Below, one piece after another: positions 1-64,000 of a stretch of DNA of 64,000 nucleotides; within the stretch, counting starts at the first letter, position 1; every line of letters begins with the position of its first letter. This stretch comes from Pirellulales bacterium (lineage in GTDB: Bacteria; Planctomycetota; Planctomycetia; Pirellulales; PNKZ01). Location: contig JASGKB010000022.1 in assembly GCA_049840675.1 (NCBI GenBank), forward strand, positions 78,320 through 142,319, in the 5' to 3' direction. The notes beneath the pieces are model-generated. The model did not search any database and was not told the origin of the DNA. It was given only the letters and a program-made list of their open reading frames with translations. Made by a program: the position numbers and the translations under genes.

Positions 1-41
1 TTCGCTCGATAGCGCGGAGAAGCGCGAAGAAGGGGGCGGGA

Positions 42-401
42 ATGTCGGCCCGGAAAGATTTCTTTTATCTCAAAGGCCATGAGTCCGTGAAGAACTTGGA
101 GTATCTCAACTGGCGGGAGCTCTTGCACTTCGCCGGCGCCGTGCGCAGGCGCCGCGACCGCGTTCTGTCCGATCCCCTGAGCGTCGATGAGACGCAGCCC
201 AAACCGCCTAACGCCGATCCCACGAAACTATTCGGCGCCATCCATCGCGAAATGCTGGCCTGCCTCCGCGTCGCCGACTTGTGTCGTCAGCAATATGCCA
301 AAGGCGGGGCCGCCGCCGAGGGGGCAATTCGGACGGTTTGCGCACGTGCCGAGCAGGCCGTTCGCTCCATCTACGCCGCGGCCTCCGCTTCCTCTTCTTA
401 G
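42..401 (+). CDS. hypothetical protein (119 aa)
   Basis: Complete ATG ORF preceded by a G-rich stretch (gaagggggcggga). No motif I recognise. It ends 32 nt before the AAA+ gene and is co-oriented with it. Confidence 0.4.
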   Translation: MSARKDFFYLKGHESVKNLEYLNWRELLHFAGAVRRRRDRVLSDPLSVDETQPKPPNADPTKLFGAIHREMLACLRVADLCRQQYAKGGAAAEGAIRTVCARAEQAVRSIYAAASASSS

Positions 402-433
402 AACCCTGCCGACGCCCGAGCATCGACGCAACC

Positions 434-2871
434 ATGACGCACATCCATGTCACAGGCGACGCCTACCGAGCCATTTTTTACGTCCCTCGCGGGCGCATTT
501 TTTTGGAAGGTTTGACGACGGAGCATGCGCACGCGTATACGCTTCCGGTCGGCGTCGAATACATCGCTCGCGCGATCAAAGCGGCGAGCAGCCCGCAGGC
601 TCTATTAATGCTCCCTTCGACGCCGCCTCACGTCGACATTTCTCGGTCGTCATGGACCAAGAACGACCCCGTCTCGGACAAAATCCCAATCGCTTTGTAC
701 GAAGTCAACAACGAGGATCAAACGACCGACTTCGAAGGCGGCGCTCAGCCGGTGCTGAGGTTGTCGAATATGGAGACGCAGGCGGTCATCGCCGAAGGAT
801 ATCACGCTACGGACGACATCTGCGGAGACGGCCTGCTGCGTTTCGACGGCAAAGAGCAAGGAGAGCATGCAGTTCCTGCGGAGGCCGATGTCCTCGTGCA
901 TTGGCTAGGGGAACTTGCCGGCGATTCTGAGCCTCGGAAAGAGGCCTTTGACGCGGGTGCGCGACCATGCAAAGTTCATGTTCAGATCGGACTTGCCGCT
1001 CCGTTGGGCGAGGTCGTTAGCGACGCAATTCGGCCCGAACGTTTGGCCGCCCCGAGCTTAGCTCGCGTTCTGGTCGTCAACGTCGGCGAAATTAGTTCCG
1101 CGCATCGGGTCCGTCGCTCATTGTCGTACGAAGCCATTGCCGTGGACCTGCTCCGATTTTTGCGCGGAGACAACGCCAAGCCCGAGCTGAATTGCGAAGC
1201 GCTCGAATCGTTATCGATATATCCGACCGACGAGCGCCTGTCGGTGCTGGTGGTAAGGATCAACAGTTCGGCCGTATTCTTGTACGCTTGTCGATTGTCG
1301 AATATTGCCGAGAAAGACGTTCAAGAACATGCGTTGTTGCTTTGCCATAAGGATCAATGCGCCCCGTTGTCGCAAGCCGAATTGAGCCAGATGGCCGGCT
1401 ATACGGGCTTTGTTTCGGCTCAAATTGCGGCTTCTGTCGCCGCCCGTCTCACGGACTATCCCGATTCGAGCCCGAGTGAACTCTTCGAACCAATCGTCGC
1501 AGGCGTTCGACGCAGCTTGAGTTGGCAACGTACTTGGTATGACCGCGGCCTTCTACCGATGCTCTTAGCGAAGGACGGTCGGAAGTGGCGGCCGACATCG
1601 TCGAGCGTGAAGACCGAACAGACGGGTTACGAGACGATGTTTGCGGATATTGCCGGAACGTTGGAAAAACAGCGACGAGAGTTTGCCGGCGAAGCGCCCG
1701 TCCCCGACGCAGAGGCGCCGATCACTCGATTCGACGCGTTGATCAAACGCGACGTACTGTGCATTCCCGTGCAGATCAAGCGCGCCGTGGCGCACCGTAC
1801 GCAATGGTTTATGGCTCGTTCCGTAGCCGCGCACGGTGACGGCGACACAAAATTCGGTGAGACTGCCGAACTCGGCGATGACGAGCTTTCCAAACGCTTT
1901 CGTGAAGTCGCGCTCGGCTGGTTGAAAAACTCCTCCGCACAACCGCACAAGCTATCAATTCCGACCGTAATGATCGGTAACGCAGAGCTGACGGATCGAC
2001 GCGAGATTGAGGACTTTCTGGCGATTCATCAAGCTCTGACGGTATACGCGACTTCGCACGAATCGAAGCCGCTGAACATCGCTGTGTTCGGGGCGCCGGC
2101 GCCGGCAAGTCGTTTGCCGTCAAAGAAGTTGTTCGGCATATCGCCGAAACCAAAAAGAACCGTTTCAAAGAAGAGCCGCTGACCTTTAATCTCGGTCAAT
2201 TTAAGTCGCTGGACGACTTGCCCGCCGCTCTGCACCTTGTGCGCAACGAATCGTTGTCCCGAGAAATTCCGATCGTGTTTTTCGACGAGTTTGATTCCAG
2301 CTTCAACGGCCAGCCGTTCGGCTGGCTCAAGTACTTCCTTGCCCCGATGCAAGACGGAGTCTTTTATCACGCCGGGCAAAATTACAAAATGGGCCGCGCC
2401 GTATTCGTCTTTGCCGGCGGCGTGAATCGTAGCTTCGAGGAACTCAACGGCCGCGTCCGCAATCCGGGTTTTTGCGAGGCCAAAGGCCCCGACTTCATCA
2501 GTCGCTTGAAAGCGCATCTTAACGTGCAGGGCATCAATAAACCGGATGAAGACGCGGATCAGTCTCGCTACATTCTCCGACGCGGCGTCTTGTTGCGAGA
2601 GATGGCGCGTCAGAAGCTGCAACTGAAGAAGGGGCGGCCCTATCAGGAATTGCTGCATCGCAGCGTCGCCGAAGCCTTGCTTGAAATCAATCGTTTCAAG
2701 CACGGCGTTCGCTCCTTAGAAGCGATCATCAAAATGTGTACCGCACGGCCCGGCCATCCGATCGGACCGTCCGACTTGCCTTCCATGGATCAGTTGGAGA
2801 TGCACGTCGATGCGGTGAAACTATTGGGACTGGTCGACAAGTACGCCAAGGCGAGCGCAGCAGTCCCGTAA
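434..2871 (+). CDS. AAA+ ATPase with ~550-aa N-terminal region of unknown function; reading frame broken inside the Walker A motif
   Basis: ORF 281..2182 (best start ATG 434, MTHIHVTG) ends ...KPLNIAVFGAPAPASR. Shifting one base in the run ggcgccggcgccggcaag (2092-2109) gives GAGAGKSFAVKEVVRHIAE. That frame runs into ORF 2218..2871, which has Walker B IPIVFFDEFD and LKYFLAPMQDG. Confidence 0.7.
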
Positions 2872-2953
2872 CAAACTTCGCAGGTCGAAAGCTTGAACTG
2901 CGCCGCATCTTGCCGCGCCAAGCCTCAACTTGGATTTACTAAATCCGCTCCTC

Positions 2954-4258
2954 TTAAGCCCGGAGTTGTGAGAGAGTTCCGGTGCTGTCGCCGTGGCGTT
3001 CGGCGTCGACGCCGACGCCTTGCAGCATCGTGAGCCAGGCGTTGCAGAGCGGCGTGTCTTTCGGCGCGACGATGTTTTCGCCGAGTTTCAGGCCTGCGCC
3101 GCCGCCGCCGGTGACGATCGTCGGGCAGTTCGTCAGGTCGTGGCCCGAGCGAATGTTGCTGCCGTAGGCGAGCGCGACGTGGTCGAAGAGTCGACTGCCG
3201 TCGGCTTCTTTCGTCGCTTTGAGCCGGTCGATGAGGCCGGCCAGAAGTTCGCTTTGCGTCCGATCGCGCAACTGCGACGCCAAGAGCTTGTCGCCGCGCG
3301 TGGCATGATAGTGGCTCATGTCATGCGGAAACACGCTGCAACCGACGCTGGTCAACAGCGTGGCGACCGGCTGTCGATACGTGATCACGCGCGTGGCGTC
3401 GGTTTGAAACGCCGCGACCATCAGATCGTACATAAGCTTGATTTCTTCACGCCCTTCGAGGCCCGGGGTAGGGGCGCTGAACGGCGCTTTCGGCGGTTCG
3501 ACGCCGAGCCATTGCTCGTCTTTGCTCAACCGGGTTTCAATGCTGCGAATGCCTTCGAAATATTCTTCCAACTTCGCATCGTCTTGCTTGGCGAGCCCCC
3601 GACGCAGCGACTTGGCGTTGTCGAGCACGGCGTCGAGCACGCTCCGCCGTTCGGCCAGCATGGCTTTTTGTCGTTCGAGCGAAGCATCCGGTTTCGAGAA
3701 CAAGCGGTGATACGCGGCGACCGGACCGTCGAGCCCGCCGATCGGTTTACCGCCGGCGTCCCAGGCGAGCGAAAGCCCGACGCCGTGGCCCGAGCGATCC
3801 CCCTTCTCGCTATGGTTGAATTGCAGCGAGGCATAGCGCGTCTGAATGCCGAACTGCGTCGCGGCGACTTGATCGGCCGAGATCGTATTGCAAAAGCTCT
3901 GTCCCGCTTGAGCATACGGATTAGCCCCGGTGAGCCACCACGTGCTGCCGGCGTGCCCTTCGTTCGAGAACTTATTGCAGAGTCCTTGCACGATCGAGAA
4001 ATCGGCTTTGTGCCGCGCCAGCGGCTTGAGGCCTTCAGGCAGCACGTAATCTTTGCCCGGTGTTTTGATGTCGGGATACCACGATTCTTCCGTCACGCCC
4101 CAACCGAAGCCGAGAAAGACGATGCGCTTCGGCGGCGTCGCCGCCGTTGCAGCGGCCGAGGCAAAGCGACGGAAGCCGAGCGATTCCAGAAACGGCAGCG
4201 CGATCAGGGCCGTGCTGCTTTCTAGGAAGCGGCGACGCGTGGAACGGGCGACGGACAT
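2954..4258 (-). CDS. DUF1552 domain-containing protein (Tat-type signal)
   Basis: From ATG 4258 the protein starts MSVARSTRRRFLESSTALIALPFLESLG (twin-arginine signal). Length and sequence are typical of the DUF1552 family, which follows DUF1592 genes in Planctomycetota. The ORF-track start at 4336 is a 5' over-extension. Confidence 0.85.
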   Translation of the reverse strand: MSVARSTRRRFLESSTALIALPFLESLGFRRFASAAATAATPPKRIVFLGFGWGVTEESWYPDIKTPGKDYVLPEGLKPLARHKADFSIVQGLCNKFSNEGHAGSTWWLTGANPYAQAGQSFCNTISADQVAATQFGIQTRYASLQFNHSEKGDRSGHGVGLSLAWDAGGKPIGGLDGPVAAYHRLFSKPDASLERQKAMLAERRSVLDAVLDNAKSLRRGLAKQDDAKLEEYFEGIRSIETRLSKDEQWLGVEPPKAPFSAPTPGLEGREEIKLMYDLMVAAFQTDATRVITYRQPVATLLTSVGCSVFPHDMSHYHATRGDKLLASQLRDRTQSELLAGLIDRLKATKEADGSRLFDHVALAYGSNIRSGHDLTNCPTIVTGGGGAGLKLGENIVAPKDTPLCNAWLTMLQGVGVDAERHGDSTGTLSQLRA

Positions 4259-4277
4259 ATTCGAATCCTCGATGCGG

Positions 4278-6999
4278 CTACTTGCGGTGAAAAGCTTCGC
4301 TGCGAACCAACGTTTCGACAAACTCTCGGACGGCAAACTTCTTCTCGCCGGCCGTGCGAACCATGTCCTCGATCAACGGTTCGTCCGCGAAACCGACGGG
4401 TCGACCCAGCGCGTACGCCGCGAGCGCTTCGCTGAAGCCTCGCGCAAACTGGGAATCGCGCGCGGCGACGACGTCGCGCAGTTCGAAGAAGTTCTTGAAC
4501 GACGGACCGCCGTAGAGGGCCGACGCCGGATCGATCGTCCAAGTCTTCAAGAGTTTTTTGTCCGGCTTACCGTCGGCGGTCAGGCCTTGGAAACTATCTT
4601 CCGTGCGCCAAGCGCCGACGGCATCGAAGTTCTCCAGCCCAAAGCCGATCGGATCGATCTTGCGATGGCAGCTCGCGCATTGCGGTTCTTCTTGATGGGC
4701 CTGCATCCGTTCGCGCGTGGTGAGCGCCTTGCCGGCGAGCCGCGCGAGTTGCGGAACGTTCGGCGGAGCGGGGGGCGGCGGATCGTTCAAGAGTTTGCGG
4801 AGCACCCAAGCGCCTCGTTCGACCGGACTGGAGTGGTCGCCGTTGCCTCCCATCAGATGCACGGCGGCCATGCCCAAGAGCCCGCCGCGCGGCGAATCGG
4901 GCGGAAGCGCAACCTTGCGAAAATCGTCGCCGTGAACGCCTGTGATGCCGTAATAGTCGGCCAGCGTGCCGTTGACGACGGCGTAGTCGGCCTTCAGCAG
5001 GTCGCCGAGCCCGGAATTTGTTTTCAGCAGATGCGCGACGGTCGCGTAAATCTCGTCGCGGGCTGCCAAGCGAGTGCCGTTGTCGAACCGCGGATGCCGC
5101 TCCAAGTTGATTTGAAAAAAGTCGAGCCGATCGAGCCCGAGCCATTGATAGGTGAATCCCTGTACGAATTCACGGCTGCGCGGATCGTCCAGCAGTCGCG
5201 TCGTCTGGCTCTTTAGAACCTCAGGCTGGGAAAGTTCGCCGCGGCGCACCAAGTCGAGCAGTTCGGCGTCAGGCGGAGCGCTCCAGAGAAAGTACGAGAG
5301 CCGGCAGGCGAGTTCTCGATCGTCGAGCATCGCGGAGGCCGTATCGTCGTGAGGTTCGGCCAAATAGAGAAACGCCGGCGACGCCAAGACGATCGCCAAC
5401 GTTTCCTTCAGTGCATCGCCGTGTTTGGCGCCGTCGCGACGGCGCGACGTCGTAGATCGCCGCCAAGCGCTGGACGTAGCCGGGCTCCGGTCGTACGTCG
5501 CGAAACGCGGCCGTGGCAAAACGCTCGATGGTCGTGCGAAGTTCCACGGCGTCCGTATGATCGGCGGCCAGAGCGATCGGCCCGAGCGCGGCGAGGCCCT
5601 GCGGTTTCGGCTTGCCGGTCGTCGGCACGCGCTCGATCTCCAACCAATCAACCCACAACGAAAACTTGCGGCCGATGTTGTTATTGGCCCGACGGCCCGC
5701 GTCGGCTTTGAGCCGCGTCTGCTGGAAGTGGTCGTGCGTCCCTTTTTCACGAAGAAACAACGAGCGATTCGCTCGTTCCCGATTGCCGCGCGTGAGCGTG
5801 AGCGGAAACTCGACGATCTGCGGCTCCCGCAAAGTGCCGCTGATTTCGTGCGTACTCATCGCCTGGCGAACGCGCGGGTTGATGCCGAACTCGATGAATC
5901 GGCGATCGGGTTCGGCGTCGTCGGTCGCGGCGGCGCGAAAGCGAACGACGTAGTCGCCGACCGGCCAACTGAAGGGGACCAGCAAATGCACGTTCGCCGT
6001 ATCGAGCACCGCCGGGTGTTCGTTGGGAATGGCCAAGTACGCACCGGCGTCGATCGCCGATTGTTCTAAGTAGTAGCGATGGTACGGCAAGTGAAACGGG
6101 TTCAACGCTCCGACGGCCTTATCGGCATTTTCTTCTACCGTTTGAAAGCCGAACGTTTCCGGAGCCGGAACGTTCGGAAACTTGCGCCAGTTGCGATAGA
6201 AAATGTGCTGATGATTGCCGAGCGGGCCGGCGCGAATCTCGGCGACGATCTTGGCGTTGTCCGACTTCGCGACTGCGTCGTCGACGAGCTTCGTCCAGTC
6301 GCGGCCGCGCTGCTGAGCGTCAATTTGATGATCGATATGCTTGCGGACCTTGGGCGTCACCTCTTCCGCTTCAACGCGGAACGTGCCGCGAAAGCCGGCG
6401 GCCGCCTCTCGTTCGAACGCTTCGTCGAGCGCTTCACGACCGAGCGTGAGATATTGCTCAAACTGCGTGTCGGACATGAAGAGGTCTTTGCCGCCCGTAT
6501 CGAAGCGGCCGCTGCCGGTGTCGGCAGGGAGTTCATTGACGTTGATTTCCACGCCGAGCAATTCTCGCAGCGTGTTGGAATACTCGCGGCGATTGAGCCG
6601 CCGCATCGTGATCACGCCGCGCTGATCGCCGAGCTTACGTCGCGCGGCAACGAGCGTATGTGCCAAGTCGTCGAGCAAATCGGCCTTGGCGGTCTTATCG
6701 AGTTGCGGCTCGTCCGGCGGCGGCATCTCGCCCGAGTTCAAGGCGTTGAGAATCTTTTGCCAGCGGGCCGCGGTTTCCAAGTCGGCGATTTCGCCGGGAA
6801 GGTCGTCAATGCGAAAATTGGCTTCGGCGTTCTTCGCGCCGTGGCAACTGCCGCAATGCCGTGTCAGCAACGGACGATGCTGATCCGGCACCGCAACGCG
6901 CGGCACTGCTTCGGCCCCGAATAACGCTGCGCCGCTACCGACGACGGCAAGGGGGATCAAAGCCGAACGAACGGCATGCTGGAACGAAAGTATCGACAT
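4278..6999 (-). CDS. DUF1592/DUF1588-family protein with N-terminal haem-c motif (PSD1-like); frameshifted
   Basis: ORF 5269..7236 (start ATG 6999, MSILSFQH, signal-like) has CGSCHG. ORF 4278..5750 has LASPAFLYL and [22 protein letters not shown]. The frames join at ~5441-5449 (...RLAAIYD / [16 protein letters not shown]...). Confidence 0.8.
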
Positions 7000-7246
7000 A
7001 GCGCAGGAAGATCGGCGAAGGCGGGACGACGACGCGAAGTCATCGCATGACAAGCGGCGGGATTGGGGGCCTGCGTTCGTCGAATGGATTTCGGAGAAAC
7101 GCGGGCGGCGAGGTAGTTCCAGAGTAGGGTCCGCTTTGAAGCGACGCAAGAGTGGGTTAGCCTCAGGTATTACGGCGAAAAATGGCGTCGCATACGGCAA
7201 AAAGTCGCATGATGTCTGCCTATTGTCGTCGGCCAAACAGGCCGAG

Positions 7247-8753
7247 CTACGCTCCGAGCAATTTCACGAATTTGCCGTAGGCTTCGTCCCACTGGGGCGT
7301 GTCGCGCGGCGTGTATTCTTCCACGCTGAAGCTGTCGCGGATCACTTCGCGGGCCTGCGCGATGTCGGCGGCCGCGCCACAGGCGATGGCCTGCATCATC
7401 ACGTTGCCCACGGCCGTCGCTTCGACCGGGCCTGCGACGACGCGCCGACCGCAGGCATCGGCCGCGGCTTGGCAAAGTTGCCGGTTTTGCACGCCGCCGC
7501 CGACGATGTGGATCGTCTCCAATCGACCGCCGACGAGTTGTTCGAGCTTGCCGAGCGTGTAGCGATACTTCAGCGCCAGGCTTTCGATCGCCGTGCGTAC
7601 GATCTCCCCTTCGCTCTGCGGAACCGTTTGACCGGTGCGACGGCAATACTCTTGAATCGCCTCCGGCATGCTCGCCGGCGCTTGGAATGCCGCGGCGTCG
7701 GGATCAATGAACGACACCAGCGGCTTGGCGGCGGCCGACATCCGATTCAAGGCTTCCCAACTGTATTCGCCCCCCGAGTACTGCACGCCGGCTTTCGACC
7801 AGATGCGCCGGCATTCTTGCACGATCCAGAGGCCGGTAATGTTTTTGAGCACGCGAATCGTGCCGCCGACGCCCCCTTCGTTCGTGAAGGTGAGCTGCCG
7901 ACAAAGATCGCTCATCACCGGCGCGGGCGTTTCCACGCCGATCAGGCTCCACGTGCCGCTGGAGATGTAGCACCAGTCGGGCCGCGCGCCGGGCGTACTT
8001 CGCGCAGGTACGGCCATCACGGCGCTGGCCGTATCGTGCGTGCCGGGCAATACGACGTCGATCGCCGGCAAGCCGGTTTCCGCACACACGCTCGTTTGCA
8101 ACTTGCCGAGCTTCGTACCCGGCTCGACGAGCGGAGCAAAGAGGTTCGTCGGCAGTTCGAGTTTCGCCAAGAGTTCGGTCGCCCAGGTGCGTTGCGCAGG
8201 ATTGAAAAATTGCGTCGTCGTGGCGTTGGTCACTTCGTTGGCTTTCACGCCCGTGAGCAGCCAATGAAAGAAGTCCGGCATCATCAAAAAGGTCTTGGCG
8301 GCCTCGAGCCACGGCGAGTTCTGCGCCTTCAAGCCCATCAGTTGATACAGCGTGTTGATCGGCATGAACTGCAGGCCGGTGTGCGCGAAGATCTCTTCGC
8401 GACCGAGTTGAGCGACGGCGCGGTCCATCATTCCTTCGGTCCGACGATCGCGATAAGACACCGGATTGCCGAGCAGGACGTCGTCGCGACCGAGCAGCGC
8501 GAAGTCGACCCCCCAGGTATCGACGCCGACGCTGCGAATGCGATCGCCGTATTTCGAACGGGCCGCGCAGGCCGGACTGAATGTGTTGCCACAGGCCGAG
8601 AACGTTCCATTGCAACGAGCCGTTGAGGTCGACGGCGCCGTTCTCGAAGCGATGCACTTCTTCGAGCCGCAGCCGGCGGCCGTCGAATAGCCCGGCCAGG
8701 ACGCGACCGCTGGAAGCTCCCAAATCGACGGCGAGGTAAGTCTGCTCGGGCAT
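7247..8753 (-). CDS. rhaB: FGGY-family carbohydrate kinase, rhamnulokinase-like; frameshifted
   Basis: The N-terminus MPEQTYLAVDLGASSGRV...EVHRFEN (ATG 8753, frame of ORF 7704..8810) continues after ~8564-8569 in the frame of ORF 7247..8461. That frame reads AARSKYGDRIRSVGVDTWGVDFALLG, GTHDTASAV, HIVGGG. Confidence 0.7.
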
Positions 8754-8950
8754 GGGCGGAGAGATCTTGGAAGGAATGGGGCGAGGACGCGAAGTTAGCC
8801 AACATCCCACTTGAGCCGACGGGGTGTGTCAAGCCTCAGCCACGAAACGACTTACGATCGTCATTAGGGTTGGCAGGCGAAAGCCGCAGAGTTTCTCCAG
8901 ACTGAAGAATCCGGCCTGAACCGGCCGATAATAGGCTGCGTAGACTATTG

Positions 8951-8979
8951 TTGACTTAGATTAGCAACATAAGTATCTT
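8951..8979 (+). promoter_or_regulatory. candidate sigma70-type promoter upstream of cysH
   Basis: TTGACT (8951-8956), 17-nt spacer, TATCTT (8974-8979) in an AT-richer intergenic stretch. An imperfect TGTTG...CAACA dyad overlaps the -35. Confidence 0.3.
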
Positions 8980-9013
8980 TCAAAGGCAACCGGACCTCCG
9001 AGAGCCGCCGCAG

Positions 9014-9895
9014 ATGACACCTCCCAGCCCGGCCAACAGATCAGCCGCTCCTTCCGCCGCTTCGATCGGTCCGCAACTACGTATTTACCACGGTCCGTCG
9101 GCCGACGAAGTTTCCGCACCGACACCGGCCGGCGCCTCTGCGGCGGCCCCGATGAATTCGAACACCGTGACTACGAAAACCGCTCCGGCCAACACGCCCG
9201 AATATCTGGCTTACCTCAAGGAGCAGAGCGACCGGCTCGAAACGGCGACGCCGCAGGAAATCCTGCAATGGGCCGTCGCCGAATACATGCCCAAGCTCAC
9301 GATGGCCACGGCCTTCGGGCCTGAAGGCATGGCGATCATTCATATGATCGCGGGCATTGATCGCACGGTGCCGATCTTCAATCTTGACACCGGATACCAG
9401 TTTCAAGAAACGCTCGATCTGAAGACGCGCGTGCTGGAGAAGTACGGCATCGACATCGAGTTGCGAAAGCCGGAAACGACCGTCGAAGAGTACGAACGCA
9501 CGCACGGCGGACCGCTCTATAAGACGAATCCCGACCAGTGCTGCATGGATCGTAAGATCAAGACGTTGGAACGGTCGGCCGTCGGCATGTGGGCCTGGAT
9601 GAGCGGCATTCGCCGCGATCAGAGCCCCGATCGCGCACGAGCGCCGATCGTCGGTTGGGACAAGAAATTCAATCTCGTGAAAATCAGTCCGCTGGCGAAT
9701 TGGACGAAGAAAGACGTTTGGAAACTGATCACCGAGCAAGACGTTCCGTACAATCCGCTGCACGACCAAGGCTACACGAGCATCGGTTGCTTTCCCTGCA
9801 CGCGCGCCGTGATGTTCGGCGAAGACGAACGGGCCGGTCGCTGGAGCGGCTTCGCCAAGAAAGAGTGCGGGCTTCACACGAGCGACGATAAGTAA
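9014..9895 (+). CDS. cysH: phosphoadenylyl/adenylyl-sulfate reductase (CysH, Fe-S type)
   Basis: PAPS-reductase core (TMATAFGPEGMAIIHM, SGIRRDQS) and C-terminal ECGLH. CC (DQCCMD) plus CxxC (GCFPCT) suggest the [4Fe-4S] APS-reductase subtype. An alternative start at ATG 9152 (MNSNTV) gives a more typical ~247 aa. Confidence 0.9.
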   Translation: MTPPSPANRSAAPSAASIGPQLRIYHGPSADEVSAPTPAGASAAAPMNSNTVTTKTAPANTPEYLAYLKEQSDRLETATPQEILQWAVAEYMPKLTMATAFGPEGMAIIHMIAGIDRTVPIFNLDTGYQFQETLDLKTRVLEKYGIDIELRKPETTVEEYERTHGGPLYKTNPDQCCMDRKIKTLERSAVGMWAWMSGIRRDQSPDRARAPIVGWDKKFNLVKISPLANWTKKDVWKLITEQDVPYNPLHDQGYTSIGCFPCTRAVMFGEDERAGRWSGFAKKECGLHTSDDK

Positions 9896-9910
9896 CGAAC
9901 GACGACCGCC

Positions 9911-10339
9911 ATGCGTATCTCCGCAAAAACCGAATACGCATGCATCGCCATGCTCGAGCTGACCGTGGCCTACAGCTCAGGCGAGCCGGTGCGCATTCGC
10001 AACATTGCCGAGGCGCACGGTATACCGTCGCGGTTTCTCGTGCAGATTTTGCTGCAGCTCAAAGGGGCGGGCTTCGTCGTCAGCACGCGCGGCGCCAGCG
10101 GCGGCTATCAATTGGCCAAAGCGCCCGACGAAATCACGCTCGGCGAAGTGATGCAAGTGATCGACGGCCAAGATGAAATCATTCGCTCCAGCACGAATTC
10201 CGACTCCGCGTCGGCCCGCGTCTTGGTCGCGGCCTGGAACGAAGTGGCCGAAACGGAGCGTGAAATGCTCTCTTCTCTGACGTTCTCCGAACTCGCCGCT
10301 CGCCAGCGCAAGCAGGCGGAGAACATGTATTACATCTAG
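9911..10339 (+). CDS. Rrf2-family transcriptional regulator (no Fe-S cysteine triad; CymR-like)
   Basis: MRISAKTEYACIAMLEL... and GASGGYQLAKAP are typical Rrf2 wHTH sequence. There is only one Cys in 142 aa. The gene starts 15 nt after the cysH stop. Confidence 0.85.
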   Translation: MRISAKTEYACIAMLELTVAYSSGEPVRIRNIAEAHGIPSRFLVQILLQLKGAGFVVSTRGASGGYQLAKAPDEITLGEVMQVIDGQDEIIRSSTNSDSASARVLVAAWNEVAETEREMLSSLTFSELAARQRKQAENMYYI

Positions 10340-10346
10340 AGCGAGC
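10253..10346 (+). repeat. direct repeat copy 1 (3' end of Rrf2 gene)
   Basis: 94 nt (acggagcgtgaaatgctc...tacatctagagcgagc) recur at 10948..11040 with 11 mismatches and 1 indel by my alignment. Confidence 0.85.
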
Positions 10347-10455
10347 GGGGGCATTGCAAAATCGGCTGCTAAAACCCCAATATCTCGTTGCCTATGGCGA
10401 AGTACCAAAATGTCGTGAACTGGGAATTCGTAAATTCGTGGCATCCGAGACTGCT

Positions 10456-10944
10456 ATGCCTATCAATTCATCATTCGCAAGAATCTCGATGAACGTCGCG
10501 ACCTGGGTCATTTTGATTTTTGCGATTCTCGTGCTGATGGTGGAGTTGATTGAAGGCGGGAATTGGTCGCTGCTCGGACAGAAACTAGCTCCTGAAACGA
10601 AGGATGTTGTTGACGCACAGTGCGACTACCTGACCTATTTGGCAACGCTAACCAGTGCCGTCGTTGCCGGTCTGCTTGCGCTCTTGGAATTTGGAGCCGC
10701 CGGCGAAGATTGGCGTCCTAGCGCACTCTTTTCGCTGTTCTTTCTTCTAACGGCGCTAGCGCTGATAACCTGCGGCTATGCAGTACGGATCGTCTGGATT
10801 ACCAAGGGAGGTGAGCTTGGAATGACGGCTCAGATTGTGGACGGCATCAATGGTCCGCTGACGGCAATTGTGTATTTGATCAGTCTATTCGGGCTTTTCT
10901 CACTCGCGCGAATTCGACTCCACGGATATCTGAACCGTGCTTAG
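10456..10944 (+). CDS. hypothetical integral membrane protein (~4 TM), low-GC
   Basis: ATG 10456 (MPINSSFARISMNVATWVILIFAILVLMV...) with four hydrophobic segments. It is visibly AT-richer than the flanks and lies exactly between the two repeat copies. The TTG start at 10354 in the track is less likely. Confidence 0.55.
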   Translation: MPINSSFARISMNVATWVILIFAILVLMVELIEGGNWSLLGQKLAPETKDVVDAQCDYLTYLATLTSAVVAGLLALLEFGAAGEDWRPSALFSLFFLLTALALITCGYAVRIVWITKGGELGMTAQIVDGINGPLTAIVYLISLFGLFSLARIRLHGYLNRA

Positions 10945-10947
10945 CTG

Positions 10948-11040
10948 ACGGAGCGTGAAATGCTCCACGCCCTGACGTTCGCCGAACTCGCCGCCCGCCA
11001 GCGCAAGCGGGCGGTGAATATGTATTACGTCTAAGCGAGC
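10948..11040 (+). repeat. direct repeat copy 2 (orphan diverged copy of Rrf2 3' end incl. stop)
   Basis: Encodes TEREMLHALTFAELAARQRKRAVNMYYV*, versus TEREMLSSLTFSELAARQRKQAENMYYI* in the intact gene. It starts 3 nt after the stop of the membrane ORF. Confidence 0.85.
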
Positions 11041-11068
11041 AAGAAGCGGGAAACAAGAAGCGGGAAAC
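11041..11068. repeat. perfect 14-bp tandem duplication (aagaagcgggaaac x2)
   Basis: Read directly from the sequence. It abuts repeat copy 2. Confidence 0.9.
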
Positions 11069-11185
11069 CAGGCGAAGTTCTCGGCCCATTCTTCCGCCAC
11101 GCCTCTTCGACTAGGATGGATGCGTTCGCGGGGATCGTCGTCGTTTGCATTCCCCGTTCCTCTCTCCACATTCCCCACTCGTTCG

Positions 11186-12388
11186 ATGCCCCAAGTTCGC
11201 CTGAAGCCTCGTAAAGCTCGACCTTTTTACGGCCGGCATCCGTGGGTGCTCGACACCGCGATCGCCGGCGTGACCGAATATCCGCGCGACGGCGACGTCG
11301 TCGACCTCGTGTCGGAGCACGGCGATTTCATCGCTCGCGGCGTGCTGAATTCGCGCAGTCGGATTCGCGTGCGGCTCTACAGTTGGCAAGCCGATCAACC
11401 GCTTGACGCTTCGTTTTGGCGCAGCCGTTTGGAAAGCGCCGTCGAATTGCGCCGCCGTATCGGTTACCTCGAACCTGCCGGCGGCTGCCGCTTGGTGAAC
11501 AGCGAGGCCGACGGGCTCGGCGGGCTGATCGTCGATCGCTACGGCGCGTATCTCGTCGTCCATGTGACGGCTCTGGCCATGCAGCATCGGCTCGACGAAC
11601 TGCTGCCGATTCTGCAAGACGTCGTACAGCCGCGCGGCATCGTCGTGCGGGCCGACGAAGCGATGGCGAAACGCGAAGGTTTGGCGCTCCCGGCGGATGC
11701 GGTCGGCAACGTTCTCCGCACGGTCGGCGACGTGCCGCAGGAAGCCGTGTTCTTGGAAGAGCACGGGCTGAAGTTCGGCGTCGAACTTTCGACCGGGCAG
11801 AAGACGGGCTTCTTTCTCGATCAGCGGGAAAACCGCAAGGCGGCCGCCGCCTACATGCGCGGGCTCAAAGTGCTCGACGTTTGTTGCTACACCGGCGGCT
11901 TTTCGCTCGCCGCGGCCAAGCTGGGCGGCGCACACGACGTGCTCGGCATCGATACGGCGAGCAAAGCCGTGACGCTGGCGCGGGCCAACGCCGAGTTGAA
12001 CGGTTTGACGAACGTCCGCTTCGAACAAGGGGACGCCTTCAAGTCGATCCAGGCATTCAACGCCGAAGAACGTAAGTTTGGCGCGGTCGTGCTCGATCCG
12101 CCGAAGTTCGCCGCCAATCGGCAGGCGCTTCCCGACGCCTTGCGCGCCTATGAACGTTTGAACGTCGGCGCGATCAACTTGCTGGAGCCCGGCGGCATTC
12201 TGGTGACGTGCAGTTGCACGGGCGGAGTTTCGCGAGAAGACTTTACGTATATCCTCGCCGAAGCGGCGGCCCGCACGAGACGTCCGTTGCAGATTCTCGA
12301 AGCGCGCGGGGCCGCGCCGGATCATCCGATTTCGGCGTCTTGCCTGGAGACGGAATATCTGAAGTGCTTCATTTGCCGCGTGGGATAA
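11186..12388 (+). CDS. rlmI: 23S rRNA m5C1962 methyltransferase RlmI-like (PUA + class I SAM MTase)
   Basis: From ATG 11186: MPQVRLKPRKARPFYGRHPWVLDTAI...DVVDLVSEHGDFIARGVLNSRSRIRVRLYSW (RlmI N-terminal pattern). Later: LDVCCYTGGFSL and VVLDPPKF. Confidence 0.8.
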   Translation: MPQVRLKPRKARPFYGRHPWVLDTAIAGVTEYPRDGDVVDLVSEHGDFIARGVLNSRSRIRVRLYSWQADQPLDASFWRSRLESAVELRRRIGYLEPAGGCRLVNSEADGLGGLIVDRYGAYLVVHVTALAMQHRLDELLPILQDVVQPRGIVVRADEAMAKREGLALPADAVGNVLRTVGDVPQEAVFLEEHGLKFGVELSTGQKTGFFLDQRENRKAAAAYMRGLKVLDVCCYTGGFSLAAAKLGGAHDVLGIDTASKAVTLARANAELNGLTNVRFEQGDAFKSIQAFNAEERKFGAVVLDPPKFAANRQALPDALRAYERLNVGAINLLEPGGILVTCSCTGGVSREDFTYILAEAAARTRRPLQILEARGAAPDHPISASCLETEYLKCFICRVG

Positions 12389-12414
12389 GGTAACGCGACC
12401 GGCGCACCGCAAGT

Positions 12415-13167
12415 ATGAGTTCCAACGATCGCCAAGTCGTCTGGGTTACGGGAAGCGGAGCGCCGCGCGTGGGTGCGGTGGTGGCGCGAGCGTTCGCCGA
12501 GCGCGGGGCCGCGGTCGTCGTCCATGCGAACCGTTCGTTGGCCGAGGCCGAACAGACGGCGGCCTCGTTGCGCAAGCTCGGCGCCACGGTGATGCTCGTC
12601 GTCGGCGACTTGAGCGATGAAGCTTCTGTCGCGCGCATCGTCGACGAGATCGTGAAGGCGCACGGTCGCATTGACGTGCTTGTGAACGCCGCCGCGATTT
12701 GGAAACCGAAGCCGCTCGAAGAAGTGCGGGCCGGCGACGTGCGCGAGCATTTCGAAATCAACGCGCTCGGCACGTTTCTCACTTGCCAAGCCGTCGGGTT
12801 GCAGATGGTGCGGCAGGCGTCGGGCGGGGCGATCGTGAATATCGGCGATTGGGCGGTCGAGCGGCCCTATCCGAATTATTCGGCATATTTCCCCTCGAAA
12901 GGCGCCATCCCCACGCTCACGAGAATGTTCGCCGTCGAGCTGGCCGCCCGCAACCCGAACGTGCGGGTGAACGCAGTTTTGCCGGGGCCGGTCATGCTGC
13001 CTCCGGATTTGCCCGAAGCCGAGCGGCGACAAGCCGTTAACGGCACTTTGGTACGTCGCGAAGGGACGCCGGAAAACGTGGCTGCGGCGGTCCTGGCCTT
13101 GGTGGATAATACGTTCATAACCGGCGTTTGCGTACCCGTCGACGGCGGTCGCACCATCGCCGGCTGA
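12415..13167 (+). CDS. SDR-family oxidoreductase
   Basis: VWVTGSGAPRVG glycine-rich NAD(P) motif, NAAA, and YxxxK (YFPSK). Confidence 0.8.
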   Translation: MSSNDRQVVWVTGSGAPRVGAVVARAFAERGAAVVVHANRSLAEAEQTAASLRKLGATVMLVVGDLSDEASVARIVDEIVKAHGRIDVLVNAAAIWKPKPLEEVRAGDVREHFEINALGTFLTCQAVGLQMVRQASGGAIVNIGDWAVERPYPNYSAYFPSKGAIPTLTRMFAVELAARNPNVRVNAVLPGPVMLPPDLPEAERRQAVNGTLVRREGTPENVAAAVLALVDNTFITGVCVPVDGGRTIAG

Positions 13168-13277
13168 CATGGTTTTTATGCCCGGCCGTTTGTCGCCCTA
13201 ACATGCCGGCGATAGGCTTTTACCTTGCGATGCGCCGGCCGTTTGCCGTGCTGCGTCGTCTTCTAGGAGCAGGCGGA

Positions 13278-14497
13278 ATGCAACGTTTTCTGTTGAGTTT
13301 TGCGTTGGCTGCGTGCGCGCCGGCGTTCGTCGGTGCAGCGGCCTTTGCACAAGATGCCGCGGTGCAAAAGCCCGCTGCCGACGCAAAGCCGGATGCCGCG
13401 GCGAAGGCCGAACCGATTCGAGTGCCCGACGGTTCGCCGGCCGAGTTGCTGGAGTTCGTCGACAAAATCCAGAAAGAAGCCCCCGCTTCGCGCGAGCGAG
13501 CCGAGGTCATGGAGCACCTGCGCAAGGTTTGCACGGCCGTCGTCGCGGCGGTCGATAAGATCGGCGAGCGCGGCAGCGAAGACGAGCAACGCCGCGCCAT
13601 CACCGAGAAGCTCGAAGCGTTGCAGCTCTTGCGCCGTCTGCAAGTCGAAGGCTCCGACAAGCAGATGCGCGAATATCTCACGAAGCTTTCCGAAGACAAG
13701 CGAGCGTTCGTTCCGCCGCTGGCGAAGGTGTACTACTTGGCGACGCGGCTCGGCGAGGTCGATCGGGGCGATCATGCCGCGCTGGAGAAGCTGGCCGACG
13801 AAGTGCGCGAGCACGTGAAGACCGCGAAGCTCGACGCGCCAATCTCGGCATCGCTTATCAAACGGCGTCGCTTCTCGAACGCTCCGGGATGACGAAGCAG
13901 GCTCTCGAAGCGTACGTCGACTTCGCCGCGGCGTTCGCCGCCAGCAGCGACCCGCAGGTTCGCGACAACGCCGCCGCGCTGGAAGGGGCGGCCCGCTACT
14001 TGAGCTTGCCGGGCAACGCGATGGACGTGAAGGGGAAGACCGTCGACGGGAAGGACTTCGACGTCAAGTCGTGGGAAGGGAAGGTCGTGCTCGTCGATTT
14101 TTGGGCGACGTGGTGCGGCCCGTGCATCGCCGAACTGCCGACTTTGCGCGAATGCTATGAGAAGTATCACGACCGCGGTTTTGAAGTCGTCGGCATCAGC
14201 CTGGACAGCGACCGCAAGCGGCTCGACGATTTTCTGACGCGCGAAGAATTGCCTTGGACGACGCTGTTCAGCGCCGATGAAAGCGCGACCGGCTGGAAAC
14301 ATCCGCTGGCCGCGAAGTACGGCGTGATGAGCATTCCCCGCGGCGTGCTGATTGATCGGAAGGGGAAAGTGGTCTCGCTCGACGCCCACGGCGAGGCGCT
14401 GTGGGATCTGCTGACCGCGCAAATCGGTCCGGCGGAAGTGAAGAAAGAGGCCGACAAGGAAGACGCCAAGAAGGATGCGAAGCCGGGCGCCGAGTAA
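13278..14497 (+). CDS. TlpA-like thiol:disulfide oxidoreductase with signal peptide and helical N-domain; frameshifted
   Basis: ATG 13278 (MQRFLLSFALAACAPAFVGAAAFA, RBS aggag). After ~13838-13841 the sensible reading moves to the frame of ORF 13889..14497 (...KLDAPNLGIAYQTASLLERSGMTKQALEAYVDF...). That frame ends in the thioredoxin fold GKVVLVDFWATWCGPC. Confidence 0.65.
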
Positions 14498-14604
14498 CGG
14501 CTCCCGAGCGTGCGCAACCGAACGATTGACGAACTGCGATGTCTCGAAAGCGGACCGCCGAAGGACGAGACGATCCGATGAAACTCACCTTGTACCCGGC
14601 ACCT

Positions 14605-15536
14605 ATGGCGAAGCGCAGTAGTAAGTGGATCGACGGACTCAGGCCCGACATGCCCGTGTCGCAGGCCGCGCGGAAAACTCTCGCCGCCGGTTGCGACCGG
14701 TCGTGCGCTGGCTCGACGATGCGGCCGAGCGTGCCGAAGAATCGCCCGAGTTCGTGCATCAATTGCGCGTGTCCACGCGCCGCGCCATGGCCGCGCTGGA
14801 GGGCTACGCGGAGCTGCTGCCTCAGGCCAAGGCCGCGAAGATGACGAAGCAGCTCGGCCGCATCCGAAAGCGGGCCGGCGCAGCCCGCGATTGCGACGTG
14901 TTCCTCGAACGACTCGGCAAGGGAGACGATGCCGAGCGGCGGCGTCCGCTCCTCAAGCACGTCGAACAGTTGCGGACCGAGGCGCAAGAGCCGGTCGTCA
15001 AACTGCACGCTAAGCTCAAGCGAAAGAAGTTCGCCAAGAAGATTGAAAAGCTCATCGACTCCGTTCGCGCTCCGAAGCACGAGCAGGAAACCACGCTGGT
15101 GCAATGGGCTCGCCACGGGCTGGCCCGCAACGTGGCGAAGTTTTTCGAGGCCGGCGCCGCCGACTTGGGCGACAACGACCTGCTGCATCAGTTTCGCATC
15201 GAAGGCAAGCACCTCCGCTACGCGCTGGAGTATTTCTCCGCGGCCTTCGGGCCTGAGCTGCGCAACGAGCTCTATGCGGAAATTGAGCGGGTACAGGCGC
15301 TCTTGGGCATCGTGAACGATCACGCTTCGGCGATCGAACATCTGACTCTATGGCGGGCTCAGCTCGACGAGCCGGAAGTGCAGTCGCTCATCGACGAGCA
15401 AACGGCCGTCGAACAAACGGCGCTATGCGAAGCGAAGCAAGAGTTCTATCGCTGGTGGACTCCGCAACGCTCGGCCGATCTGCGGAACCGATTCGCCGTG
15501 ATTCTAGAGCTGCCGGACGAAGAACACGCGGCTTAA
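14605..15536 (+). CDS. CHAD domain-containing protein; frameshifted near N-terminus
   Basis: MAKRSSKWIDGLRPDMPVSQAARKTLAA (ATG 14605, frame of ORF 14539..14844) joins RLRPVVRWLDDAAE...VHQLRVSTRR...FRIEGKHLRYALEYF (ORF 14625..15536). The junction is in gccgccgg at 14683-14690. Confidence 0.75.
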
Positions 15537-15548
15537 CGTCAGTCGCAG

Positions 15549-15736
15549 TTAGAGCAACTTGCAATGATCTCGCGCTCCGTGCAAAACGCGAACAATCATC
15601 ACGCCTCGGGATTCCGGGCGATACTAGACGACGTAGTTGCTGTGCGAGAAGCGTAGTTCACCATGTCGGCGGCGATGAACAGCGCGATCTCGTCGAGGTC
15701 CAGAGTCGCTTCCGGCGACGTCTGCGCGTACCTCAT
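15549..15736 (-). pseudogene. ParE/RelE-family toxin remnant (internal deletion, frameshift, in-frame stop)
   Basis: The ATG overlaps the antitoxin stop (ATGA). The N-terminus is MRYAQTSPEATLDLDEIALFIAAD. Another frame reads ...GELRFSHSNYVV*YRPESRGVMIVRVLHGARDHCKLL*. The total span of 188 nt is too short for a ~95-aa ParE. Confidence 0.6.
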
Positions 15737-16002
15737 TGTCCGTTTGCCGCACGCTTTGCCAAACGTTCTTCAAGCCTGCGAACGGCATCCTCCGCCCGCC
15801 ACTCGGAATGTCGGCCGGCGACGATGCTCTCTAGGCCTTCATCTACGGCAGCAGCATGGATCTCAGGAACCTCCGGCACGTCCTGCTGCCGGCGGAGGGC
15901 TTCCACGGCCTTCTCTAAGAGAACGTGGCGCGAAGGGAAGTCGCCGTGCGCTAATGCGTCGGCGATGAAGGCTTCCACGTGCGGTGAGAATTGCTCGGCC
16001 AT
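15733..16002 (-). CDS. ParD-type (CC2985-like) antitoxin
   Basis: MAEQFSPHVEAFIADALAHGDFPSRHVLLEKAVEALRRQQ matches the ParD/COG3609 pattern (...FI....G.Y.S.SEV...A...L). 89 aa, directly upstream of the ParE remnant. Confidence 0.6.
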   Translation of the reverse strand: MAEQFSPHVEAFIADALAHGDFPSRHVLLEKAVEALRRQQDVPEVPEIHAAAVDEGLESIVAGRHSEWRAEDAVRRLEERLAKRAANGQ

Positions 16003-16057
16003 GATTTCAGCATAGCGAGCCGGTGCGAGCCTGACAAACTTTCGTCGGCCGCTCGCG

Positions 16058-16486
16058 CTAAGCCGCTTGCTTCAGTTCCACGGCGCGAAGGAACTTGCCG
16101 CCGCTTTCGTACCAGCCGAGCTGCGTGAACCGGCACCAGTCGAGGTCGAGCAGGAAGCCGTGCTTGTGGCGGTCGACGCTTTCCAGCACCGCGATGACCA
16201 GTCGATAGGGCAACGGCTGCGGGTGGAAGAAGCTCAGGCCGTTTTCCGAGAGGTGCTTGCCGCTGACGACGATCTTCGGGCCGGTCGTTGCGGTGCCGGC
16301 CGAGTTCGTCGGCATGAGTTGAATGAGCTTCGGGTACGGATACCGTTGCTCGTGCCGTCGCTCGTACGGACCTTCGGGATAGAGGCCGCCCAGCAGATCG
16401 CGAACTTGCCGACGCAGTTGATCGTCGGGCGAGAGTTCCGCTTCAAGAAGTTCCAAGCCGAAGTGTTCGAGCAAGGGAGTACTCAT
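16058..16486 (-). CDS. PilZ domain-containing protein
   Basis: RRHEQR (RxxxR) followed ~30 aa later by HLSENGLSF (D/NxSxxG-like). 142 aa. Confidence 0.6.
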   Translation of the reverse strand: MSTPLLEHFGLELLEAELSPDDQLRRQVRDLLGGLYPEGPYERRHEQRYPYPKLIQLMPTNSAGTATTGPKIVVSGKHLSENGLSFFHPQPLPYRLVIAVLESVDRHKHGFLLDLDWCRFTQLGWYESGGKFLRAVELKQAA

Positions 16487-16671
16487 GGAAGGTCGGTGGT
16501 GATCGACACCGGAAAGAGGTTCGATGGCGGCGGGACTTCACAAGCACATCCGCCGACGAGCGACCTTCCTTGAGCCCTCGTCGAAAGACGTATTGGATTT
16601 CTACGTCGCGTTTTTCAGAGGGTCAAATAACTTCGTCGTAGGAAACGCTAAGCCCCTTAAGGCGGGGCTCG

Positions 16672-16700
16672 TTGACGAGTGCCGCGGCTCAAGACATACT
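16672..16700 (+). promoter_or_regulatory. candidate promoter upstream of DUF1080 gene
   Basis: TTGACG (16672-16677), 17 nt, CATACT (16695-16700), located ~80 nt before ATG 16778. Confidence 0.25.
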
Positions 16701-16777
16701 CGCCGCGTCCGTGATTTGACGGTTTTTCGCTTTCATCGGGCCTGCCTGCCCGCTCCGCTGCTTAAGGAATCGCAATC

Positions 16778-17604
16778 ATGATGTTTACGTTTGGCAACAT
16801 CCGTCGCCGTAAGACAACTTCGGCGATCGCACTTTGGATCGCCGTGTGGGTGTTGGTCGGCGGTTCGCAACCGGCCGTCGCCGAAGAAGGTTGGATCACG
16901 TTGTTCGACGGCACCTCGCTGGCCGGGTGGCATAAGAACCCGCAGAAGATCGGGCACGGCACCGGTGGCGAATGGGTCGTGGAAGACGGCGCGATCACCG
17001 GGCAGCAAGACCCGCCTGGCTCGGGCAACGGCGGCATTCTGCTGACCGATCGGAAGTTCAAGAACTTCGAACTCGAACTCGACATCAAGCCCGACTGGGG
17101 CATCTGCAGCGGCTTGTTTCTCCGTGCGAACGATCAAGGAAAGTGCCTGCAGATGATGGTCGACTATCACGACGCGGGGAACGTCGGCCACGTCTACGGA
17201 GAAGGAACCGGCGGCTTCAACACGCCCCGTTCAACATCTTCGGCACTTACGAAGGAGACGGCAAAAAAGACTTGAAGGCGATCACGACCAAGCCGGTCGA
17301 GAAGTTGCCCGAGCTCGATTACTCCTGCACGGCGGAAGAATGGGTGAAGGCGTGGAAGGTCGGCGATTGGAATCGCGTGAAGGTTCGGGTCGAAGGAAGC
17401 CCGGCGAAGATGACGACCTGGATCAACCGCCAGAAGATCATCGAATGGGACGGCAACAAGTACGCCGATCCGAAGTACGATCCGAAGAAGGTCGTTGAAA
17501 CGCTCGGCGACGAAGGGAGCATCGCCGTGCAAGTTCACGGCGGCAAGAGTTGGCCGGTCGGCGCGAAGTGCCGCTGGAAGAACATTCGGATCAAGCCGCT
17601 GTAG
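16778..17604 (+). CDS. DUF1080 (3-keto-disaccharide hydrolase-like) domain protein, secreted; frameshifted
   Basis: Signal peptide followed by EEGWITLFDGTSLAGWH...GILLTDRKFKNFELELD. The frame of ORF 16972..17604 takes over at ~17221-17228 (...GGFNT/APFNIFGTYEG...) and ends with the typical AVQVHGG...RWKNIRIKPL. Confidence 0.8.
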
Positions 17605-17612
17605 TTCCGGCG

Positions 17613-18425
17613 ATGCGACGCTGCAAAAACCTGATGACGTGCGCGCTCGTCGCGATATTGGTCGCGGCGGGTGCGTCGCTTGCCGGCGAACCGAAGGTCG
17701 TCACGAACTCCGTCGGGATGGAGTTCGTCGTCGTGTCGTCCGGTGAATTCCAGCGCGGATCGAGCGACGACGATCCTGCCGCCGATGCCGACGAGAGGCC
17801 GCGCCGACTCGTGCGAATCACGCGGCCGTTCGCGCTTGGGCGGCATGAAGTCTCGCAGGAAGTCTATGAGCGCGTGACGGGGGAGAACCCGAGTTGGTTC
17901 GCGCCCGGCGGCGGCGGGCGCGAGTTGGTGTCTGCGGAACTCGCACGGTCGTTGCCGGTTGAGATGGTTTCCTGGGCGGATGCCGTTGAGTTTTGCCGCC
18001 GGCTTTCGGAGCTGCCTGAGGAGCGCACGGCGGGGCGAGTTTATCGGTTGCCGACCGAAGCGGAGTGGGAGTATGCGGCGACGGCCGGCGGTGCGGAGGC
18101 CTCGCCGCGGTCGGAAGCCGAAGCCGTCGACGACGCGCGACCACCACGAACTCACACCGTCGGCACGTCGCCGCCGAACGCTTGGGGCCTCTTCGACATG
18201 CGCGGCAACGTTTGGGAATGGTGCGCCGATTGGTACGACGCCGACTATTACGCCGTCGCCCCTATGGAAGATCCGCAAGGGCCCGCAGACGGCAACGGCC
18301 GCGTGGTTCGCGGCGGCGATTATCAGTCGCCCTCGCCGATGACTCGCCCGCAAAACCGCGACTTCACGCGACCCAGCCGGCGCGATTGGGGCAACGGCCT
18401 ACGCGTGGTGCTGGAGCTTCGCTAA
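17613..18425 (+). CDS. formylglycine-generating enzyme (SUMF1/FGE-sulfatase) family protein
   Basis: From ATG 17613 there is a signal-like N-terminus, then RLPTEAEWEYAA, NAWGLFDMRGNVWEWCADWY, VVRGGDY. Confidence 0.85.
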   Translation: MRRCKNLMTCALVAILVAAGASLAGEPKVVTNSVGMEFVVVSSGEFQRGSSDDDPAADADERPRRLVRITRPFALGRHEVSQEVYERVTGENPSWFAPGGGGRELVSAELARSLPVEMVSWADAVEFCRRLSELPEERTAGRVYRLPTEAEWEYAATAGGAEASPRSEAEAVDDARPPRTHTVGTSPPNAWGLFDMRGNVWEWCADWYDADYYAVAPMEDPQGPADGNGRVVRGGDYQSPSPMTRPQNRDFTRPSRRDWGNGLRVVLELR

Positions 18426-18443
18426 CCGCGGGCGGCCTCGCGG

Positions 18444-20023
18444 CTACTTCTTCTCGCCGATCGTGAAGTCGATCGTCGCCGTGCCGATTTTTTGGCTGAG
18501 CGTGTCGACGATCGTCAGTTGCAACGTGTAGTTGCCTTCATAAATGCGCTCGGGCACGGAAAGGAAGTACCGCAGGAAGTAATCGCGGCGTTCGTTGCGA
18601 CAATATTCTTCCGTGAGCGCCAGATCGTTCTCGGCCACGCGACGGCCTTGGGCGTCGAGAATCTGGTAGCTGCTGCGCAGTGCCGTGTGATATCCCTTGG
18701 TGGATTCTTCACTTTTGAAGTTTTGCACTTCCGCGTAGAGAATCAGCGGCTGCGTCGCTTTGAATTTGTAGTCTTCAAACTTCTTGTACACGCCGTAGCT
18801 CGATACCTCTTCGCAGAAGGCCAAGCTGCGCACGACGAGAGTGCCCGTTTCACCGAGTCGTGAATCGGCCTTGGCCAAGTGTTGCCTTGCTTCCGCCGCC
18901 CGCTTGGCGGCGTCGGTTTGCCGTTCGGTGTCCAAACACGCGGCCAAAGCGTAAAGCTGCTCGCGCCAGTAGTCTTGCTCGGCGGCGCTGATGCCGGGGA
19001 TCGGCTTGAGCGCGTCTTCGCGACGGCCCGCCGTGAGATAAAGCATCCGCAGCCAAGCATGCCGCGAAACTTCGGCGGCGCTGGCCGGAGGTTCTTGGGT
19101 CTCTTGCTCCAAGGCCGCGATGGTCACGTCGAGGTTCTTGCGCCAATCGCCGGTCGGAGCCGACGGGAGACTTTTGGCGACGGCGGGCTTCTTCACCGCG
19201 TCGTCTTGGGCGATGGGGGGCGCAGTCGTCGAAGCGACGGCTTCCGCCGGCGGCACGGATTGTCGTTGCTCGGCTTCGCGACGTTGGGCTTCCGCGAGCG
19301 CTGCAGTGAGAATGGCTTGCGTCGGCAGTTGCGAACCGCCGCCGCGACCGACAAGTTGCGGCGCTCCGCTTTGAGCGCCGGTGAGTTGAGCGGCAATCGC
19401 ATCGAGCGGCAGCTCTTGCGACGTGGCGGCTTGCGTGAACCCGGCCTGTACGACGGAGGAGGGGGCTGCGGGCTGCGGGCTGTTCGCTGCGGCCGGTGTC
19501 GCCGCGGTCGGCGCGGTTGCGGCGGTCAGGGCGTTCGTCGCTGGCGCGGGTTGTCGCGGGCCGGCCGCGCTGCGGGTGCGATAGGCCGCACCGGCGCGGA
19601 ATGTTTGCAAGAGCAGGGGATGCAGGGTCGGATCGGTCTGTCGCAGGTCGGCGATCAGTCGCTCTTTGGTCGCCGCGTCAACGTCGGTCATCGCCGCCAC
19701 TTCGGCAAGCGCTCCGTCGAGCGAACCGGCAGGCCCGGCCGCCTTGGCGTAAGGCGAAACCGGCACGGCGGCGGCTTGCGGGGCTTGGCCAGTTTGCGAA
19801 TTCGCACCGCCGTCGCCGGCCCAGGCCTGCGCGCCGTTGCGAGCATACGGACTCAGCGGGGCTTGCGCCGTCGGAGCCGGTTCGCCGGCGCCGACCGTTT
19901 GCAGGTCGGGGGCCGTGAGATCATCCGGCACGTCGTGCGAGATGCAGCCGGCCGCCGGCGCAGCAGAGCGCCGTCAAGCAGCACCAAATCGGCAGTCGAC
20001 GGTAGCGCGGTCGTTCGTCCATG
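18444..20023 (-). CDS. hypothetical lipoprotein with Ala/Pro-rich linker and C-terminal beta-rich domain; frameshifted in signal peptide
   Basis: ATG 20023 gives MDERPRYRRLPIWCCLTALCCA.... One base later the main frame reads ...AAPAAGC|ISHDVPDD (lipobox-like AAGC). The junction is ~19948-19965, and the remainder is ORF 18444..19931. Confidence 0.5.
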
Positions 20024-20147
20024 AACCGAGCGTGCGGAGTCGCGGAAACGGAGAATCTCGCAACCAATGCGAGGGGCGGAGAGTACGACAATCGGCCGGC
20101 TGCGACAAGACGGACGAAGCCGCTTGAGCAACTAAACGCCCCAACGC

Positions 20148-21239
20148 TCAGCCTTTTCGCGGATCGCCCGCGGTCGAAAGCTTGGCGATGAATTGCTCGA
20201 GCACCAGTCGGGCTCGTGCCGGCTGCGAGGCTTTGCCTTTGAGCGCCAGATCGGTCTCCAGCAACATGTCGTAAAGCCGGCCGCTGCGGCGTCGGCCGAG
20301 CTGCTTCCACTGGCTTTCCGCTTTGCCGACCACGAACGATTTGAAGCCGGCAAGCTCCAAGATCTGCTTCGCGGCGAGCCGCTGCTTGCGGGCCTCACTA
20401 TCTTCTAGAATGCGCGTGGCGGCGGCGAAGCGGCGGAACGTGGCCGACATTTGTGCCAGCAGTGCAATCGGATGTTCGCCCGCCACAATCAACCGATCGA
20501 GCTGCTTGAGCGCCGCCGGAGCGTTGCCGAAAGCGATGTCGTCGATCATGTCCCACGCCGTGCGGGTACGCCAGGACCCGACATATTGATCTACGAGTTC
20601 GACCGTGATCGGCTCGCCGCGGGCCGCCGCCGCGAGTTTCGCCAGTTCCTGGTCGAGCAAACCGAGCTCCGCGCCGACGAGGTCGACCAGCGATTCGGCC
20701 GCGTCGGTTTGCAGCTTGGCGTCGTGCTGCTGCGTGGCCCAAGCGACGAGCCATTTCAACAGGCCGGCCCCTGTGGGAGCCCGGCATTCGATGTTCAGGC
20801 CCGACGTTCCGACGGCCTTGTAGAGCCGGGTGTTCGAAGGCCAAGTGTCGACGTCGAGAATGAGGACGCCGGCCTGCGACGGCTTGGCGACGTAGTCTTC
20901 GAGCAGTTCGCGATTCGATTTCTTTTTCGGACCAGGAGCGGGGCGCGAGACGAAATCGTCGGCCTCGTCGATAATGACGACGCGCCGCCCGCCGCCGAAG
21001 AGCGAGAGCGTAGAAAGCTCGTCGAACACGTCGCGGGCTTCCGCCGTCGGGCCGGCAAGTTCCGTGGCGGAGAATTCGGGATCGTCGCCGGCGATCCGCT
21101 TCTTCAGCTCTTGCAACACCAGCCGCTTGAGAAAGCCTTCGTCGCCGAACACGGCGCAGACGCCGGGCACTTCTGCCTTCGCCGATGAAGCGAGGAAGTC
21201 GACGGCGTTGACGGTATCGGAAGCGGCTTTGGCGGACAT
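20148..21239 (-). CDS. holA: DNA polymerase III subunit delta
   Basis: Length, and pattern VCAVFGDEGFL...DVFDELSTLSLFGGGRRVVIIDEADDF...LEDYVAKPSQAGVLIL, are typical of HolA. Confidence 0.8.
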   Translation of the reverse strand: MSAKAASDTVNAVDFLASSAKAEVPGVCAVFGDEGFLKRLVLQELKKRIAGDDPEFSATELAGPTAEARDVFDELSTLSLFGGGRRVVIIDEADDFVSRPAPGPKKKSNRELLEDYVAKPSQAGVLILDVDTWPSNTRLYKAVGTSGLNIECRAPTGAGLLKWLVAWATQQHDAKLQTDAAESLVDLVGAELGLLDQELAKLAAAARGEPITVELVDQYVGSWRTRTAWDMIDDIAFGNAPAALKQLDRLIVAGEHPIALLAQMSATFRRFAAATRILEDSEARKQRLAAKQILELAGFKSFVVGKAESQWKQLGRRRSGRLYDMLLETDLALKGKASQPARARLVLEQFIAKLSTAGDPRKG

Positions 21240-21288
21240 GGCTCTATGTTATAACGATTGGGCTATCGTCTCCCAAGCAGCCCGAATC

Positions 21289-22561
21289 ATGGCTTACCCG
21301 TCCGAAGAAGATGCGTCTCCCGCAACCGACGCCGAGCAGGTGCTCAGCGTCGAGCAATTGACGTTGCGCCTCAAAGGGTTGCTCGAAGAGTCGTTTCCCG
21401 CGGTCTGGGTCACCGGCGAAATCTCCAACTTTTCCCGACCGTCTTCGGGGCACTGCTACTTCACGCTCAAGGACGATGCGGCCCAGATTCGGGCCGTGAT
21501 GTGGCGCGGCACGGCGAGTCGACTGAAGTTTGATCTGCACGACGGTTTGGAAGTGGTCTGCTTCGGCGCGATCGACGTCTATGCGCAGCGCGGCAGCTAT
21601 CAATTGGTCGTGTCGAAGGTCGAGCCGAAAGGAATCGGCGCGCTGGAACTTGCGCTGCGGAAGCTGAAGGAGAAACTGGCGGCCGAGGGTTTGTTCGATC
21701 GTGCGCGGAAGCGGCCGTTGCCGAAGTTTCCGCGGCGGATCGCGTTTGTGACGAGCCCGACCGGTGCGGCAGTGCGCGACTTTTTGGAAGTGTTGCGCCG
21801 GCGCTGGCGCGGAGCCGACGTGCTGATCGTGCCGACGCGGGTGCAAGGAGACGGCGCGGCGCAAGAAATTGCCGCGGCGATCAAACGCGTGAATTCGTAC
21901 GACCTGGGCATTGATGTTTTGGTCGTCGGTCGCGGCGGCGGCAGCTTGGAAGACCTGTGGTGCTTCAACGAAGAGCCGGTGGTGCGGGCCGTCGCCGGTT
22001 CGCAGATTCCGACCATTTCCGCCGTCGGCCACGAAATCGATGTGACGCTTTGCGACTTGGCCGCCGACGTGCGCGGCGCTGACGCCGAGCGAAGCCGCGG
22101 AGTTGGTGTTGCCGTCGCAAGAAGCGCTCACGGCGTTTTTGAACGACCGCAAGCAACGGTTGCTCGCTGCGCTGCAAAGCAAAGCGGCCACGGCGCGGCA
22201 CCGGCTGGTGATGCTCGGCGAGCGGCGCGTCTTTCGGCAGCCGCACGAGTTGATCCATGCCCGAGCGCAGGCGCGTCGACGAACTTTGGCTCTGCGCCGG
22301 ACGGCGCTGAAGAGCAAGTTTGTGCTGGAGCGAAGTCGGTTGGAAACGTGGGCCGGCAAGCTTGAGTCGCTCAGTCCGCTCGGCGTGCTCGTGCGCGGTT
22401 ACAGCGTGACGCAGTGCGCGGCGGACGACGCCGTCGTGACGTCGGCCGCCGAGGTTCGGCCCGGCGACGTGCTGCGCACACGCCTGGCGCAGGGGGAAGT
22501 GTTGAGCACGGTGCGCGAATCCACAGCGGAAACGGATTCTCCCGGCGAGCAGCCCGCGTAA
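21289..22561 (+). CDS. xseA: exodeoxyribonuclease VII large subunit; frameshifted
   Basis: ATG 21289: ...LSVEQLTLRLKGLLEESFPAVWVTGEISNFSRPSSGHCYFTLKD..., RGGGSLEDLWCFN, SAVGHEIDVTLCDLAADVR. The frame of ORF 22103..22561 (ALTPSEAAELVLPSQE...) takes over at ~22071-22078, apparently after a 1-nt insertion. Confidence 0.9.
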
Positions 22562-22648
22562 GTCGGTCTCGGCGAACGGCTAGCGAACAACGCCCCTGAC
22601 GATCAGAATAGAGCGATTCCGCCGCTTCTATTCGCTCGAGTCGCCACG

Positions 22649-23972
22649 ATGCTGCTGCGCATCCTCTGCTTGCTTCTGTGTTGTTGCTTCGCCCAGGTGT
22701 CGCGCGCCGCCGAAGCGTCGCGCACGCTGTTCGCCTTTGACGATGCAGCGTCCGCCGAGCAGTGGGTTGCGCTGGGGGGCGTGCCGCTCGAAGTCGGCGC
22801 TCCGCCCGAAGCGGCGGCCGGCGGCGGGCCCGGCGGCTCCGCGTTTCACGTGGTTTCCGCAGGCGGCAACGGCGGGCTCTACGCCAAGCGCGATGCGGCG
22901 ACGGTCGATTGGACGACGGTGAAGAACGCGACGTTCTGGGCGTATCGTTCGCCCGAGGCCGCAAAGGTCGACGACGTGACGCAGATCGAAGTGCAGTTCG
23001 TCGAAGGAGACGGCAAGACGCGCTTTCGTGCCGGCTCGATCTCAATCATACCGGTTGGAAACAATACGAAGTGCCGCTGCGGTGGTGTCGCTGGTCGACC
23101 GGCCGCATTCCGCAGTGGCAAAACGTCGTACGGATCGGCTTCTGGTGTCGCGAGGCCGGCGATTTCTGGATCGACGACGTCGCGGTGGTCGAAGCCGGCC
23201 CGGCGCGGCGGAGTTGACCGTGGAAGAACTGCGCGACTTCGCCTTCCCTGCAGCCGCGGGCAAAGCGAAGCTCGCGCAAGGCAAGTCCGCCACCGTGATC
23301 ACCGACCACGCGGAACTCGACGCCGAGCAGTTGGCCGCGCATCTCGACAAGGCGGCCGAAGCGGTGGCGGGCGATTTCGCGTTTCTTGGCCAAACGCCGG
23401 CCGGTCGGCTTGTCGTCTTCAGCGATCGTCCGACGTATCAGCAGTTCACCGTTCGTACGGCCGAACAACTCAACTCGGCCGCCGCGCCGCCGACTTCGGG
23501 CGGGTTCACGTTTTGGGGAATCGCCACGTCGTTCTGGGATCCGCAGTACGGCACGTTGCGACCCGTCTATCTGCACGAGTTCGTGCATTCGTATCTCGAC
23601 GACGCGCTGCAACTCGACAACAGCGGCGAGTGGCTGCACGAAGGTTTGGCGAGTCACTACCAGTTGAAGTTTCACCCGCAGGAAAACTTCCCGCAGATCG
23701 TGCGCAACGGAATCTCGGACGCGGGCAACTACGTGCCGCTGGAGAATTTGCTTAACGGAGCGAAGATCGATCTCTCGGCGTATTGGCAAGCCGCGACCGT
23801 GGCGGACATGCTGCTGCACGACGAGGCTTACAAAGCCAAGCTGCCGCAACTGATTCTGCTGTTGCGCGAAGCCGGCAGCACCGATCTGCGGCCGCATCTG
23901 GAAAAGGCGTACGGCAAAACGTTCGACCAATTCACGGAAGACTGGCAAGCCTTCTGCCGCCGCAGTTACTAG
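22649..23972 (+). CDS. secreted HExxH protein (DUF1570-like putative metallopeptidase); two frameshifts
   Basis: Signal MLLRILCLLLCCCFAQVSRA. The frames change at ~23028-23036 (to ...LDLNHTGWKQYEVPL...) and at ~23196-23210 (to ...AAELTVEELRDF...). The C-terminal part has LHEFVHSY and EGLASHY. Confidence 0.6.
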
Positions 23973-23993
23973 CAACGTACCTATGCCGGAGTA

Positions 23994-24110
23994 GGGGATA
24001 GAGAGATGAAGAGGGGATATTGGGGATGCAGATCTGAGAATTGAAATCAGCGTGTCGAGCTATATGTCTACTTGTCTTTGAATTTATCTCCCTCATCTTC
24101 TCCTATCCCC
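23994..24110. repeat. imperfect inverted repeat flanking an AT-rich spacer
   Basis: Purine-rich arm ggggatagagagatgaagagggga (23994-24017) versus pyrimidine-rich arm tctccctcatcttctcctatcccc (24087-24110). Confidence 0.5.
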
Positions 24111-24137
24111 ATATCTCCTTCTCTGAAAGTTTGATCG

Positions 24138-25043
24138 ATGGCCCGGCAGACGATTTCTTATTTGATGAAGCGGCTCGGCGACGTCGGGATTCACCCGAAG
24201 TCGCAGCACGGGCAGAACTTTCTCATCGATTTCAACTTGTTGGAGATGATCGCCGCGACGGCCGATCTGCGGCCGACGGACGTCGTGCTCGAAGTCGGCA
24301 CCGGCACCGGATCGCTCACGGCTTTGGTCGCTCCGCAGGTGGCGGAAGTGGTCTCGGTCGAAGTCGATCCGCAGATGCATCAGTTGGCGAGCGAAGAACT
24401 GATCGACTTCGAGAACGTCTCGCTCCGTCTGCACGATGCGCTGGCCGGCAAGCACAAGATCGACCCGGACTTGCTGGAAGTGTTGGCCGCGAAGTTGGCC
24501 GTCGATCCGCAACGCAAGCTCAAGCTCGTTGCGAACCTGCCGTACCATATCGCGACGCCGCTGATTTCGAATTTGCTGATGGGCCCGCTCGTGCCGATGA
24601 GCATGACGGTGACCATTCAGAAAGAGCTGGGCGATCGCATTTGCGCGTCACCCGGCACGCGCGACTACAGTGCGCTCAGCGTCTGGGTGCAATGCCAAGC
24701 CGAAACGCGGGTCGTGCGGATCATGCAGCCGACCGTGTTTTGGCCGCGGCCGAAAGTGGAATCGGCCATCGTGCAGATCGACGTCGATTTCGAGAACTGC
24801 GCGGCCGTCGGCGACTTGCCGTACTTTCATCAGTTCGTCCGGACGATCTTTTTGCAGCGGCGGAAGTTTCTCCGCTCGGCGCTGGTCAATTCGTTCAAGC
24901 AGGAACTGACCAAGCCGGAGATCGACGCCGTGCTGGCGCGGCTCGGGTTTCACGAATCGTGCCGGGCCGAAGAGTTGCCCTGGCAAGAACTGCTGCGGCT
25001 CAGCGGAGCCATGCGGGAAGCGATTGCGAACGCGGCGAAGTAA
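24138..25043 (+). CDS. rsmA: 16S rRNA (adenine1518/1519-N6)-dimethyltransferase
   Basis: KSQHGQNFLIDFNLL, VLEVGTGTGSLT, ANLPYHIATPLI. Confidence 0.9.
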   Translation: MARQTISYLMKRLGDVGIHPKSQHGQNFLIDFNLLEMIAATADLRPTDVVLEVGTGTGSLTALVAPQVAEVVSVEVDPQMHQLASEELIDFENVSLRLHDALAGKHKIDPDLLEVLAAKLAVDPQRKLKLVANLPYHIATPLISNLLMGPLVPMSMTVTIQKELGDRICASPGTRDYSALSVWVQCQAETRVVRIMQPTVFWPRPKVESAIVQIDVDFENCAAVGDLPYFHQFVRTIFLQRRKFLRSALVNSFKQELTKPEIDAVLARLGFHESCRAEELPWQELLRLSGAMREAIANAAK

Positions 25044-25076
25044 TCGGGGCGCAGCGAAGCCGTTGCCGCAGGTCGA

Positions 25077-25901
25077 TTACGGCACGAACGGAAACAGCGG
25101 CGCTCGCTTGTCCGACGTCAGCGGCGCGGCGTATTCGCTGATCTCGTAGACTTCCACCCAGTCGATCTTCTTCGCGAGTTCCGGGCCGTAGGTCGACAGC
25201 ACCTCGTGGCGGTAGCGTTCCAGTTGCGGGCGCATCCGGTCGACGTATTTGTCGCGCAACCAATGCCGGCGGCCCGCTTCGCCGAGCGGCACTTCGTCGA
25301 GCTCGTTTTGGTTGTACGGGAGCCATTCGAACATTTGCGACTTGTGGCAGGCCAGCATTTCAACGATGCGGTCGAATTGCTTGGTGACGTCCACGACGAC
25401 GTCCGGCTGCAACGGATACGGCTTCGTAAACCGATCCGGCACGAACGCCACGACCGGATCTTTGCGCAAGGCCGGCGCGTCGGGCACGACGGCGGGAACC
25501 GTAACCATGTAAGAGGCGTCGCGGACGACGTCGCCGACGGCTCGATGGTCGGGATGGTAGTCGTTGTTGCGATGCGTCAGCACCAGATCGGGCTTGAAGG
25601 TGCGAATCTCACGGATCACGCGCTCGCGCACGTCCAACGTCGGCAGCAAGCGACCGTCGGGGAAGTCCCACACTTCGGAAACGGCGCCGATGACCTTCGC
25701 CGCGGCGGCGGCTTCCGCGCGGCGCGCGCCGACGAGCGCGGGCCCGGTCGTTTCGTGGTGTCCCGATTCGCCGTTGGTCAGCGTCACGATCTTCACTTCG
25801 TGTCCGAGCTCTCGGTACACGGTCATCAGTCCGCCGCAGTGGAATTCGGCATCGTCCGGGTGGGCGACCAAGACGAGCATGCGCAGAGGTGCGGTGGGCA
25901 T
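25077..25901 (-). CDS. PIG-L/LmbE-family deacetylase
   Basis: From ATG 25901: MPTAPLRMLVLVAHPDDAEFHCGG...TNGESGHH. Confidence 0.8.
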   Translation of the reverse strand: MPTAPLRMLVLVAHPDDAEFHCGGLMTVYRELGHEVKIVTLTNGESGHHETTGPALVGARRAEAAAAAKVIGAVSEVWDFPDGRLLPTLDVRERVIREIRTFKPDLVLTHRNNDYHPDHRAVGDVVRDASYMVTVPAVVPDAPALRKDPVVAFVPDRFTKPYPLQPDVVVDVTKQFDRIVEMLACHKSQMFEWLPYNQNELDEVPLGEAGRRHWLRDKYVDRMRPQLERYRHEVLSTYGPELAKKIDWVEVYEISEYAAPLTSDKRAPLFPFVP

Positions 25902-26077
25902 AGCGGCAGCCTGAAGTGCGAGAGACGTGACGTGCGACGAGACGCGAGCGAAGGGAGCGAACGAGCTTATTGTAATCGAAGTCCGCCGCCGTGCAGGCAC
26001 TGCCGGCCGCGGTCGGCGCGGATTATGATGAAATCGCGGTTTACAAGAATGCCTTCCGTTGCGGCGGAGTCGGTCGT

Positions 26078-26305
26078 ATGAAATTCATTGAGTTGGCCGG
26101 TAAGACGTTGTTGGAAATGAAGGGGATCGACGAGTTGAACGTCGAAGACCTGCGCAAGCTCGGCATGACCGAAGCAAGCGTGGTGCGCATCAATCGCCAA
26201 GGCGACATCGAAATCCGTCGCCACGATCGTTGGGACGTCATCGGCGGCTTGCTCGGCGACTACGAACACAAGATCCGCGAAGCGACGGGGATGGATTGGG
26301 CGTAA
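26078..26305 (+). CDS. hypothetical small protein (75 aa)
   Basis: ATG 26078 is preceded by ggcggag. The sequence MKFIELAGKTLLEMKGIDELNVEDLRKLGM... has no recognisable family. Confidence 0.45.
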   Translation: MKFIELAGKTLLEMKGIDELNVEDLRKLGMTEASVVRINRQGDIEIRRHDRWDVIGGLLGDYEHKIREATGMDWA

Positions 26306-26554
26306 ACGCCGATCTGTGATCGCGTCGTCATTTGTTCAGCTATTTTCCGCGCCGTGCCGTTCGGGAAGCGTGCCGCGGCGGCCGGCCGAAAATTGTGCGC
26401 GGCGCGAATGTGTCGGAATATCGGGCTTGCGGCGGCGGCGAACCGACGCAGAACGGCGAGTCGTATTGCGTCAGTCCGTCGGGCATCTAGAATGAATTCG
26501 TTGGTTTGAGCTTCAGCCAGTTCGCCCATTTACCTAGTCGCGGGGGGTGTTGCC

Positions 26555-26938
26555 TTGTTGACCGAGCAAGAAGTTTCCAAGAGTTGGAACCGTCTGTTTG
26601 TCGGAGGCGTGGAAGTCACGGCAGAGACGTTCACGAAGGCGGAAACTCTGTTGGAAGAGCTGCGGCCGGAGAGCCCGCTTTACCATCGCTTGCAAAACGA
26701 ATTGGAAGAGATTCGGGAGCTGCATGCTCCGAAGAAGACCAAGAAGAAGAAGGCGCAGAAGCTGAAAATCTACGCGCCGCGCGGCCTTGGCGGCCGCAAA
26801 CTTCGCCGAGCGTCGAGCAAGACATCGACGCCGCACAAAACACGGACGCTTAAAAAAGCAAAACGGGCGGAGCTTTCACAGCTCCGCCCGTTTTTGTTTT
26901 TCCGCGGCAGGCGATCGGCCGGACCGACTAGCGGTTGA
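26555..26938 (+). CDS. hypothetical protein with Lys-rich tail; 3' end uncertain
   Basis: TTG start. The plausible part is LTEQEVSKSWNRLFVGGVEVTAETFTKAETLLEELRPESPLYHRLQNELEEIRELH. The ORF then reads straight through the terminator hairpin and overlaps the convergent gene by 11 nt. Confidence 0.35.
   Translation: MLTEQEVSKSWNRLFVGGVEVTAETFTKAETLLEELRPESPLYHRLQNELEEIRELHAPKKTKKKKAQKLKIYAPRGLGGRKLRRASSKTSTPHKTRTLKKAKRAELSQLRPFLFFRGRRSAGPTSG
26851..26900. terminator. bidirectional rho-independent terminator
   Basis: Perfect 14-bp stem aaaacgggcggagc / gctccgcccgtttt (26860-26873 / 26881-26894) with loop tttcaca. A-run upstream and T-run downstream, between convergent genes. Confidence 0.8.
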
Positions 26939-28448
26939 CGATCACGCCGAAGTTCACGCCGTTCATGAACAGGCCGGACTTGTTTTCGTCGGCGTTGATG
27001 CCCATGCCCGGGAGCGTGTACTGCACCATCTGGCTGGAGCGAGCGATGTTGTCCATGTACATCGCCGTGTAACCGAGCTGCAGGTACACCGAGCGGAACA
27101 CTTGATACTTCAGGTTGAACCGCATTTCCATACCGGGCGAGAACTCCATCAGGTTCACTTGCGAGTTGAACGAGGCGGGGAGTTGCATGTTCACCACGTC
27201 GTCGCGTCGGGGAACCGTCACGCCGCCGATGACCACGGTGTCGTTGAGCGTGCCGAAGTTGCCCTTCTGTTGGACGTTTTGGAAGTTGGCTGCGGCGAAC
27301 AACCGGGTTTCAACGCTGACCTGCCACCGTTCGCGTTGCATGAACCAGCGACCGCCGAACTGACCGCCGAACAGGTTGTTCTGAGCGTTCGTGTACCATT
27401 GCGAGTCGCCGAGCGGGTTCTGATAGAAGGCCGGGTTCGTGTTGCGAGCGATGCCGGTGACGATGTAGGTGTCGTCCACGTTCAGGTAGCGGGGGCCGAG
27501 GAAGAGTTCCCAGACGCCGCCTTGCGGGCTGAATTGCAAGCGATAGGCTCGCATGGTTTCCACGCCCCACACTCCGGTACGATTCTCCGTGGTGAGCGAG
27601 GAGAAGATCGTCGGGAGGGTCACGGCGTCGTCCCAGTCGATCGGTACGTCCGGGAAGCCTTGGTTTTCGCGATCCGGGATACCGTCGAGCGGGTTGTTGA
27701 ACACGGCACCGGCTTGGGTACCGCGATCGCGGCCGTGACGACCGTACACGCCGTCGCCGTCGAGATCGTCGTCGTAGCCGTCGCCGAGGAACGATGAGTT
27801 ATTGAAGTTACCGGCCGTCGCGGTGCCGGGTCCGGTCACGTCGACGAAGCCGATCGGTTGGTTCGCGAAGTTGACGGAGACGTCGCTGAGCGTCGCATCT
27901 TGGGTTTGCGTGCCGAGCGTGAACGTGCTGACGAACCAGCCGCGATCGCCGTTGAGCCGGCCGAATTCGAAGCGGGAACCGCTCGTGAACTCGGAGCTGA
28001 AGGTGTTTTCGTTGCTGTTGTTTTGGATGTAGCCGTTGAGCAGGGTGGCGGCCGTACCCGGCGCCGCGGCCGTCACGGTTCCGGCGGGCAGAGCCACGCC
28101 GCCGTTGGAGACCTGAGTATGCGTCAGCGTACCGGTGCTCACCGTACGGCTCGACATGCCGAACACGGTTTGCGTCGGCACGGCTTTGTTGCCGATCGAC
28201 GAGTCGTTGGCGGCTCCGACCGTGAGGTTCAGGAATTCCACCGCGCCGAACCAACCTTCCGGCGGACGCACGCCGCGACCGTACGGGCTCAGGTCCGGCT
28301 GTTCGAAGAGTTGCAAGTCTTCGACGTAAGGCACGAACTCCGGCTCCGAAACGCTCGACGGCAATCCTTGAGCCGCGACCGTGGTGGCCGCCGAGAGCGT
28401 GAGTCCGAGGACTGCAGCAATCCGGCGGTGGAGGGATTTGATCGACAT
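26928..28448 (-). CDS. outer-membrane beta-barrel protein (BBP7-like)
   Basis: ATG 28448: MSIKSLHRRIAAVLGLTLSAATTVAAQG signal. Gly/Asn/Thr-rich alternating strands through to the C-terminal ...NGVNFGVIVNR. This resembles planctomycete BBP7 porin-like proteins. Confidence 0.6.
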   Translation of the reverse strand: MSIKSLHRRIAAVLGLTLSAATTVAAQGLPSSVSEPEFVPYVEDLQLFEQPDLSPYGRGVRPPEGWFGAVEFLNLTVGAANDSSIGNKAVPTQTVFGMSSRTVSTGTLTHTQVSNGGVALPAGTVTAAAPGTAATLLNGYIQNNSNENTFSSEFTSGSRFEFGRLNGDRGWFVSTFTLGTQTQDATLSDVSVNFANQPIGFVDVTGPGTATAGNFNNSSFLGDGYDDDLDGDGVYGRHGRDRGTQAGAVFNNPLDGIPDRENQGFPDVPIDWDDAVTLPTIFSSLTTENRTGVWGVETMRAYRLQFSPQGGVWELFLGPRYLNVDDTYIVTGIARNTNPAFYQNPLGDSQWYTNAQNNLFGGQFGGRWFMQRERWQVSVETRLFAAANFQNVQQKGNFGTLNDTVVIGGVTVPRRDDVVNMQLPASFNSQVNLMEFSPGMEMRFNLKYQVFRSVYLQLGYTAMYMDNIARSSQMVQYTLPGMGINADENKSGLFMNGVNFGVIVNR

Positions 28449-28697
28449 CTTAGGAGTCACCTGGGCTGGACGTGTCAGGTTTTTGGGGAAGGCACTCCAC
28501 TATGGAGCGCTCGGTCTGATGCCCGTGCCGTTTGTATCGGCCGTGTCGCTTGTGATGGTTTAGTAAGAACGGTAAAACTTTCCGGCGATACCGGTAGAAA
28601 CGGTCGTAAGGCTTGTAACGGGGTAAGATCGGTAAGCTCCGGAAGTGCCGGCAGCGTGCGTTTCTTGTCCGAAGCCGTTTCGCCGCGGGAGCTTGCA

Positions 28698-29663
28698 ATG
28701 CATCAGCCCCTGAGCCGTCGCCGTTTCCTCGCCGCCGCGGCCTCGACGACCGCCCTTTTCGCGCCGTTGGCGGTCCGTCGGCCGACTTGGGCCGCTCCGC
28801 AGAAGCCGGCGGCGGGCAAGTTGCCCTTTACGCTGGGCTTCAGCCTCTACGGCATGAAGACCCTGCCGATCGAAAAGGCGCTGCAAACGTGCGCGGAGAT
28901 CGGCTTTACGGACATCGAACCGGCTTTGCTCGCCGGGTACGACACGGAGCCGAAGCTCGTCACACCGGCGCGGCGCAAGGAGATTCGCAGCCTCGCCGAC
29001 GGCCTGGGCCTGCGGATCCCGTGTTTGATGGAGAACATCCGGCCGGTCGTCGACGCCAAGGTTCAGGCCGACAACTTTGAAAAGCTCGCCCGCGCGGCCG
29101 AGCTGGCCCATGCCTGGAAGCCGGCCGATCCGGCCCCGGCCATTATTGAAACGGTGCTCGGCGGCAAACCGGCCGAGTGGAAGACGTTCCGCGGGCCGCT
29201 CATCGAAGGGCTCGGCCAATGGGCCGACGCCGCGAAGAATCTCGACATCGTCATTGCCGTCAAGGCTCACATCGCCGGCGCGATGCACACGCCCGACGAT
29301 ACCTTAGGCGTGGTCCGCGAAGTGAACTCGCCGCACATCAAGGCGGCCTACGATTTCAGCCACTTCGAACGGCAAGGCTTCGAACTTGAAAAGTCGCTCC
29401 GCACGCTGGCGCCGGAAACCGTATTCATTCATGTGAAAGACGGCCGCGGCGTGCCCGGCAAGTTCGAGTTTCTGCTGCCCGGCGAAGGGGATATCGACTA
29501 CGTACGCTACTTCCGGTTGCTGAACGAATTGAGATATGCCGGCAGCGTAACCGTGGAAGTGAGCGGCCAGATTCACCAAAAGGCGGGTTACGATCCCACG
29601 GCGGCCGCGCGAAAATGCTTCCAGAGCTTGCATGCGGCGTATGAAGCCGCGGCGGCGAGTTAA
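28698..29663 (+). CDS. sugar phosphate isomerase/epimerase (xylose-isomerase-like TIM barrel), Tat signal
   Basis: ATG 28698: MHQPLSRRRFLAAAASTTALFAPLA. Later: IGFTDIEPAL, VFIHVKDG, GEGDIDY. The upstream part of ORF 27858..29663 is antisense to the barrel gene and spurious. Confidence 0.7.
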   Translation: MHQPLSRRRFLAAAASTTALFAPLAVRRPTWAAPQKPAAGKLPFTLGFSLYGMKTLPIEKALQTCAEIGFTDIEPALLAGYDTEPKLVTPARRKEIRSLADGLGLRIPCLMENIRPVVDAKVQADNFEKLARAAELAHAWKPADPAPAIIETVLGGKPAEWKTFRGPLIEGLGQWADAAKNLDIVIAVKAHIAGAMHTPDDTLGVVREVNSPHIKAAYDFSHFERQGFELEKSLRTLAPETVFIHVKDGRGVPGKFEFLLPGEGDIDYVRYFRLLNELRYAGSVTVEVSGQIHQKAGYDPTAAARKCFQSLHAAYEAAAAS

Positions 29664-29744
29664 GCCGTTTGTAGAATTCCGCGGCGGCAAGCTCCGCGAC
29701 CAAGCAGGATTGAGCAAGCAACTCCTTACGATAAGCGAACGACC

Positions 29745-30311
29745 ATGCCCAAAGTTTTGATTCCGATCGGTGACGCCACCGAAACGCTCGACACGTTCTA
29801 CCCCGTGTTCCGCCTGCAAGAAGACGGCTTCGAGGCGGTGATCGCCGGCCCCGAAGCTCGCTGGTATCACACGGTGCTGCACGAGATTCCGCCGGACGCC
29901 ACGATTCCGTGGGACATCACGCGCGAAAGCCCGTCGTATCACATCAAGGCGACCGTGGCCTTCCGCGACGTGAAGCCGGAAGAGTACGCCGGCTTGTTCA
30001 TCTCCGGCGGTCGGGCTCCGGAATACATTCGCTACGACGAAGACCTGATGCGGATCACGCGTCACTTCTTCGAAGCGAACAAGCCGGTGGCCAGCGTCTG
30101 CCACGGCATTGAAATTCTCACGGCCGCCGGCGTGCTGAAAGGCCGGCGCGTGACGACCGTGGCCAAGTGCCGGCTGGATGCCGAGCAAGGGCAGGGGAAG
30201 TACGAAAACAATGCCTGCGTCGTCGACGGCAACCTCGTGAGCGGCCGCACCTGGCACGACAACGCCCCGCTGTTCCGCACGTTCATGCAGATGTTGAACG
30301 CCGCGAAGTAA
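29745..30311 (+). CDS. DJ-1/PfpI-family protein
   Basis: MPKVLIPIGDATETLD..., nucleophile elbow PVASVCHGIEIL, and ...VVDGNLVSGRTWHD. Confidence 0.85.
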   Translation: MPKVLIPIGDATETLDTFYPVFRLQEDGFEAVIAGPEARWYHTVLHEIPPDATIPWDITRESPSYHIKATVAFRDVKPEEYAGLFISGGRAPEYIRYDEDLMRITRHFFEANKPVASVCHGIEILTAAGVLKGRRVTTVAKCRLDAEQGQGKYENNACVVDGNLVSGRTWHDNAPLFRTFMQMLNAAK

Positions 30312-30395
30312 GCCGAAGCCGGAAAAACTTTCCTCGCGCCGGCATTCCTGATACCGTGGACCTCCGAGCGGCCCGACGCCGCTGCGGAGGCCACG

Positions 30396-31385
30396 ATGAG
30401 GCGGATTCTTCTCACTTGCACGCTGCCGGCAGTTCTCGCGATGTTCGCGGCGGCGGCCGACGAGCCGCTAGGAAACGGTGCGCAGGTCGCGAGCCCGCCG
30501 GTTATTGCCGGCTGGATTCGCGAACTTGACGCCCCGACGTTCGTCCGGCGCGAAGCGGCGGGCCGGCGACTTTTGGATCTCGGTCGCGAAGCCGTCGAAC
30601 CGATCGCCGCGGCCGTCGAGCAGCCCTTGAGTTTAGAAGCCGTGCAGCACGCCATGCGCGTGCTCGAAGGCATCGCGGCCGGCGGCGACCCGGAGACGAC
30701 CGTCGTCGTAAAGCAGACGCTCGTCCGACTGGCTCGTTCTAAGAACGTGACGACCGCCGCCAAAGCCCGCGAGTCGCTGCGTAACCATCAACAGCGCATC
30801 CTCGCGCTGCTGGAACGATGTGGCGCCGCCGTCGAGCAGAACGAAGGCGTCGTGTACTCCGTCAGCTTCGACTCGGCCCGCGTCCTGGGCGAGAACCTCA
30901 AGCTCCTGCACGAGCTGCCCGACATCATCCACCTGTCGTGCGGCACGGCGCTGATGGACGACGCCGGTCTCGCGGCCATCGCCGGGTTGCCGAAGCTGCG
31001 CGAACTGAATCTCTTTCAAGCGAGTATCACGGACGCCGGCCTGAAGCACCTGCGTTCGTTTCCCGAGCTGCGTCGCGTGCCGATGGGCTTCACGAACGTC
31101 ACTGATCGCGGGCTTGCCGAGCTGAAAGACCTCACGCAGCTCGAATACATCGGCCTCCGCGGCGACCAAATCACCGACGCGGGCCTGCCGCAGCTCAAGA
31201 ACCTCGTGAACCTCACCGGCCTGCACTTGGGCGAAACCAAAGTCACGGACGCCGGCCTGCCGCACCTGTACGGCTTCAAGAAACTCCAGACTCTCTCAAT
31301 CTGGCAAACGAAAGCGACCGAAGCCGGCTTCGCAGAACTAAGAAAACAACTCCCCCAAGCCGAACTTCGCACGACGTCGCAATAA
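30396..31385 (+). CDS. secreted leucine-rich repeat protein
   Basis: Signal MRRILLTCTLPAVLAMFAAAA. The C-terminal half consists of ~24-aa repeats L..L..L.L..T.ITDAGL. Confidence 0.8.
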   Translation: MRRILLTCTLPAVLAMFAAAADEPLGNGAQVASPPVIAGWIRELDAPTFVRREAAGRRLLDLGREAVEPIAAAVEQPLSLEAVQHAMRVLEGIAAGGDPETTVVVKQTLVRLARSKNVTTAAKARESLRNHQQRILALLERCGAAVEQNEGVVYSVSFDSARVLGENLKLLHELPDIIHLSCGTALMDDAGLAAIAGLPKLRELNLFQASITDAGLKHLRSFPELRRVPMGFTNVTDRGLAELKDLTQLEYIGLRGDQITDAGLPQLKNLVNLTGLHLGETKVTDAGLPHLYGFKKLQTLSIWQTKATEAGFAELRKQLPQAELRTTSQ

Positions 31386-31955
31386 ATCTAGGTTGCCAAG
31401 GCTCCATCGACATTTGAGGACTCGACCCCGCCGAAGGTACACATCGTGAGAAGGCCGCTGCCGCCTCGTACTCTCTTGTAAACGGCTTCGCGATCAAACA
31501 CTTGGAGATTGCGAACTTTGAGACGGCATCTGCGAATCATTGAGACGGCGAACGAGGCCGGACCTCTACCGCTTTCTTCGCAGGCATCGACGACAAATAG
31601 TGGATTTCTACTACGGATTTGTGTTTCCACGAAAATGCTTGCGTCTGTAAATCCATCGCGATATCAAGACCATCCGTAGCGACATGTGCTGTTAAGTCTG
31701 CGTGTGTCGGTAATTACCTGATAGTGATTTCAGCGAAGCAGCGCCGCCGCTTTGATCGGCGGCTACGGTCGGGTGAGTTCTCATGCTGATTCTCGCAATC
31801 TGACTTAACAGAATTGCACGCACCGTGCGTTGCTCCGGGGGAGTCGCTCGGACGATTTGCACTCTCTTGCCGCGGCAAGACCGAACGGCGGTGCTTGCGC
31901 TTTGCCGTGAACCGCTTTCTACGAAAGTGACGTTTCGTCGACATAAGGATCTCCC

Positions 31956-33742
31956 ATGAACCGCTTCCGACAGTACCGCAATAAATCGCTGTGTCTCATC
32001 GCATGCCTCAGCGCGCTGACCGGCGTGTCGTTCGGCCAAGATTTCTCGGGCGTGTGCAAATACCCGAACCACCTTCCCGTATCCGCATTTCAGTCTCATC
32101 GGCCCGACGCGGTCATTCGCAGCGGGGAGAGCGAACCAAACGATGAAATTGCGAAGGCGCAAGTCATTGCGTTGGGCTTCGGCGCGAAACAGGATCAAGA
32201 CGTCGATATCAACGGCACGATCAAAGTGCCTCTCGACAACGACTACTACAAGATCGAATTGAAGCAAGGCGATGTTCTGGGCATCTCGTGCCTCAACGCA
32301 GACACTAGCGCCTCGTTCGATCCGCAAATCGAGGTCGTGACCGCCGACAACAAGACGATCATTTCCAATAACAATCATCGCCAAGTCGGAAAGCTCTTTC
32401 CGAGGATTTCGCAACTGCCCGTCGGTGCGCACGAAAGCGACGCCGTCATTGCGATGATTGTTTCGCAAACAGGCTCATATTTCGTCCGCGTCAGAGGCGT
32501 GGACGCTTGTAAGGGGCCGTATTGGTTGCAGCTTCGCCTGCGTCGCCCCGGCCTGCTTTCCGAGCTTGCCGGCAGGAAGCAAGTGATCTTCCTAGATTTC
32601 AACGGCCAAAAAATTACCGGCGGACCTCGAGTTTTCGGCACCGGCGCCTCGATGTCATCAATCTTAGTCCGCTCTCGGCGTTTCTCGGCAAGTGGGGGCT
32701 CAAGCCGGAAGACGAATCCGCCGTGATTGACGCCGTCGTTGAGACCGTTCAGAAGTCATTCGAACGTCTTAAGAAGTCGGGCTTTAATACGCCGAACTCC
32801 GACAAAGGAAGCTTTGGCGTCGAAGTGCGGAACAGCCGCGATCATGCCGATGAATTCGGCACGAACCCCCTTGTATTGCGCGTCGTCATCGGCGGAACGA
32901 TCAAAGAGTTCGGAGTTGAAACGATCGGGCTTTCTCAGTGCATCGATCCCGGTAACTTTTCCAGTGACGATTCGGCGGTGGTTCTTCTGGATCTTCTGAG
33001 CGAGCCTCATCCTTCACCGGATTCCATTCGCAGCTTGCGAGTTGCAGAAGCCGGCGATCAAGGTAGTAAGGCGGTCAAAGTATTTGACGCTGCAAATCGC
33101 GAGACGAAAATCGCCGTTCTCGGGCGGGTTATCGGGCTGATTACGATTCACGAAATCGGGCACTTTCTCGGTTGTTTCCACTGCAACAATTTAAACGACG
33201 TCGGCTGCGTCATGGATGCCGGCGGCGACTTGCCGAATTCCGTCGGCGTGGGCCCGGACGGTGTTCTCGATTTGGCCGAGGATCCCGAGCCGAGTATTTC
33301 GGTAGATAACTATGCTCCCGAATTGTTCCCGAGCACGCTGACGCAATCGGTTGAGGCGATGTTTGTGTACTCGCTCTCCACCGGCACGAGATCGGAGGTC
33401 GAACGAATCGCCGAACTGGAAACTGCGAAGTTGCGCGTTTTGCTGGCTTCCAAACAATTGCAGCCCACGGCATTTGCCGATCCCGCCGGCAGTTGGATTA
33501 ACACGGATTGGAAGTCGCCGGATCAGGAGGCCGGCTTCGACCCCGCAGATTGGAGGTCAGTGCTTACTGGGTTGCCGAAGAATTGGAACGTCAAGCCGAC
33601 GAGCCGATGGGAAGAAATCCTCGAAACTCTCAATGGGCAAAACAAACCCGTAATGCATGCAGAAGCGGACTTGGAGCGCCTTAGGCGTCGATGGGAGGAG
33701 TTGAACGCCAGTCTGATTAAAGAAAAGACGACGATCGAATAA
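31956..33742 (+). CDS. secreted metzincin-type zinc metalloprotease with N-terminal PPC-like domain; frameshifted; lower GC
   Basis: Signal MNRFRQYRNKSLCLIACLSALTGVSFG. PPC-like region: EPNDEIAKAQ...DYYKIELKQGDVL...SYFVRV. The frame of ORF 32522..33742 takes over at ~32640-32652 and contains HEIGHFLGCFH (HExxHxxGxxH). Confidence 0.7.
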
Positions 33743-33771
33743 TCCATCGCCTGTGCCGGGCCGCAAGACTC

Positions 33772-34283
33772 ATGGACAAAGCTTTGCCGTTCGTCATCGT
33801 TCCGTTCTGTTCCGTGTTCATCATTTTCAGCGGTTGGCTGATGACTGTCGCCGCTCGGACGATCGCCGTCGGCGTGCAGACGCGAGATTGGCCGTTTACC
33901 GACGGGCGCGTGCTGACCGTCGAAAACAAAGACACGTCCGATGCGGAGTGCAGCAGCCATGAGGTTCTGGTTCGGTACGCCCGCGGCGTGGCCGGTAGAG
34001 AATACGAAGGGACGACGATTCTCCGACGTACGGCAAATTGAGCTATGAGAAAGTGCATCACGATTTGGCGGCGGTGCTGCAACCGAATCGAGGCGTGTGC
34101 GTTTATTACGATGAGTTCGAGCCGAGCAGAAGCACGCTGACCGTGGGGGGCTACTCGGCCTGGCTCGCCTTGTTCTTCGGCGGTTTCATTTTCTTCGGAA
34201 TGGGAGTCGGATTTCTGCTGAACTTTTGGTTTGCGCCGGCCGGCGGCAACGACTTCGCCGGAGGAATCACGGTTCTGTCCTAG
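33772..34283 (+). CDS. DUF3592-like membrane protein; frameshifted
   Basis: N-terminal TM, then W..T.G.V pattern (RDWPFTDGRVLTVE...EVLVRYARGVAGREYEG). At ~34016-34022 (att-ctc, probably a lost t) the reading moves to ...SPTYGKLSYEKVHHDLAAVLQPNRGVCVYYD.... C-terminal TM helices follow. Confidence 0.55.
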
Positions 34284-34409
34284 ATCCCGCGCGACAGCTT
34301 CTTGCGCCACCATTGAGCGCGAGTGTTGTGCGACGAGTCTCGATCGCGACGAAGCCCGCAGTCATCTGACCGACCGACACCACGACGATCCGACATCGGC
34401 AAGCTCTCC

Positions 34410-34793
34410 ATGGATGAACCTCAGTTCAAAATAGACGTCGATTCGCCTCCCAAGATTGTCGTTGATCCCACTCCCCGTGCGCCGGCCGAGAATTGGTCGT
34501 ACGGCATCTGGGTCGGCGTTGCGAGCATCGCGATCGCCGGGTTTGTGGGATATCAAAACATGGAAGAAGGTCGCGAACGGGCGGAGCAACAGCGCCGGCA
34601 AAATTTGCAGAACGATCCCGTCGTGCGCGAACTGCTCGATCCGACGTCCACGGCAGGCAAGAGTCCGGCCGGCGAGGCCTTGCGAAGCTTGCTCCGGCCC
34701 GCTGGCGCCGAAGCACCCGCATCGTCGAACCAGACGAAGCCGCGGCCCGGCTCGTTGGGCGAACTTCTCGAACGCGACGGCTCGGGCTCCTGA
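34410..34793 (+). CDS. hypothetical single-pass membrane protein
   Basis: ATG 34410: MDEPQFKIDVDSPP...WSYGIWVGVASIAIAGFVGY (TM), then a charged, disordered tail. Confidence 0.4.
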   Translation: MDEPQFKIDVDSPPKIVVDPTPRAPAENWSYGIWVGVASIAIAGFVGYQNMEEGRERAEQQRRQNLQNDPVVRELLDPTSTAGKSPAGEALRSLLRPAGAEAPASSNQTKPRPGSLGELLERDGSGS

Positions 34794-34935
34794 GCGTTGC
34801 GCGTCCCCGGCGGTGATTTAGCTCGCAGTCGCCCGCGCCGGCGGAAAATGCCGCGAAATTGAGGCGTTTCTGCGCGGTTCGCTCTGGTACCATACGGCCA
34901 CGGACGGTGTCGGGGTTCTTTGGAAGGAGCGCGTG

Positions 34936-36857
34936 ATGCGGCGGGCGACGATCTTTTTTTGCGCGGTGATTTCGGCGGTTGTCGCCGGTTTTGAAGGTTC
35001 GGCCGCGCTGCGCAGCGGCCCTTTTGGCAGGCTCTGCCCGATGAAACCTTGGCCGTCGTGCGGTTGCCGGCGCTCAAGGAATTTTACGAAGCGCTGCGAA
35101 CGCGGACCAAGCTCGGCGTCGTGGCGTTCGAGCCGCGGCGCATCGAAGCGCTCAAGGAAATGCTCGTCGCCGACGCCAAGGACGACCTCGAAGCGATCGG
35201 CGCGGAGTTCAAAAAGCTCGGCCTCGAAGTCGACGACCTGTTGCCGCTGGCCGCCGGCGAAGTCGGGCTCGGCGTCTGGTTTCAGCCGCGCGACGACGGG
35301 CGGGCCACGCTGACTATCGCCGCTTGGAGCATGTGCGGCGAAGCCTCGGCCGAGAAACTTTTGGCCGCTCTGGAAAAAGGTTTCGAAGATCGTCTCAAGG
35401 GTGACCATCCGGCTCGGCGCGACGACGTCGAACTCGCCGGCGTCAACGTGAGGCATTTCATGTTGCCCAACTTTGTCGAAGCTCGCAGCGAAGCGAAGTT
35501 CGGGCTCGGCGTGAAGAACGGCGTTCCCAACGGCAACTTCCAAATCGCGCCGCGCGAGGGAGACGAGAAGAAGCAACAGACCCTGAACGGCTACAGCCAT
35601 CTGCTCGTGTGCCGCAGCGGCGATGCGCTCTTGGCCTTGGCCATTTCGCCGGAAGTCGCCGAGGGGGAGATGCCGGAAGCCGCGGCCGTCGAAGAGGCGC
35701 TGCAACGCGGGCGCGAAGCAGCGCGCGGTGCGCTTGTGCGTTTGTTGGAAGCTCGTGCAGGCGGCGGCGAAGGGCCGGTCGAGCGCTGGCTGCAAACGCC
35801 CGGCCTCGCGGCGGCGCTGCCCGAAGGGGTGCCGCTGGTCGAAGCCGAGATCCATCCGCGCGGCTTGGCGACGCTCTTAACGCGGCCCGAAGCCGCTGAA
35901 ACCCGCAAAATGCTCGACGCGCTAGGGCTCTCGGAAGTCGGGCCGTTCGCGTATCGCATGACGTTGGAAGGGACGACGCTGCGCAGCGGCTTCTTCATCG
36001 CGGCCCCGCAACCTCGCCAAGGTGTGCTCGCGCTCTTGGATCAACCGGCGCTGCCGCCGCAGGCCGCCGATTGGGTCGCCGGCGACGTCGTCGGCTATCA
36101 ACACTTGAGCATGGATCTGGGGAAGGCTTACACGCACGTCGGGGCGATCGTCGCCGGGCAATCGCAGAAGGCCAAGGAATCGCTCGCACAGATCGAAGCC
36201 CAATCGGAGCAGTTTTTGCAAATCTCGCCGGCCGCGCTGCTCAGTTCGCTCGGCACGAAGCACGTGGTGTTGAGCTTCCTTCCGGAAGCGGCGAAGAAGC
36301 CGGCCGACGGCGAAGATGCGACGCCGCCGCAAAACGCCATGGCGTTCGTCTGGCGCGTGAGCGACGAAGCTCTCTGGCGTCGGCTCATGGGCACCGCGGC
36401 GCTCGTCACGGGCCAGCCCGCGAAGGAAGAGCAGGGCTTCAGCGGCCTGCGTCACGAAACGCCCGAGTTCAGCGGCGGCTGGTTCCTGGGCGACGGCAAC
36501 ATGGTCTTGGCCTTCGGCAAAGGCGTGACCGAGCGCACGCTGGCGATGCTTCGCAATCCGCCGCGCGGGCCTGAGTCGCTGGCCGGCGGACCGCTCGCGC
36601 ACTGCGCCGCCGAGCTCGTCGCACCGCAGCCGGGCATCACGTACGAAATCACGAACGGCCCCTCGACGTTGCGATTTATCAACGACGCGATTCTCGAATC
36701 GCTCTCGAATCCCGACGACGAGAGCATGAAGAAGCTCAAAGAGGTCTGGCCGACGGCCGACGAACTCGAAGGGCTCATCGGCGTGAGCGCGGGCGTCACG
36801 CTCGTCGACGGCAACGGCCTGACGCACACCAGCGTCTCCGATCTGCCCGCTCCGTAG
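34936..36857 (+). CDS. hypothetical secreted protein (~640 aa); frameshifted just after signal peptide
   Basis: RBS ggaaggag, then ATG 34936 giving MRRATIFFCAVISAVVAGFEGSAA. At ~35000-35010 the reading moves to the frame of ORF 35049..36857 (AAQRPFWQALPDETLAVVRLPALKEFYEAL...). Confidence 0.55.
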
Positions 36858-37203
36858 TCGGCCCGGAAGGGCTTGGCCGGTCGTTTGCGGGCTCCGTGAA
36901 CGGCTGCGGGAGCCGGATCGGCGTCGAAAGGCGGTCCGGATCCTGGGGTACCGCTGCGCTTGGCCCCAGCCGTCCGGCTCTGCGCCCGCCGTCCGCCGCT
37001 CGATTTCGATCGATCGCCCCGCATCAGCGGCCTCGAAACGCGCTCCGCGCGGAAATTTTTTCCGCCGCCCCAAGCGCTCCCTCCTCAGGGTCCGAACGCC
37101 CAACCCCATCACTTAGTACTGTGCTAAAACGGGCGGTTTTTGCCGCAAAATCCGCACAGTTGGGCGTTTCTGCGGCGTCACGCGCCGAGCATCTACTTCA
37201 CAC

Positions 37204-37253
37204 GGAAATTCCCGTATCCGTTGTGGAATTCCGACAATTTCCCAAATTCCCCC
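37204..37253. promoter_or_regulatory. cluster of GGAA(A)TTCC-type palindromic/half sites
   Basis: ggaaattccc (37204-37213) and ggaattcc (37225-37232) have centres ~20 bp apart. Half-sites follow: aatttccc (37236-37243) and aaattccccc (37244-37253). The cluster lies immediately upstream of a TTGACA box. Confidence 0.4.
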
Positions 37254-37264
37254 AATTATCAAAG

Positions 37265-37293
37265 TTGACATAACCGGCACCGTGGAATATTTG
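37265..37293 (+). promoter_or_regulatory. candidate sigma70-type promoter
   Basis: Perfect TTGACA (37265-37270). Either tgg-AATATT (37286-37291, 15-nt spacer, extended -10-like) or TATTTG (37288-37293, 17-nt spacer). Confidence 0.35.
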
Positions 37294-37555
37294 TGGTTCT
37301 GTCAGAGGTTTGCGGGTTGTGCGGGTTCTGGCGAATCTGCGTAATTTCGGCCTCTGGTCGCTGCGGGGTTCGGCACAAACACCGCGACGACGTCAGGACA
37401 CGCGAGCAGGATTCGGGTCGGGGTGAGAGCCGACCGGACATCCGCGGAGAGAAGATCGGGAAGGCACGCCCGGTCGTCAAGCTCCGCCAGACCCGCGTCA
37501 AACCCTGCCGTCGCTCACGCGACACGGAGAGGGACGCTTCGTCGGAGAGAGAGCT

Positions 37556-37756
37556 GATGAAGACGGCCGGATTCGTGACGAGGACTTCTTCCTCAAGTGC
37601 CGTCGTTGGCGTCGAGCATCTCGGCGCCGTCACCCTGCAGCTTCAAGCGGCCGCGTGCGGCTTGACGGTTGGTGACAACGAGTCGTCGGCATTCGACCCG
37701 GGCACGGTCGGCTGCGAGAAGACTCACGTTCGATACACGCTCGGCCTGCGTTAGGC
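37556..37756 (+). CDS. candidate small ORF (66 aa), unknown function
   Basis: ggagagagagctgATGAAG mirrors the RBS/start of the next gene (ggagagagaaaATGAAG). Third-codon positions are mostly G/C (my count ~3/4). No family recognised. Confidence 0.3.
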
Positions 37757-37832
37757 CGGGTAGTCCGCATACCTCGACCCGTGTGTTACGGGCGGGGAGT
37801 TTTCGAGGTTCTTCATTTACTGGAGAGAGAAA

Positions 37833-38177
37833 ATGAAGGTTCTGAATCGTTTGTGGTCGGAAGAAGCCGGTGCGATCGTCTCGGCTGAAGTCATGTTGGT
37901 GATGTCGATCCTCGTGATCGGCGTGATCGTGGGCCTCGCCGCCGTTCGTGATTCGGTCATCACCGAACTCGCCGACGTCGCTCAAGCTCTGGCGAACATC
38001 AACCAATCGTACTCGTTCGGCACGGCCAGCGGTCACCACTCGCTGTCGGGCGGCGGCGCGTTCATCGACCTCGTCGATTTCTGCGACACGCTCACCGCGA
38101 CGACCGACGCCGGCAACTCGAAGTGCGTTTCGATTTGCACCGTCGCCGGCCCGGTCGCCGAAGTTCCGGCTCCGTAG
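37833..38177 (+). CDS. Flp-pilin-like N-terminus fused to a conserved unknown module (114 aa)
   Basis: MKVLNRLWSEEAG|AIVSAEVMLVMSILVIGVIVGLAAV resembles a Flp class-III signal/helix, but with E at +6. The downstream QSYSFGTASGHHSLSGGGAFIDL module is shared with 43642..44779. Confidence 0.6.
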   Translation: MKVLNRLWSEEAGAIVSAEVMLVMSILVIGVIVGLAAVRDSVITELADVAQALANINQSYSFGTASGHHSLSGGGAFIDLVDFCDTLTATTDAGNSKCVSICTVAGPVAEVPAP

Positions 38178-38223
38178 TCTGGTCTCACGCGGCGAGCTTA
38201 GCGTAGCCGTGTGAGAAAAATTT

Positions 38224-38270
38224 CGCAGGGGTCGAGAGAGCGAGTACGTTTTCTCGACCCCTCGCGTTTT
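38224..38270 (+). terminator. rho-independent terminator
   Basis: cgcaggggtcgagag (38224-38238) pairs with ttctcgacccctcgcg (38251-38266) with one bulge, followed by tttt. Confidence 0.7.
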
Positions 38271-38457
38271 GATCGGCTCGGCCGGTCGCCGGCCGAACGC
38301 TTCAAACCTACGAAGCGATCGGCGGTCCGTAACGCCGTCGATCGATTTCGTTCCGCAGGCCCTTTGGAGGCGTAAGCTTCCAAGGGGTCTTTGCATTGGC
38401 AGACGTTCGCACGTTCGCCGGCGCGAATACGCGAGCAACTCGGGCGATCCGCTTCCT

Positions 38458-38695
38458 CAGACACGCCCCTCAAATCTCAGACCCGTTTGGTCCCCTCGCC
38501 CCCGGCGCGACGGCGAGCGTTCGTCGACATGAATCGGGGGAGAGGGATAGGGTGAGGGGCCGGCCATTCTGATCGCGGAACGATGAACGACGACGTCAGG
38601 CCATTCCGTCGTTCCGCGTGCCGACTTCCGTGTCTCGCGCAGACCCCTCACCCCCGCCCTCTCCCCGCACGCGGGGCGAGGGAGCCAAACCGGTC
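38458..38695. repeat. repeat-rich structured intergenic region
   Basis: ggggagagggatagggtgagggg (38537-38559) is the near reverse complement of cccctcacccccgccctctcccc (38644-38666). Between them ggccattc occurs twice, and gcggaacga/tcgttccgc form an inner stem. Confidence 0.6.
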
Positions 38696-38826
38696 TTGCT
38701 GAAGTTCGACTTGATTAGCGGGCTTTCGACCGCCGGCCTGTCGGGCAATTCTGCTTGCTCCGCAGTTTACGAGAGGCATGGCCGCCGCGCCGTGCAAAGC
38801 GAGAGCGATCCGCCTGGACGACTCGT

Positions 38827-39306
38827 TCACTCCAGCACGAGAAACGCTTCGTCGCAGGCGAGATTGCGTTCGTCTGCGGGGGACGCTTGAATGCTGCGGA
38901 TCACGAATCCGCATTTTTGCAGAACCCGCAGCGACGCCCGATTGTCGCTCGCAACCTGGGCGTAAAGCGGACGAACCGGCACTTCGGCCAGCAGCAACTC
39001 CAGCGCTCGCGACGCGATCCCGCGCCCCCAGAATTCTCGCCCCACCCAGTACCCGACGAGGTGGAGCCCGTCACGTTGGAACACCGAAATGGAACCGGCC
39101 AACTGGTCTCCGACGTAAATCGCGCGGGCCGTGATGCCCGCGTCGGCCAGCACGTTGTTCCAGTGGATCGCGAACGCGTCGGCCCCGCGAGGGTTGGTCG
39201 CCGCGAGACGATTCGACTCCGGGTCGAGATTGAATTCGTACAACCTCGGCAAGTCGTCCGACGAGACTTCGCGAAGACAAACCTGATTCACGGCGAGCGG
39301 ATCCAT
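38827..39306 (-). CDS. GNAT-family N-acetyltransferase (RimJ/RimL-like)
   Basis: From ATG 39306: ...LREVSSDDLPRLYEF..., VGYWVGREFWGRGIASRALELLL, ASDNRASLRVLQKCGF. Confidence 0.8.
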   Translation of the reverse strand: MDPLAVNQVCLREVSSDDLPRLYEFNLDPESNRLAATNPRGADAFAIHWNNVLADAGITARAIYVGDQLAGSISVFQRDGLHLVGYWVGREFWGRGIASRALELLLAEVPVRPLYAQVASDNRASLRVLQKCGFVIRSIQASPADERNLACDEAFLVLE

Positions 39307-39332
39307 ATCAATACCTCGGCAACGCTGCACCG

Positions 39333-39695
39333 TTAGGAACCCGACTCAGGCAGCGATGCTTCGGAGAGGAAGGATGCTATCCGGCGGACGAGCGGTTCCG
39401 CATCGGGCGCTTTGGCCGTAACGGTGAAGCAAAGCCAATTGTCCCACGCGAGCTCCACGGTCGAACCGCCGATCGTAAAATCCCAATACATTTGGTCAAG
39501 CCCGACGACTAGCTCGGATACCGGCCTGAGGTCGAAGCGCTCGGCGATCAGCTTGCAAACTTGAGGAAACGCGGAAGAGCCGATATCAGCTCTGTCATGC
39601 ATCAGCCGGTCACTCGCATCTCGTGAATAACGTGGTTCCATTTCTGACGTCACGGCCGACGAAGAGTGAATCGGAACGGGTTGGCGGGAGTTCAT
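39333..39695 (-). CDS. hypothetical cytoplasmic protein (120 aa)
   Basis: ATG 39695 overlaps the stop of the upstream membrane gene (ATGA). ...VGLDQMYWDFTIGGSTVELAWDNWLCFTVTAK... No family recognised. The ORF-track start at 39878 is an Arg-rich over-extension. Confidence 0.5.
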   Translation of the reverse strand: MNSRQPVPIHSSSAVTSEMEPRYSRDASDRLMHDRADIGSSAFPQVCKLIAERFDLRPVSELVVGLDQMYWDFTIGGSTVELAWDNWLCFTVTAKAPDAEPLVRRIASFLSEASLPESGS

Positions 39696-40135
39696 GGACG
39701 TGAGTCGCAGTCGCTGGGAAGAACCGCAGGTTTGGAGAATCGCCACGCGAGTGCTGCTGCGGCGATGATTGCGCCGGCCTCGGATGCGAACGGGAATATC
39801 TCTCGTCGAGCGAACTTCAGCTCGACGACGACCAAGGCGATCAACGCCGCCGCCACCGGCGCCCAGGTGACGACCCAAGCGACTTGAATTCTGCGGCCGG
39901 CCGCTTGCTCACAGCTTATGAGTATCAGGCCGAAAGGGATTCCGACGAGAAAACCCCCGAGGCTAAACATCAGGTACCCGAGTTCAATGTCTTTGAAGCC
40001 GTGAAAATAGAAATCCGGCGTCTCGTGGTGAAACCAAACGTGAATTGCGACGGATTCCCGGACGATGCCGATGATCGCCCCTAGAAACGGGCCGAGAAAG
40101 AAGAAGCGAATCGCTTGCCGAACGTAGTCGCTCAT
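39692..40135 (-). CDS. hypothetical membrane protein (147 aa, ~4 TM)
   Basis: Hydrophobic segments FFFLGPFLGAIIGIV, LMFSLGGFLVGIPFGLILI, VVTWAPVAAALIALVVV and GAIIAAAALAW. Confidence 0.55.
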   Translation of the reverse strand: MSDYVRQAIRFFFLGPFLGAIIGIVRESVAIHVWFHHETPDFYFHGFKDIELGYLMFSLGGFLVGIPFGLILISCEQAAGRRIQVAWVVTWAPVAAALIALVVVELKFARREIFPFASEAGAIIAAAALAWRFSKPAVLPSDCDSRP

Positions 40136-40168
40136 AGGAACGGCCGTTGCGGCCGGCTTGCCCGCGGG

Positions 40169-40399
40169 TTACTTCTCTGCGGCGTTTCTCGGTCGGGCGA
40201 GGAGCAGCCAAGCGCCCAACACCATGGCCGCCGCTTCGACGAACGGCGCTGCGATGATGGCGACCCGCTCGTCGGGGCTGTAGTGCTGCAGGTCGGCAAG
40301 ATCTAAGTCGCCGGTCCAAAGCCAAATGTCAAACTCAAGCATCGCCCCGAATGACACGAGGAGTCCGGCGCCGATGCACCGCCGAAGCAAGGTCAGCAT
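40169..40399 (-). CDS. hypothetical small membrane protein (76 aa, 2 TM)
   Basis: IGAGLLVSFGAML and AAAMVLGAWLLLA. Starts 16 nt after the stop of the upstream gene. Confidence 0.45.
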   Translation of the reverse strand: MLTLLRRCIGAGLLVSFGAMLEFDIWLWTGDLDLADLQHYSPDERVAIIAAPFVEAAAMVLGAWLLLARPRNAAEK

Positions 40400-40415
40400 G
40401 GGCTACCAACTGAGA

Positions 40416-41265
40416 TTACGGCAACTTACCAAGTGCCAGTTTTGTCAGTTCGACGACCGGCGCTTTCAGTAGTTTGAACAAATCATGGACGTTTTCAACG
40501 GTGATATTTATGCGGTCTCCTAGAACTTCAAATGGAAATCCTTTTTTGCTCTTGGTCATTTGCTTTGCTGTCTCGGTCAGGTCTGTCGTCATCCTGCCAC
40601 CGTTATGCGCCAACGAATGCCGCACAGTCCTAGCCAGTCGCAATGTCACCGTACAAAAGTCGTTGTGTCGTACGGTGGTCGAACAGCGTCGTCAAATCCT
40701 TTGCAAGCTGCGGGGTATTAGCTTTGTACTCCGGTTCCCCTTTGACGATCTGTACGACATGCCTGATGTAGTTCTCATAGGAGAAGTACAATGCACTGTA
40801 AGACATCCTTTGAGAACCAATGATGCTACCGATGAAGTCATGGTTTTCGACAAGAAACATCCACTGCTCTTCAGCATTGAACGGCGTCTCTTTTGGTTCT
40901 AGTTTCGTTAGCTCTGCGGAATATCCTTCGATGTGCTTCCGCAGTTCAATCTCATTTACTTTAAGGCTCGGTATTTTTCTGAACAGATAGTTCAGAATGC
41001 TTCCCGCAATTTGTCCTGCCATCTCATACGGATTTGCTTTTTCGTAGACCGCCTTCCACATCTGATCAAGCGACCGGATGTAGACGTTTGGCATTGATGA
41101 AACCAATAATGTGCTGCGCCAATCTAGGTGCAGGTCAAAGGCGGCGTCGTGCAGCGCCGTTCTCTCTGCCAAGTCCGCAACTTGTTTTGCCCATTCGTTG
41201 TCCCAACAAAGCGCGTAGGCGTTGGGATTCAGATTGAAGAACACGTCCCGTGTGTCGCTGCTCAT
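40416..41265 (-). CDS. HEPN-like (Rx4H) protein, Abi/RiboL-PSP-HEPN-like; markedly low GC; frameshifted
   Basis: ORF 40630..41265 (MSSDTRDVFFNLNP...RMSYSALYFSYENYIRHVV...RLLYGDI) continues at ~40640-40655 in the frame of ORF 40416..40649 (...LRLARTVRHSLAHNGGRMT...). RHSLAH is an Rx4H motif near the C-terminus. Confidence 0.45.
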
Positions 41266-41384
41266 TGTCTATTCCTTCGGCTGACTGATTAGACCAAAGA
41301 CAATCGCAGTTCAGAAATGGTTCGATGACCGACGTGTAGTGCTTTTTGCCGGTATTTACTGCCCCATCCGCTTTCAATGAAGAA

Positions 41385-41495
41385 GGGTAGCCCAGGTTGC
41401 TCGCCAACCTGGGCGAAGTGAGAGGCTTGTTGAGATTTCACACCGGAAATTTTCGGCCTCTTGTAAACCCAGGTTGCGAGCAACCTGGGCTACCC
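41385..41495. repeat. ~110-bp nested palindrome
   Basis: gggtagcccaggttgctcgccaacctggg (41385-41413) versus cccaggttgcgagcaacctgggctaccc (41468-41495). Each arm is itself a hairpin (cccaggttg...caacctggg). Inner pair: gagaggc/gcctctt. Confidence 0.8.
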
Positions 41496-41526
41496 ACTTC
41501 TTACAGGCTATTCGCTGCCGCTGCGG

Positions 41527-42597
41527 TTACAGCACTTTGTCTTTCAGGCCGGGGAAGGCTTTGCCTACTTTGTTGAGGAGGTAGTCGCCGTAGGTGCCTT
41601 GGAAGATGTGGACGCTGGATTTGTCCCAGCGGGTGCCGCGGTCGTCGGGGGCCGTTTCGCCGGAGGGGAGTTCGATCGGGCGGACGTCGGCGAAGAAGTT
41701 GGGGTCGAAGAAGAAGGGAAACGACAAGCGGTGGCGGTTCGTGAGGTTGCGAACCCGATGCGGCGTCGAGCGGTAGACGCCGCGCGTCATGCGGTCGAGC
41801 ATGTCGCCGATGTTGCAGATGAACGAGTTTGCCAGCGGCGGCGCGGCAACCCATTGCGAGCGCGACTTCACTTCGAGCCCGCCGACGTCGTCTTGTAAGA
41901 GAATGGTCAGCAGACCGTAGTCGGTGTGTTCGCCGACTCCCCACAGTTCGGCCGACGACGGCGGCGGGTAGTTGAAGATGCGAAACAACGTCAGCGGATC
42001 GCGCGTGCCGTGATCCGCGAAGTAATGTTCGGGTAGGCCGAGCCCAAGCGCGATGCCGGCGAGTAAGGAATGGCCGAGCTTGGTGAGGGCGGCCATGTAC
42101 TGGAGGACCGTGGCGCGAAGTTCGCCCGGATGTTCGGGGAAGAGATTCGGGCCGTAGAGCGGCGTGCCGGATTGCACCAGCGGATGGTCGGCCGCGGTTT
42201 CTTGTCCGAAGTAGACGCCCTCTTTCTGATCGGGAAGGCCCGAGGTCAGTTCGTCGCCGACGCGAAAGTAGCCGCGCCACGCTTTGCCGCCGCGGCTCAT
42301 TTCGATCTGCATTTTCTCGGCGACGGGACGCGCGAAGAACTCGCGGGCTTGCGCGAGCAGCCGGTGTTGTAAGTCGGCGTCGACGCCGTGCCCGACGACG
42401 TAGAAGAAGCCGCTTTCGCGACAGGCCGTGTTGAGCTGAGCGGCCGTTTGGTGCTTAGCGGCGGCGTCTGCGACGTGCGGCGCTGTAATTGGCGACGGGG
42501 CGAGCAGCGGCGCAGTGGTAACCGGCGCTGTGATAACCGGTGCGGCGAGCAGCGGGGAGACGTCGATGATCGGGATGGCGGAGAAGTCTGCGCTCAT
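41527..42597 (-). CDS. 2OG-Fe(II) oxygenase (isopenicillin-N-synthase family)
   Basis: From ATG 42597: MSADFSAIPIIDVSPLL..., ACRESGFFYVVGHG, GVGEHTDYGLLTILLQDD, YRSTPHRV. ATG 42606 is an alternative start. The first 148 codons of the ORF-track model are spurious. Confidence 0.85.
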   Translation of the reverse strand: MSADFSAIPIIDVSPLLAAPVITAPVTTAPLLAPSPITAPHVADAAAKHQTAAQLNTACRESGFFYVVGHGVDADLQHRLLAQAREFFARPVAEKMQIEMSRGGKAWRGYFRVGDELTSGLPDQKEGVYFGQETAADHPLVQSGTPLYGPNLFPEHPGELRATVLQYMAALTKLGHSLLAGIALGLGLPEHYFADHGTRDPLTLFRIFNYPPPSSAELWGVGEHTDYGLLTILLQDDVGGLEVKSRSQWVAAPPLANSFICNIGDMLDRMTRGVYRSTPHRVRNLTNRHRLSFPFFFDPNFFADVRPIELPSGETAPDDRGTRWDKSSVHIFQGTYGDYLLNKVGKAFPGLKDKVL

Positions 42598-42730
42598 GCG
42601 GGTCATCCTACCAGGAAAGCCTGCGCCGGGGCTGTTGAAGTCGCCCGAGGGGCGGCGGATAATCCGCGGCGGTTTGTTGCCGGCTGTTGTTATGGCGTTG
42701 CTCGTCCTTTTATATGTGCGAGGTTTTGCT

Positions 42731-43329
42731 ATGTCTCTGCGAGTCGCGGTTGCGGGCTTGCTCTTCGGGTTGGTTGCTTGCGGCGTCGGCGCGGCGGCGG
42801 AGTATAAAGACCCGCAAGGTTTTCGAGTGACGTACCCCGACGGTTGGACGAAGATCACGAAAGAGGATTTGGCGAACGAAGACGCGCTGCCGAAAGAGTT
42901 TCGGGAGTGGATCCAGGAGAGCAAGATCGACCTGACGCGCATCAGCGTGGTGGTCGTTCGCGACGGCGAAGAGGGGGAGGCGTTTCGCGAGAGCTTGAAC
43001 GTGGTGGTGATCGCAGACGAGCTGCCGCTCGATAGCCGCACGATCGGACAAGTGGGGGACTTGATTAAAGTGCAGCTGGAGAAGACGGCGCGAAGATCGA
43101 AATGAGCGCGCGCGAAATGCGGAGCTACGGCAAGAACGAAGCCGGGGTGCTGGAGTTCGACGCGGACCTGCCGGGCATCGAGGTTCCGCTCAAGCAGCGG
43201 CAGGCATTCTTCGTCGGCGGCGGGAAGTCTTACGTGGTGACGTGCACGGCCGTGAGGAAAGACTTCGAGAAGTACTCGGCGAAGTTCGACGAGATGTTGA
43301 AGAGCTTCGTCGTGCCCTTAGCTAAATAA
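42731..43329 (+). CDS. lipoprotein, PsbP/DUF1795-like; frameshifted
   Basis: ATG 42731: MSLRVAVAGLLFGLVAC (lipobox LVAC), then YKDPQGFRVTYPDGWTKI. At ~43081-43086 (gagaagacggc) the reading passes to the frame of ORF 43102..43329 (...EDGAKIEMSAREMRSYG...). Confidence 0.5.
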
Positions 43330-43477
43330 GCGCGGGAGCGAAAACTGCGTAAAACCGCGGATAACCGTAGCGCGGAGGTATTCAGACCGTGAAGCTAAGG
43401 ATTTTTGACGGTCGCGCGCGAAGGAGTGAAGAGACGGCGGCGAGAGGAAGGAAGCGAGAGGCGTCCGTCGGAGGAAA

Positions 43478-43514
43478 CAAAAAAGGCGACGGCGAACTTT
43501 CGTTCGCCGCCGCC
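43478..43514 (-). terminator. rho-independent terminator of the Flp-like/LRR gene
   Basis: Minus strand reads ggcggcggcgaac-gaaa-gttcgccgtcgcc followed by ttttttg. Confidence 0.75.
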
Positions 43515-43641
43515 GTGTCGGAACGACTCGGAGAGAGATGAGTCGCCCGACGTTTGATCCCTGCCGGCCGCCGGTCGGGTGGCACAATACCCGACCGACG
43601 ACCCGTTGAGAATTCTCCGCCGGAGAGAGAAAGGAGAGAGA

Positions 43642-44779
43642 TTAGCGGATCACTCTCAACGTTGGCAAAGCTTTGCGTAGCCGATGGAGACCTTCGTCGC
43701 TCACGGCGGTGCCGCGAACTTCGAGTTCTTCGAGCTTCTTCAAACCGACGAGGTGCTTCAGGCCTGCGTCAGTGATGTTCGTACCGATCAGGTGGAGGAA
43801 TCGCAGGTTGGGCAACTCGGCGATTTCCTTCAGGCCCGCGTCGGTGATCTGGGTGTCGATCAGGTAGAGCGACTTCGAGCTGTTGGAGCTCGGCGACGTA
43901 GCTCAGACCTTTATCGGTGACGTTCGAGCCGAGAATGTGCAGGCACTTCGCGGTCTTGAACTTCTCGATGTCTTTCAGTTCGGCGTCGCCCACTTTGGCG
44001 AAGCCCAGATCAATGGTGTTCCAGCGCGGTTCGCCGCGGTGATACACCGCCGGGCCGGCCGGAGCGATGCCGATGATCGCCGGAGCATCCACGACGACCG
44101 GAGCCGTGACCGGAGCGTAGTTCGGGTCCGTGATGCCGTAGCGGTTGCGGAGGAACTCGTGGTAGCCGGACGCCGGGCCGATGTAACCGCTCGGCGGCAG
44201 GTTATTGAAGTAACCTTCGGGGACGTCGACGACGTACGGTTCGCCGTGAACTTGGTGCGGGACCGCGTGATGCGGCACGGCATGGTGCGGACCGTGAACC
44301 GGCGGCTGGCCGGTGACCACGCCCTTGGGGCCGTGTTCGCGGACGGTGATCGCCGCGGCCGGCGCCGTCGTCGCGGAGAGAGGTGCGACGACGGCTGCCG
44401 GACCGGCGTGCGGTACGGGGTGATGACCGTGAGGGAGAACTTGGCCGTCGCGGCCGAAGACGTCGGAGCAGACGAGCGGTCGGCCGACCGGCTGTTGAAC
44501 GTACTGTTGCAGCGGCGGGACGTCGGGGCGGTCGGCCCGATCGAAGAACGCGCTGCCGGCGGTATAGGAGCAGTGACCGGAGACGCCGGAGATGTAGTAG
44601 CTCTGATCCATCGAACCGATCGCCTTAGCGACGTCGTTCAGTTCGGTGTTCATCGTGTCGCGGACGGCCGTGTAACCGGCGCCGACGCCGATCACGCCCA
44701 TCGTGCCGTACATCACTAGCTCGCTCGAGACGACGTAGCCGTCGTCGTCGCGCCACAGATCATTCAACGTGCGTAACAT
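43642..44779 (-). CDS. Flp-like N-terminus + shared unknown module + His/Pro-rich spacer + C-terminal leucine-rich repeats; frameshifted
   Basis: RBS aaggag, ATG 44779: MLRTLNDLWRDDDG|YVVSSELVMYGTMGVIGVGAG...QSYYISGVSGHCSYTAGSAFFD. At ~43868-43878 (an extra base in ctcgaagtcgctc) the frame changes to SLYLIDTQITDAGLKEIAELPNLRFLHLIGTNITDAGLKHL...LRVIR*, with stop at 43642. That last segment is not in the ORF track. Confidence 0.65.
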
Positions 44780-44982
44780 GGGAATTCTCCTTCTCTCTTT
44801 CTCTTGGGCACAGGCCCCGACGGCGTCAGGCACGACGCCGCGGCGGGGCAGCGAAAACATTCGCGTCGGACAAGAGCAACTATCGCGAGCCGAAAGTGGG
44901 CGAACTACAGGAGGCGAGTGGGTGCGAAGGTGAGGCGCTGGTGAAGGTAGGGCTAGGCGTGCGAGGATGCATCGCAGCCGCT

Positions 44983-45879
44983 TCACACCGGCTGGTCGAG
45001 TTCGCCGCTCGCGAGCCACTCCGGTTTCCAGATCGTCCAGAAGTCGCAAGCGAGGCGTTCTTCGACGTAGCGATACGGCAGCCGGCCGCAACCGGCTTCG
45101 CCCCACGCGGGGCCGAAGGGTGCGCGAACCAGCAATGCTCCTTTGGTCGAGCGCACGCGATAGGCGTCGTCGTAGCCGACGATCACCAAGGCCGAACCGA
45201 CGGAAGTCGTGTCGTGCTTGGTCGGGTAGCCGATGTCGCCGGTCGCGGAGTCGACGACGTCGGGCAGGGCCGCACCGCACGCGACGGCGAACCCGGCCGC
45301 AAGGCACGCTTTGAGCGACTTCAGCACGTCTGCGCCGGAAGCGCTCGGCGGATCGAGACGAGCGTAGCGCAGTTCGAGATAGTCGCGTTGAAAGCCGAAT
45401 GCGAACGGGTCGGGCGTGTTGCCGCGGAAGATCGCGGACGTCGGGCAGAATCGCTCCGGCGGGCAGCCGAAGCGCCCGAGAGCGTGCAACGTGGTACGTA
45501 GCCCGGCGCCGACGTTTCCAGTGATTCCGGCCAGTTTGCGGGCCGCTTCATAGAGAAACCCGACCGACGGTTGCGCGGCCCGGCCGAGCGTGCGGCGCTC
45601 GAAGTATTGCACGAGCGTCGCGACGGCGGCGGCGGCCGAAGCTGCCGCGGGATACGGTCCGCTGGCCGGCAGCAGATACTCGCGCGAGTTTGTTTCGGCA
45701 GGGAGCGCCGCTCGCGCCGTTCGCCGCCGGCGCAACTTGCGCAAGGTTTCGCGAACCGCAGGATCTTCGAGCGTGAGATCGCGAACGTCAGGCAAATCGC
45801 GCAAGAGCCCGACGTCGTCGCCGGGTGAAGCGTCGAGCGGTGCGAATTCGTGCGAAGGCGCGTGCGGCGTGAAGGGCAT
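44983..45879 (-). CDS. papain-like (C1-family-like) protein, apparently catalytically dead
   Basis: Family-like blocks: ...FLYEAARKL...GAGLRTTLHALGRFG..., SALVIVGYDD, ALLVRAPFGPAWGEAGCGRLPYRYV. The expected QxxxGSC, GGHA and NSWG positions read PAAASA, VGSA and APFG. Confidence 0.5.
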   Translation of the reverse strand: MPFTPHAPSHEFAPLDASPGDDVGLLRDLPDVRDLTLEDPAVRETLRKLRRRRTARAALPAETNSREYLLPASGPYPAAASAAAAVATLVQYFERRTLGRAAQPSVGFLYEAARKLAGITGNVGAGLRTTLHALGRFGCPPERFCPTSAIFRGNTPDPFAFGFQRDYLELRYARLDPPSASGADVLKSLKACLAAGFAVACGAALPDVVDSATGDIGYPTKHDTTSVGSALVIVGYDDAYRVRSTKGALLVRAPFGPAWGEAGCGRLPYRYVEERLACDFWTIWKPEWLASGELDQPV

Positions 45880-46235
45880 GGTCCGTTACCCAGCTTTGAG
45901 CGTCGAGAATCGTGGCGGTCTTCGTTCGTCCGTGTGCCGCACGCATCAGGCGAATGGGGGCAGGTCGCTCTCGATCGACCTACCGTCGCCCGACGATTGC
46001 CGGTGAACTGCGCCCAAGGATCATGGGAAAACCCTGTTTCGGCCGGCCAAGCTCTGGTGAAGGTCTGGTGAAGCTGTGGTGAAACCGCGGCATCGGAAAG
46101 TCTGCGAATTTGTTTTGACCCCTGTTTGCGTCGGGCTGCGATGCGGGACATTTGACAACCCACAACATGCGCCGGACGATGACGGGCATCAGATCCGGCC
46201 GCATTCGCGGTCGACAATTCATCGGGAGCCGCAGC

Positions 46236-47549
46236 ATGTCGTCCGTCGAGGGTCGTCGTTGGTCGTTTGTCGCTCTAGGTGCGCTGTTGCTGATCGGTTC
46301 GGCGAACGTCGGCTGTAAGAAGCCGCCCGATGCCGCTTCGGCCGCCGCGCCGCCGAAGGTGCGGTACGTGTTGCCGCAACAAGCCGAAGTGACCGACTAC
46401 GAATACTTCGACGGTACGATGGATGCGCCCGACACGGTGTCCGTGCGGGCGCACGTCACCGGTTATTTGGACGAGGTCTATTTCAAAGACGGTGAAGAGG
46501 TCGAAGCGAGCGAAGAGAACCCGCGGAAATTGTTTCTGATCGATCCGCGAACGTTTGAAGCGCTCTACAACCAGGCCAAAGCTCAAACGCAGCTCGCGCT
46601 GGCCCGGCTGAAGATTGCCACGGCCGACTACGACCGAGGCGTGGCCGTTTCGAAGACCCCCGGCGCGATCAGCCCGCAAGAGTTGGAAACTTACGCGGCG
46701 CAAATGGCGCAAGCCAAAGCGTCTGTGACGGCCGCCGAAGCCGCCGAAGATTTGGCCAAGAAGAACCTCGGCTACACCATCGTCTATACGAAAGTCGGCG
46801 GCTTGCTCAGTCGGCCGTACGTGACGCCCGGCAACCTGGTCGTGCAAGACAATACGCTCTTGGCGACGGTCGTGCCGCAAGACCCGATCTACTGCTATTT
46901 CAACATCGACTCCACGACTTCGGCCCGCTTTCAAAAGCTGATTCGCGACGGCAAGATTCGTTCGGCGCGCGAAGGGAACGAAATGCACTTGCAAGTGCGC
47001 CGTATCGGCGAACCCGATGAAGAATATCCGCATGACGGCATTCTTGATTACATCGACAACCGCGTGAGCACGTCGACCGGGACGCTCGAACTGCGTGCGC
47101 GATTCGCCAATCCCAAAGCGCCGGGCACCGCGTTGCGGCAGTTTGCGGCCGGTGAGAAGGTGGAGGTTCGCGTGCCGGTCGGGCCGAAGCATCCCGCGCT
47201 TTTGGTGCCGCAGGCGGCAGTGGGAACGGATCAGAGCCAGAAGTTCATCTTCGTGCTGTCGAAAGACAATAAGGTGGAGTACCGGCCGGTCGACGTCGGT
47301 GAAGTGCAGCCCGGCGCTATGCAGGAAATCATTCCCCGCAAAGTGGTCCGCATCGCCGACGGCGTGCGTCTGGCCGAAGTCGGTGAGCAAGGGGAAGACA
47401 GCATCACGCCGAGCGATCGCATCGTCGTCGCCGGTCTGCAACGCATTCGCAACGGTCTGACCGTGAACCCGCAGGAGTACGTTCCGCCGCAGCCGCCGGC
47501 GGCCGTTGCCGCGCCGACCGCGTCTCCCTCCGGAACGGCCGCGAACTAG
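46236..47549 (+). CDS. efflux RND transporter periplasmic adaptor (MFP), lipoprotein
   Basis: ATG 46236: MSSVEGRRWSFVALGALLLIGSANVGC. This is followed by the HlyD_D23-type pattern (...VRAHVTGYLDEVYFKDGEEV..., coiled-coil, barrel). Confidence 0.85.
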   Translation: MSSVEGRRWSFVALGALLLIGSANVGCKKPPDAASAAAPPKVRYVLPQQAEVTDYEYFDGTMDAPDTVSVRAHVTGYLDEVYFKDGEEVEASEENPRKLFLIDPRTFEALYNQAKAQTQLALARLKIATADYDRGVAVSKTPGAISPQELETYAAQMAQAKASVTAAEAAEDLAKKNLGYTIVYTKVGGLLSRPYVTPGNLVVQDNTLLATVVPQDPIYCYFNIDSTTSARFQKLIRDGKIRSAREGNEMHLQVRRIGEPDEEYPHDGILDYIDNRVSTSTGTLELRARFANPKAPGTALRQFAAGEKVEVRVPVGPKHPALLVPQAAVGTDQSQKFIFVLSKDNKVEYRPVDVGEVQPGAMQEIIPRKVVRIADGVRLAEVGEQGEDSITPSDRIVVAGLQRIRNGLTVNPQEYVPPQPPAAVAAPTASPSGTAAN

Positions 47550-47636
47550 CGGCGCTTGCCGCCGGATCGCGTTCCGCCAAAAGCGCACTGCTTTGGGCTT
47601 TAGGGCCTTACGACTCGCAACTTTGAGACTTCTCGC

Positions 47637-50600
47637 ATGTTGGCTCGCTTCTTCGTCGATCGCCCGATTTTCGCCTGGGTGATTTCGATCGTCATCGTGG
47701 TCATTGGCGCCGTCGCGGCATTGGTGCTGCCGGTCGCTCAATACCCGGACATCACGCCGCCGACCGTGCAAGTCACGTGTACTTATCCGGGCGCGAATGC
47801 GCAAGTCGTGGCCGATTCGGTCGCCGCGCCGATCGAGCAGCAGGTCAACGGCGTCGAGCGAATGATGTATATGTCGTCGCAATGCACGAACGACGGCGCG
47901 TACAACCTGACGGTGACCTTCGAACTCGGCACCGATCTCAACATGGCGCAGGTCTTGGTGCAGAATCGCGTGCAACTGGCCATGCCGCAACTGCCGCAGC
48001 AGGTTCAAGTGCAGGGCGTCTCGACCAAGAAGCGCTCCCCCAGCATCTTGCTGGTGGTGAATCTCATCTCGCCCGACCAACGTTACGACGATCTCTATCT
48101 GAGCAACTACGCCACGATCCAGGTTCGCGACGAACTCCTGCGGCTCGACGGCGTAGGCGACGTGAACTACCTCGGCCAGCGCGATTACAGCATGCGCATC
48201 TGGCTCGACCCGAGCGAGATGGCCAACCGCGACCTCACGGCTTCGGACGTCGTAAAAGCGATCCAAGCGCAGAACGTGCAAGTGGCCGCGGGCCAGATTG
48301 GCCGGCCGCCCATCGCCGACGGACAACAGTTTCAACTCACGATGAGCACGCTCGGTCGGCTCGCCAACACCGATCAATTCGGCGACATCATTCTCAAGAC
48401 GACGCAAACGACCGACAACGAAGGGAAGACCTCGACGCAAATCGTCCGCGTGCGCGACGTGGGCCGCATCGAGCTGGGCGCCCAGCAATACGACCAGATC
48501 TCTCGGCTCGACGGTCGTGCGGCTGTCGGTTTGGCCGTGTTTCAATTGCCCGGCTCCAACGCCCTGGAAACCGCCGAAGCCGTGAAGGCGAAGATGGAAG
48601 AGCTGAAGAAGGGTTTTCCGGCCGGCGTCGACTACGCGATCGTCTACGACACGACGCCGTTCATCGAGCAATCCGTCGAGGAAGTCTTCAAGACGTTGCG
48701 CGACGCGGTGATTCTCGTGGCCATCGTCGTGTTGCTCTTCCTGCAGGATTGGAAGGCGATGATCCTGCCGATGATCGACGTGCCGGTGTCGCTCGTCGGT
48801 ACGTTCGCCGTCATGGCCGTGATGGGGTTCACGCTCAATAACCTGACGCTCTTCGGCTTGGTGCTGGCCATCGGCATCGTGGTCGACGATGCGATCGTCG
48901 TGCTGGAAAACATCGAGCGCCTGATGGCCACCGGCCTCAATGCGCGCGATGCGACAATCAAGGCGATGGACGAAGTCACCGGGCCGATTTTGGCGATCAC
49001 GCTCGTGCTCTGCTCGGTGTTTTTGCCCTGCGCGTTCATTCCGGGCATCAGCGGCCAATTCTTCCGGCAGTTCGCACTGACGATCGCCGCCTCCATGGTC
49101 ATCTCGGCCATCAACGCGATGACGCTCACGCCGGCCCGCGCCGTGACGATCTTTAAGGGTCAAGAGAAAGCCCACGCCGCCGGAGCCGACGCAAATGCGC
49201 ACCACGATGACCATCGCGAAGCGTTGCCGTGGTGGATTTTCGTCATCGTCATCGGGTATGCGTCGTACGTCTATCTCGGCCCGCTCTACCGCGAAGGTCT
49301 CACGCACTTCCTGACGGAAAATTTTTCCATCTCGCAGCGCATCGCCGGTTATTTGGTGATGCTGCTCTTGGTGTTGCCTGGAGCGATCGGCATCGTCGGC
49401 AAGGTGGCGATCAAGCCGATCAACCGCGGGCTCAGCAAGTTCTTCAAAGCGTTCAATCGCGCCTTTGATCGCATCGCCGAGATCTACGGCCGCACGGTCG
49501 CGGGTCTCGTGCGCGTCGGCGCGATCGTGATGCTCGTTTACGGCGGGCTGCTCTTCTGCACGTATTGGTCGATGTCTACCGCCCCCACTGGCTTTATTCC
49601 GCTGCAAGATCAAGGCTATCTGCTGGTCAACGTGCAACTCCCCGATAGCGCCAGCGTCGAACGCACGAGCGAAGTGCTCCGCAAGCTGGAGCGTTTCTGC
49701 CTGGGCGACGACTCCGGCAAGTATTTCGGTAAGCCGGTCCTGCCGGGCGAGAAAAAGTACGAAGGCGTGCCGGGCGTGGCGCATACCAACGCCGTCGCCG
49801 GCCAATCGTTCTTGCTCAGCGCCAACGGTTCGAACTTCGGCAGTTGCTTCGTGATTCTCGAGCCGTTCGCGAAGCGCCACGGACACGAAACGTACGACGA
49901 AACCGTCGCCCAAAAAATTCGCGCGTTCGCCGCCGAAGAGTTGGACGAAGCCGTGGTGACGGCCTTCCGCGCGCCTCCGATTCAAGGACTCGGTACGTCG
50001 GGCGGCTTCAAGTTCCAAGTCGAACAGCGCGGCACGTTCGATTTGCCCGAGCTCCAGCGCACGACCGACGAAATCACCGCCGCCGCCAATAAAGATCCGC
50101 GGATCGTCGGCGCGTTTTCGCTGTTCCGCGCTCAAACTCCGCAGCTCTACGTCGATATCGATCGCACGAAATGCGAAGCCCTCGGCGTGGACCTGACCGA
50201 AACGTTCAACACGTTGCAGGTCTACATGGGAGGCATGTACGTCAACTTGTTCAACCAGTTCGGGCGGACTTGGCAGGTGAACGTCTTGGCCGACCAAAAG
50301 TTCCGTGCCGACGCGAAGACCCTCAAGCAACTCAAGGTCCGCAGCCGCAGCGGCGAAATGGTGCCGCTCGGGTCGATCTGCAAGGTGGAAGACAAGGGCG
50401 GCCCCGTGATGGTGATGCGGTACAACACGTACCCTTCGGCCGCCGTGAATCTCAACGCGGCCCAAGGGGTGAGCTCCGGCGACGTGCTGGCGATCGTCGA
50501 CAAGCTGGCCTACGACAACGGCGCACGTACGAGTGGACCGAAATCATGTACATGCAGATCCAGGCCGGCAACGTGGCGCTGTTCGTCTTCGCCCTCGGCA

Positions 50601-51151
50601 CGTTCCTCGTGTACCTCGTACTCGCGGCGAAGTATGAAAGTTGGCAATTGCCGGCGGCCGTGATTTTGGTCGTGCCGATGTGCTTGCTCTGCGCCGTCTG
50701 CGGCATGCTCATTGCGCACTTGCCGATCGATATCTTCGTGCAGATCGGGTTCCTCGTGCTCATCGGCTTGGCGGCGAAGAATGCAATTCTCATCGTGGAG
50801 TTTGCCGAGCAGTTGCGCAACCTCGAGGGGCACGGGCTGCGGACTGCGATCGTCGAGGCTTGTCGGTTGCGCTTACGGCCGATCATCATGACGTCGTTCG
50901 CCTTCATCCTCGGCGTGGTTCCGCTGATCTTAGGCCATGGTGCAGGCGCTGAAATGCGCGTCTCGCTCGGCACGGCCGTGTTCAGCGGCATGATCGGCGT
51001 GACGTTCTTCGGCATCTTCCTCACGCCCGTGTTCTACTACGGCATTATGCGGCTGAAGGGCATTCCGCCGGACGTGCCGAAAGCCGCGGCCGTGCCGACG
51101 CCGCAGACCGTCGCCCCTGCGCCTCCGCCTAGTCCGCCCGCTCAACACTGA
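47637..51151 (+). CDS. efflux RND transporter permease (AcrB/HAE1-like); frameshifted
   Basis: MLARFFVDRPIFAWVISIVIVVIGAVAALVLPVAQYPDITPPTVQV.... At ~50520-50530 the reading passes to the frame of ORF 50171..51151 (...TYEWTEIMYMQIQAGNVALFVFALG...AAKNAILIVEFAEQ...). Confidence 0.9.
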
Positions 51152-51173
51152 TCGACAATCGTGAGCACGCCCC

Positions 51174-52100
51174 ATGAAACGCAAGCTCGATCCCGACCGT
51201 AAGATCAAAATCAAAATCGGCGACGAAGGCAAAGTCGAGTTTCGCCTGAAGGAGATTCTCGTCCCGCCGGGCGAAAAGATTTCGCTCAAGAAAGACTACG
51301 ATCCCGACTTCACCGGCGGCTTCAAAGATAAAGACGCCGCGGCGAGTTACGTCGCCGACAACGCCAAACGTCTCGCCGAGTATCAGGACCGGCTCTACGC
51401 GCAAGACACCTATTCGCTCTTGATCATCTTTCAGGCGATGGACGCCGCGGGGAAAGACGGCACCATTCGGCACGTGATGTCGGGCGTCAACCCGCAAGGT
51501 TGCCACGTGACGAGCTTCAAGAGCCCGTCGTCGGAAGAGCTCGACCACGATTATCTCTGGCGGGCCGTCAAAGCGCTGCCGGCCCGCGGGATGATCGGCA
51601 TCTTCAATCGGTCGTACTACGAGGAAACCCTCGTGGTTCGCGTGCACCCGGAGTTTCTGGAGAAGCAGAAGCTGCCGCGCGTCGGCGACGACGTCTGGAA
51701 GCGGCGATTCAAAGAGATCAACAACTTTGAACGCTACCTGACCGACAACGGCACGGTCGTTCTGAAGTTCTTCCTGCACGTTTCCAAGAAGGAACAGAAG
51801 AAGCGATTCCTGTCACGAATCGACGAAGCGGAAAAGAACTGGAAATTTTCGCCGGCCGACTACGCCGAACGGGCTCATTGGGACGAATACCAAGCGGCCT
51901 TCGAAGACATGCTGAACCACACCAGCACGGACGAGGCGCCCTGGTTCGTCATTCCGGCCGACAACAAATGGTTCGCCCGCTTGGCCGTGTCGGAAGCGAT
52001 CTGCGCGATTCTCGACGGGCTCGACCTGGAATATCCCACGGTGAGCAAAGAGCGCAAGGAAGAGCTGCAGAAGATCCGCGGGCAGTTGGAAGCGGAATAG
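51174..52100 (+). CDS. ppk2: polyphosphate kinase 2 family protein
   Basis: LLIIFQAMDAAGKDGTIRHVMSGVNPQG, ELDHDYLWR, IGIFNRSYYE. Confidence 0.9.
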   Translation: MKRKLDPDRKIKIKIGDEGKVEFRLKEILVPPGEKISLKKDYDPDFTGGFKDKDAAASYVADNAKRLAEYQDRLYAQDTYSLLIIFQAMDAAGKDGTIRHVMSGVNPQGCHVTSFKSPSSEELDHDYLWRAVKALPARGMIGIFNRSYYEETLVVRVHPEFLEKQKLPRVGDDVWKRRFKEINNFERYLTDNGTVVLKFFLHVSKKEQKKRFLSRIDEAEKNWKFSPADYAERAHWDEYQAAFEDMLNHTSTDEAPWFVIPADNKWFARLAVSEAICAILDGLDLEYPTVSKERKEELQKIRGQLEAE

Positions 52101-52124
52101 TAGCGACAATTCCAAGAGCTAAGA

Positions 52125-52250
52125 AAGGATCAATGACCAAGCACCAAGGATCAAACAAACTTCAAATACCAAGGACCGAAGCTCTGCCGCTCGGTTCGGT
52201 CATTCGTGCTTGGGATTTGTTTGGAAATTGGTGCTTGGTCATCGGTCCTT
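52125..52250. repeat. ~125-bp imperfect palindrome, AT-rich, between convergent genes
   Basis: Perfect 15-nt arms atgaccaagcaccaa (52133-52147) / ttggtgcttggtcat (52228-52242). Additional pairs: caaacaaa/tttgtttg and aaggaccga/tcggtcctt. Confidence 0.8.
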
Positions 52251-53604
52251 ATTTCCCCAAGCAATACAAAAACTCGCGCCCGCGAATGTAGAGTCTGCCG
52301 TTCGCCGCGGCGGGGCTGGCAAGCGTTTCTTCGTCGAGCTGATTTTCGGCCGCCTTGTTGAATTCCGGTCCGTCGGTCAAGACGGTGCAGAGGCCCGCCT
52401 TGTTGAGGAAGTAAATCTTACCGGCGGCTCCGATCGGCGAGGCTTTGTAATCGCCGGGCATCCGTTCCTTCCAGATTTCGGCGCCCGTCTTGGCGTCGAG
52501 GCATTGGCCGATGCCGTTGTCGGTGATCGTGTAAATCCGGCCGTTCATGACGACCGGCGAGGCGCTGTCGGGCGTCGATTCCTTATGTCGGAAGAGCACC
52601 GCTTCGGCCGCGAGTTCCTTGCCGCCGGCCGACGCATCGGCCAGCCGTACCGAAAGCAGCTCGCCGCGCATCCCGCGCGTCGTGTACACGTGGTCGCCCA
52701 CGACGACCGGGCCGGTGATCGTTCGGCCGCCGACCAAACCGCCGAGGAACCAACGGAGCTTCCCCGTCGCCGGATCGTAAGCGTCCAGCTGGTTGCCTCC
52801 CATGATGATCATCTCCGTCGCGCCGTCGGCCGCTTTGCGAAAGACGGGCGTCGTGTACGAATCGCACTCTTCCGCTTGCGCCACGGTCGTGCGCGGCACG
52901 TACCAGCGTACTTTTCCGGTCGATAATTCGTGCGCCACGACGTAGCTGAGCGCCTTCTTCGACGTTCCGTCGCCGGCTTCCGCGTAGCTCGCCCCTTCGA
53001 GCGAGTCTTGCATGCAGACGTTGATCACGAGGTCGCCCGAAATCACCGGGCTGTTCGCATGCCCCCACCAGATGCTGTACGGTCCGTAGTCGTCTTGCAG
53101 GTTGCGCTTCCAGAGCACCTTGCCGGCGAAATCGAGCGCGGCCAGATCGCCGTTGCCGAAATGCACGACCACGGTCTTGCCGTCGGTCACCGACGACGGG
53201 CTGGCGTTGTTGTGCAGCTTGTGGAACTTTTGTACCGACCGCTTTTCGGCTTCGCGCCGCGTGTCGGCTTGGCCGATCTCCGTCGACCAGACGGTTTTGC
53301 CGTCGGCCGCGTTCAATCGCAGGGCGAGGAGCTTGCCGTCGTCGGTTTGCGACGTGAGAAAGATCGCGTCGTCCCAGACGGCCGGCGTGCTGCAACCCCA
53401 CGAGGGGACCGGCGCTTTCCAAACGACGCCTTTCTCTTCGCTCCACTCCGTCGGCAGGTTCGACTCTTCCGCAATGCCGGTCCCGGCCGGCCCGCGCCAT
53501 TGCGGCCAATTTTCGGCAGTGGCCGATTTAGTGAGGAAGAGAGCAAGGACGACGACAGAGAGCCCGGTGATCCCGGAGAGAAGAAATGAGAGAGGTCTCG
53601 ACAT
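52249..53604 (-). CDS. PQQ-like beta-propeller repeat protein (BamB-like), secreted
   Basis: ATG 53604: MSRPLSFLLSGITGLSVVVLALFL...ENWPQWRGPAGTGIAEE..., followed by repeated propeller blades. Confidence 0.8.
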   Translation of the reverse strand: MSRPLSFLLSGITGLSVVVLALFLTKSATAENWPQWRGPAGTGIAEESNLPTEWSEEKGVVWKAPVPSWGCSTPAVWDDAIFLTSQTDDGKLLALRLNAADGKTVWSTEIGQADTRREAEKRSVQKFHKLHNNASPSSVTDGKTVVVHFGNGDLAALDFAGKVLWKRNLQDDYGPYSIWWGHANSPVISGDLVINVCMQDSLEGASYAEAGDGTSKKALSYVVAHELSTGKVRWYVPRTTVAQAEECDSYTTPVFRKAADGATEMIIMGGNQLDAYDPATGKLRWFLGGLVGGRTITGPVVVGDHVYTTRGMRGELLSVRLADASAGGKELAAEAVLFRHKESTPDSASPVVMNGRIYTITDNGIGQCLDAKTGAEIWKERMPGDYKASPIGAAGKIYFLNKAGLCTVLTDGPEFNKAAENQLDEETLASPAAANGRLYIRGREFLYCLGK

Positions 53605-53734
53605 GATTATTATCTCCGAGATCTCTGCGATCTCTGTTGTAAATTCTTCCGTCTCAAGACTCCGGTCGCTGAGGCCGCCGGCTCGCTGTCCGAGGTTCCC
53701 GGCTCTTCGCTCCGGTCTCCAAGCTCCGATCTCG

Positions 53735-54529
53735 CTACGTCGCCTTATCAATCGGCCACATGATGCCGGCGGAGAAGCCGCCGTCGACGAAGACGATCTG
53801 ACCCGTCATGAAGCTTGACGCTTTCGAGGCCAGGAAAATCGCGGCGCCGTTCATGTCGTCCGGTTGGCCCAAGCGGCGCAGCGGCGTGTTGGCCGTGTTC
53901 CACTCTTGCATCATCGGGTTCGACCAGAGCTTCTTCGACAGGTCGGTGAGGATGTAGCCCGGTGCGATCGCGTTGACGCGGACGCCGTGCGAGCCCCATT
54001 CCATGGCGAGCACGCGCGTCATGTGGCCGACGGCCGCTTTGCTGGCCGCATACGGCAAGACCCAGGGGAGGGGACCGTAGTTGTTGAGCGAGCAGATTTG
54101 AATTTGCGAGCCGCCCTTCTGGGCGACCATCTGCTTCCCCACGGCCTGCGACATAAAGAACGCGCCGCGGAGATTCGTGTCGATGATGAAGTCCCAATCT
54201 TCTTCACTGACATCGGCGGCCGGTTTGCGGCGATTCACGCCGGCGACGTTCACGAGCGTATCGATTCGGCCGTTCTTGGCGACGATGTCGGCGACGCACT
54301 TGTCGATCTGGGCTTTCTGGGCGACGTCGCACCCGAGCCCAAAGCACTTGCCCTTCGACTTGGCGGCAATCTCGCCGGCGGCCGTTTCGGCGACCACCGG
54401 TTCGCGACCGGTGACGACCACGGTCGCTCCTCGCTCGCAAAACCCTTCGGCCAGCGCACGCCCGATGCCGCGCGTACCGCCGGAAACGAGAACGACTTGC
54501 CCCTCGACGCTAAACAACGAATCGGACAT
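53735..54529 (-). CDS. SDR-family oxidoreductase
   Basis: VVLVSGGTRGIGRALA, NVAGV, and YAASKAAVGHMTR (YxxxK). Confidence 0.85.
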   Translation of the reverse strand: MSDSLFSVEGQVVLVSGGTRGIGRALAEGFCERGATVVVTGREPVVAETAAGEIAAKSKGKCFGLGCDVAQKAQIDKCVADIVAKNGRIDTLVNVAGVNRRKPAADVSEEDWDFIIDTNLRGAFFMSQAVGKQMVAQKGGSQIQICSLNNYGPLPWVLPYAASKAAVGHMTRVLAMEWGSHGVRVNAIAPGYILTDLSKKLWSNPMMQEWNTANTPLRRLGQPDDMNGAAIFLASKASSFMTGQIVFVDGGFSAGIMWPIDKAT

Positions 54530-54575
54530 CAGGCACCTACCCCGCGGAGAACGGAATCAACCAAAACCAGATTTT

Positions 54576-54753
54576 ACCACAGAGGCAAAGAGACGCAGAG
54601 AGAAACGAACCACCGATGAACGCGGATCAACACAGATGGGAGAGAAAATGCTCGAACTCATTCATTCTTATCGGCGTGCATCAGTGTTCGTCCGTGGTTT
54701 CATTCCACTCTCTCTTCTTCTCTTCTTCTCTTCTTCTCTGTGCCTCTGAGGTT
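54576..54753. repeat. nested inverted-repeat intergenic element
   Basis: Outer arms accacagaggcaaagagacgcagagagaa (54576-54604) / ttctcttcttctctgtgcctctgaggt (54727-54753). Inner arms gatgaacgcggatcaacacagatg (54615-54638) / catcagtgttcgtccgtggtttcat (54679-54703). Confidence 0.7.
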
Positions 54754-54756
54754 ACC

Positions 54757-56625
<1,869 letters not shown>

Positions 56626-56629
<4 letters not shown>

Positions 56630-56907
56630 TTCGCGCCTCCTTCCCCGACGGCTTTGCGGCAAAGCCAGGCGTAGACCAAGGCCAAGAGCAGCGCCAGGAG
56701 GATGAGCCAGAAGCCGTAGGCCACGGCGATGTTCACCCCGCCGCCGGCTTGCTGTTGCATGACGGTCGGAGCAAACGTCGTCAGCAGCACGTAGCCGAGG
56801 TAGAAAGTCAAGTAGACGACGAACAAATTGCGGCCGAGCCGGGCGTTGCGAGCCGCGGTCGCTTCATCGTGCGGCTCGTCGTGCCCGGCGTGATCGTGGA
56901 GAACCAT
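56626..56907 (-). CDS. DUF485 (YjcH-like) membrane protein
   Basis: 93 aa with 2 TM (LFVVYLTFYLGYVLL, AYGFWLILLALLLALVYAWL). It sits directly upstream of the actP-like gene, as in yjcH-actP pairs. Confidence 0.75.
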
Positions 56908-57167
56908 GGAGGAGTGGGGAGTGCGAAATAGGGAACGGGGAAGAAGCCGGAGTTTCCTGCGATGCGATGCGCGGAAAATGCGAGCACCACAGCGTAAGCG
57001 ACGGCGGGCGACCGCTCAATGATTTGGCGGCCGCGAAGCTTCCAAAGCCGAAAGCTGCTCCGGCGAACGTTTCCCGGTCGTAGACCGGCGGTCGGTGGCG
57101 AAATAAAATCAGCCTCCGGCGCGTCGTTTCGTCCGAATCGAGTATCGGTTTTCGGGGAGTCGCGGCG

Positions 57168-60100
57168 ATGAAAACGTCTTGGCGTACGGCATGGGGTCTC
57201 GCGGCGTTGGTGACGACGGCGATCGTCGGGCCGTCGCTCGGCGGTGGATCATGGCTCGGCTCCGGCTCCGCGGCGGCCGCCGATTTCGGCGTGCAGATCC
57301 GGTTCGGGCTCACCGACGAAAAGTCAACGGCCTGGGACGGCACGATCACGCCGAGCGTCGGACGTGTGACGCATATCGGCGGGTGGCGGTTCGGCAAAGG
57401 TGACGCCGTCGCCGGGACGACCGGCTGGAAGGCGACGACGCGCCCGCTCGCGCAGACCGGTCGCGGCAACAATCAGCAGAAGGCGGCCGCCGCAGCCCGG
57501 CGGCGGCAAAACCAAGCCAAGCAACCGATGGCCGACAACGGCGTCGTCGTCTCGTTCACCGGCGTCGAATACGACACCGTCGTGAAGGTGAGCACCAAGC
57601 AGGGAGACTTCGAGTTCAAGTTCGGCGAGCTGACCTACGGCAACGCCTTCGAACGGCTCGACGGCAAAGTCGAAATCCAGCGCACCGCGGCGGCCGAACC
57701 GGTCGGCAATCTGCCGAGCGACGACGACTACCCGGCGGCCGCGCTCGGCCCTGACGGCACGGTGTACGTCGCGTGGGTGAGCTTTACGCACGGCGATCGG
57801 AGCGCCTACGAGAAGCTGGAAGAGCCCGATGGCGCAGCCCCTTCGTTCGCCAATAGCGGTCGCGGTTGGAAGCAGGTGCCGCAGGATTTTTCGTTCTTGA
57901 AGAATCCGGTCGGCGGCGACCGCGTGTGGCTCCGCATCTCGCGCGACGGCAAGTGGAGCGACCCGATCGCCGTGACTGACGGCGGCGGCGACATCTACAA
58001 GTGCGCGCTCGCCGTCGACGGCCAAGGTCGGGCCGTCGTCGCGTGGTCGCAAAACGGCGAGTTCCCCAAGGCCGACGCCAATTTTGAGATTCAGGCGCGC
58101 ATGGTCGCCGTCGACGGCAGCTCCGGCAAACCGCAACTCGGCGAAACCGTGAACGTCTCCGGCAACGTGGGGAGCGACATCAATCCGGCCGCCGCGACCG
58201 ACGCTCAGGGCCGCGTTTGGCTCGCCTGGCAAGCGGTGCGCGATGGGCGATTTCAGATCGTCGAGCGTCATCAATCGGCCGATGGATCATGGACCGCCGA
58301 GCGAACGGTAAGCGCGCATGCCCGCAACTGCTGGACGCCCGCCGTGGCCGCGGCTCAAGACGGCCGCATAGCGATCGCGTGGGACACGTACGACAAGGGA
58401 GATTACGACATCTTCGTCCGCGAGTATGCGTCTACGGCCGATGCGGCGCCCGTCGGTGAAGCGCTGGCCGCCGCCGATTCGCCCGATTACGAAGCGCGCC
58501 CGGCGATCACCTACGACAAAGCCGGAGCCCTCTGGATTTCGTACGAGCTGGGCGATCCCTCGTGGGGTAAAGATTCGGGGCCTTACGACAACGGCGGCAA
58601 TCCGCTTTACCGCGGTCGGCAGATCGGGCTGATCGTTCGCAAAACAGATCAGTGGCTCGAGCCGACCGAAAGCTTCGTCGGCAAGCTGCCCGGTGCGCAA
58701 GCTCGCAAGCGCGTGAACAATCAGCGCGTCGCCCCGATCGAACCACAAGGGGAAACTCCGCAACAGGCCCGCGAGGCGGAGCTGCGGCGCAACTTGGCGT
58801 ACAACAATCTCGCTCGCATCGGCTGCGGGGCCGACGGGCGCATCTGGCTGCTCTGTCGCTCGCGGCACAACGACTTTCGGTTTCCAATGCTCGGCTCGCT
58901 CTGGTTGACTCATGCCGTGACGTGGGACGGCAAGCGCTGGATCGGCCCGATCTTGCTGCCGAATTCCGACAACCTGATGTACAACGCGGCGGCGCTGGTC
59001 ATGCCGACCGGCGGCGATGCGCTCGTCGTCCATTCGAGCGATCATCGGCAAGACCGTTTCGGCGAACGCGAGCCGAACGACGCGCCGTCGGGCGCGGCCG
59101 ACCCGTACGACAACGACATCTTCCTCACGCGAATCGCTGCGCCGCGCGGGAAGGTGAGCGAGTTTGCTCTGAAGCCGGCCCAGTTTCCGCCGTCGGGCCA
59201 AGGCAAGCTGGCGACGGCCACGGTTTCCGAACGGGCCGACGTCGATCGTTGCCGGGCCCATTCCGTCATGCTCGGCGAGCGCGAAGCTGGTGCATTTGCG
59301 CGGTGAATACCATCGACACACGGAAATCAGCGGCGACGGCGGCAACGACGGACCGCTGGAAGATATGTGGCGCTACGCGCTCGATGTGGCCCAAATGGAT
59401 TGGCTCGGCAACGCCGATCACGACAACGGCGCGGGTCGCGAGTACACGTGGTGGCTCACGCAAAAGACGACCGACGCCTTTCGCATCCCCGGCCGATTCG
59501 AGCCGCCGTTCACTTATGAGCGCAGCGTGCGCTATCCGGAAGGGCATCGCAACGTGATGTTCGCCGAGCGCGGCATTCGCACGCTCCCGCGCTTGCCGAT
59601 CACCGAGCGCGATTACCAAGGTTCGGCCCCCGATACACAGATGCTCTACAAGTATCTGAAGCACTTCGGCGGCGTGTGCGCTTCGCACACCAGCGCGACC
59701 GGCATGGGGACCGACTGGCGCGACAACGACCCGGAGGTGGAACCGATGGTCGAGATTTATCAGGGAGATCGTCAGAATTACGAACGGCCCGGTGCTCCTC
59801 GCTGCCCGACGGCCGACTACTCGATCGGCGGGTGGGAGCCGAAGGGCTTCGTCAATCTGGCGCTGCTCAAAGGCTATCGTCTCGCGTTTCAATGCTCGAG
59901 CGATCATCTCTCGACGCACATCAGCTACGCGCATGTCTACGCGGAAAACAACTCGCGGGCCGCTTTGATCAAAGCCATCAAGGAGCGGCATATCTACGGC
60001 AGCACGGATAACATCGTCGCCGAGTTCCGCTCGCGTGCCGGTGGGCGCGATTACATGCTTGGAGACGAATTCACGACGAATGAACCGCCGAAGTTCGACG

Positions 60101-60333
60101 TGAAGCTCGTCGGCACCGCGCCTTTCGCCAAGGTGACGCTCGTGAAAGACGACGTCGAGATCGCGCTGCCGTGCGACGGGAAGAATGAGGTCGCGCTGAG
60201 TTGGACCGATCCGCAACCTTCGGCCGGCAAGACGAGCTACTACTACGTGCGGGGCGAACAAGCCGACGGTGAACTCGTGTGGGTTTCGCCGATGTGGGTG
60301 AAGTACGAGCCGACGACGACGGGCGGCGAGTAG
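57168..60333 (+). CDS. large secreted hypothetical protein (~1055 aa) with His-rich metal-site-like C-terminal region; frameshifted
   Basis: Signal MKTSWRTAWGLAALVTTAIVG. Repeats of type DGTVYVAWVS / GRAVVAWSQ / GRVWLAWQA / GRIAIAWDT. At ~59274-59284 the reading passes to the frame of ORF 59290..60333 (AKLVHLRGEYHRHTEISGDGGNDG...GNADHDNG...). Confidence 0.5.
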
Positions 60334-60337
60334 GCCG

Positions 60338-61652
60338 ATGAACGACCTGCGGCGATCAGTCGACCGGCGACGGACGGCGCTTGCCTTGCGCCGTTGCGCT
60401 ACGGCGCTTGTGTGGCTCTGGGCCGGTGCGGCGTCGGCCCATAATCCCGACACGAGCTATGCCCGCTTCGAGATCACAAGCGGCGAGTTGACGACGCGGC
60501 TGACGTACGACGTCGTCACGCTCGTGAAAATCGTGCCGACGCTCGACGCCGACGGTGATCACAAGTTGACACCTGCGGAACTTCAAGCGGCGCAACCGGC
60601 GATCGTCGAGTTTCTGCGCAAGCATGTCGTAATGGAGCTCGACGGCCGCCCGAGTGATTTCGGCGCGGCGGAGCCGGTCGGATGGCCGGCCGACGTGGGC
60701 CCGGCGATCGACGAGAAAGACTATCACGCCGCCAAGGCGCTCATTCCGCTGACGTTCCGCAAGCCGCTCGACGCGCCGCGGGAAGATGTGTGGGTGCAGT
60801 TTGAATTCTTCGCCCAACTCGGCATGCGGCATGCGGTGCTCGGCGTCTTCGCCCATGCCGGCAAAGAAGAAGAGGTGATCTTCCGCGAGTTTGAGCCGGA
60901 GTATCTTCTACGATACGGGCTACCGTCGACCGGCGACCGCGCCGACCGTCGTTCCAGCTATTGGAACAACGGCCGCTTCCGCGCCGAGCACGGCCTCGAC
61001 CGAAACGCCCGCCGAACCGCCGAGCAAAGACGCAGTGCCCGGCGAAGCACATCGCGCCGGTCGTCGTTCGGGTTCCGTCTGGGCCAACATGCGGTTGTTT
61101 TTTTGGCTCGGCATCGAGCACATCTTTTTGGGGTTTGACCACATCTTGTTCTTGCTGGCGCTCGTCATCGTCAGTCGCTTCGGCGATTTGGTGAAGATCG
61201 TCACGTCGTTCACCGTGGCGCACACGATCACGCTGATGCTCGCCACGCTGGAAGTGTTGCGGGTCGATCGCGAATGGGTCGAAATTGCCATCGCAGCCAC
61301 GATCGTTTACACGGCCGTCGAGAACTTTTGGATTCGCCCCGGCGATCCGGCCGGCCGACGCCGCTGGATGCTGACGTTCGTCTTCGGCCTGATTCACGGC
61401 TTCGGCTTCGCCGGCGTGCTCGGCGAACTCGGTCTGCCGACCGAAGGTTTGGTGCGTTCGCTCGTGGCGTTCAACGTCGGCGTCGAAGCGGGGCAACTAT
61501 TGATCGTCGCGGCGATCTTTCCGCTGTTCGCCGGCCTGCGGCGGCTGCGCTGCGGCCGCGTCGTGCAATTGACGACCTCGGCGCTTGTCGGCCTCTGCGG
61601 ACTCGGCTGGCTGCTCGACCGCGCGATGGGTTGGGAACTGATGCCGTTTTGA
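60338..61652 (+). CDS. HupE/UreJ-family membrane protein with ~220-aa N-terminal periplasmic extension; frameshifted
   Basis: Signal ...LWAGAASA|HNPD. At ~60895-60905 the reading passes to the frame of ORF 60891..61652, which has FFWLGIEHIFLGFDHILFLLAL, TVAHTITL and GLIHGFGFAG. Confidence 0.7.
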
Positions 61653-61672
61653 ACTAGCGATTTCGGAATTCG

Positions 61673-62356
61673 CTAAGAAGAACCGTCGAAATCCCGACTT
61701 TCAATGCACTGCAAGATTTCATCGACTTGTTGTGCGACTTTGGAAACGGTGAGTTGGTCGATGCAGATTGCCCATCGCGTTTCAAATGCTTGGTTAACGC
61801 AGTACGGCTCCGCGGTCAGAGCTTCAATGCGCTCTGACGGCCAAAGTCGAAACGGTAACGCGCAGGTTCCTTGAACGACGTAGTTGCCGTTGCAATTTTC
61901 GACAAGAAGCTCCGCCGTCTCGGTTCCTGCCAGCCGAGCAACGTTTTGTGGAGAATGACCAAGAGTTAAGAGTGAGTTATAGAATTCCCTTAACTCCAAA
62001 CCAAAAAAACGTTCTTTTACCCTGCAATAGAACGCGTGCGAACTCACTTCGATTTCACCGACGATCAATCCTTCTGGAATTGTGCGAGGCCAAGTGCATT
62101 CGTAGAAATGCAGAGTTACTCTCGTCCCTTGTATGAGTTCCGTAGAGAAGATTGAGATGCGCGTGTCTTGACGAAAAAACATTCGTGTCAGGGCGGATGA
62201 TGCGACGCCCAAGCAGCGATGCCAAATATTTTGCTGGAAGGCCTCAAAAAATGCCGCCTCTATTTTGCCGTTGATCGCACCGAGTGAGCAAGCGAAATCG
62301 GAGCTGATGGTAGCCCCAGATCGCTGTCGGGGCGGCGTGTGACACGACCGGCTCAA
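61673..62356 (-). CDS. hypothetical protein, markedly low GC (start uncertain)
   Basis: Long ORF in an AT-rich stretch with no recognisable motif. The internal ATG giving MFFRQDTRISIFS... is an alternative start. Confidence 0.4.
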   Translation of the reverse strand: MSRSCHTPPRQRSGATISSDFACSLGAINGKIEAAFFEAFQQNIWHRCLGVASSALTRMFFRQDTRISIFSTELIQGTRVTLHFYECTWPRTIPEGLIVGEIEVSSHAFYCRVKERFFGLELREFYNSLLTLGHSPQNVARLAGTETAELLVENCNGNYVVQGTCALPFRLWPSERIEALTAEPYCVNQAFETRWAICIDQLTVSKVAQQVDEILQCIESRDFDGSS

Positions 62357-62380
62357 CCGGGAGCAATACGAGCTCTGCGC

Positions 62381-63394
62381 TCACTCCGCTTCCGATAGCA
62401 ATCGCTCCAGCGCCTTGAGCTTCACTCCCCAAGGAGCGTCGTTGCGTCGCGAAGTTTCTCGCCAGCCGCGCAGCGCGGCGAGTCGCGCCGGCGAAAGTAT
62501 GACGTCGGCCGACTTCAGCGCGCTCGGCAGCCATGCCTCGGCCGCGGTCGCAAGCAAGTGTCCATCCTCGTCGAGCCGCAGCATTTCTAAATCGGCCGCC
62601 GCTTCCAGCACCACGGGGAGCATCGCGCACGCGGCCACCACGCGAGCCGTGCCGGGTGCGAGGAGTTCGCTGAAGTCGGGCAGGTCGAAGTTCAACTGAC
62701 TGACGAGCCAGCCGAGCCGGACGGTTTCCGGCAAGCCGGCGATCGGATCGGCCAGCACCATTTCGAAGACCACGGTGTTGGAAGCTGCCGCGGACCAACC
62801 GCCGCCCCGTGCCAAGCGGCAACACCGCCGCCACGCGCGCCGCTTCGGGTACGAGCCGGCGATCGGTCTGCGCGCCCGACGGCTGCGATCAGGCCCGGCC
62901 CGCGCAGTTTCCCAAAGTTTGCGCAGCGGGCCGTAACGGAGTTCCAGCTCCGAGCGCAAATTCGGAAATGCCGCAAAGTACGCCTGCTCGCAATCGGCCA
63001 GTAACCCGACGAGCGTCTCCACGAGCGGCTCGGCCCGTGCGCGACCGACCGATTTTGTGAGCGCCGTGTGAGCCGCATGCCGCATGCCGACGTCGTCGCA
63101 GCCGGCAGGCGTGAGGTGATCGAAGAACTCCCGCCGCGGGATTTGGCGGTCGTCGAGAAATGCCGCCAGCGCCGCGGCGGGCTCGGCAAACTTTGCGGTC
63201 AGCAGTTCCGCCGTCGTCGCCGCCGCGGGCACGCCGCCCGCAGCCAGCCACTCGGCGGCATGCCGGCATGCGATGGCGGGGCTTGCAATCCAGCTCAGAC
63301 GCGTCGTCACGATTTTTTTCCTTCCGGTCGGTCGCCGGCCGTCGACCGCCGGCGAAAGTTGGATAAGATTGGTGGGATTGTCGATGCTCGGCAT
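62381..63394 (-). CDS. hypothetical protein; central segment possibly out of frame
   Basis: Long ORF with protein-like ends. Residues ...ARAGPDRSRRARRPIAGSYPKRRAWRRCCRLARGG... look like off-frame GC-rich translation, while the alternative frames read GPGLIAAVGR / DRRLVPEAARVAAVLPL. Confidence 0.4.
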   Translation of the reverse strand: MPSIDNPTNLIQLSPAVDGRRPTGRKKIVTTRLSWIASPAIACRHAAEWLAAGGVPAAATTAELLTAKFAEPAAALAAFLDDRQIPRREFFDHLTPAGCDDVGMRHAAHTALTKSVGRARAEPLVETLVGLLADCEQAYFAAFPNLRSELELRYGPLRKLWETARAGPDRSRRARRPIAGSYPKRRAWRRCCRLARGGGWSAAASNTVVFEMVLADPIAGLPETVRLGWLVSQLNFDLPDFSELLAPGTARVVAACAMLPVVLEAAADLEMLRLDEDGHLLATAAEAWLPSALKSADVILSPARLAALRGWRETSRRNDAPWGVKLKALERLLSEAE

Positions 63395-63447
63395 CGACGT
63401 CTTAGACGTTACGTTCTTAGCCGCCGCGGTCGGAGAATCGTCCTTCC

Positions 63448-64000
63448 ATGCTCGAACAACAAGCTTCGCCGTGGTCGCCCGGCGACGCCGCCGAACTCTA
63501 CGACGTCGGCCGCTGGGGCGCGGGTTACTTTTCCGTCGGTCGTTCGGGCAATCTCCTCATCCATCCGACGAAGGATCCGTCGCGGTACATCGACCTGAAG
63601 GAATTGGTCGACAACCTGCAACTCCGCGGCATCGACTTGCCGATTCTCTTGCGCTTCGGCGACGTGCTCAAGCACCGCCTCGGCGAAATTCACGATGCCT
63701 TCCAGCGGGCGATCAAGGAACACCAGTTCAACGGCAAGTATTGCTGCGTCTACCCCATCAAGGTGAACCAGCAACGTCAGGTGGTCGAAGAAGTTCTCGA
63801 ATTCGGCAAGCCGTTCAACTTCGGACTTGAAGCCGGCAGCAAGCCCGAGCTGATGGCCGTCGTGGCGATGGCGGGCAACGACACGCCGATCATCTGTAAC
63901 GGTTTCAAAGACGCCGAGTTCATCGAGATGGCGATGCTCGCGCAGAAGATCGGGCGGAAGATCATTCCGGTCGTCGAGAAGTACACGGAGCTGCAGCTGA
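63448..64000 (+). CDS. speA: biosynthetic arginine decarboxylase, N-terminal part (continues beyond window)
   Basis: My own translation from ATG 63448: MLEQQASPWSPGDAAELYDVGRWGAGYFSVGRSGNLLIHP...IDLPILLRFGDVLKHRLGEIHDAFQ...YCCVYPIKVNQQRQVVEEV...GLEAGSKPEL. The frame is open to the last base, so it is absent from the ORF track. Confidence 0.9.
   Translation, partial: MLEQQASPWSPGDAAELYDVGRWGAGYFSVGRSGNLLIHPTKDPSRYIDLKELVDNLQLRGIDLPILLRFGDVLKHRLGEIHDAFQRAIKEHQFNGKYCCVYPIKVNQQRQVVEEVLEFGKPFNFGLEAGSKPELMAVVAMAGNDTPIICNGFKDAEFIEMAMLAQKIGRKIIPVVEKYTELQL

What the first reader, a model, noticed from the sequence alone, without database searches (positions are those of the whole stretch)
37833..44779. 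Two convergent paralogues with a Flp-pilin-like N-terminus and a shared novel module; one is fused to a His/Pro-rich spacer and LRRs
P1 (37833-38177) and P2 (43642-44779, minus strand) align over ~80 aa:
- P1: M..LN.LW.(E/D)..G|..VS.E.VM....(V)IGV..G..AVRD....EL.DVA.A......QSY...G.SGH.S...G.AF.D
- P2: same pattern

The N-terminus resembles the Flp class-III signal, a G followed by a hydrophobic helix. However, the conserved Glu is at +6 in both proteins, rather than the usual +5 in G/xxxxEY. Both proteins are also much longer than the 50-70 aa typical of Flp pilins.

P2 continues with HHPVPH/PHHAVPHHAVPH repeats and four ITDAGL-type LRRs. The last LRRs are only visible after correcting a frameshift. 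A pilin-like anchor displaying an LRR domain is not an architecture I know. No tad/cpa assembly genes or prepilin peptidase lie in the window. Both genes have strong RBSs and their own rho-independent terminators, so they look expressed.
Basis: partly seen in the sequence, partly recalled or inferred. Interest (0 to 1): 0.65.

Follow-up and report, generated by a model that had tools for sequence, protein, structure and literature searches.

The report
Extended Flp-type pilins, one carrying LRRs
Two neighbouring genes belong to a large, unannotated planctomycete family of Tad/Flp-like pilus subunits with an extra head domain; one is fused to a leucine-rich-repeat binding domain and so probably places an adhesin on the pilus.

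Summary
P1 (37833-38177, +) and P2 (43642-44779, -) share 44% identity over 85 aa (E 1e-22). P2 continues into a His/Pro-rich linker and 4-5 LRRs, interrupted by one extra A at 43874/43875. About twenty intact orthologues (375-410 aa) keep the same architecture. Two other genes within 8 kb are also frameshift-split, so the break is most likely an assembly error.

The shared module defines a large Planctomycetota family: 2884 clusters at 50% identity, with no Pfam or NCBIfam model. Its N-terminus is (K/R)LWx(D/E)ExG|(A/F)xxSxE. Gly, or rarely Ala, sits at -1 and Glu at +6.

The family aligns to the 61-aa Flp pilins of planctomycete tad loci (hhalign 97.7%, E 2.5e-12) with exactly one extra residue between Gly and Glu. 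In 6 of 12 MAGs sampled, a family member lies beside cpaA (Peptidase_A24), cpaB, cpaF, tadB and tadC. One of these MAGs is a close relative of the source organism.

The P1/P2 convergent pair, together with a catalytically dead papain-like gene upstream of P2, is conserved in at least seven other genomes.

Best reading: these are Tad-type pilins with a small Cys-containing head, and P2 is a modular LRR-bearing minor pilin. This is a new variant of a known kind. Processing and assembly are untested.

The parts
37833..38177 (+). P1: 114-aa extended Flp-type prepilin. It has a leader M1-G13, a hydrophobic helix with Glu19 (+6), and a C-terminal head module with Cys84/98/102.
   Evidence: ORF. 307 homologues at 60-98% identity. 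Family conservation. AF2 helix 11-54 with pLDDT 88-96. 113/114 aa identical to the L008 orthologue despite 21 nt differences.
37833..37871 (+). P1 leader peptide, MKVLNRLWSEEAG, ending in the putative prepilin-peptidase Gly(-1).
   Evidence: In 241 short family members, position -1 is Gly in 231 and Ala in 8, and nothing else. Glu at +6 is found in 236 and Asp in 3.
38227..38262 (+). Hairpin 50 nt downstream of the P1 stop; a probable terminator with a weak T-tail.
   Evidence: Inverted repeat I10: 16-nt arms, 4-nt loop. The hairpin is conserved in L008.
43874..44779 (-). P2, 5' part: Flp-type prepilin module (aa 1-85), a conserved RPLVC(S/A)DVFG motif, a His/Pro-rich linker, and the first LRRs.
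   Evidence: ORF. BLASTP to P1 E 1e-22. tblastn with the L008 orthologue: aa 1-317 map to 44779-43874 in frame -1. Orthologue alignment.
43874..43875 (-). Frameshift: one extra A (GAAG where the orthologues have GAG).
   Evidence: MAFFT DNA alignment with L008 and L011. This is the only indel that is not a multiple of 3.
43642..43873 (-). P2, 3' part: the last three LRR units and the stop codon, in the -2 frame.
   Evidence: Pfam LRR_6/LRR_4 hits. tblastn aa 319-393 map to 43869-43645, 87% identity. AF2 LRR pLDDT 90-98 in the orthologue.
43485..43514 (-). Terminator-like hairpin (13 bp, 10 GC) followed by TTTTTTGTTT, downstream of the LRR tail.
   Evidence: Its position after the LRR tail agrees with a full-length P2 transcript.
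44983..45879 (-). 298-aa xylellain-like papain-fold protein lacking the catalytic Cys/His/Asn. It lies directly upstream of P2 in every P2 locus.
   Evidence: Present in all 11 P2 loci. Profile against PDB 3ois_A gives E 8.7e-22, with the catalytic positions substituted. No Pfam or NCBIfam hit.
35049..36857 (+). 602-aa conserved protein of unknown family, upstream of and co-oriented with P1.
   Evidence: 67% identical to the L008 orthologue. Clustered in 6 loci. No Pfam or NCBIfam hit.
38398..43475 (.). About 5.1 kb of strain-specific cargo between the convergent P1 and P2 genes: GNAT, small membrane proteins, 2OG-Fe(II) oxygenase, and a frameshifted PsbP-like gene. It is not part of the conserved module.
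   Evidence: blastn synteny with L011 and L008, which have only 403-455 bp here. Pfam hits. GC falls to 0.544.

Best explanation
P1 and P2 are prepilins of a planctomycete-specific branch of the Flp (Tad, type IVc) pilin superfamily.

**Shown:**
- Both share an 85-aa module made of a short leader ending in (D/E)ExG, a hydrophobic helix with a near-invariant Glu, and a conserved amphipathic continuation.
- The module is homologous to the 61-aa Flp pilins of planctomycete tad loci, with one extra residue between the Gly and the Glu.
- Paralogues of P1 are the pilin genes of tad loci (cpaA-cpaB-tadE/G-cpaF-tadB-tadC), including in a close relative of this organism.

**Inferred:**
- A CpaA/TadV-type aspartic prepilin peptidase cuts after Gly13. 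The CpaF-driven Tad machine encoded elsewhere in the genome then polymerises the mature protein through its N-terminal helix.
- Unlike classical Flp, which is all-helical and 50-80 aa long, P1 carries a roughly 55-residue C-terminal head (QSY...SGHH...F.D..DFCD...KCV.IC). A probable Cys84-Cys98 disulfide would decorate the filament surface.
- P2 is a modular minor pilin. It has the same polymerisation module, then a roughly 200-residue disordered His/Pro-rich tether, then a 5-unit LRR domain. The pilus would present the LRR as a ligand-binding adhesin, at the tip or sporadically along the shaft.
- The conserved convergent P1/P2 arrangement, with a dead papain-like partner upstream of P2, suggests one functional unit: structural subunit, adhesin subunit and accessory factor.
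- The frameshift in this copy of P2 is most likely an assembly indel error.
For: - **Paralogy.** E 1e-22.
- **Family size and conservation.** 2884 clusters at 50% identity. Position -1 is only Gly (231) or Ala (8), and +6 is Glu (236) or Asp (3), in 241 members. From my own knowledge of Strom and Lory's PilD mutagenesis, Ala is the only substitution prepilin peptidases tolerate at -1.
- **Homology to Flp.** hhalign against 62 short planctomycete Flp proteins gives probability 97.7%, E 2.5e-12, over 57 columns with a single 1-residue gap between Gly and Glu. 16 of those 62 hit PF04964 below threshold.
- **Tad context, L043.** TadG, TadE, Flp, TadE, four tandem P1-like genes, Peptidase_A24 (E 9e-20), RcpC/CpaB (E 4e-20), T2SSE (E 1e-62) and two T2SSF genes.
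- **Tad context, other loci.** The same gene set flanks the family member in L029, L030, L033, L035 and L041, and Pfam confirms it for L030. L030 comes from the MAG that also holds the 98%-identical P1 orthologue. No other Flp-like gene is found in those loci.
- **Structure.** AF2 predicts a long N-terminal helix at high confidence in P1. For the P2 orthologue it predicts a helix, a disordered linker and a confident LRR.
- **Intact orthologues.** About 20 P2 orthologue clusters are intact, and LRRs recur in divergent long members.
- **Conserved pair.** The P1/P2 pair is conserved in L006, L008, L011, L012, L023, L025 and L038.
- **Purifying selection on P1.** There is 1 amino-acid change against 18 codons with only synonymous changes, while neighbouring genes are 67-79% identical.
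- **Frameshift as artefact.** The PsbP-like gene and the RND pump gene nearby are also split.
Against: - Neither P1 nor P2 lies next to tad genes, and none occur in the 64-kb window.
- There is no Pfam Flp_Fap or NCBIfam prepilin hit at E <= 1-10.
- Direct hhalign against Caulobacter PilA is not significant (E 0.14). Even the short planctomycete Flp family reaches only E 2e-4 at 45% probability.
- Glu at +6 and Ile/Leu/Val instead of Tyr break the canonical G/XXXXEY motif. TadE and Flp in the same L043 locus keep Glu at +5.
- The head domain is modelled with only moderate to low confidence (pLDDT 44-69), and no fold match was found.
- A 200-residue disordered tether is unusual for a pilin module.
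- No secretin gene was seen in the tad loci examined.
- Cleavage, export and polymerisation are all untested.
Confidence: 0.65

Rival explanations
1. The proteins are pilin-derived but not filament subunits. They would stay as uncleaved or cleaved type II signal-anchored inner-membrane proteins. P2 would hold its LRR domain in the enlarged planctomycete periplasm as a receptor or scaffold, and P1 would be a small membrane partner.
For: - P1 and P2 are never next to tad genes in the eight P1/P2 loci examined.
- The canonical G/XXXXEY spacing is broken.
- P2 has a very long disordered tether.
- The conserved partner of P2 has no obvious signal sequence.
- There are many paralogues per genome, 4-7 or more.
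Against: - A near-invariant acidic residue inside the hydrophobic helix and a Gly/Ala-only position before it are hallmarks of prepilin processing and assembly. They are not features of plain anchors.
- Close paralogues with the same +6 Glu are the only pilin-like genes of complete tad loci.
- Pilin genes are commonly unlinked from their machinery (own knowledge; compare KilP in PMC12075869).
Confidence: 0.2
2. They are subunits of a short periplasmic pseudopilus (endopilus) of a Tad-like secretion or uptake device, rather than of an external adhesive pilus. The LRR protein would act as a cargo or ligand adaptor.
For: - The tad loci seen (L030, L043) show no secretin gene within the stretch examined.
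- Planctomycete fibres and crateriform structures have been linked to macromolecule uptake (PMC5394234).
Against: - Only 20-kb pieces were examined, so a secretin may be encoded elsewhere.
- CpaB/RcpC, which forms the periplasmic conduit for pilus extension (PMC12307814 abstract), is present.
- Nothing here tests filament length or location.
Confidence: 0.1
3. P2 is a genuine pseudogene in this organism. The frameshift would be real, leaving a 336-aa pilin-plus-linker without most of the LRR domain.
For: The deposited MAG protein (P0121, QM775_29135) is the same truncated 336-aa product. No reads are available to check.
Against: - It is a single-base insertion with both flanks otherwise intact and 80-87% identical to the orthologue.
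- The terminator lies after the LRR tail.
- Two more genes within 8 kb are also split by frameshifts: the PsbP-like gene and an RND pump that is 93% identical to its orthologue on both sides. This points to systematic indel error.
Confidence: 0.15

Closest known systems
Flp/Fap pilins of Tad (type IVc) pili, e.g. Caulobacter PilA (PDB 8u1k), Aggregatibacter Flp1, Myxococcus KilP
   Same: - Short leader ending in (D/E)-E-x-G.
- Hydrophobic N-terminal helix with a conserved Glu.
- Paralogues encoded beside a CpaA/TadV-type A24 peptidase, CpaB, CpaF, TadB and TadC.
- Profile homology to tad-locus Flp of planctomycetes.
   Different: - Glu is at +6, not +5, and Tyr is replaced by Ile/Leu/Val.
- Length is 100-125 aa rather than 50-80 aa.
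- There is an added non-helical, Cys-containing C-terminal head.
- There is no PF04964 hit and no significant direct match to PilA.
- P1 and P2 themselves lie outside tad loci.
Modular type IV pilins (Streptococcus sanguinis PilB with vWA and PilC with lectin; CofB; Raynaud et al. 2021, PMC8179133)
   Same: An N-terminal pilin module carries a C-terminal ligand-binding module for display by the filament. P2 follows this logic with an LRR module.
   Different: - Those pilins have the IPR012902 N-methylation motif, a full alpha/beta pilin fold and a short linker.
- P2 has a Flp-type module, a roughly 200-residue disordered His/Pro-rich tether and an LRR.
- I did not see an LRR among the most frequent modules named in the passages I read.
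Tad pilus tip complexes of TadE/TadF/TadG-like minor pilins (KilL/M/N 'Tips', Herrou et al. 2025, PMC12075869)
   Same: Tad pili are functionalised by minor pilins that expose variable C-terminal domains. Extra pilin gene clusters sit away from the core tad locus.
   Different: - Tips are built from TadE/F/G-fold pseudopilins with beta-rich globular domains that form heterotrimers.
- P2 is a paralogue of the Flp-like major-type subunit.
- P2 is paired with a pseudo-protease rather than with TadE/F/G homologues.
Xylellain (Xylella fastidiosa papain-like cysteine protease, PDB 3ois), for the P2-linked 298-aa gene
   Same: Profile match E 8.7e-22 over about 250 residues, including the pro-region.
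   Different: The catalytic Cys, His and Asn positions are replaced in most members, so it is probably a pseudo-enzyme.

Membership tests
Flp/Fap pilin family (Pfam PF04964; Tad/type IVc pilins) | Match to the family model at or above its gathering score | tested here: not met
   No PF04964 hit for P1, P2 or 25 family members, even at E <= 10. Only 4 of 25 give weak PF16982 Flp1_like hits (E 0.034).
Flp/Fap pilin family (Pfam PF04964; Tad/type IVc pilins) | Processing motif G/XXXXEY: Gly at -1, Glu at +5, Tyr at +6 | tested here: not met
   Gly(-1) is present, but Glu is at +6 and is followed by Ile/Leu/Val/Met. This holds in 236 of 241 members.
Flp/Fap pilin family (Pfam PF04964; Tad/type IVc pilins) | Small (50-80 aa), entirely alpha-helical | tested here: not met
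   P1 is 114 aa and P2 is about 378 aa. AF2 predicts a helix at 11-54, then short strands and coil.
Flp/Fap pilin family (Pfam PF04964; Tad/type IVc pilins) | Homology to pilins encoded in bona fide tad loci | tested here: met
   hhalign against 62 short planctomycete Flp proteins, including the L043 tad-locus Flp: probability 97.7%, E 2.5e-12. The link onward to PF04964 or PilA is only sub-threshold.
Flp/Fap pilin family (Pfam PF04964; Tad/type IVc pilins) | Gene linked to the prepilin peptidase (A24) and the CpaB/CpaF/TadB/TadC machinery | tested here: inconclusive
   Met for paralogues in L029, L030, L033, L035, L041 and L043. Not met for P1 or P2 themselves, nor anywhere in the window.
Flp/Fap pilin family (Pfam PF04964; Tad/type IVc pilins) | Leader cleaved by TadV/CpaA and subunit polymerised into a pilus | not testable with these tools
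   Needs N-terminal proteomics, peptidase co-expression, and filament purification or cryo-EM.
Type IV pilins with the prepilin N-terminal cleavage/methylation motif (TIGR02532 / IPR012902) | G|(F/M)xxxE motif recognised by the NCBIfam/TIGRFAM model | tested here: not met
   No NCBIfam hit for P1 or P2 at E <= 1. 64 of 241 members have Phe at +1, but Glu stays at +6.
Modular pilins (pilin module plus grafted functional module) | N-terminal pilin-type module followed by an independent, recognisable domain | tested here: met
   P2 and about 20 orthologue clusters have the shared module, a linker and an LRR (Pfam LRR_6/LRR_4; AF2 pLDDT 90-98). That the N-module functions as a pilin is inferred.
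Leucine-rich repeat domain (P2 C-terminus) | Tandem 24-aa LxxLxLxxTxITDxGL units forming a solenoid | tested here: met
   Pfam LRR_6 reaches 26.7 bits, above its 23.4-bit cutoff. Five to six strand-helix units are modelled at pLDDT above 90 in P0122.
Papain-like cysteine peptidase C1 (298-aa neighbour) | Fold-level homology plus the catalytic Cys-His-Asn triad | tested here: not met
   Homology to xylellain 3ois is met (E 8.7e-22). The triad positions are Ala/Thr, Ala/Ser/Pro and Ala/Thr in most members, and Cys is kept only in L023 and L025. It is therefore not an active member.

The most novel reading that the evidence does not exclude
The P1 family would be the long-sought subunit of a planctomycete-specific surface fibre, for example the pili that emerge from crateriform structures and bind polysaccharide. 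It would be built by a Tad-like machine but with a different helix register (Glu+6) and a head domain, making it a structurally distinct class of type IV filament. P2 would be its LRR ligand-capture subunit, assisted by a pseudo-protease chaperone.
Probability: 0.15. Interest if true: 0.8.

Novelty: new variant of a known kind. Interest (0 to 1): 0.55.

Why it matters
- **A departure from the Tad pilin definition.** Tad pilins are defined as tiny, all-helical subunits with a strict G/XXXXE(Y) motif. Here a very large family (thousands of clusters) breaks both rules: one extra residue before the Glu, and an added Cys-containing head. Yet it sits in the pilin slot of tad loci.
- **A test of what the motif does.** The family offers a natural experiment on what the Glu5 register and the prepilin-peptidase site really require.
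- **A new modular pilin.** It extends the 'modular pilin' idea to Flp-type subunits, with an LRR as the grafted module.
- **Candidates for planctomycete fibres.** It supplies concrete candidate genes for fibres whose subunits are not identified in the planctomycete papers I read.
- **An annotation gap.** The family is currently labelled 'hypothetical protein' and has no Pfam or NCBIfam model, so an HMM would improve annotation of Planctomycetota genomes.

Tried and rejected
- **Family libraries.** Pfam and NCBIfam scans of P1, P2 and family members found no pilin family.
- **Solved structures.** A PDB sequence-profile search with the family gave only SRP54 noise (E 0.3). The short-Flp profile gave no PDB hit. 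Foldseek of the P1 model against PDB gave nothing below E 4.
- **Direct comparison with PilA.** hhalign of the family against Caulobacter PilA was not significant.
- **ATPase regex.** A Walker-A regex for T2SS-E ATPases in the flanks returned nothing, but it was too strict and missed the real CpaF genes. tblastn with the L043 proteins superseded it.
- **Abundant neighbours.** The abundant neighbour clusters PQQ beta-propeller and DUF1501/PSCyt were dismissed as generally common planctomycete families.
- **Small gene between P2 and P1.** It is not conserved between the window and L008.
- **RNA in the region.** There are no tRNA genes anywhere in the window and no Rfam families in 37000-46000.
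- **Programmed frameshifting.** Rejected: there is no slippery site, the orthologues are in frame, and other genes nearby are also broken.
- **Look-ups that failed.** P0007 and P0121 were not on record in the contig index.
- **Literature.** Searches found no description of this family or of Flp-LRR fusions.

Full report
**1. The observation**

P1 is a 114-aa ORF at 37833-38177 (+). It has a GGAGAG ribosome-binding site 5 nt upstream of the ATG. P2 starts at the ATG at 44779 (-), behind an AAGGAG site, and reads 336 codons to a stop at 43769.

BLASTP of the two proteins gives 37/85 identities (44%), no gaps, E 1e-22. Both begin with a short leader ending in acidic residues and Gly: EEAG in P1 and DDDG in P2. 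A hydrophobic stretch follows, with a Glu six residues after the Gly. After the shared module, P2 has a His/Pro-rich segment.

The last LRRs of P2 lie in another frame, ending at the stop at 43642. They hit Pfam LRR_6 (E 4.7e-6) and LRR_4 (E 6.2e-6). The description is therefore accurate.

**2. The frameshift**

DNA alignment of P2 with its orthologues in L008 and L011 shows one extra A in the window: CTCGAAGTC against CTCG-AGTC, at 43874/43875. Every other indel is a multiple of three.

tblastn with the intact 393-aa L008 protein covers aa 1-317 in one frame (80% identity) and aa 319-393 in the next (87% identity). A strong hairpin with a T-run lies about 130 nt after the LRR-tail stop, at 43514-43485.

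The database holds the same truncated 336-aa product from an NCBI MAG (P0121, Pirellulales QM775_29135), so the window is probably that assembly. About twenty orthologue clusters of 375-410 aa, at 46-79% identity, cover the corrected P2 end to end with LRR Pfam hits.

Two other genes nearby are also split:
- The two ORFs of a PsbP-like gene, when joined, match PF01789 over positions 5-155 of 155 at 28.1 bits.
- The RND pump is 93% identical to its 1169-aa orthologue on both sides of a frame change at about 50526.

I conclude that the LRR fusion is real and conserved. The break in this copy is most likely an assembly indel error. Without reads, a very recent mutation cannot be excluded.

**3. 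The family**

P1 has 307 word-index homologues of 100-125 aa at about 58-98% identity over roughly 90% of its length. Every one that carries an organism name comes from Planctomycetota MAGs. None has a precomputed Pfam domain. NCBI calls them hypothetical, and IMG calls some 'Flp pilus assembly pilin Flp'.

An exhaustive HMM search with a 136-sequence alignment finds 2884 clusters at 50% identity with E <= 1e-3, and 1738 with E <= 1e-10.

Conservation across 241 short members:

| Position (P1 numbering) | Residues observed |
|---|---|
| Gly13 (-1) | Gly 231, Ala 8, nothing else |
| +1 | Ala 162, Phe 64 |
| Glu19 (+6) | Glu 236, Asp 3 |
| Glu45 | invariant |
| Asp48, Gln58 | nearly invariant |
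| Cys84 | 86% |
| Cys98 | 84% |
| Cys102 | 63% |

The consensus is (K/R)LWx(D/E)ExG|(A/F)(I/V)(V/I)S(A/S/T)E(I/L)(M/V)L...IGVIVGL..VRD.V.TEL.DVA.A....NQSY...G.SGHH......F.D..DFCD......KCV.IC.

Genomes hold at least 4-7 copies, sometimes in tandem arrays of four or five (L018, L021, L043).

P1 is under very strong purifying selection. Against the L008 orthologue, 21 nucleotides differ but only one amino acid does. The flanking genes are 67%, 76% and 79% identical at the protein level.

**4. Is it Flp-related?**

Family libraries say no directly:
- There is no PF04964 hit and no NCBIfam prepilin model.
- No PDB sequence or fold match was found.
- hhalign of the family against Caulobacter PilA gives E 0.14. 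The mature PilA sequence I used was checked against PDB 8u1k.

The link came from context. Locus L043, a 706-kb Pirellulaceae contig, carries a Pfam-verified tad locus. In order it contains:
1. A TadG-like gene (PF13400).
2. TadE.
3. A 61-aa Flp with canonical G|SVFVEY (PF04964, E 0.0098).
4. A second TadE.
5. Two unknown genes (552 aa and 409 aa).
6. Four tandem P1-family genes.
7. Peptidase_A24 (E 9e-20).
8. RcpC/CpaB (E 4e-20).
9. CpaF (T2SSE, E 1e-62).
10. TadB and TadC (T2SSF).

tblastn with these proteins shows the same machinery directly beside the family member in L029, L030, L033, L035 and L041. The A24 peptidase lies within about 600-1100 bp. Pfam confirms the set for L030. That is 6 of the 12 MAGs sampled.

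L030 belongs to MAG UWPOB_PLAC3, the same MAG that holds the 98%-identical P1 orthologue and its P2 partner (L011). A close relative of the source organism therefore has a tad locus whose pilin gene is a P1 paralogue. In L029, L030, L033 and L041 no other Flp-like gene was found.

The 61-aa Flp defines a family of 57-75-aa proteins in Pirellulales and Planctomycetaceae genomes, including cultured Bremerella. 16 of 62 members hit PF04964 below threshold. The family reaches E 2e-4 (45% probability) against PilA.

Profile-profile comparison of this short family with the P1/P2 family gives 97.7% probability and E 2.5e-12 over 57 columns. There is exactly one gap, placed between the Gly and the Glu.

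The +6 Glu is therefore a one-residue insertion specific to this family. The short Flp and the TadE proteins of the same L043 locus keep Glu at +5. The tad-linked paralogues keep Glu at +6.

**5. Structure**

AF2 on P1 with the family alignment gives mean pLDDT 72.9:
- A helix at 11-54 with pLDDT 88-96.
- Short strands at 60-77 with pLDDT about 68.
- A disordered tail.

AF2 on the P2 orthologue P0122 gives the following:
- A helix at 12-55.
- A small hairpin.
- About 200 residues with pLDDT below 50. Conserved islands sit within this stretch: RPLVCADVFG, SKGV and VDVPEGYFN.
- An LRR solenoid at 270-393 with pLDDT 90-98.

Other long family members also end in LRRs.

**6. Locus architecture**

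The convergent P1/P2 pair is conserved in L006, L008, L011, L012, L023, L025 and L038. The two genes are usually only 250-800 bp apart.

In the window, about 5.1 kb (38398-43475) of unrelated cargo lies between them. It encodes a GNAT, small membrane proteins, a 2OG-Fe(II) oxygenase and the PsbP-like gene.

Every P2 orthologue is preceded by a gene of about 290-300 aa (window 44983-45879). Its profile matches xylellain, a papain-like protease (PDB 3ois, E 8.7e-22). The catalytic Cys, His and Asn positions are substituted in most members, so it is probably a pseudo-enzyme.

P1 is preceded by a conserved 602-650-aa protein with no known family.

**7. Interpretation**

The best-supported reading is that P1 and P2 are Tad-type (Flp-superfamily) prepilins. 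A CpaA/TadV-type peptidase would process them, and a Tad machine encoded elsewhere would assemble them.

P1 would be a structural subunit with an added, probably disulfide-stabilised, head. P2 would be a modular minor pilin that presents an LRR binding domain on a long tether.

- **Shown:** the homology, the context of the paralogues, the conservation pattern, and the conserved architecture and synteny.
- **Inferred:** the cleavage site, export, polymerisation, the tip or shaft location of P2, and any role of the pseudo-papain.

The main rival is a pilin-derived membrane anchor that never polymerises. A periplasmic pseudopilus is a second alternative.

**8. Comparison with known systems**

Classical Flp pilins are 50-80 aa, fully helical and carry G/XXXXE (PMC12075869). 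Caulobacter Tad pilins lack a globular domain (PMC11067988 abstract).

Modular pilins are documented for IPR012902-type pilins (PMC8179133). Tad tips are formed by TadE/F/G-like minor pilins with variable domains (PMC12075869).

I found no description of Flp-type pilins with a head domain, a +6 Glu or an LRR module, nor of this family in planctomycetes. The subunits of the planctomycete crateriform fibres are not identified in the papers I read.

**9. Verdict**

This is a real, conserved and unannotated family. I class it as a new variant of a known kind. Interest is moderate to good (0.55). Confidence that these are Flp-superfamily prepilins is about 0.8. Confidence in the full mechanistic statement is about 0.65.

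Noticed in passing
window 42515-43329 (+) and 47637-51103 (+): Two further genes are split by single frameshifts. A PsbP-like gene is split into ORFs 42515-43105 and 43102-43329. The RND efflux pump changes frame at about 50526, and both halves are 93% identical to an intact 1169-aa orthologue. This suggests systematic indel errors in the assembly.
   Followed up: partly
window 44983-45879 (-): A 298-aa papain-fold (xylellain-like) protein has its catalytic Cys, His and Asn replaced. It always lies immediately upstream of P2 orthologues. It has no obvious signal peptide, and its role is unknown.
   Followed up: partly
window 38398-43475: About 5.1 kb of cargo with a GC dip to 0.54 is inserted between the convergent pilin genes. 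It is absent in close relatives. In L006 a different cargo (TPR protein, methyltransferase, GT2) occupies the same position.
   Followed up: partly
window 38477-38563: An 86-bp element is 81-86% identical to copies at unrelated positions in L011 (362-446) and L008 (16378-16464). It is a dispersed intergenic repeat next to the cargo boundary.
   Followed up: no
window 30396-31385 (+): A second LRR protein has repeats 31-41% identical to the P2 LRR domain. It lacks the pilin-like N-terminus.
   Followed up: no
window 37236-37832 and 38316-38380: A long non-coding stretch upstream of P1 is conserved with L008 and L011, and the last 30 nt before the ATG are identical. A near-identical block lies about 140 nt downstream of P1. 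These may be regulatory or UTR elements. There are no Rfam hits.
   Followed up: no
L043 5362-8253; L030 10382-13617 (also L029, L033, L041): Two conserved genes of unknown family always follow the tad-linked P1 paralogue: a multi-pass membrane protein of about 550 aa and a protein of about 409 aa. They have no Pfam or NCBIfam match. They are candidate pilin-modifying or accessory factors.
   Followed up: partly
P0006, P0007, P0064, P0079, P0089 (C-termini); P2 orthologue linkers: Some P1 paralogues have Gly/His-rich tails ending in Trp. The P2 linkers contain His-rich runs, and the head has a conserved SGHH motif. This hints at metal binding or pH sensing.
   Followed up: no
L030 and L043 (tad loci): No secretin gene was seen between cpaB and cpaF or elsewhere in the 20-kb stretches examined.
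   Followed up: no
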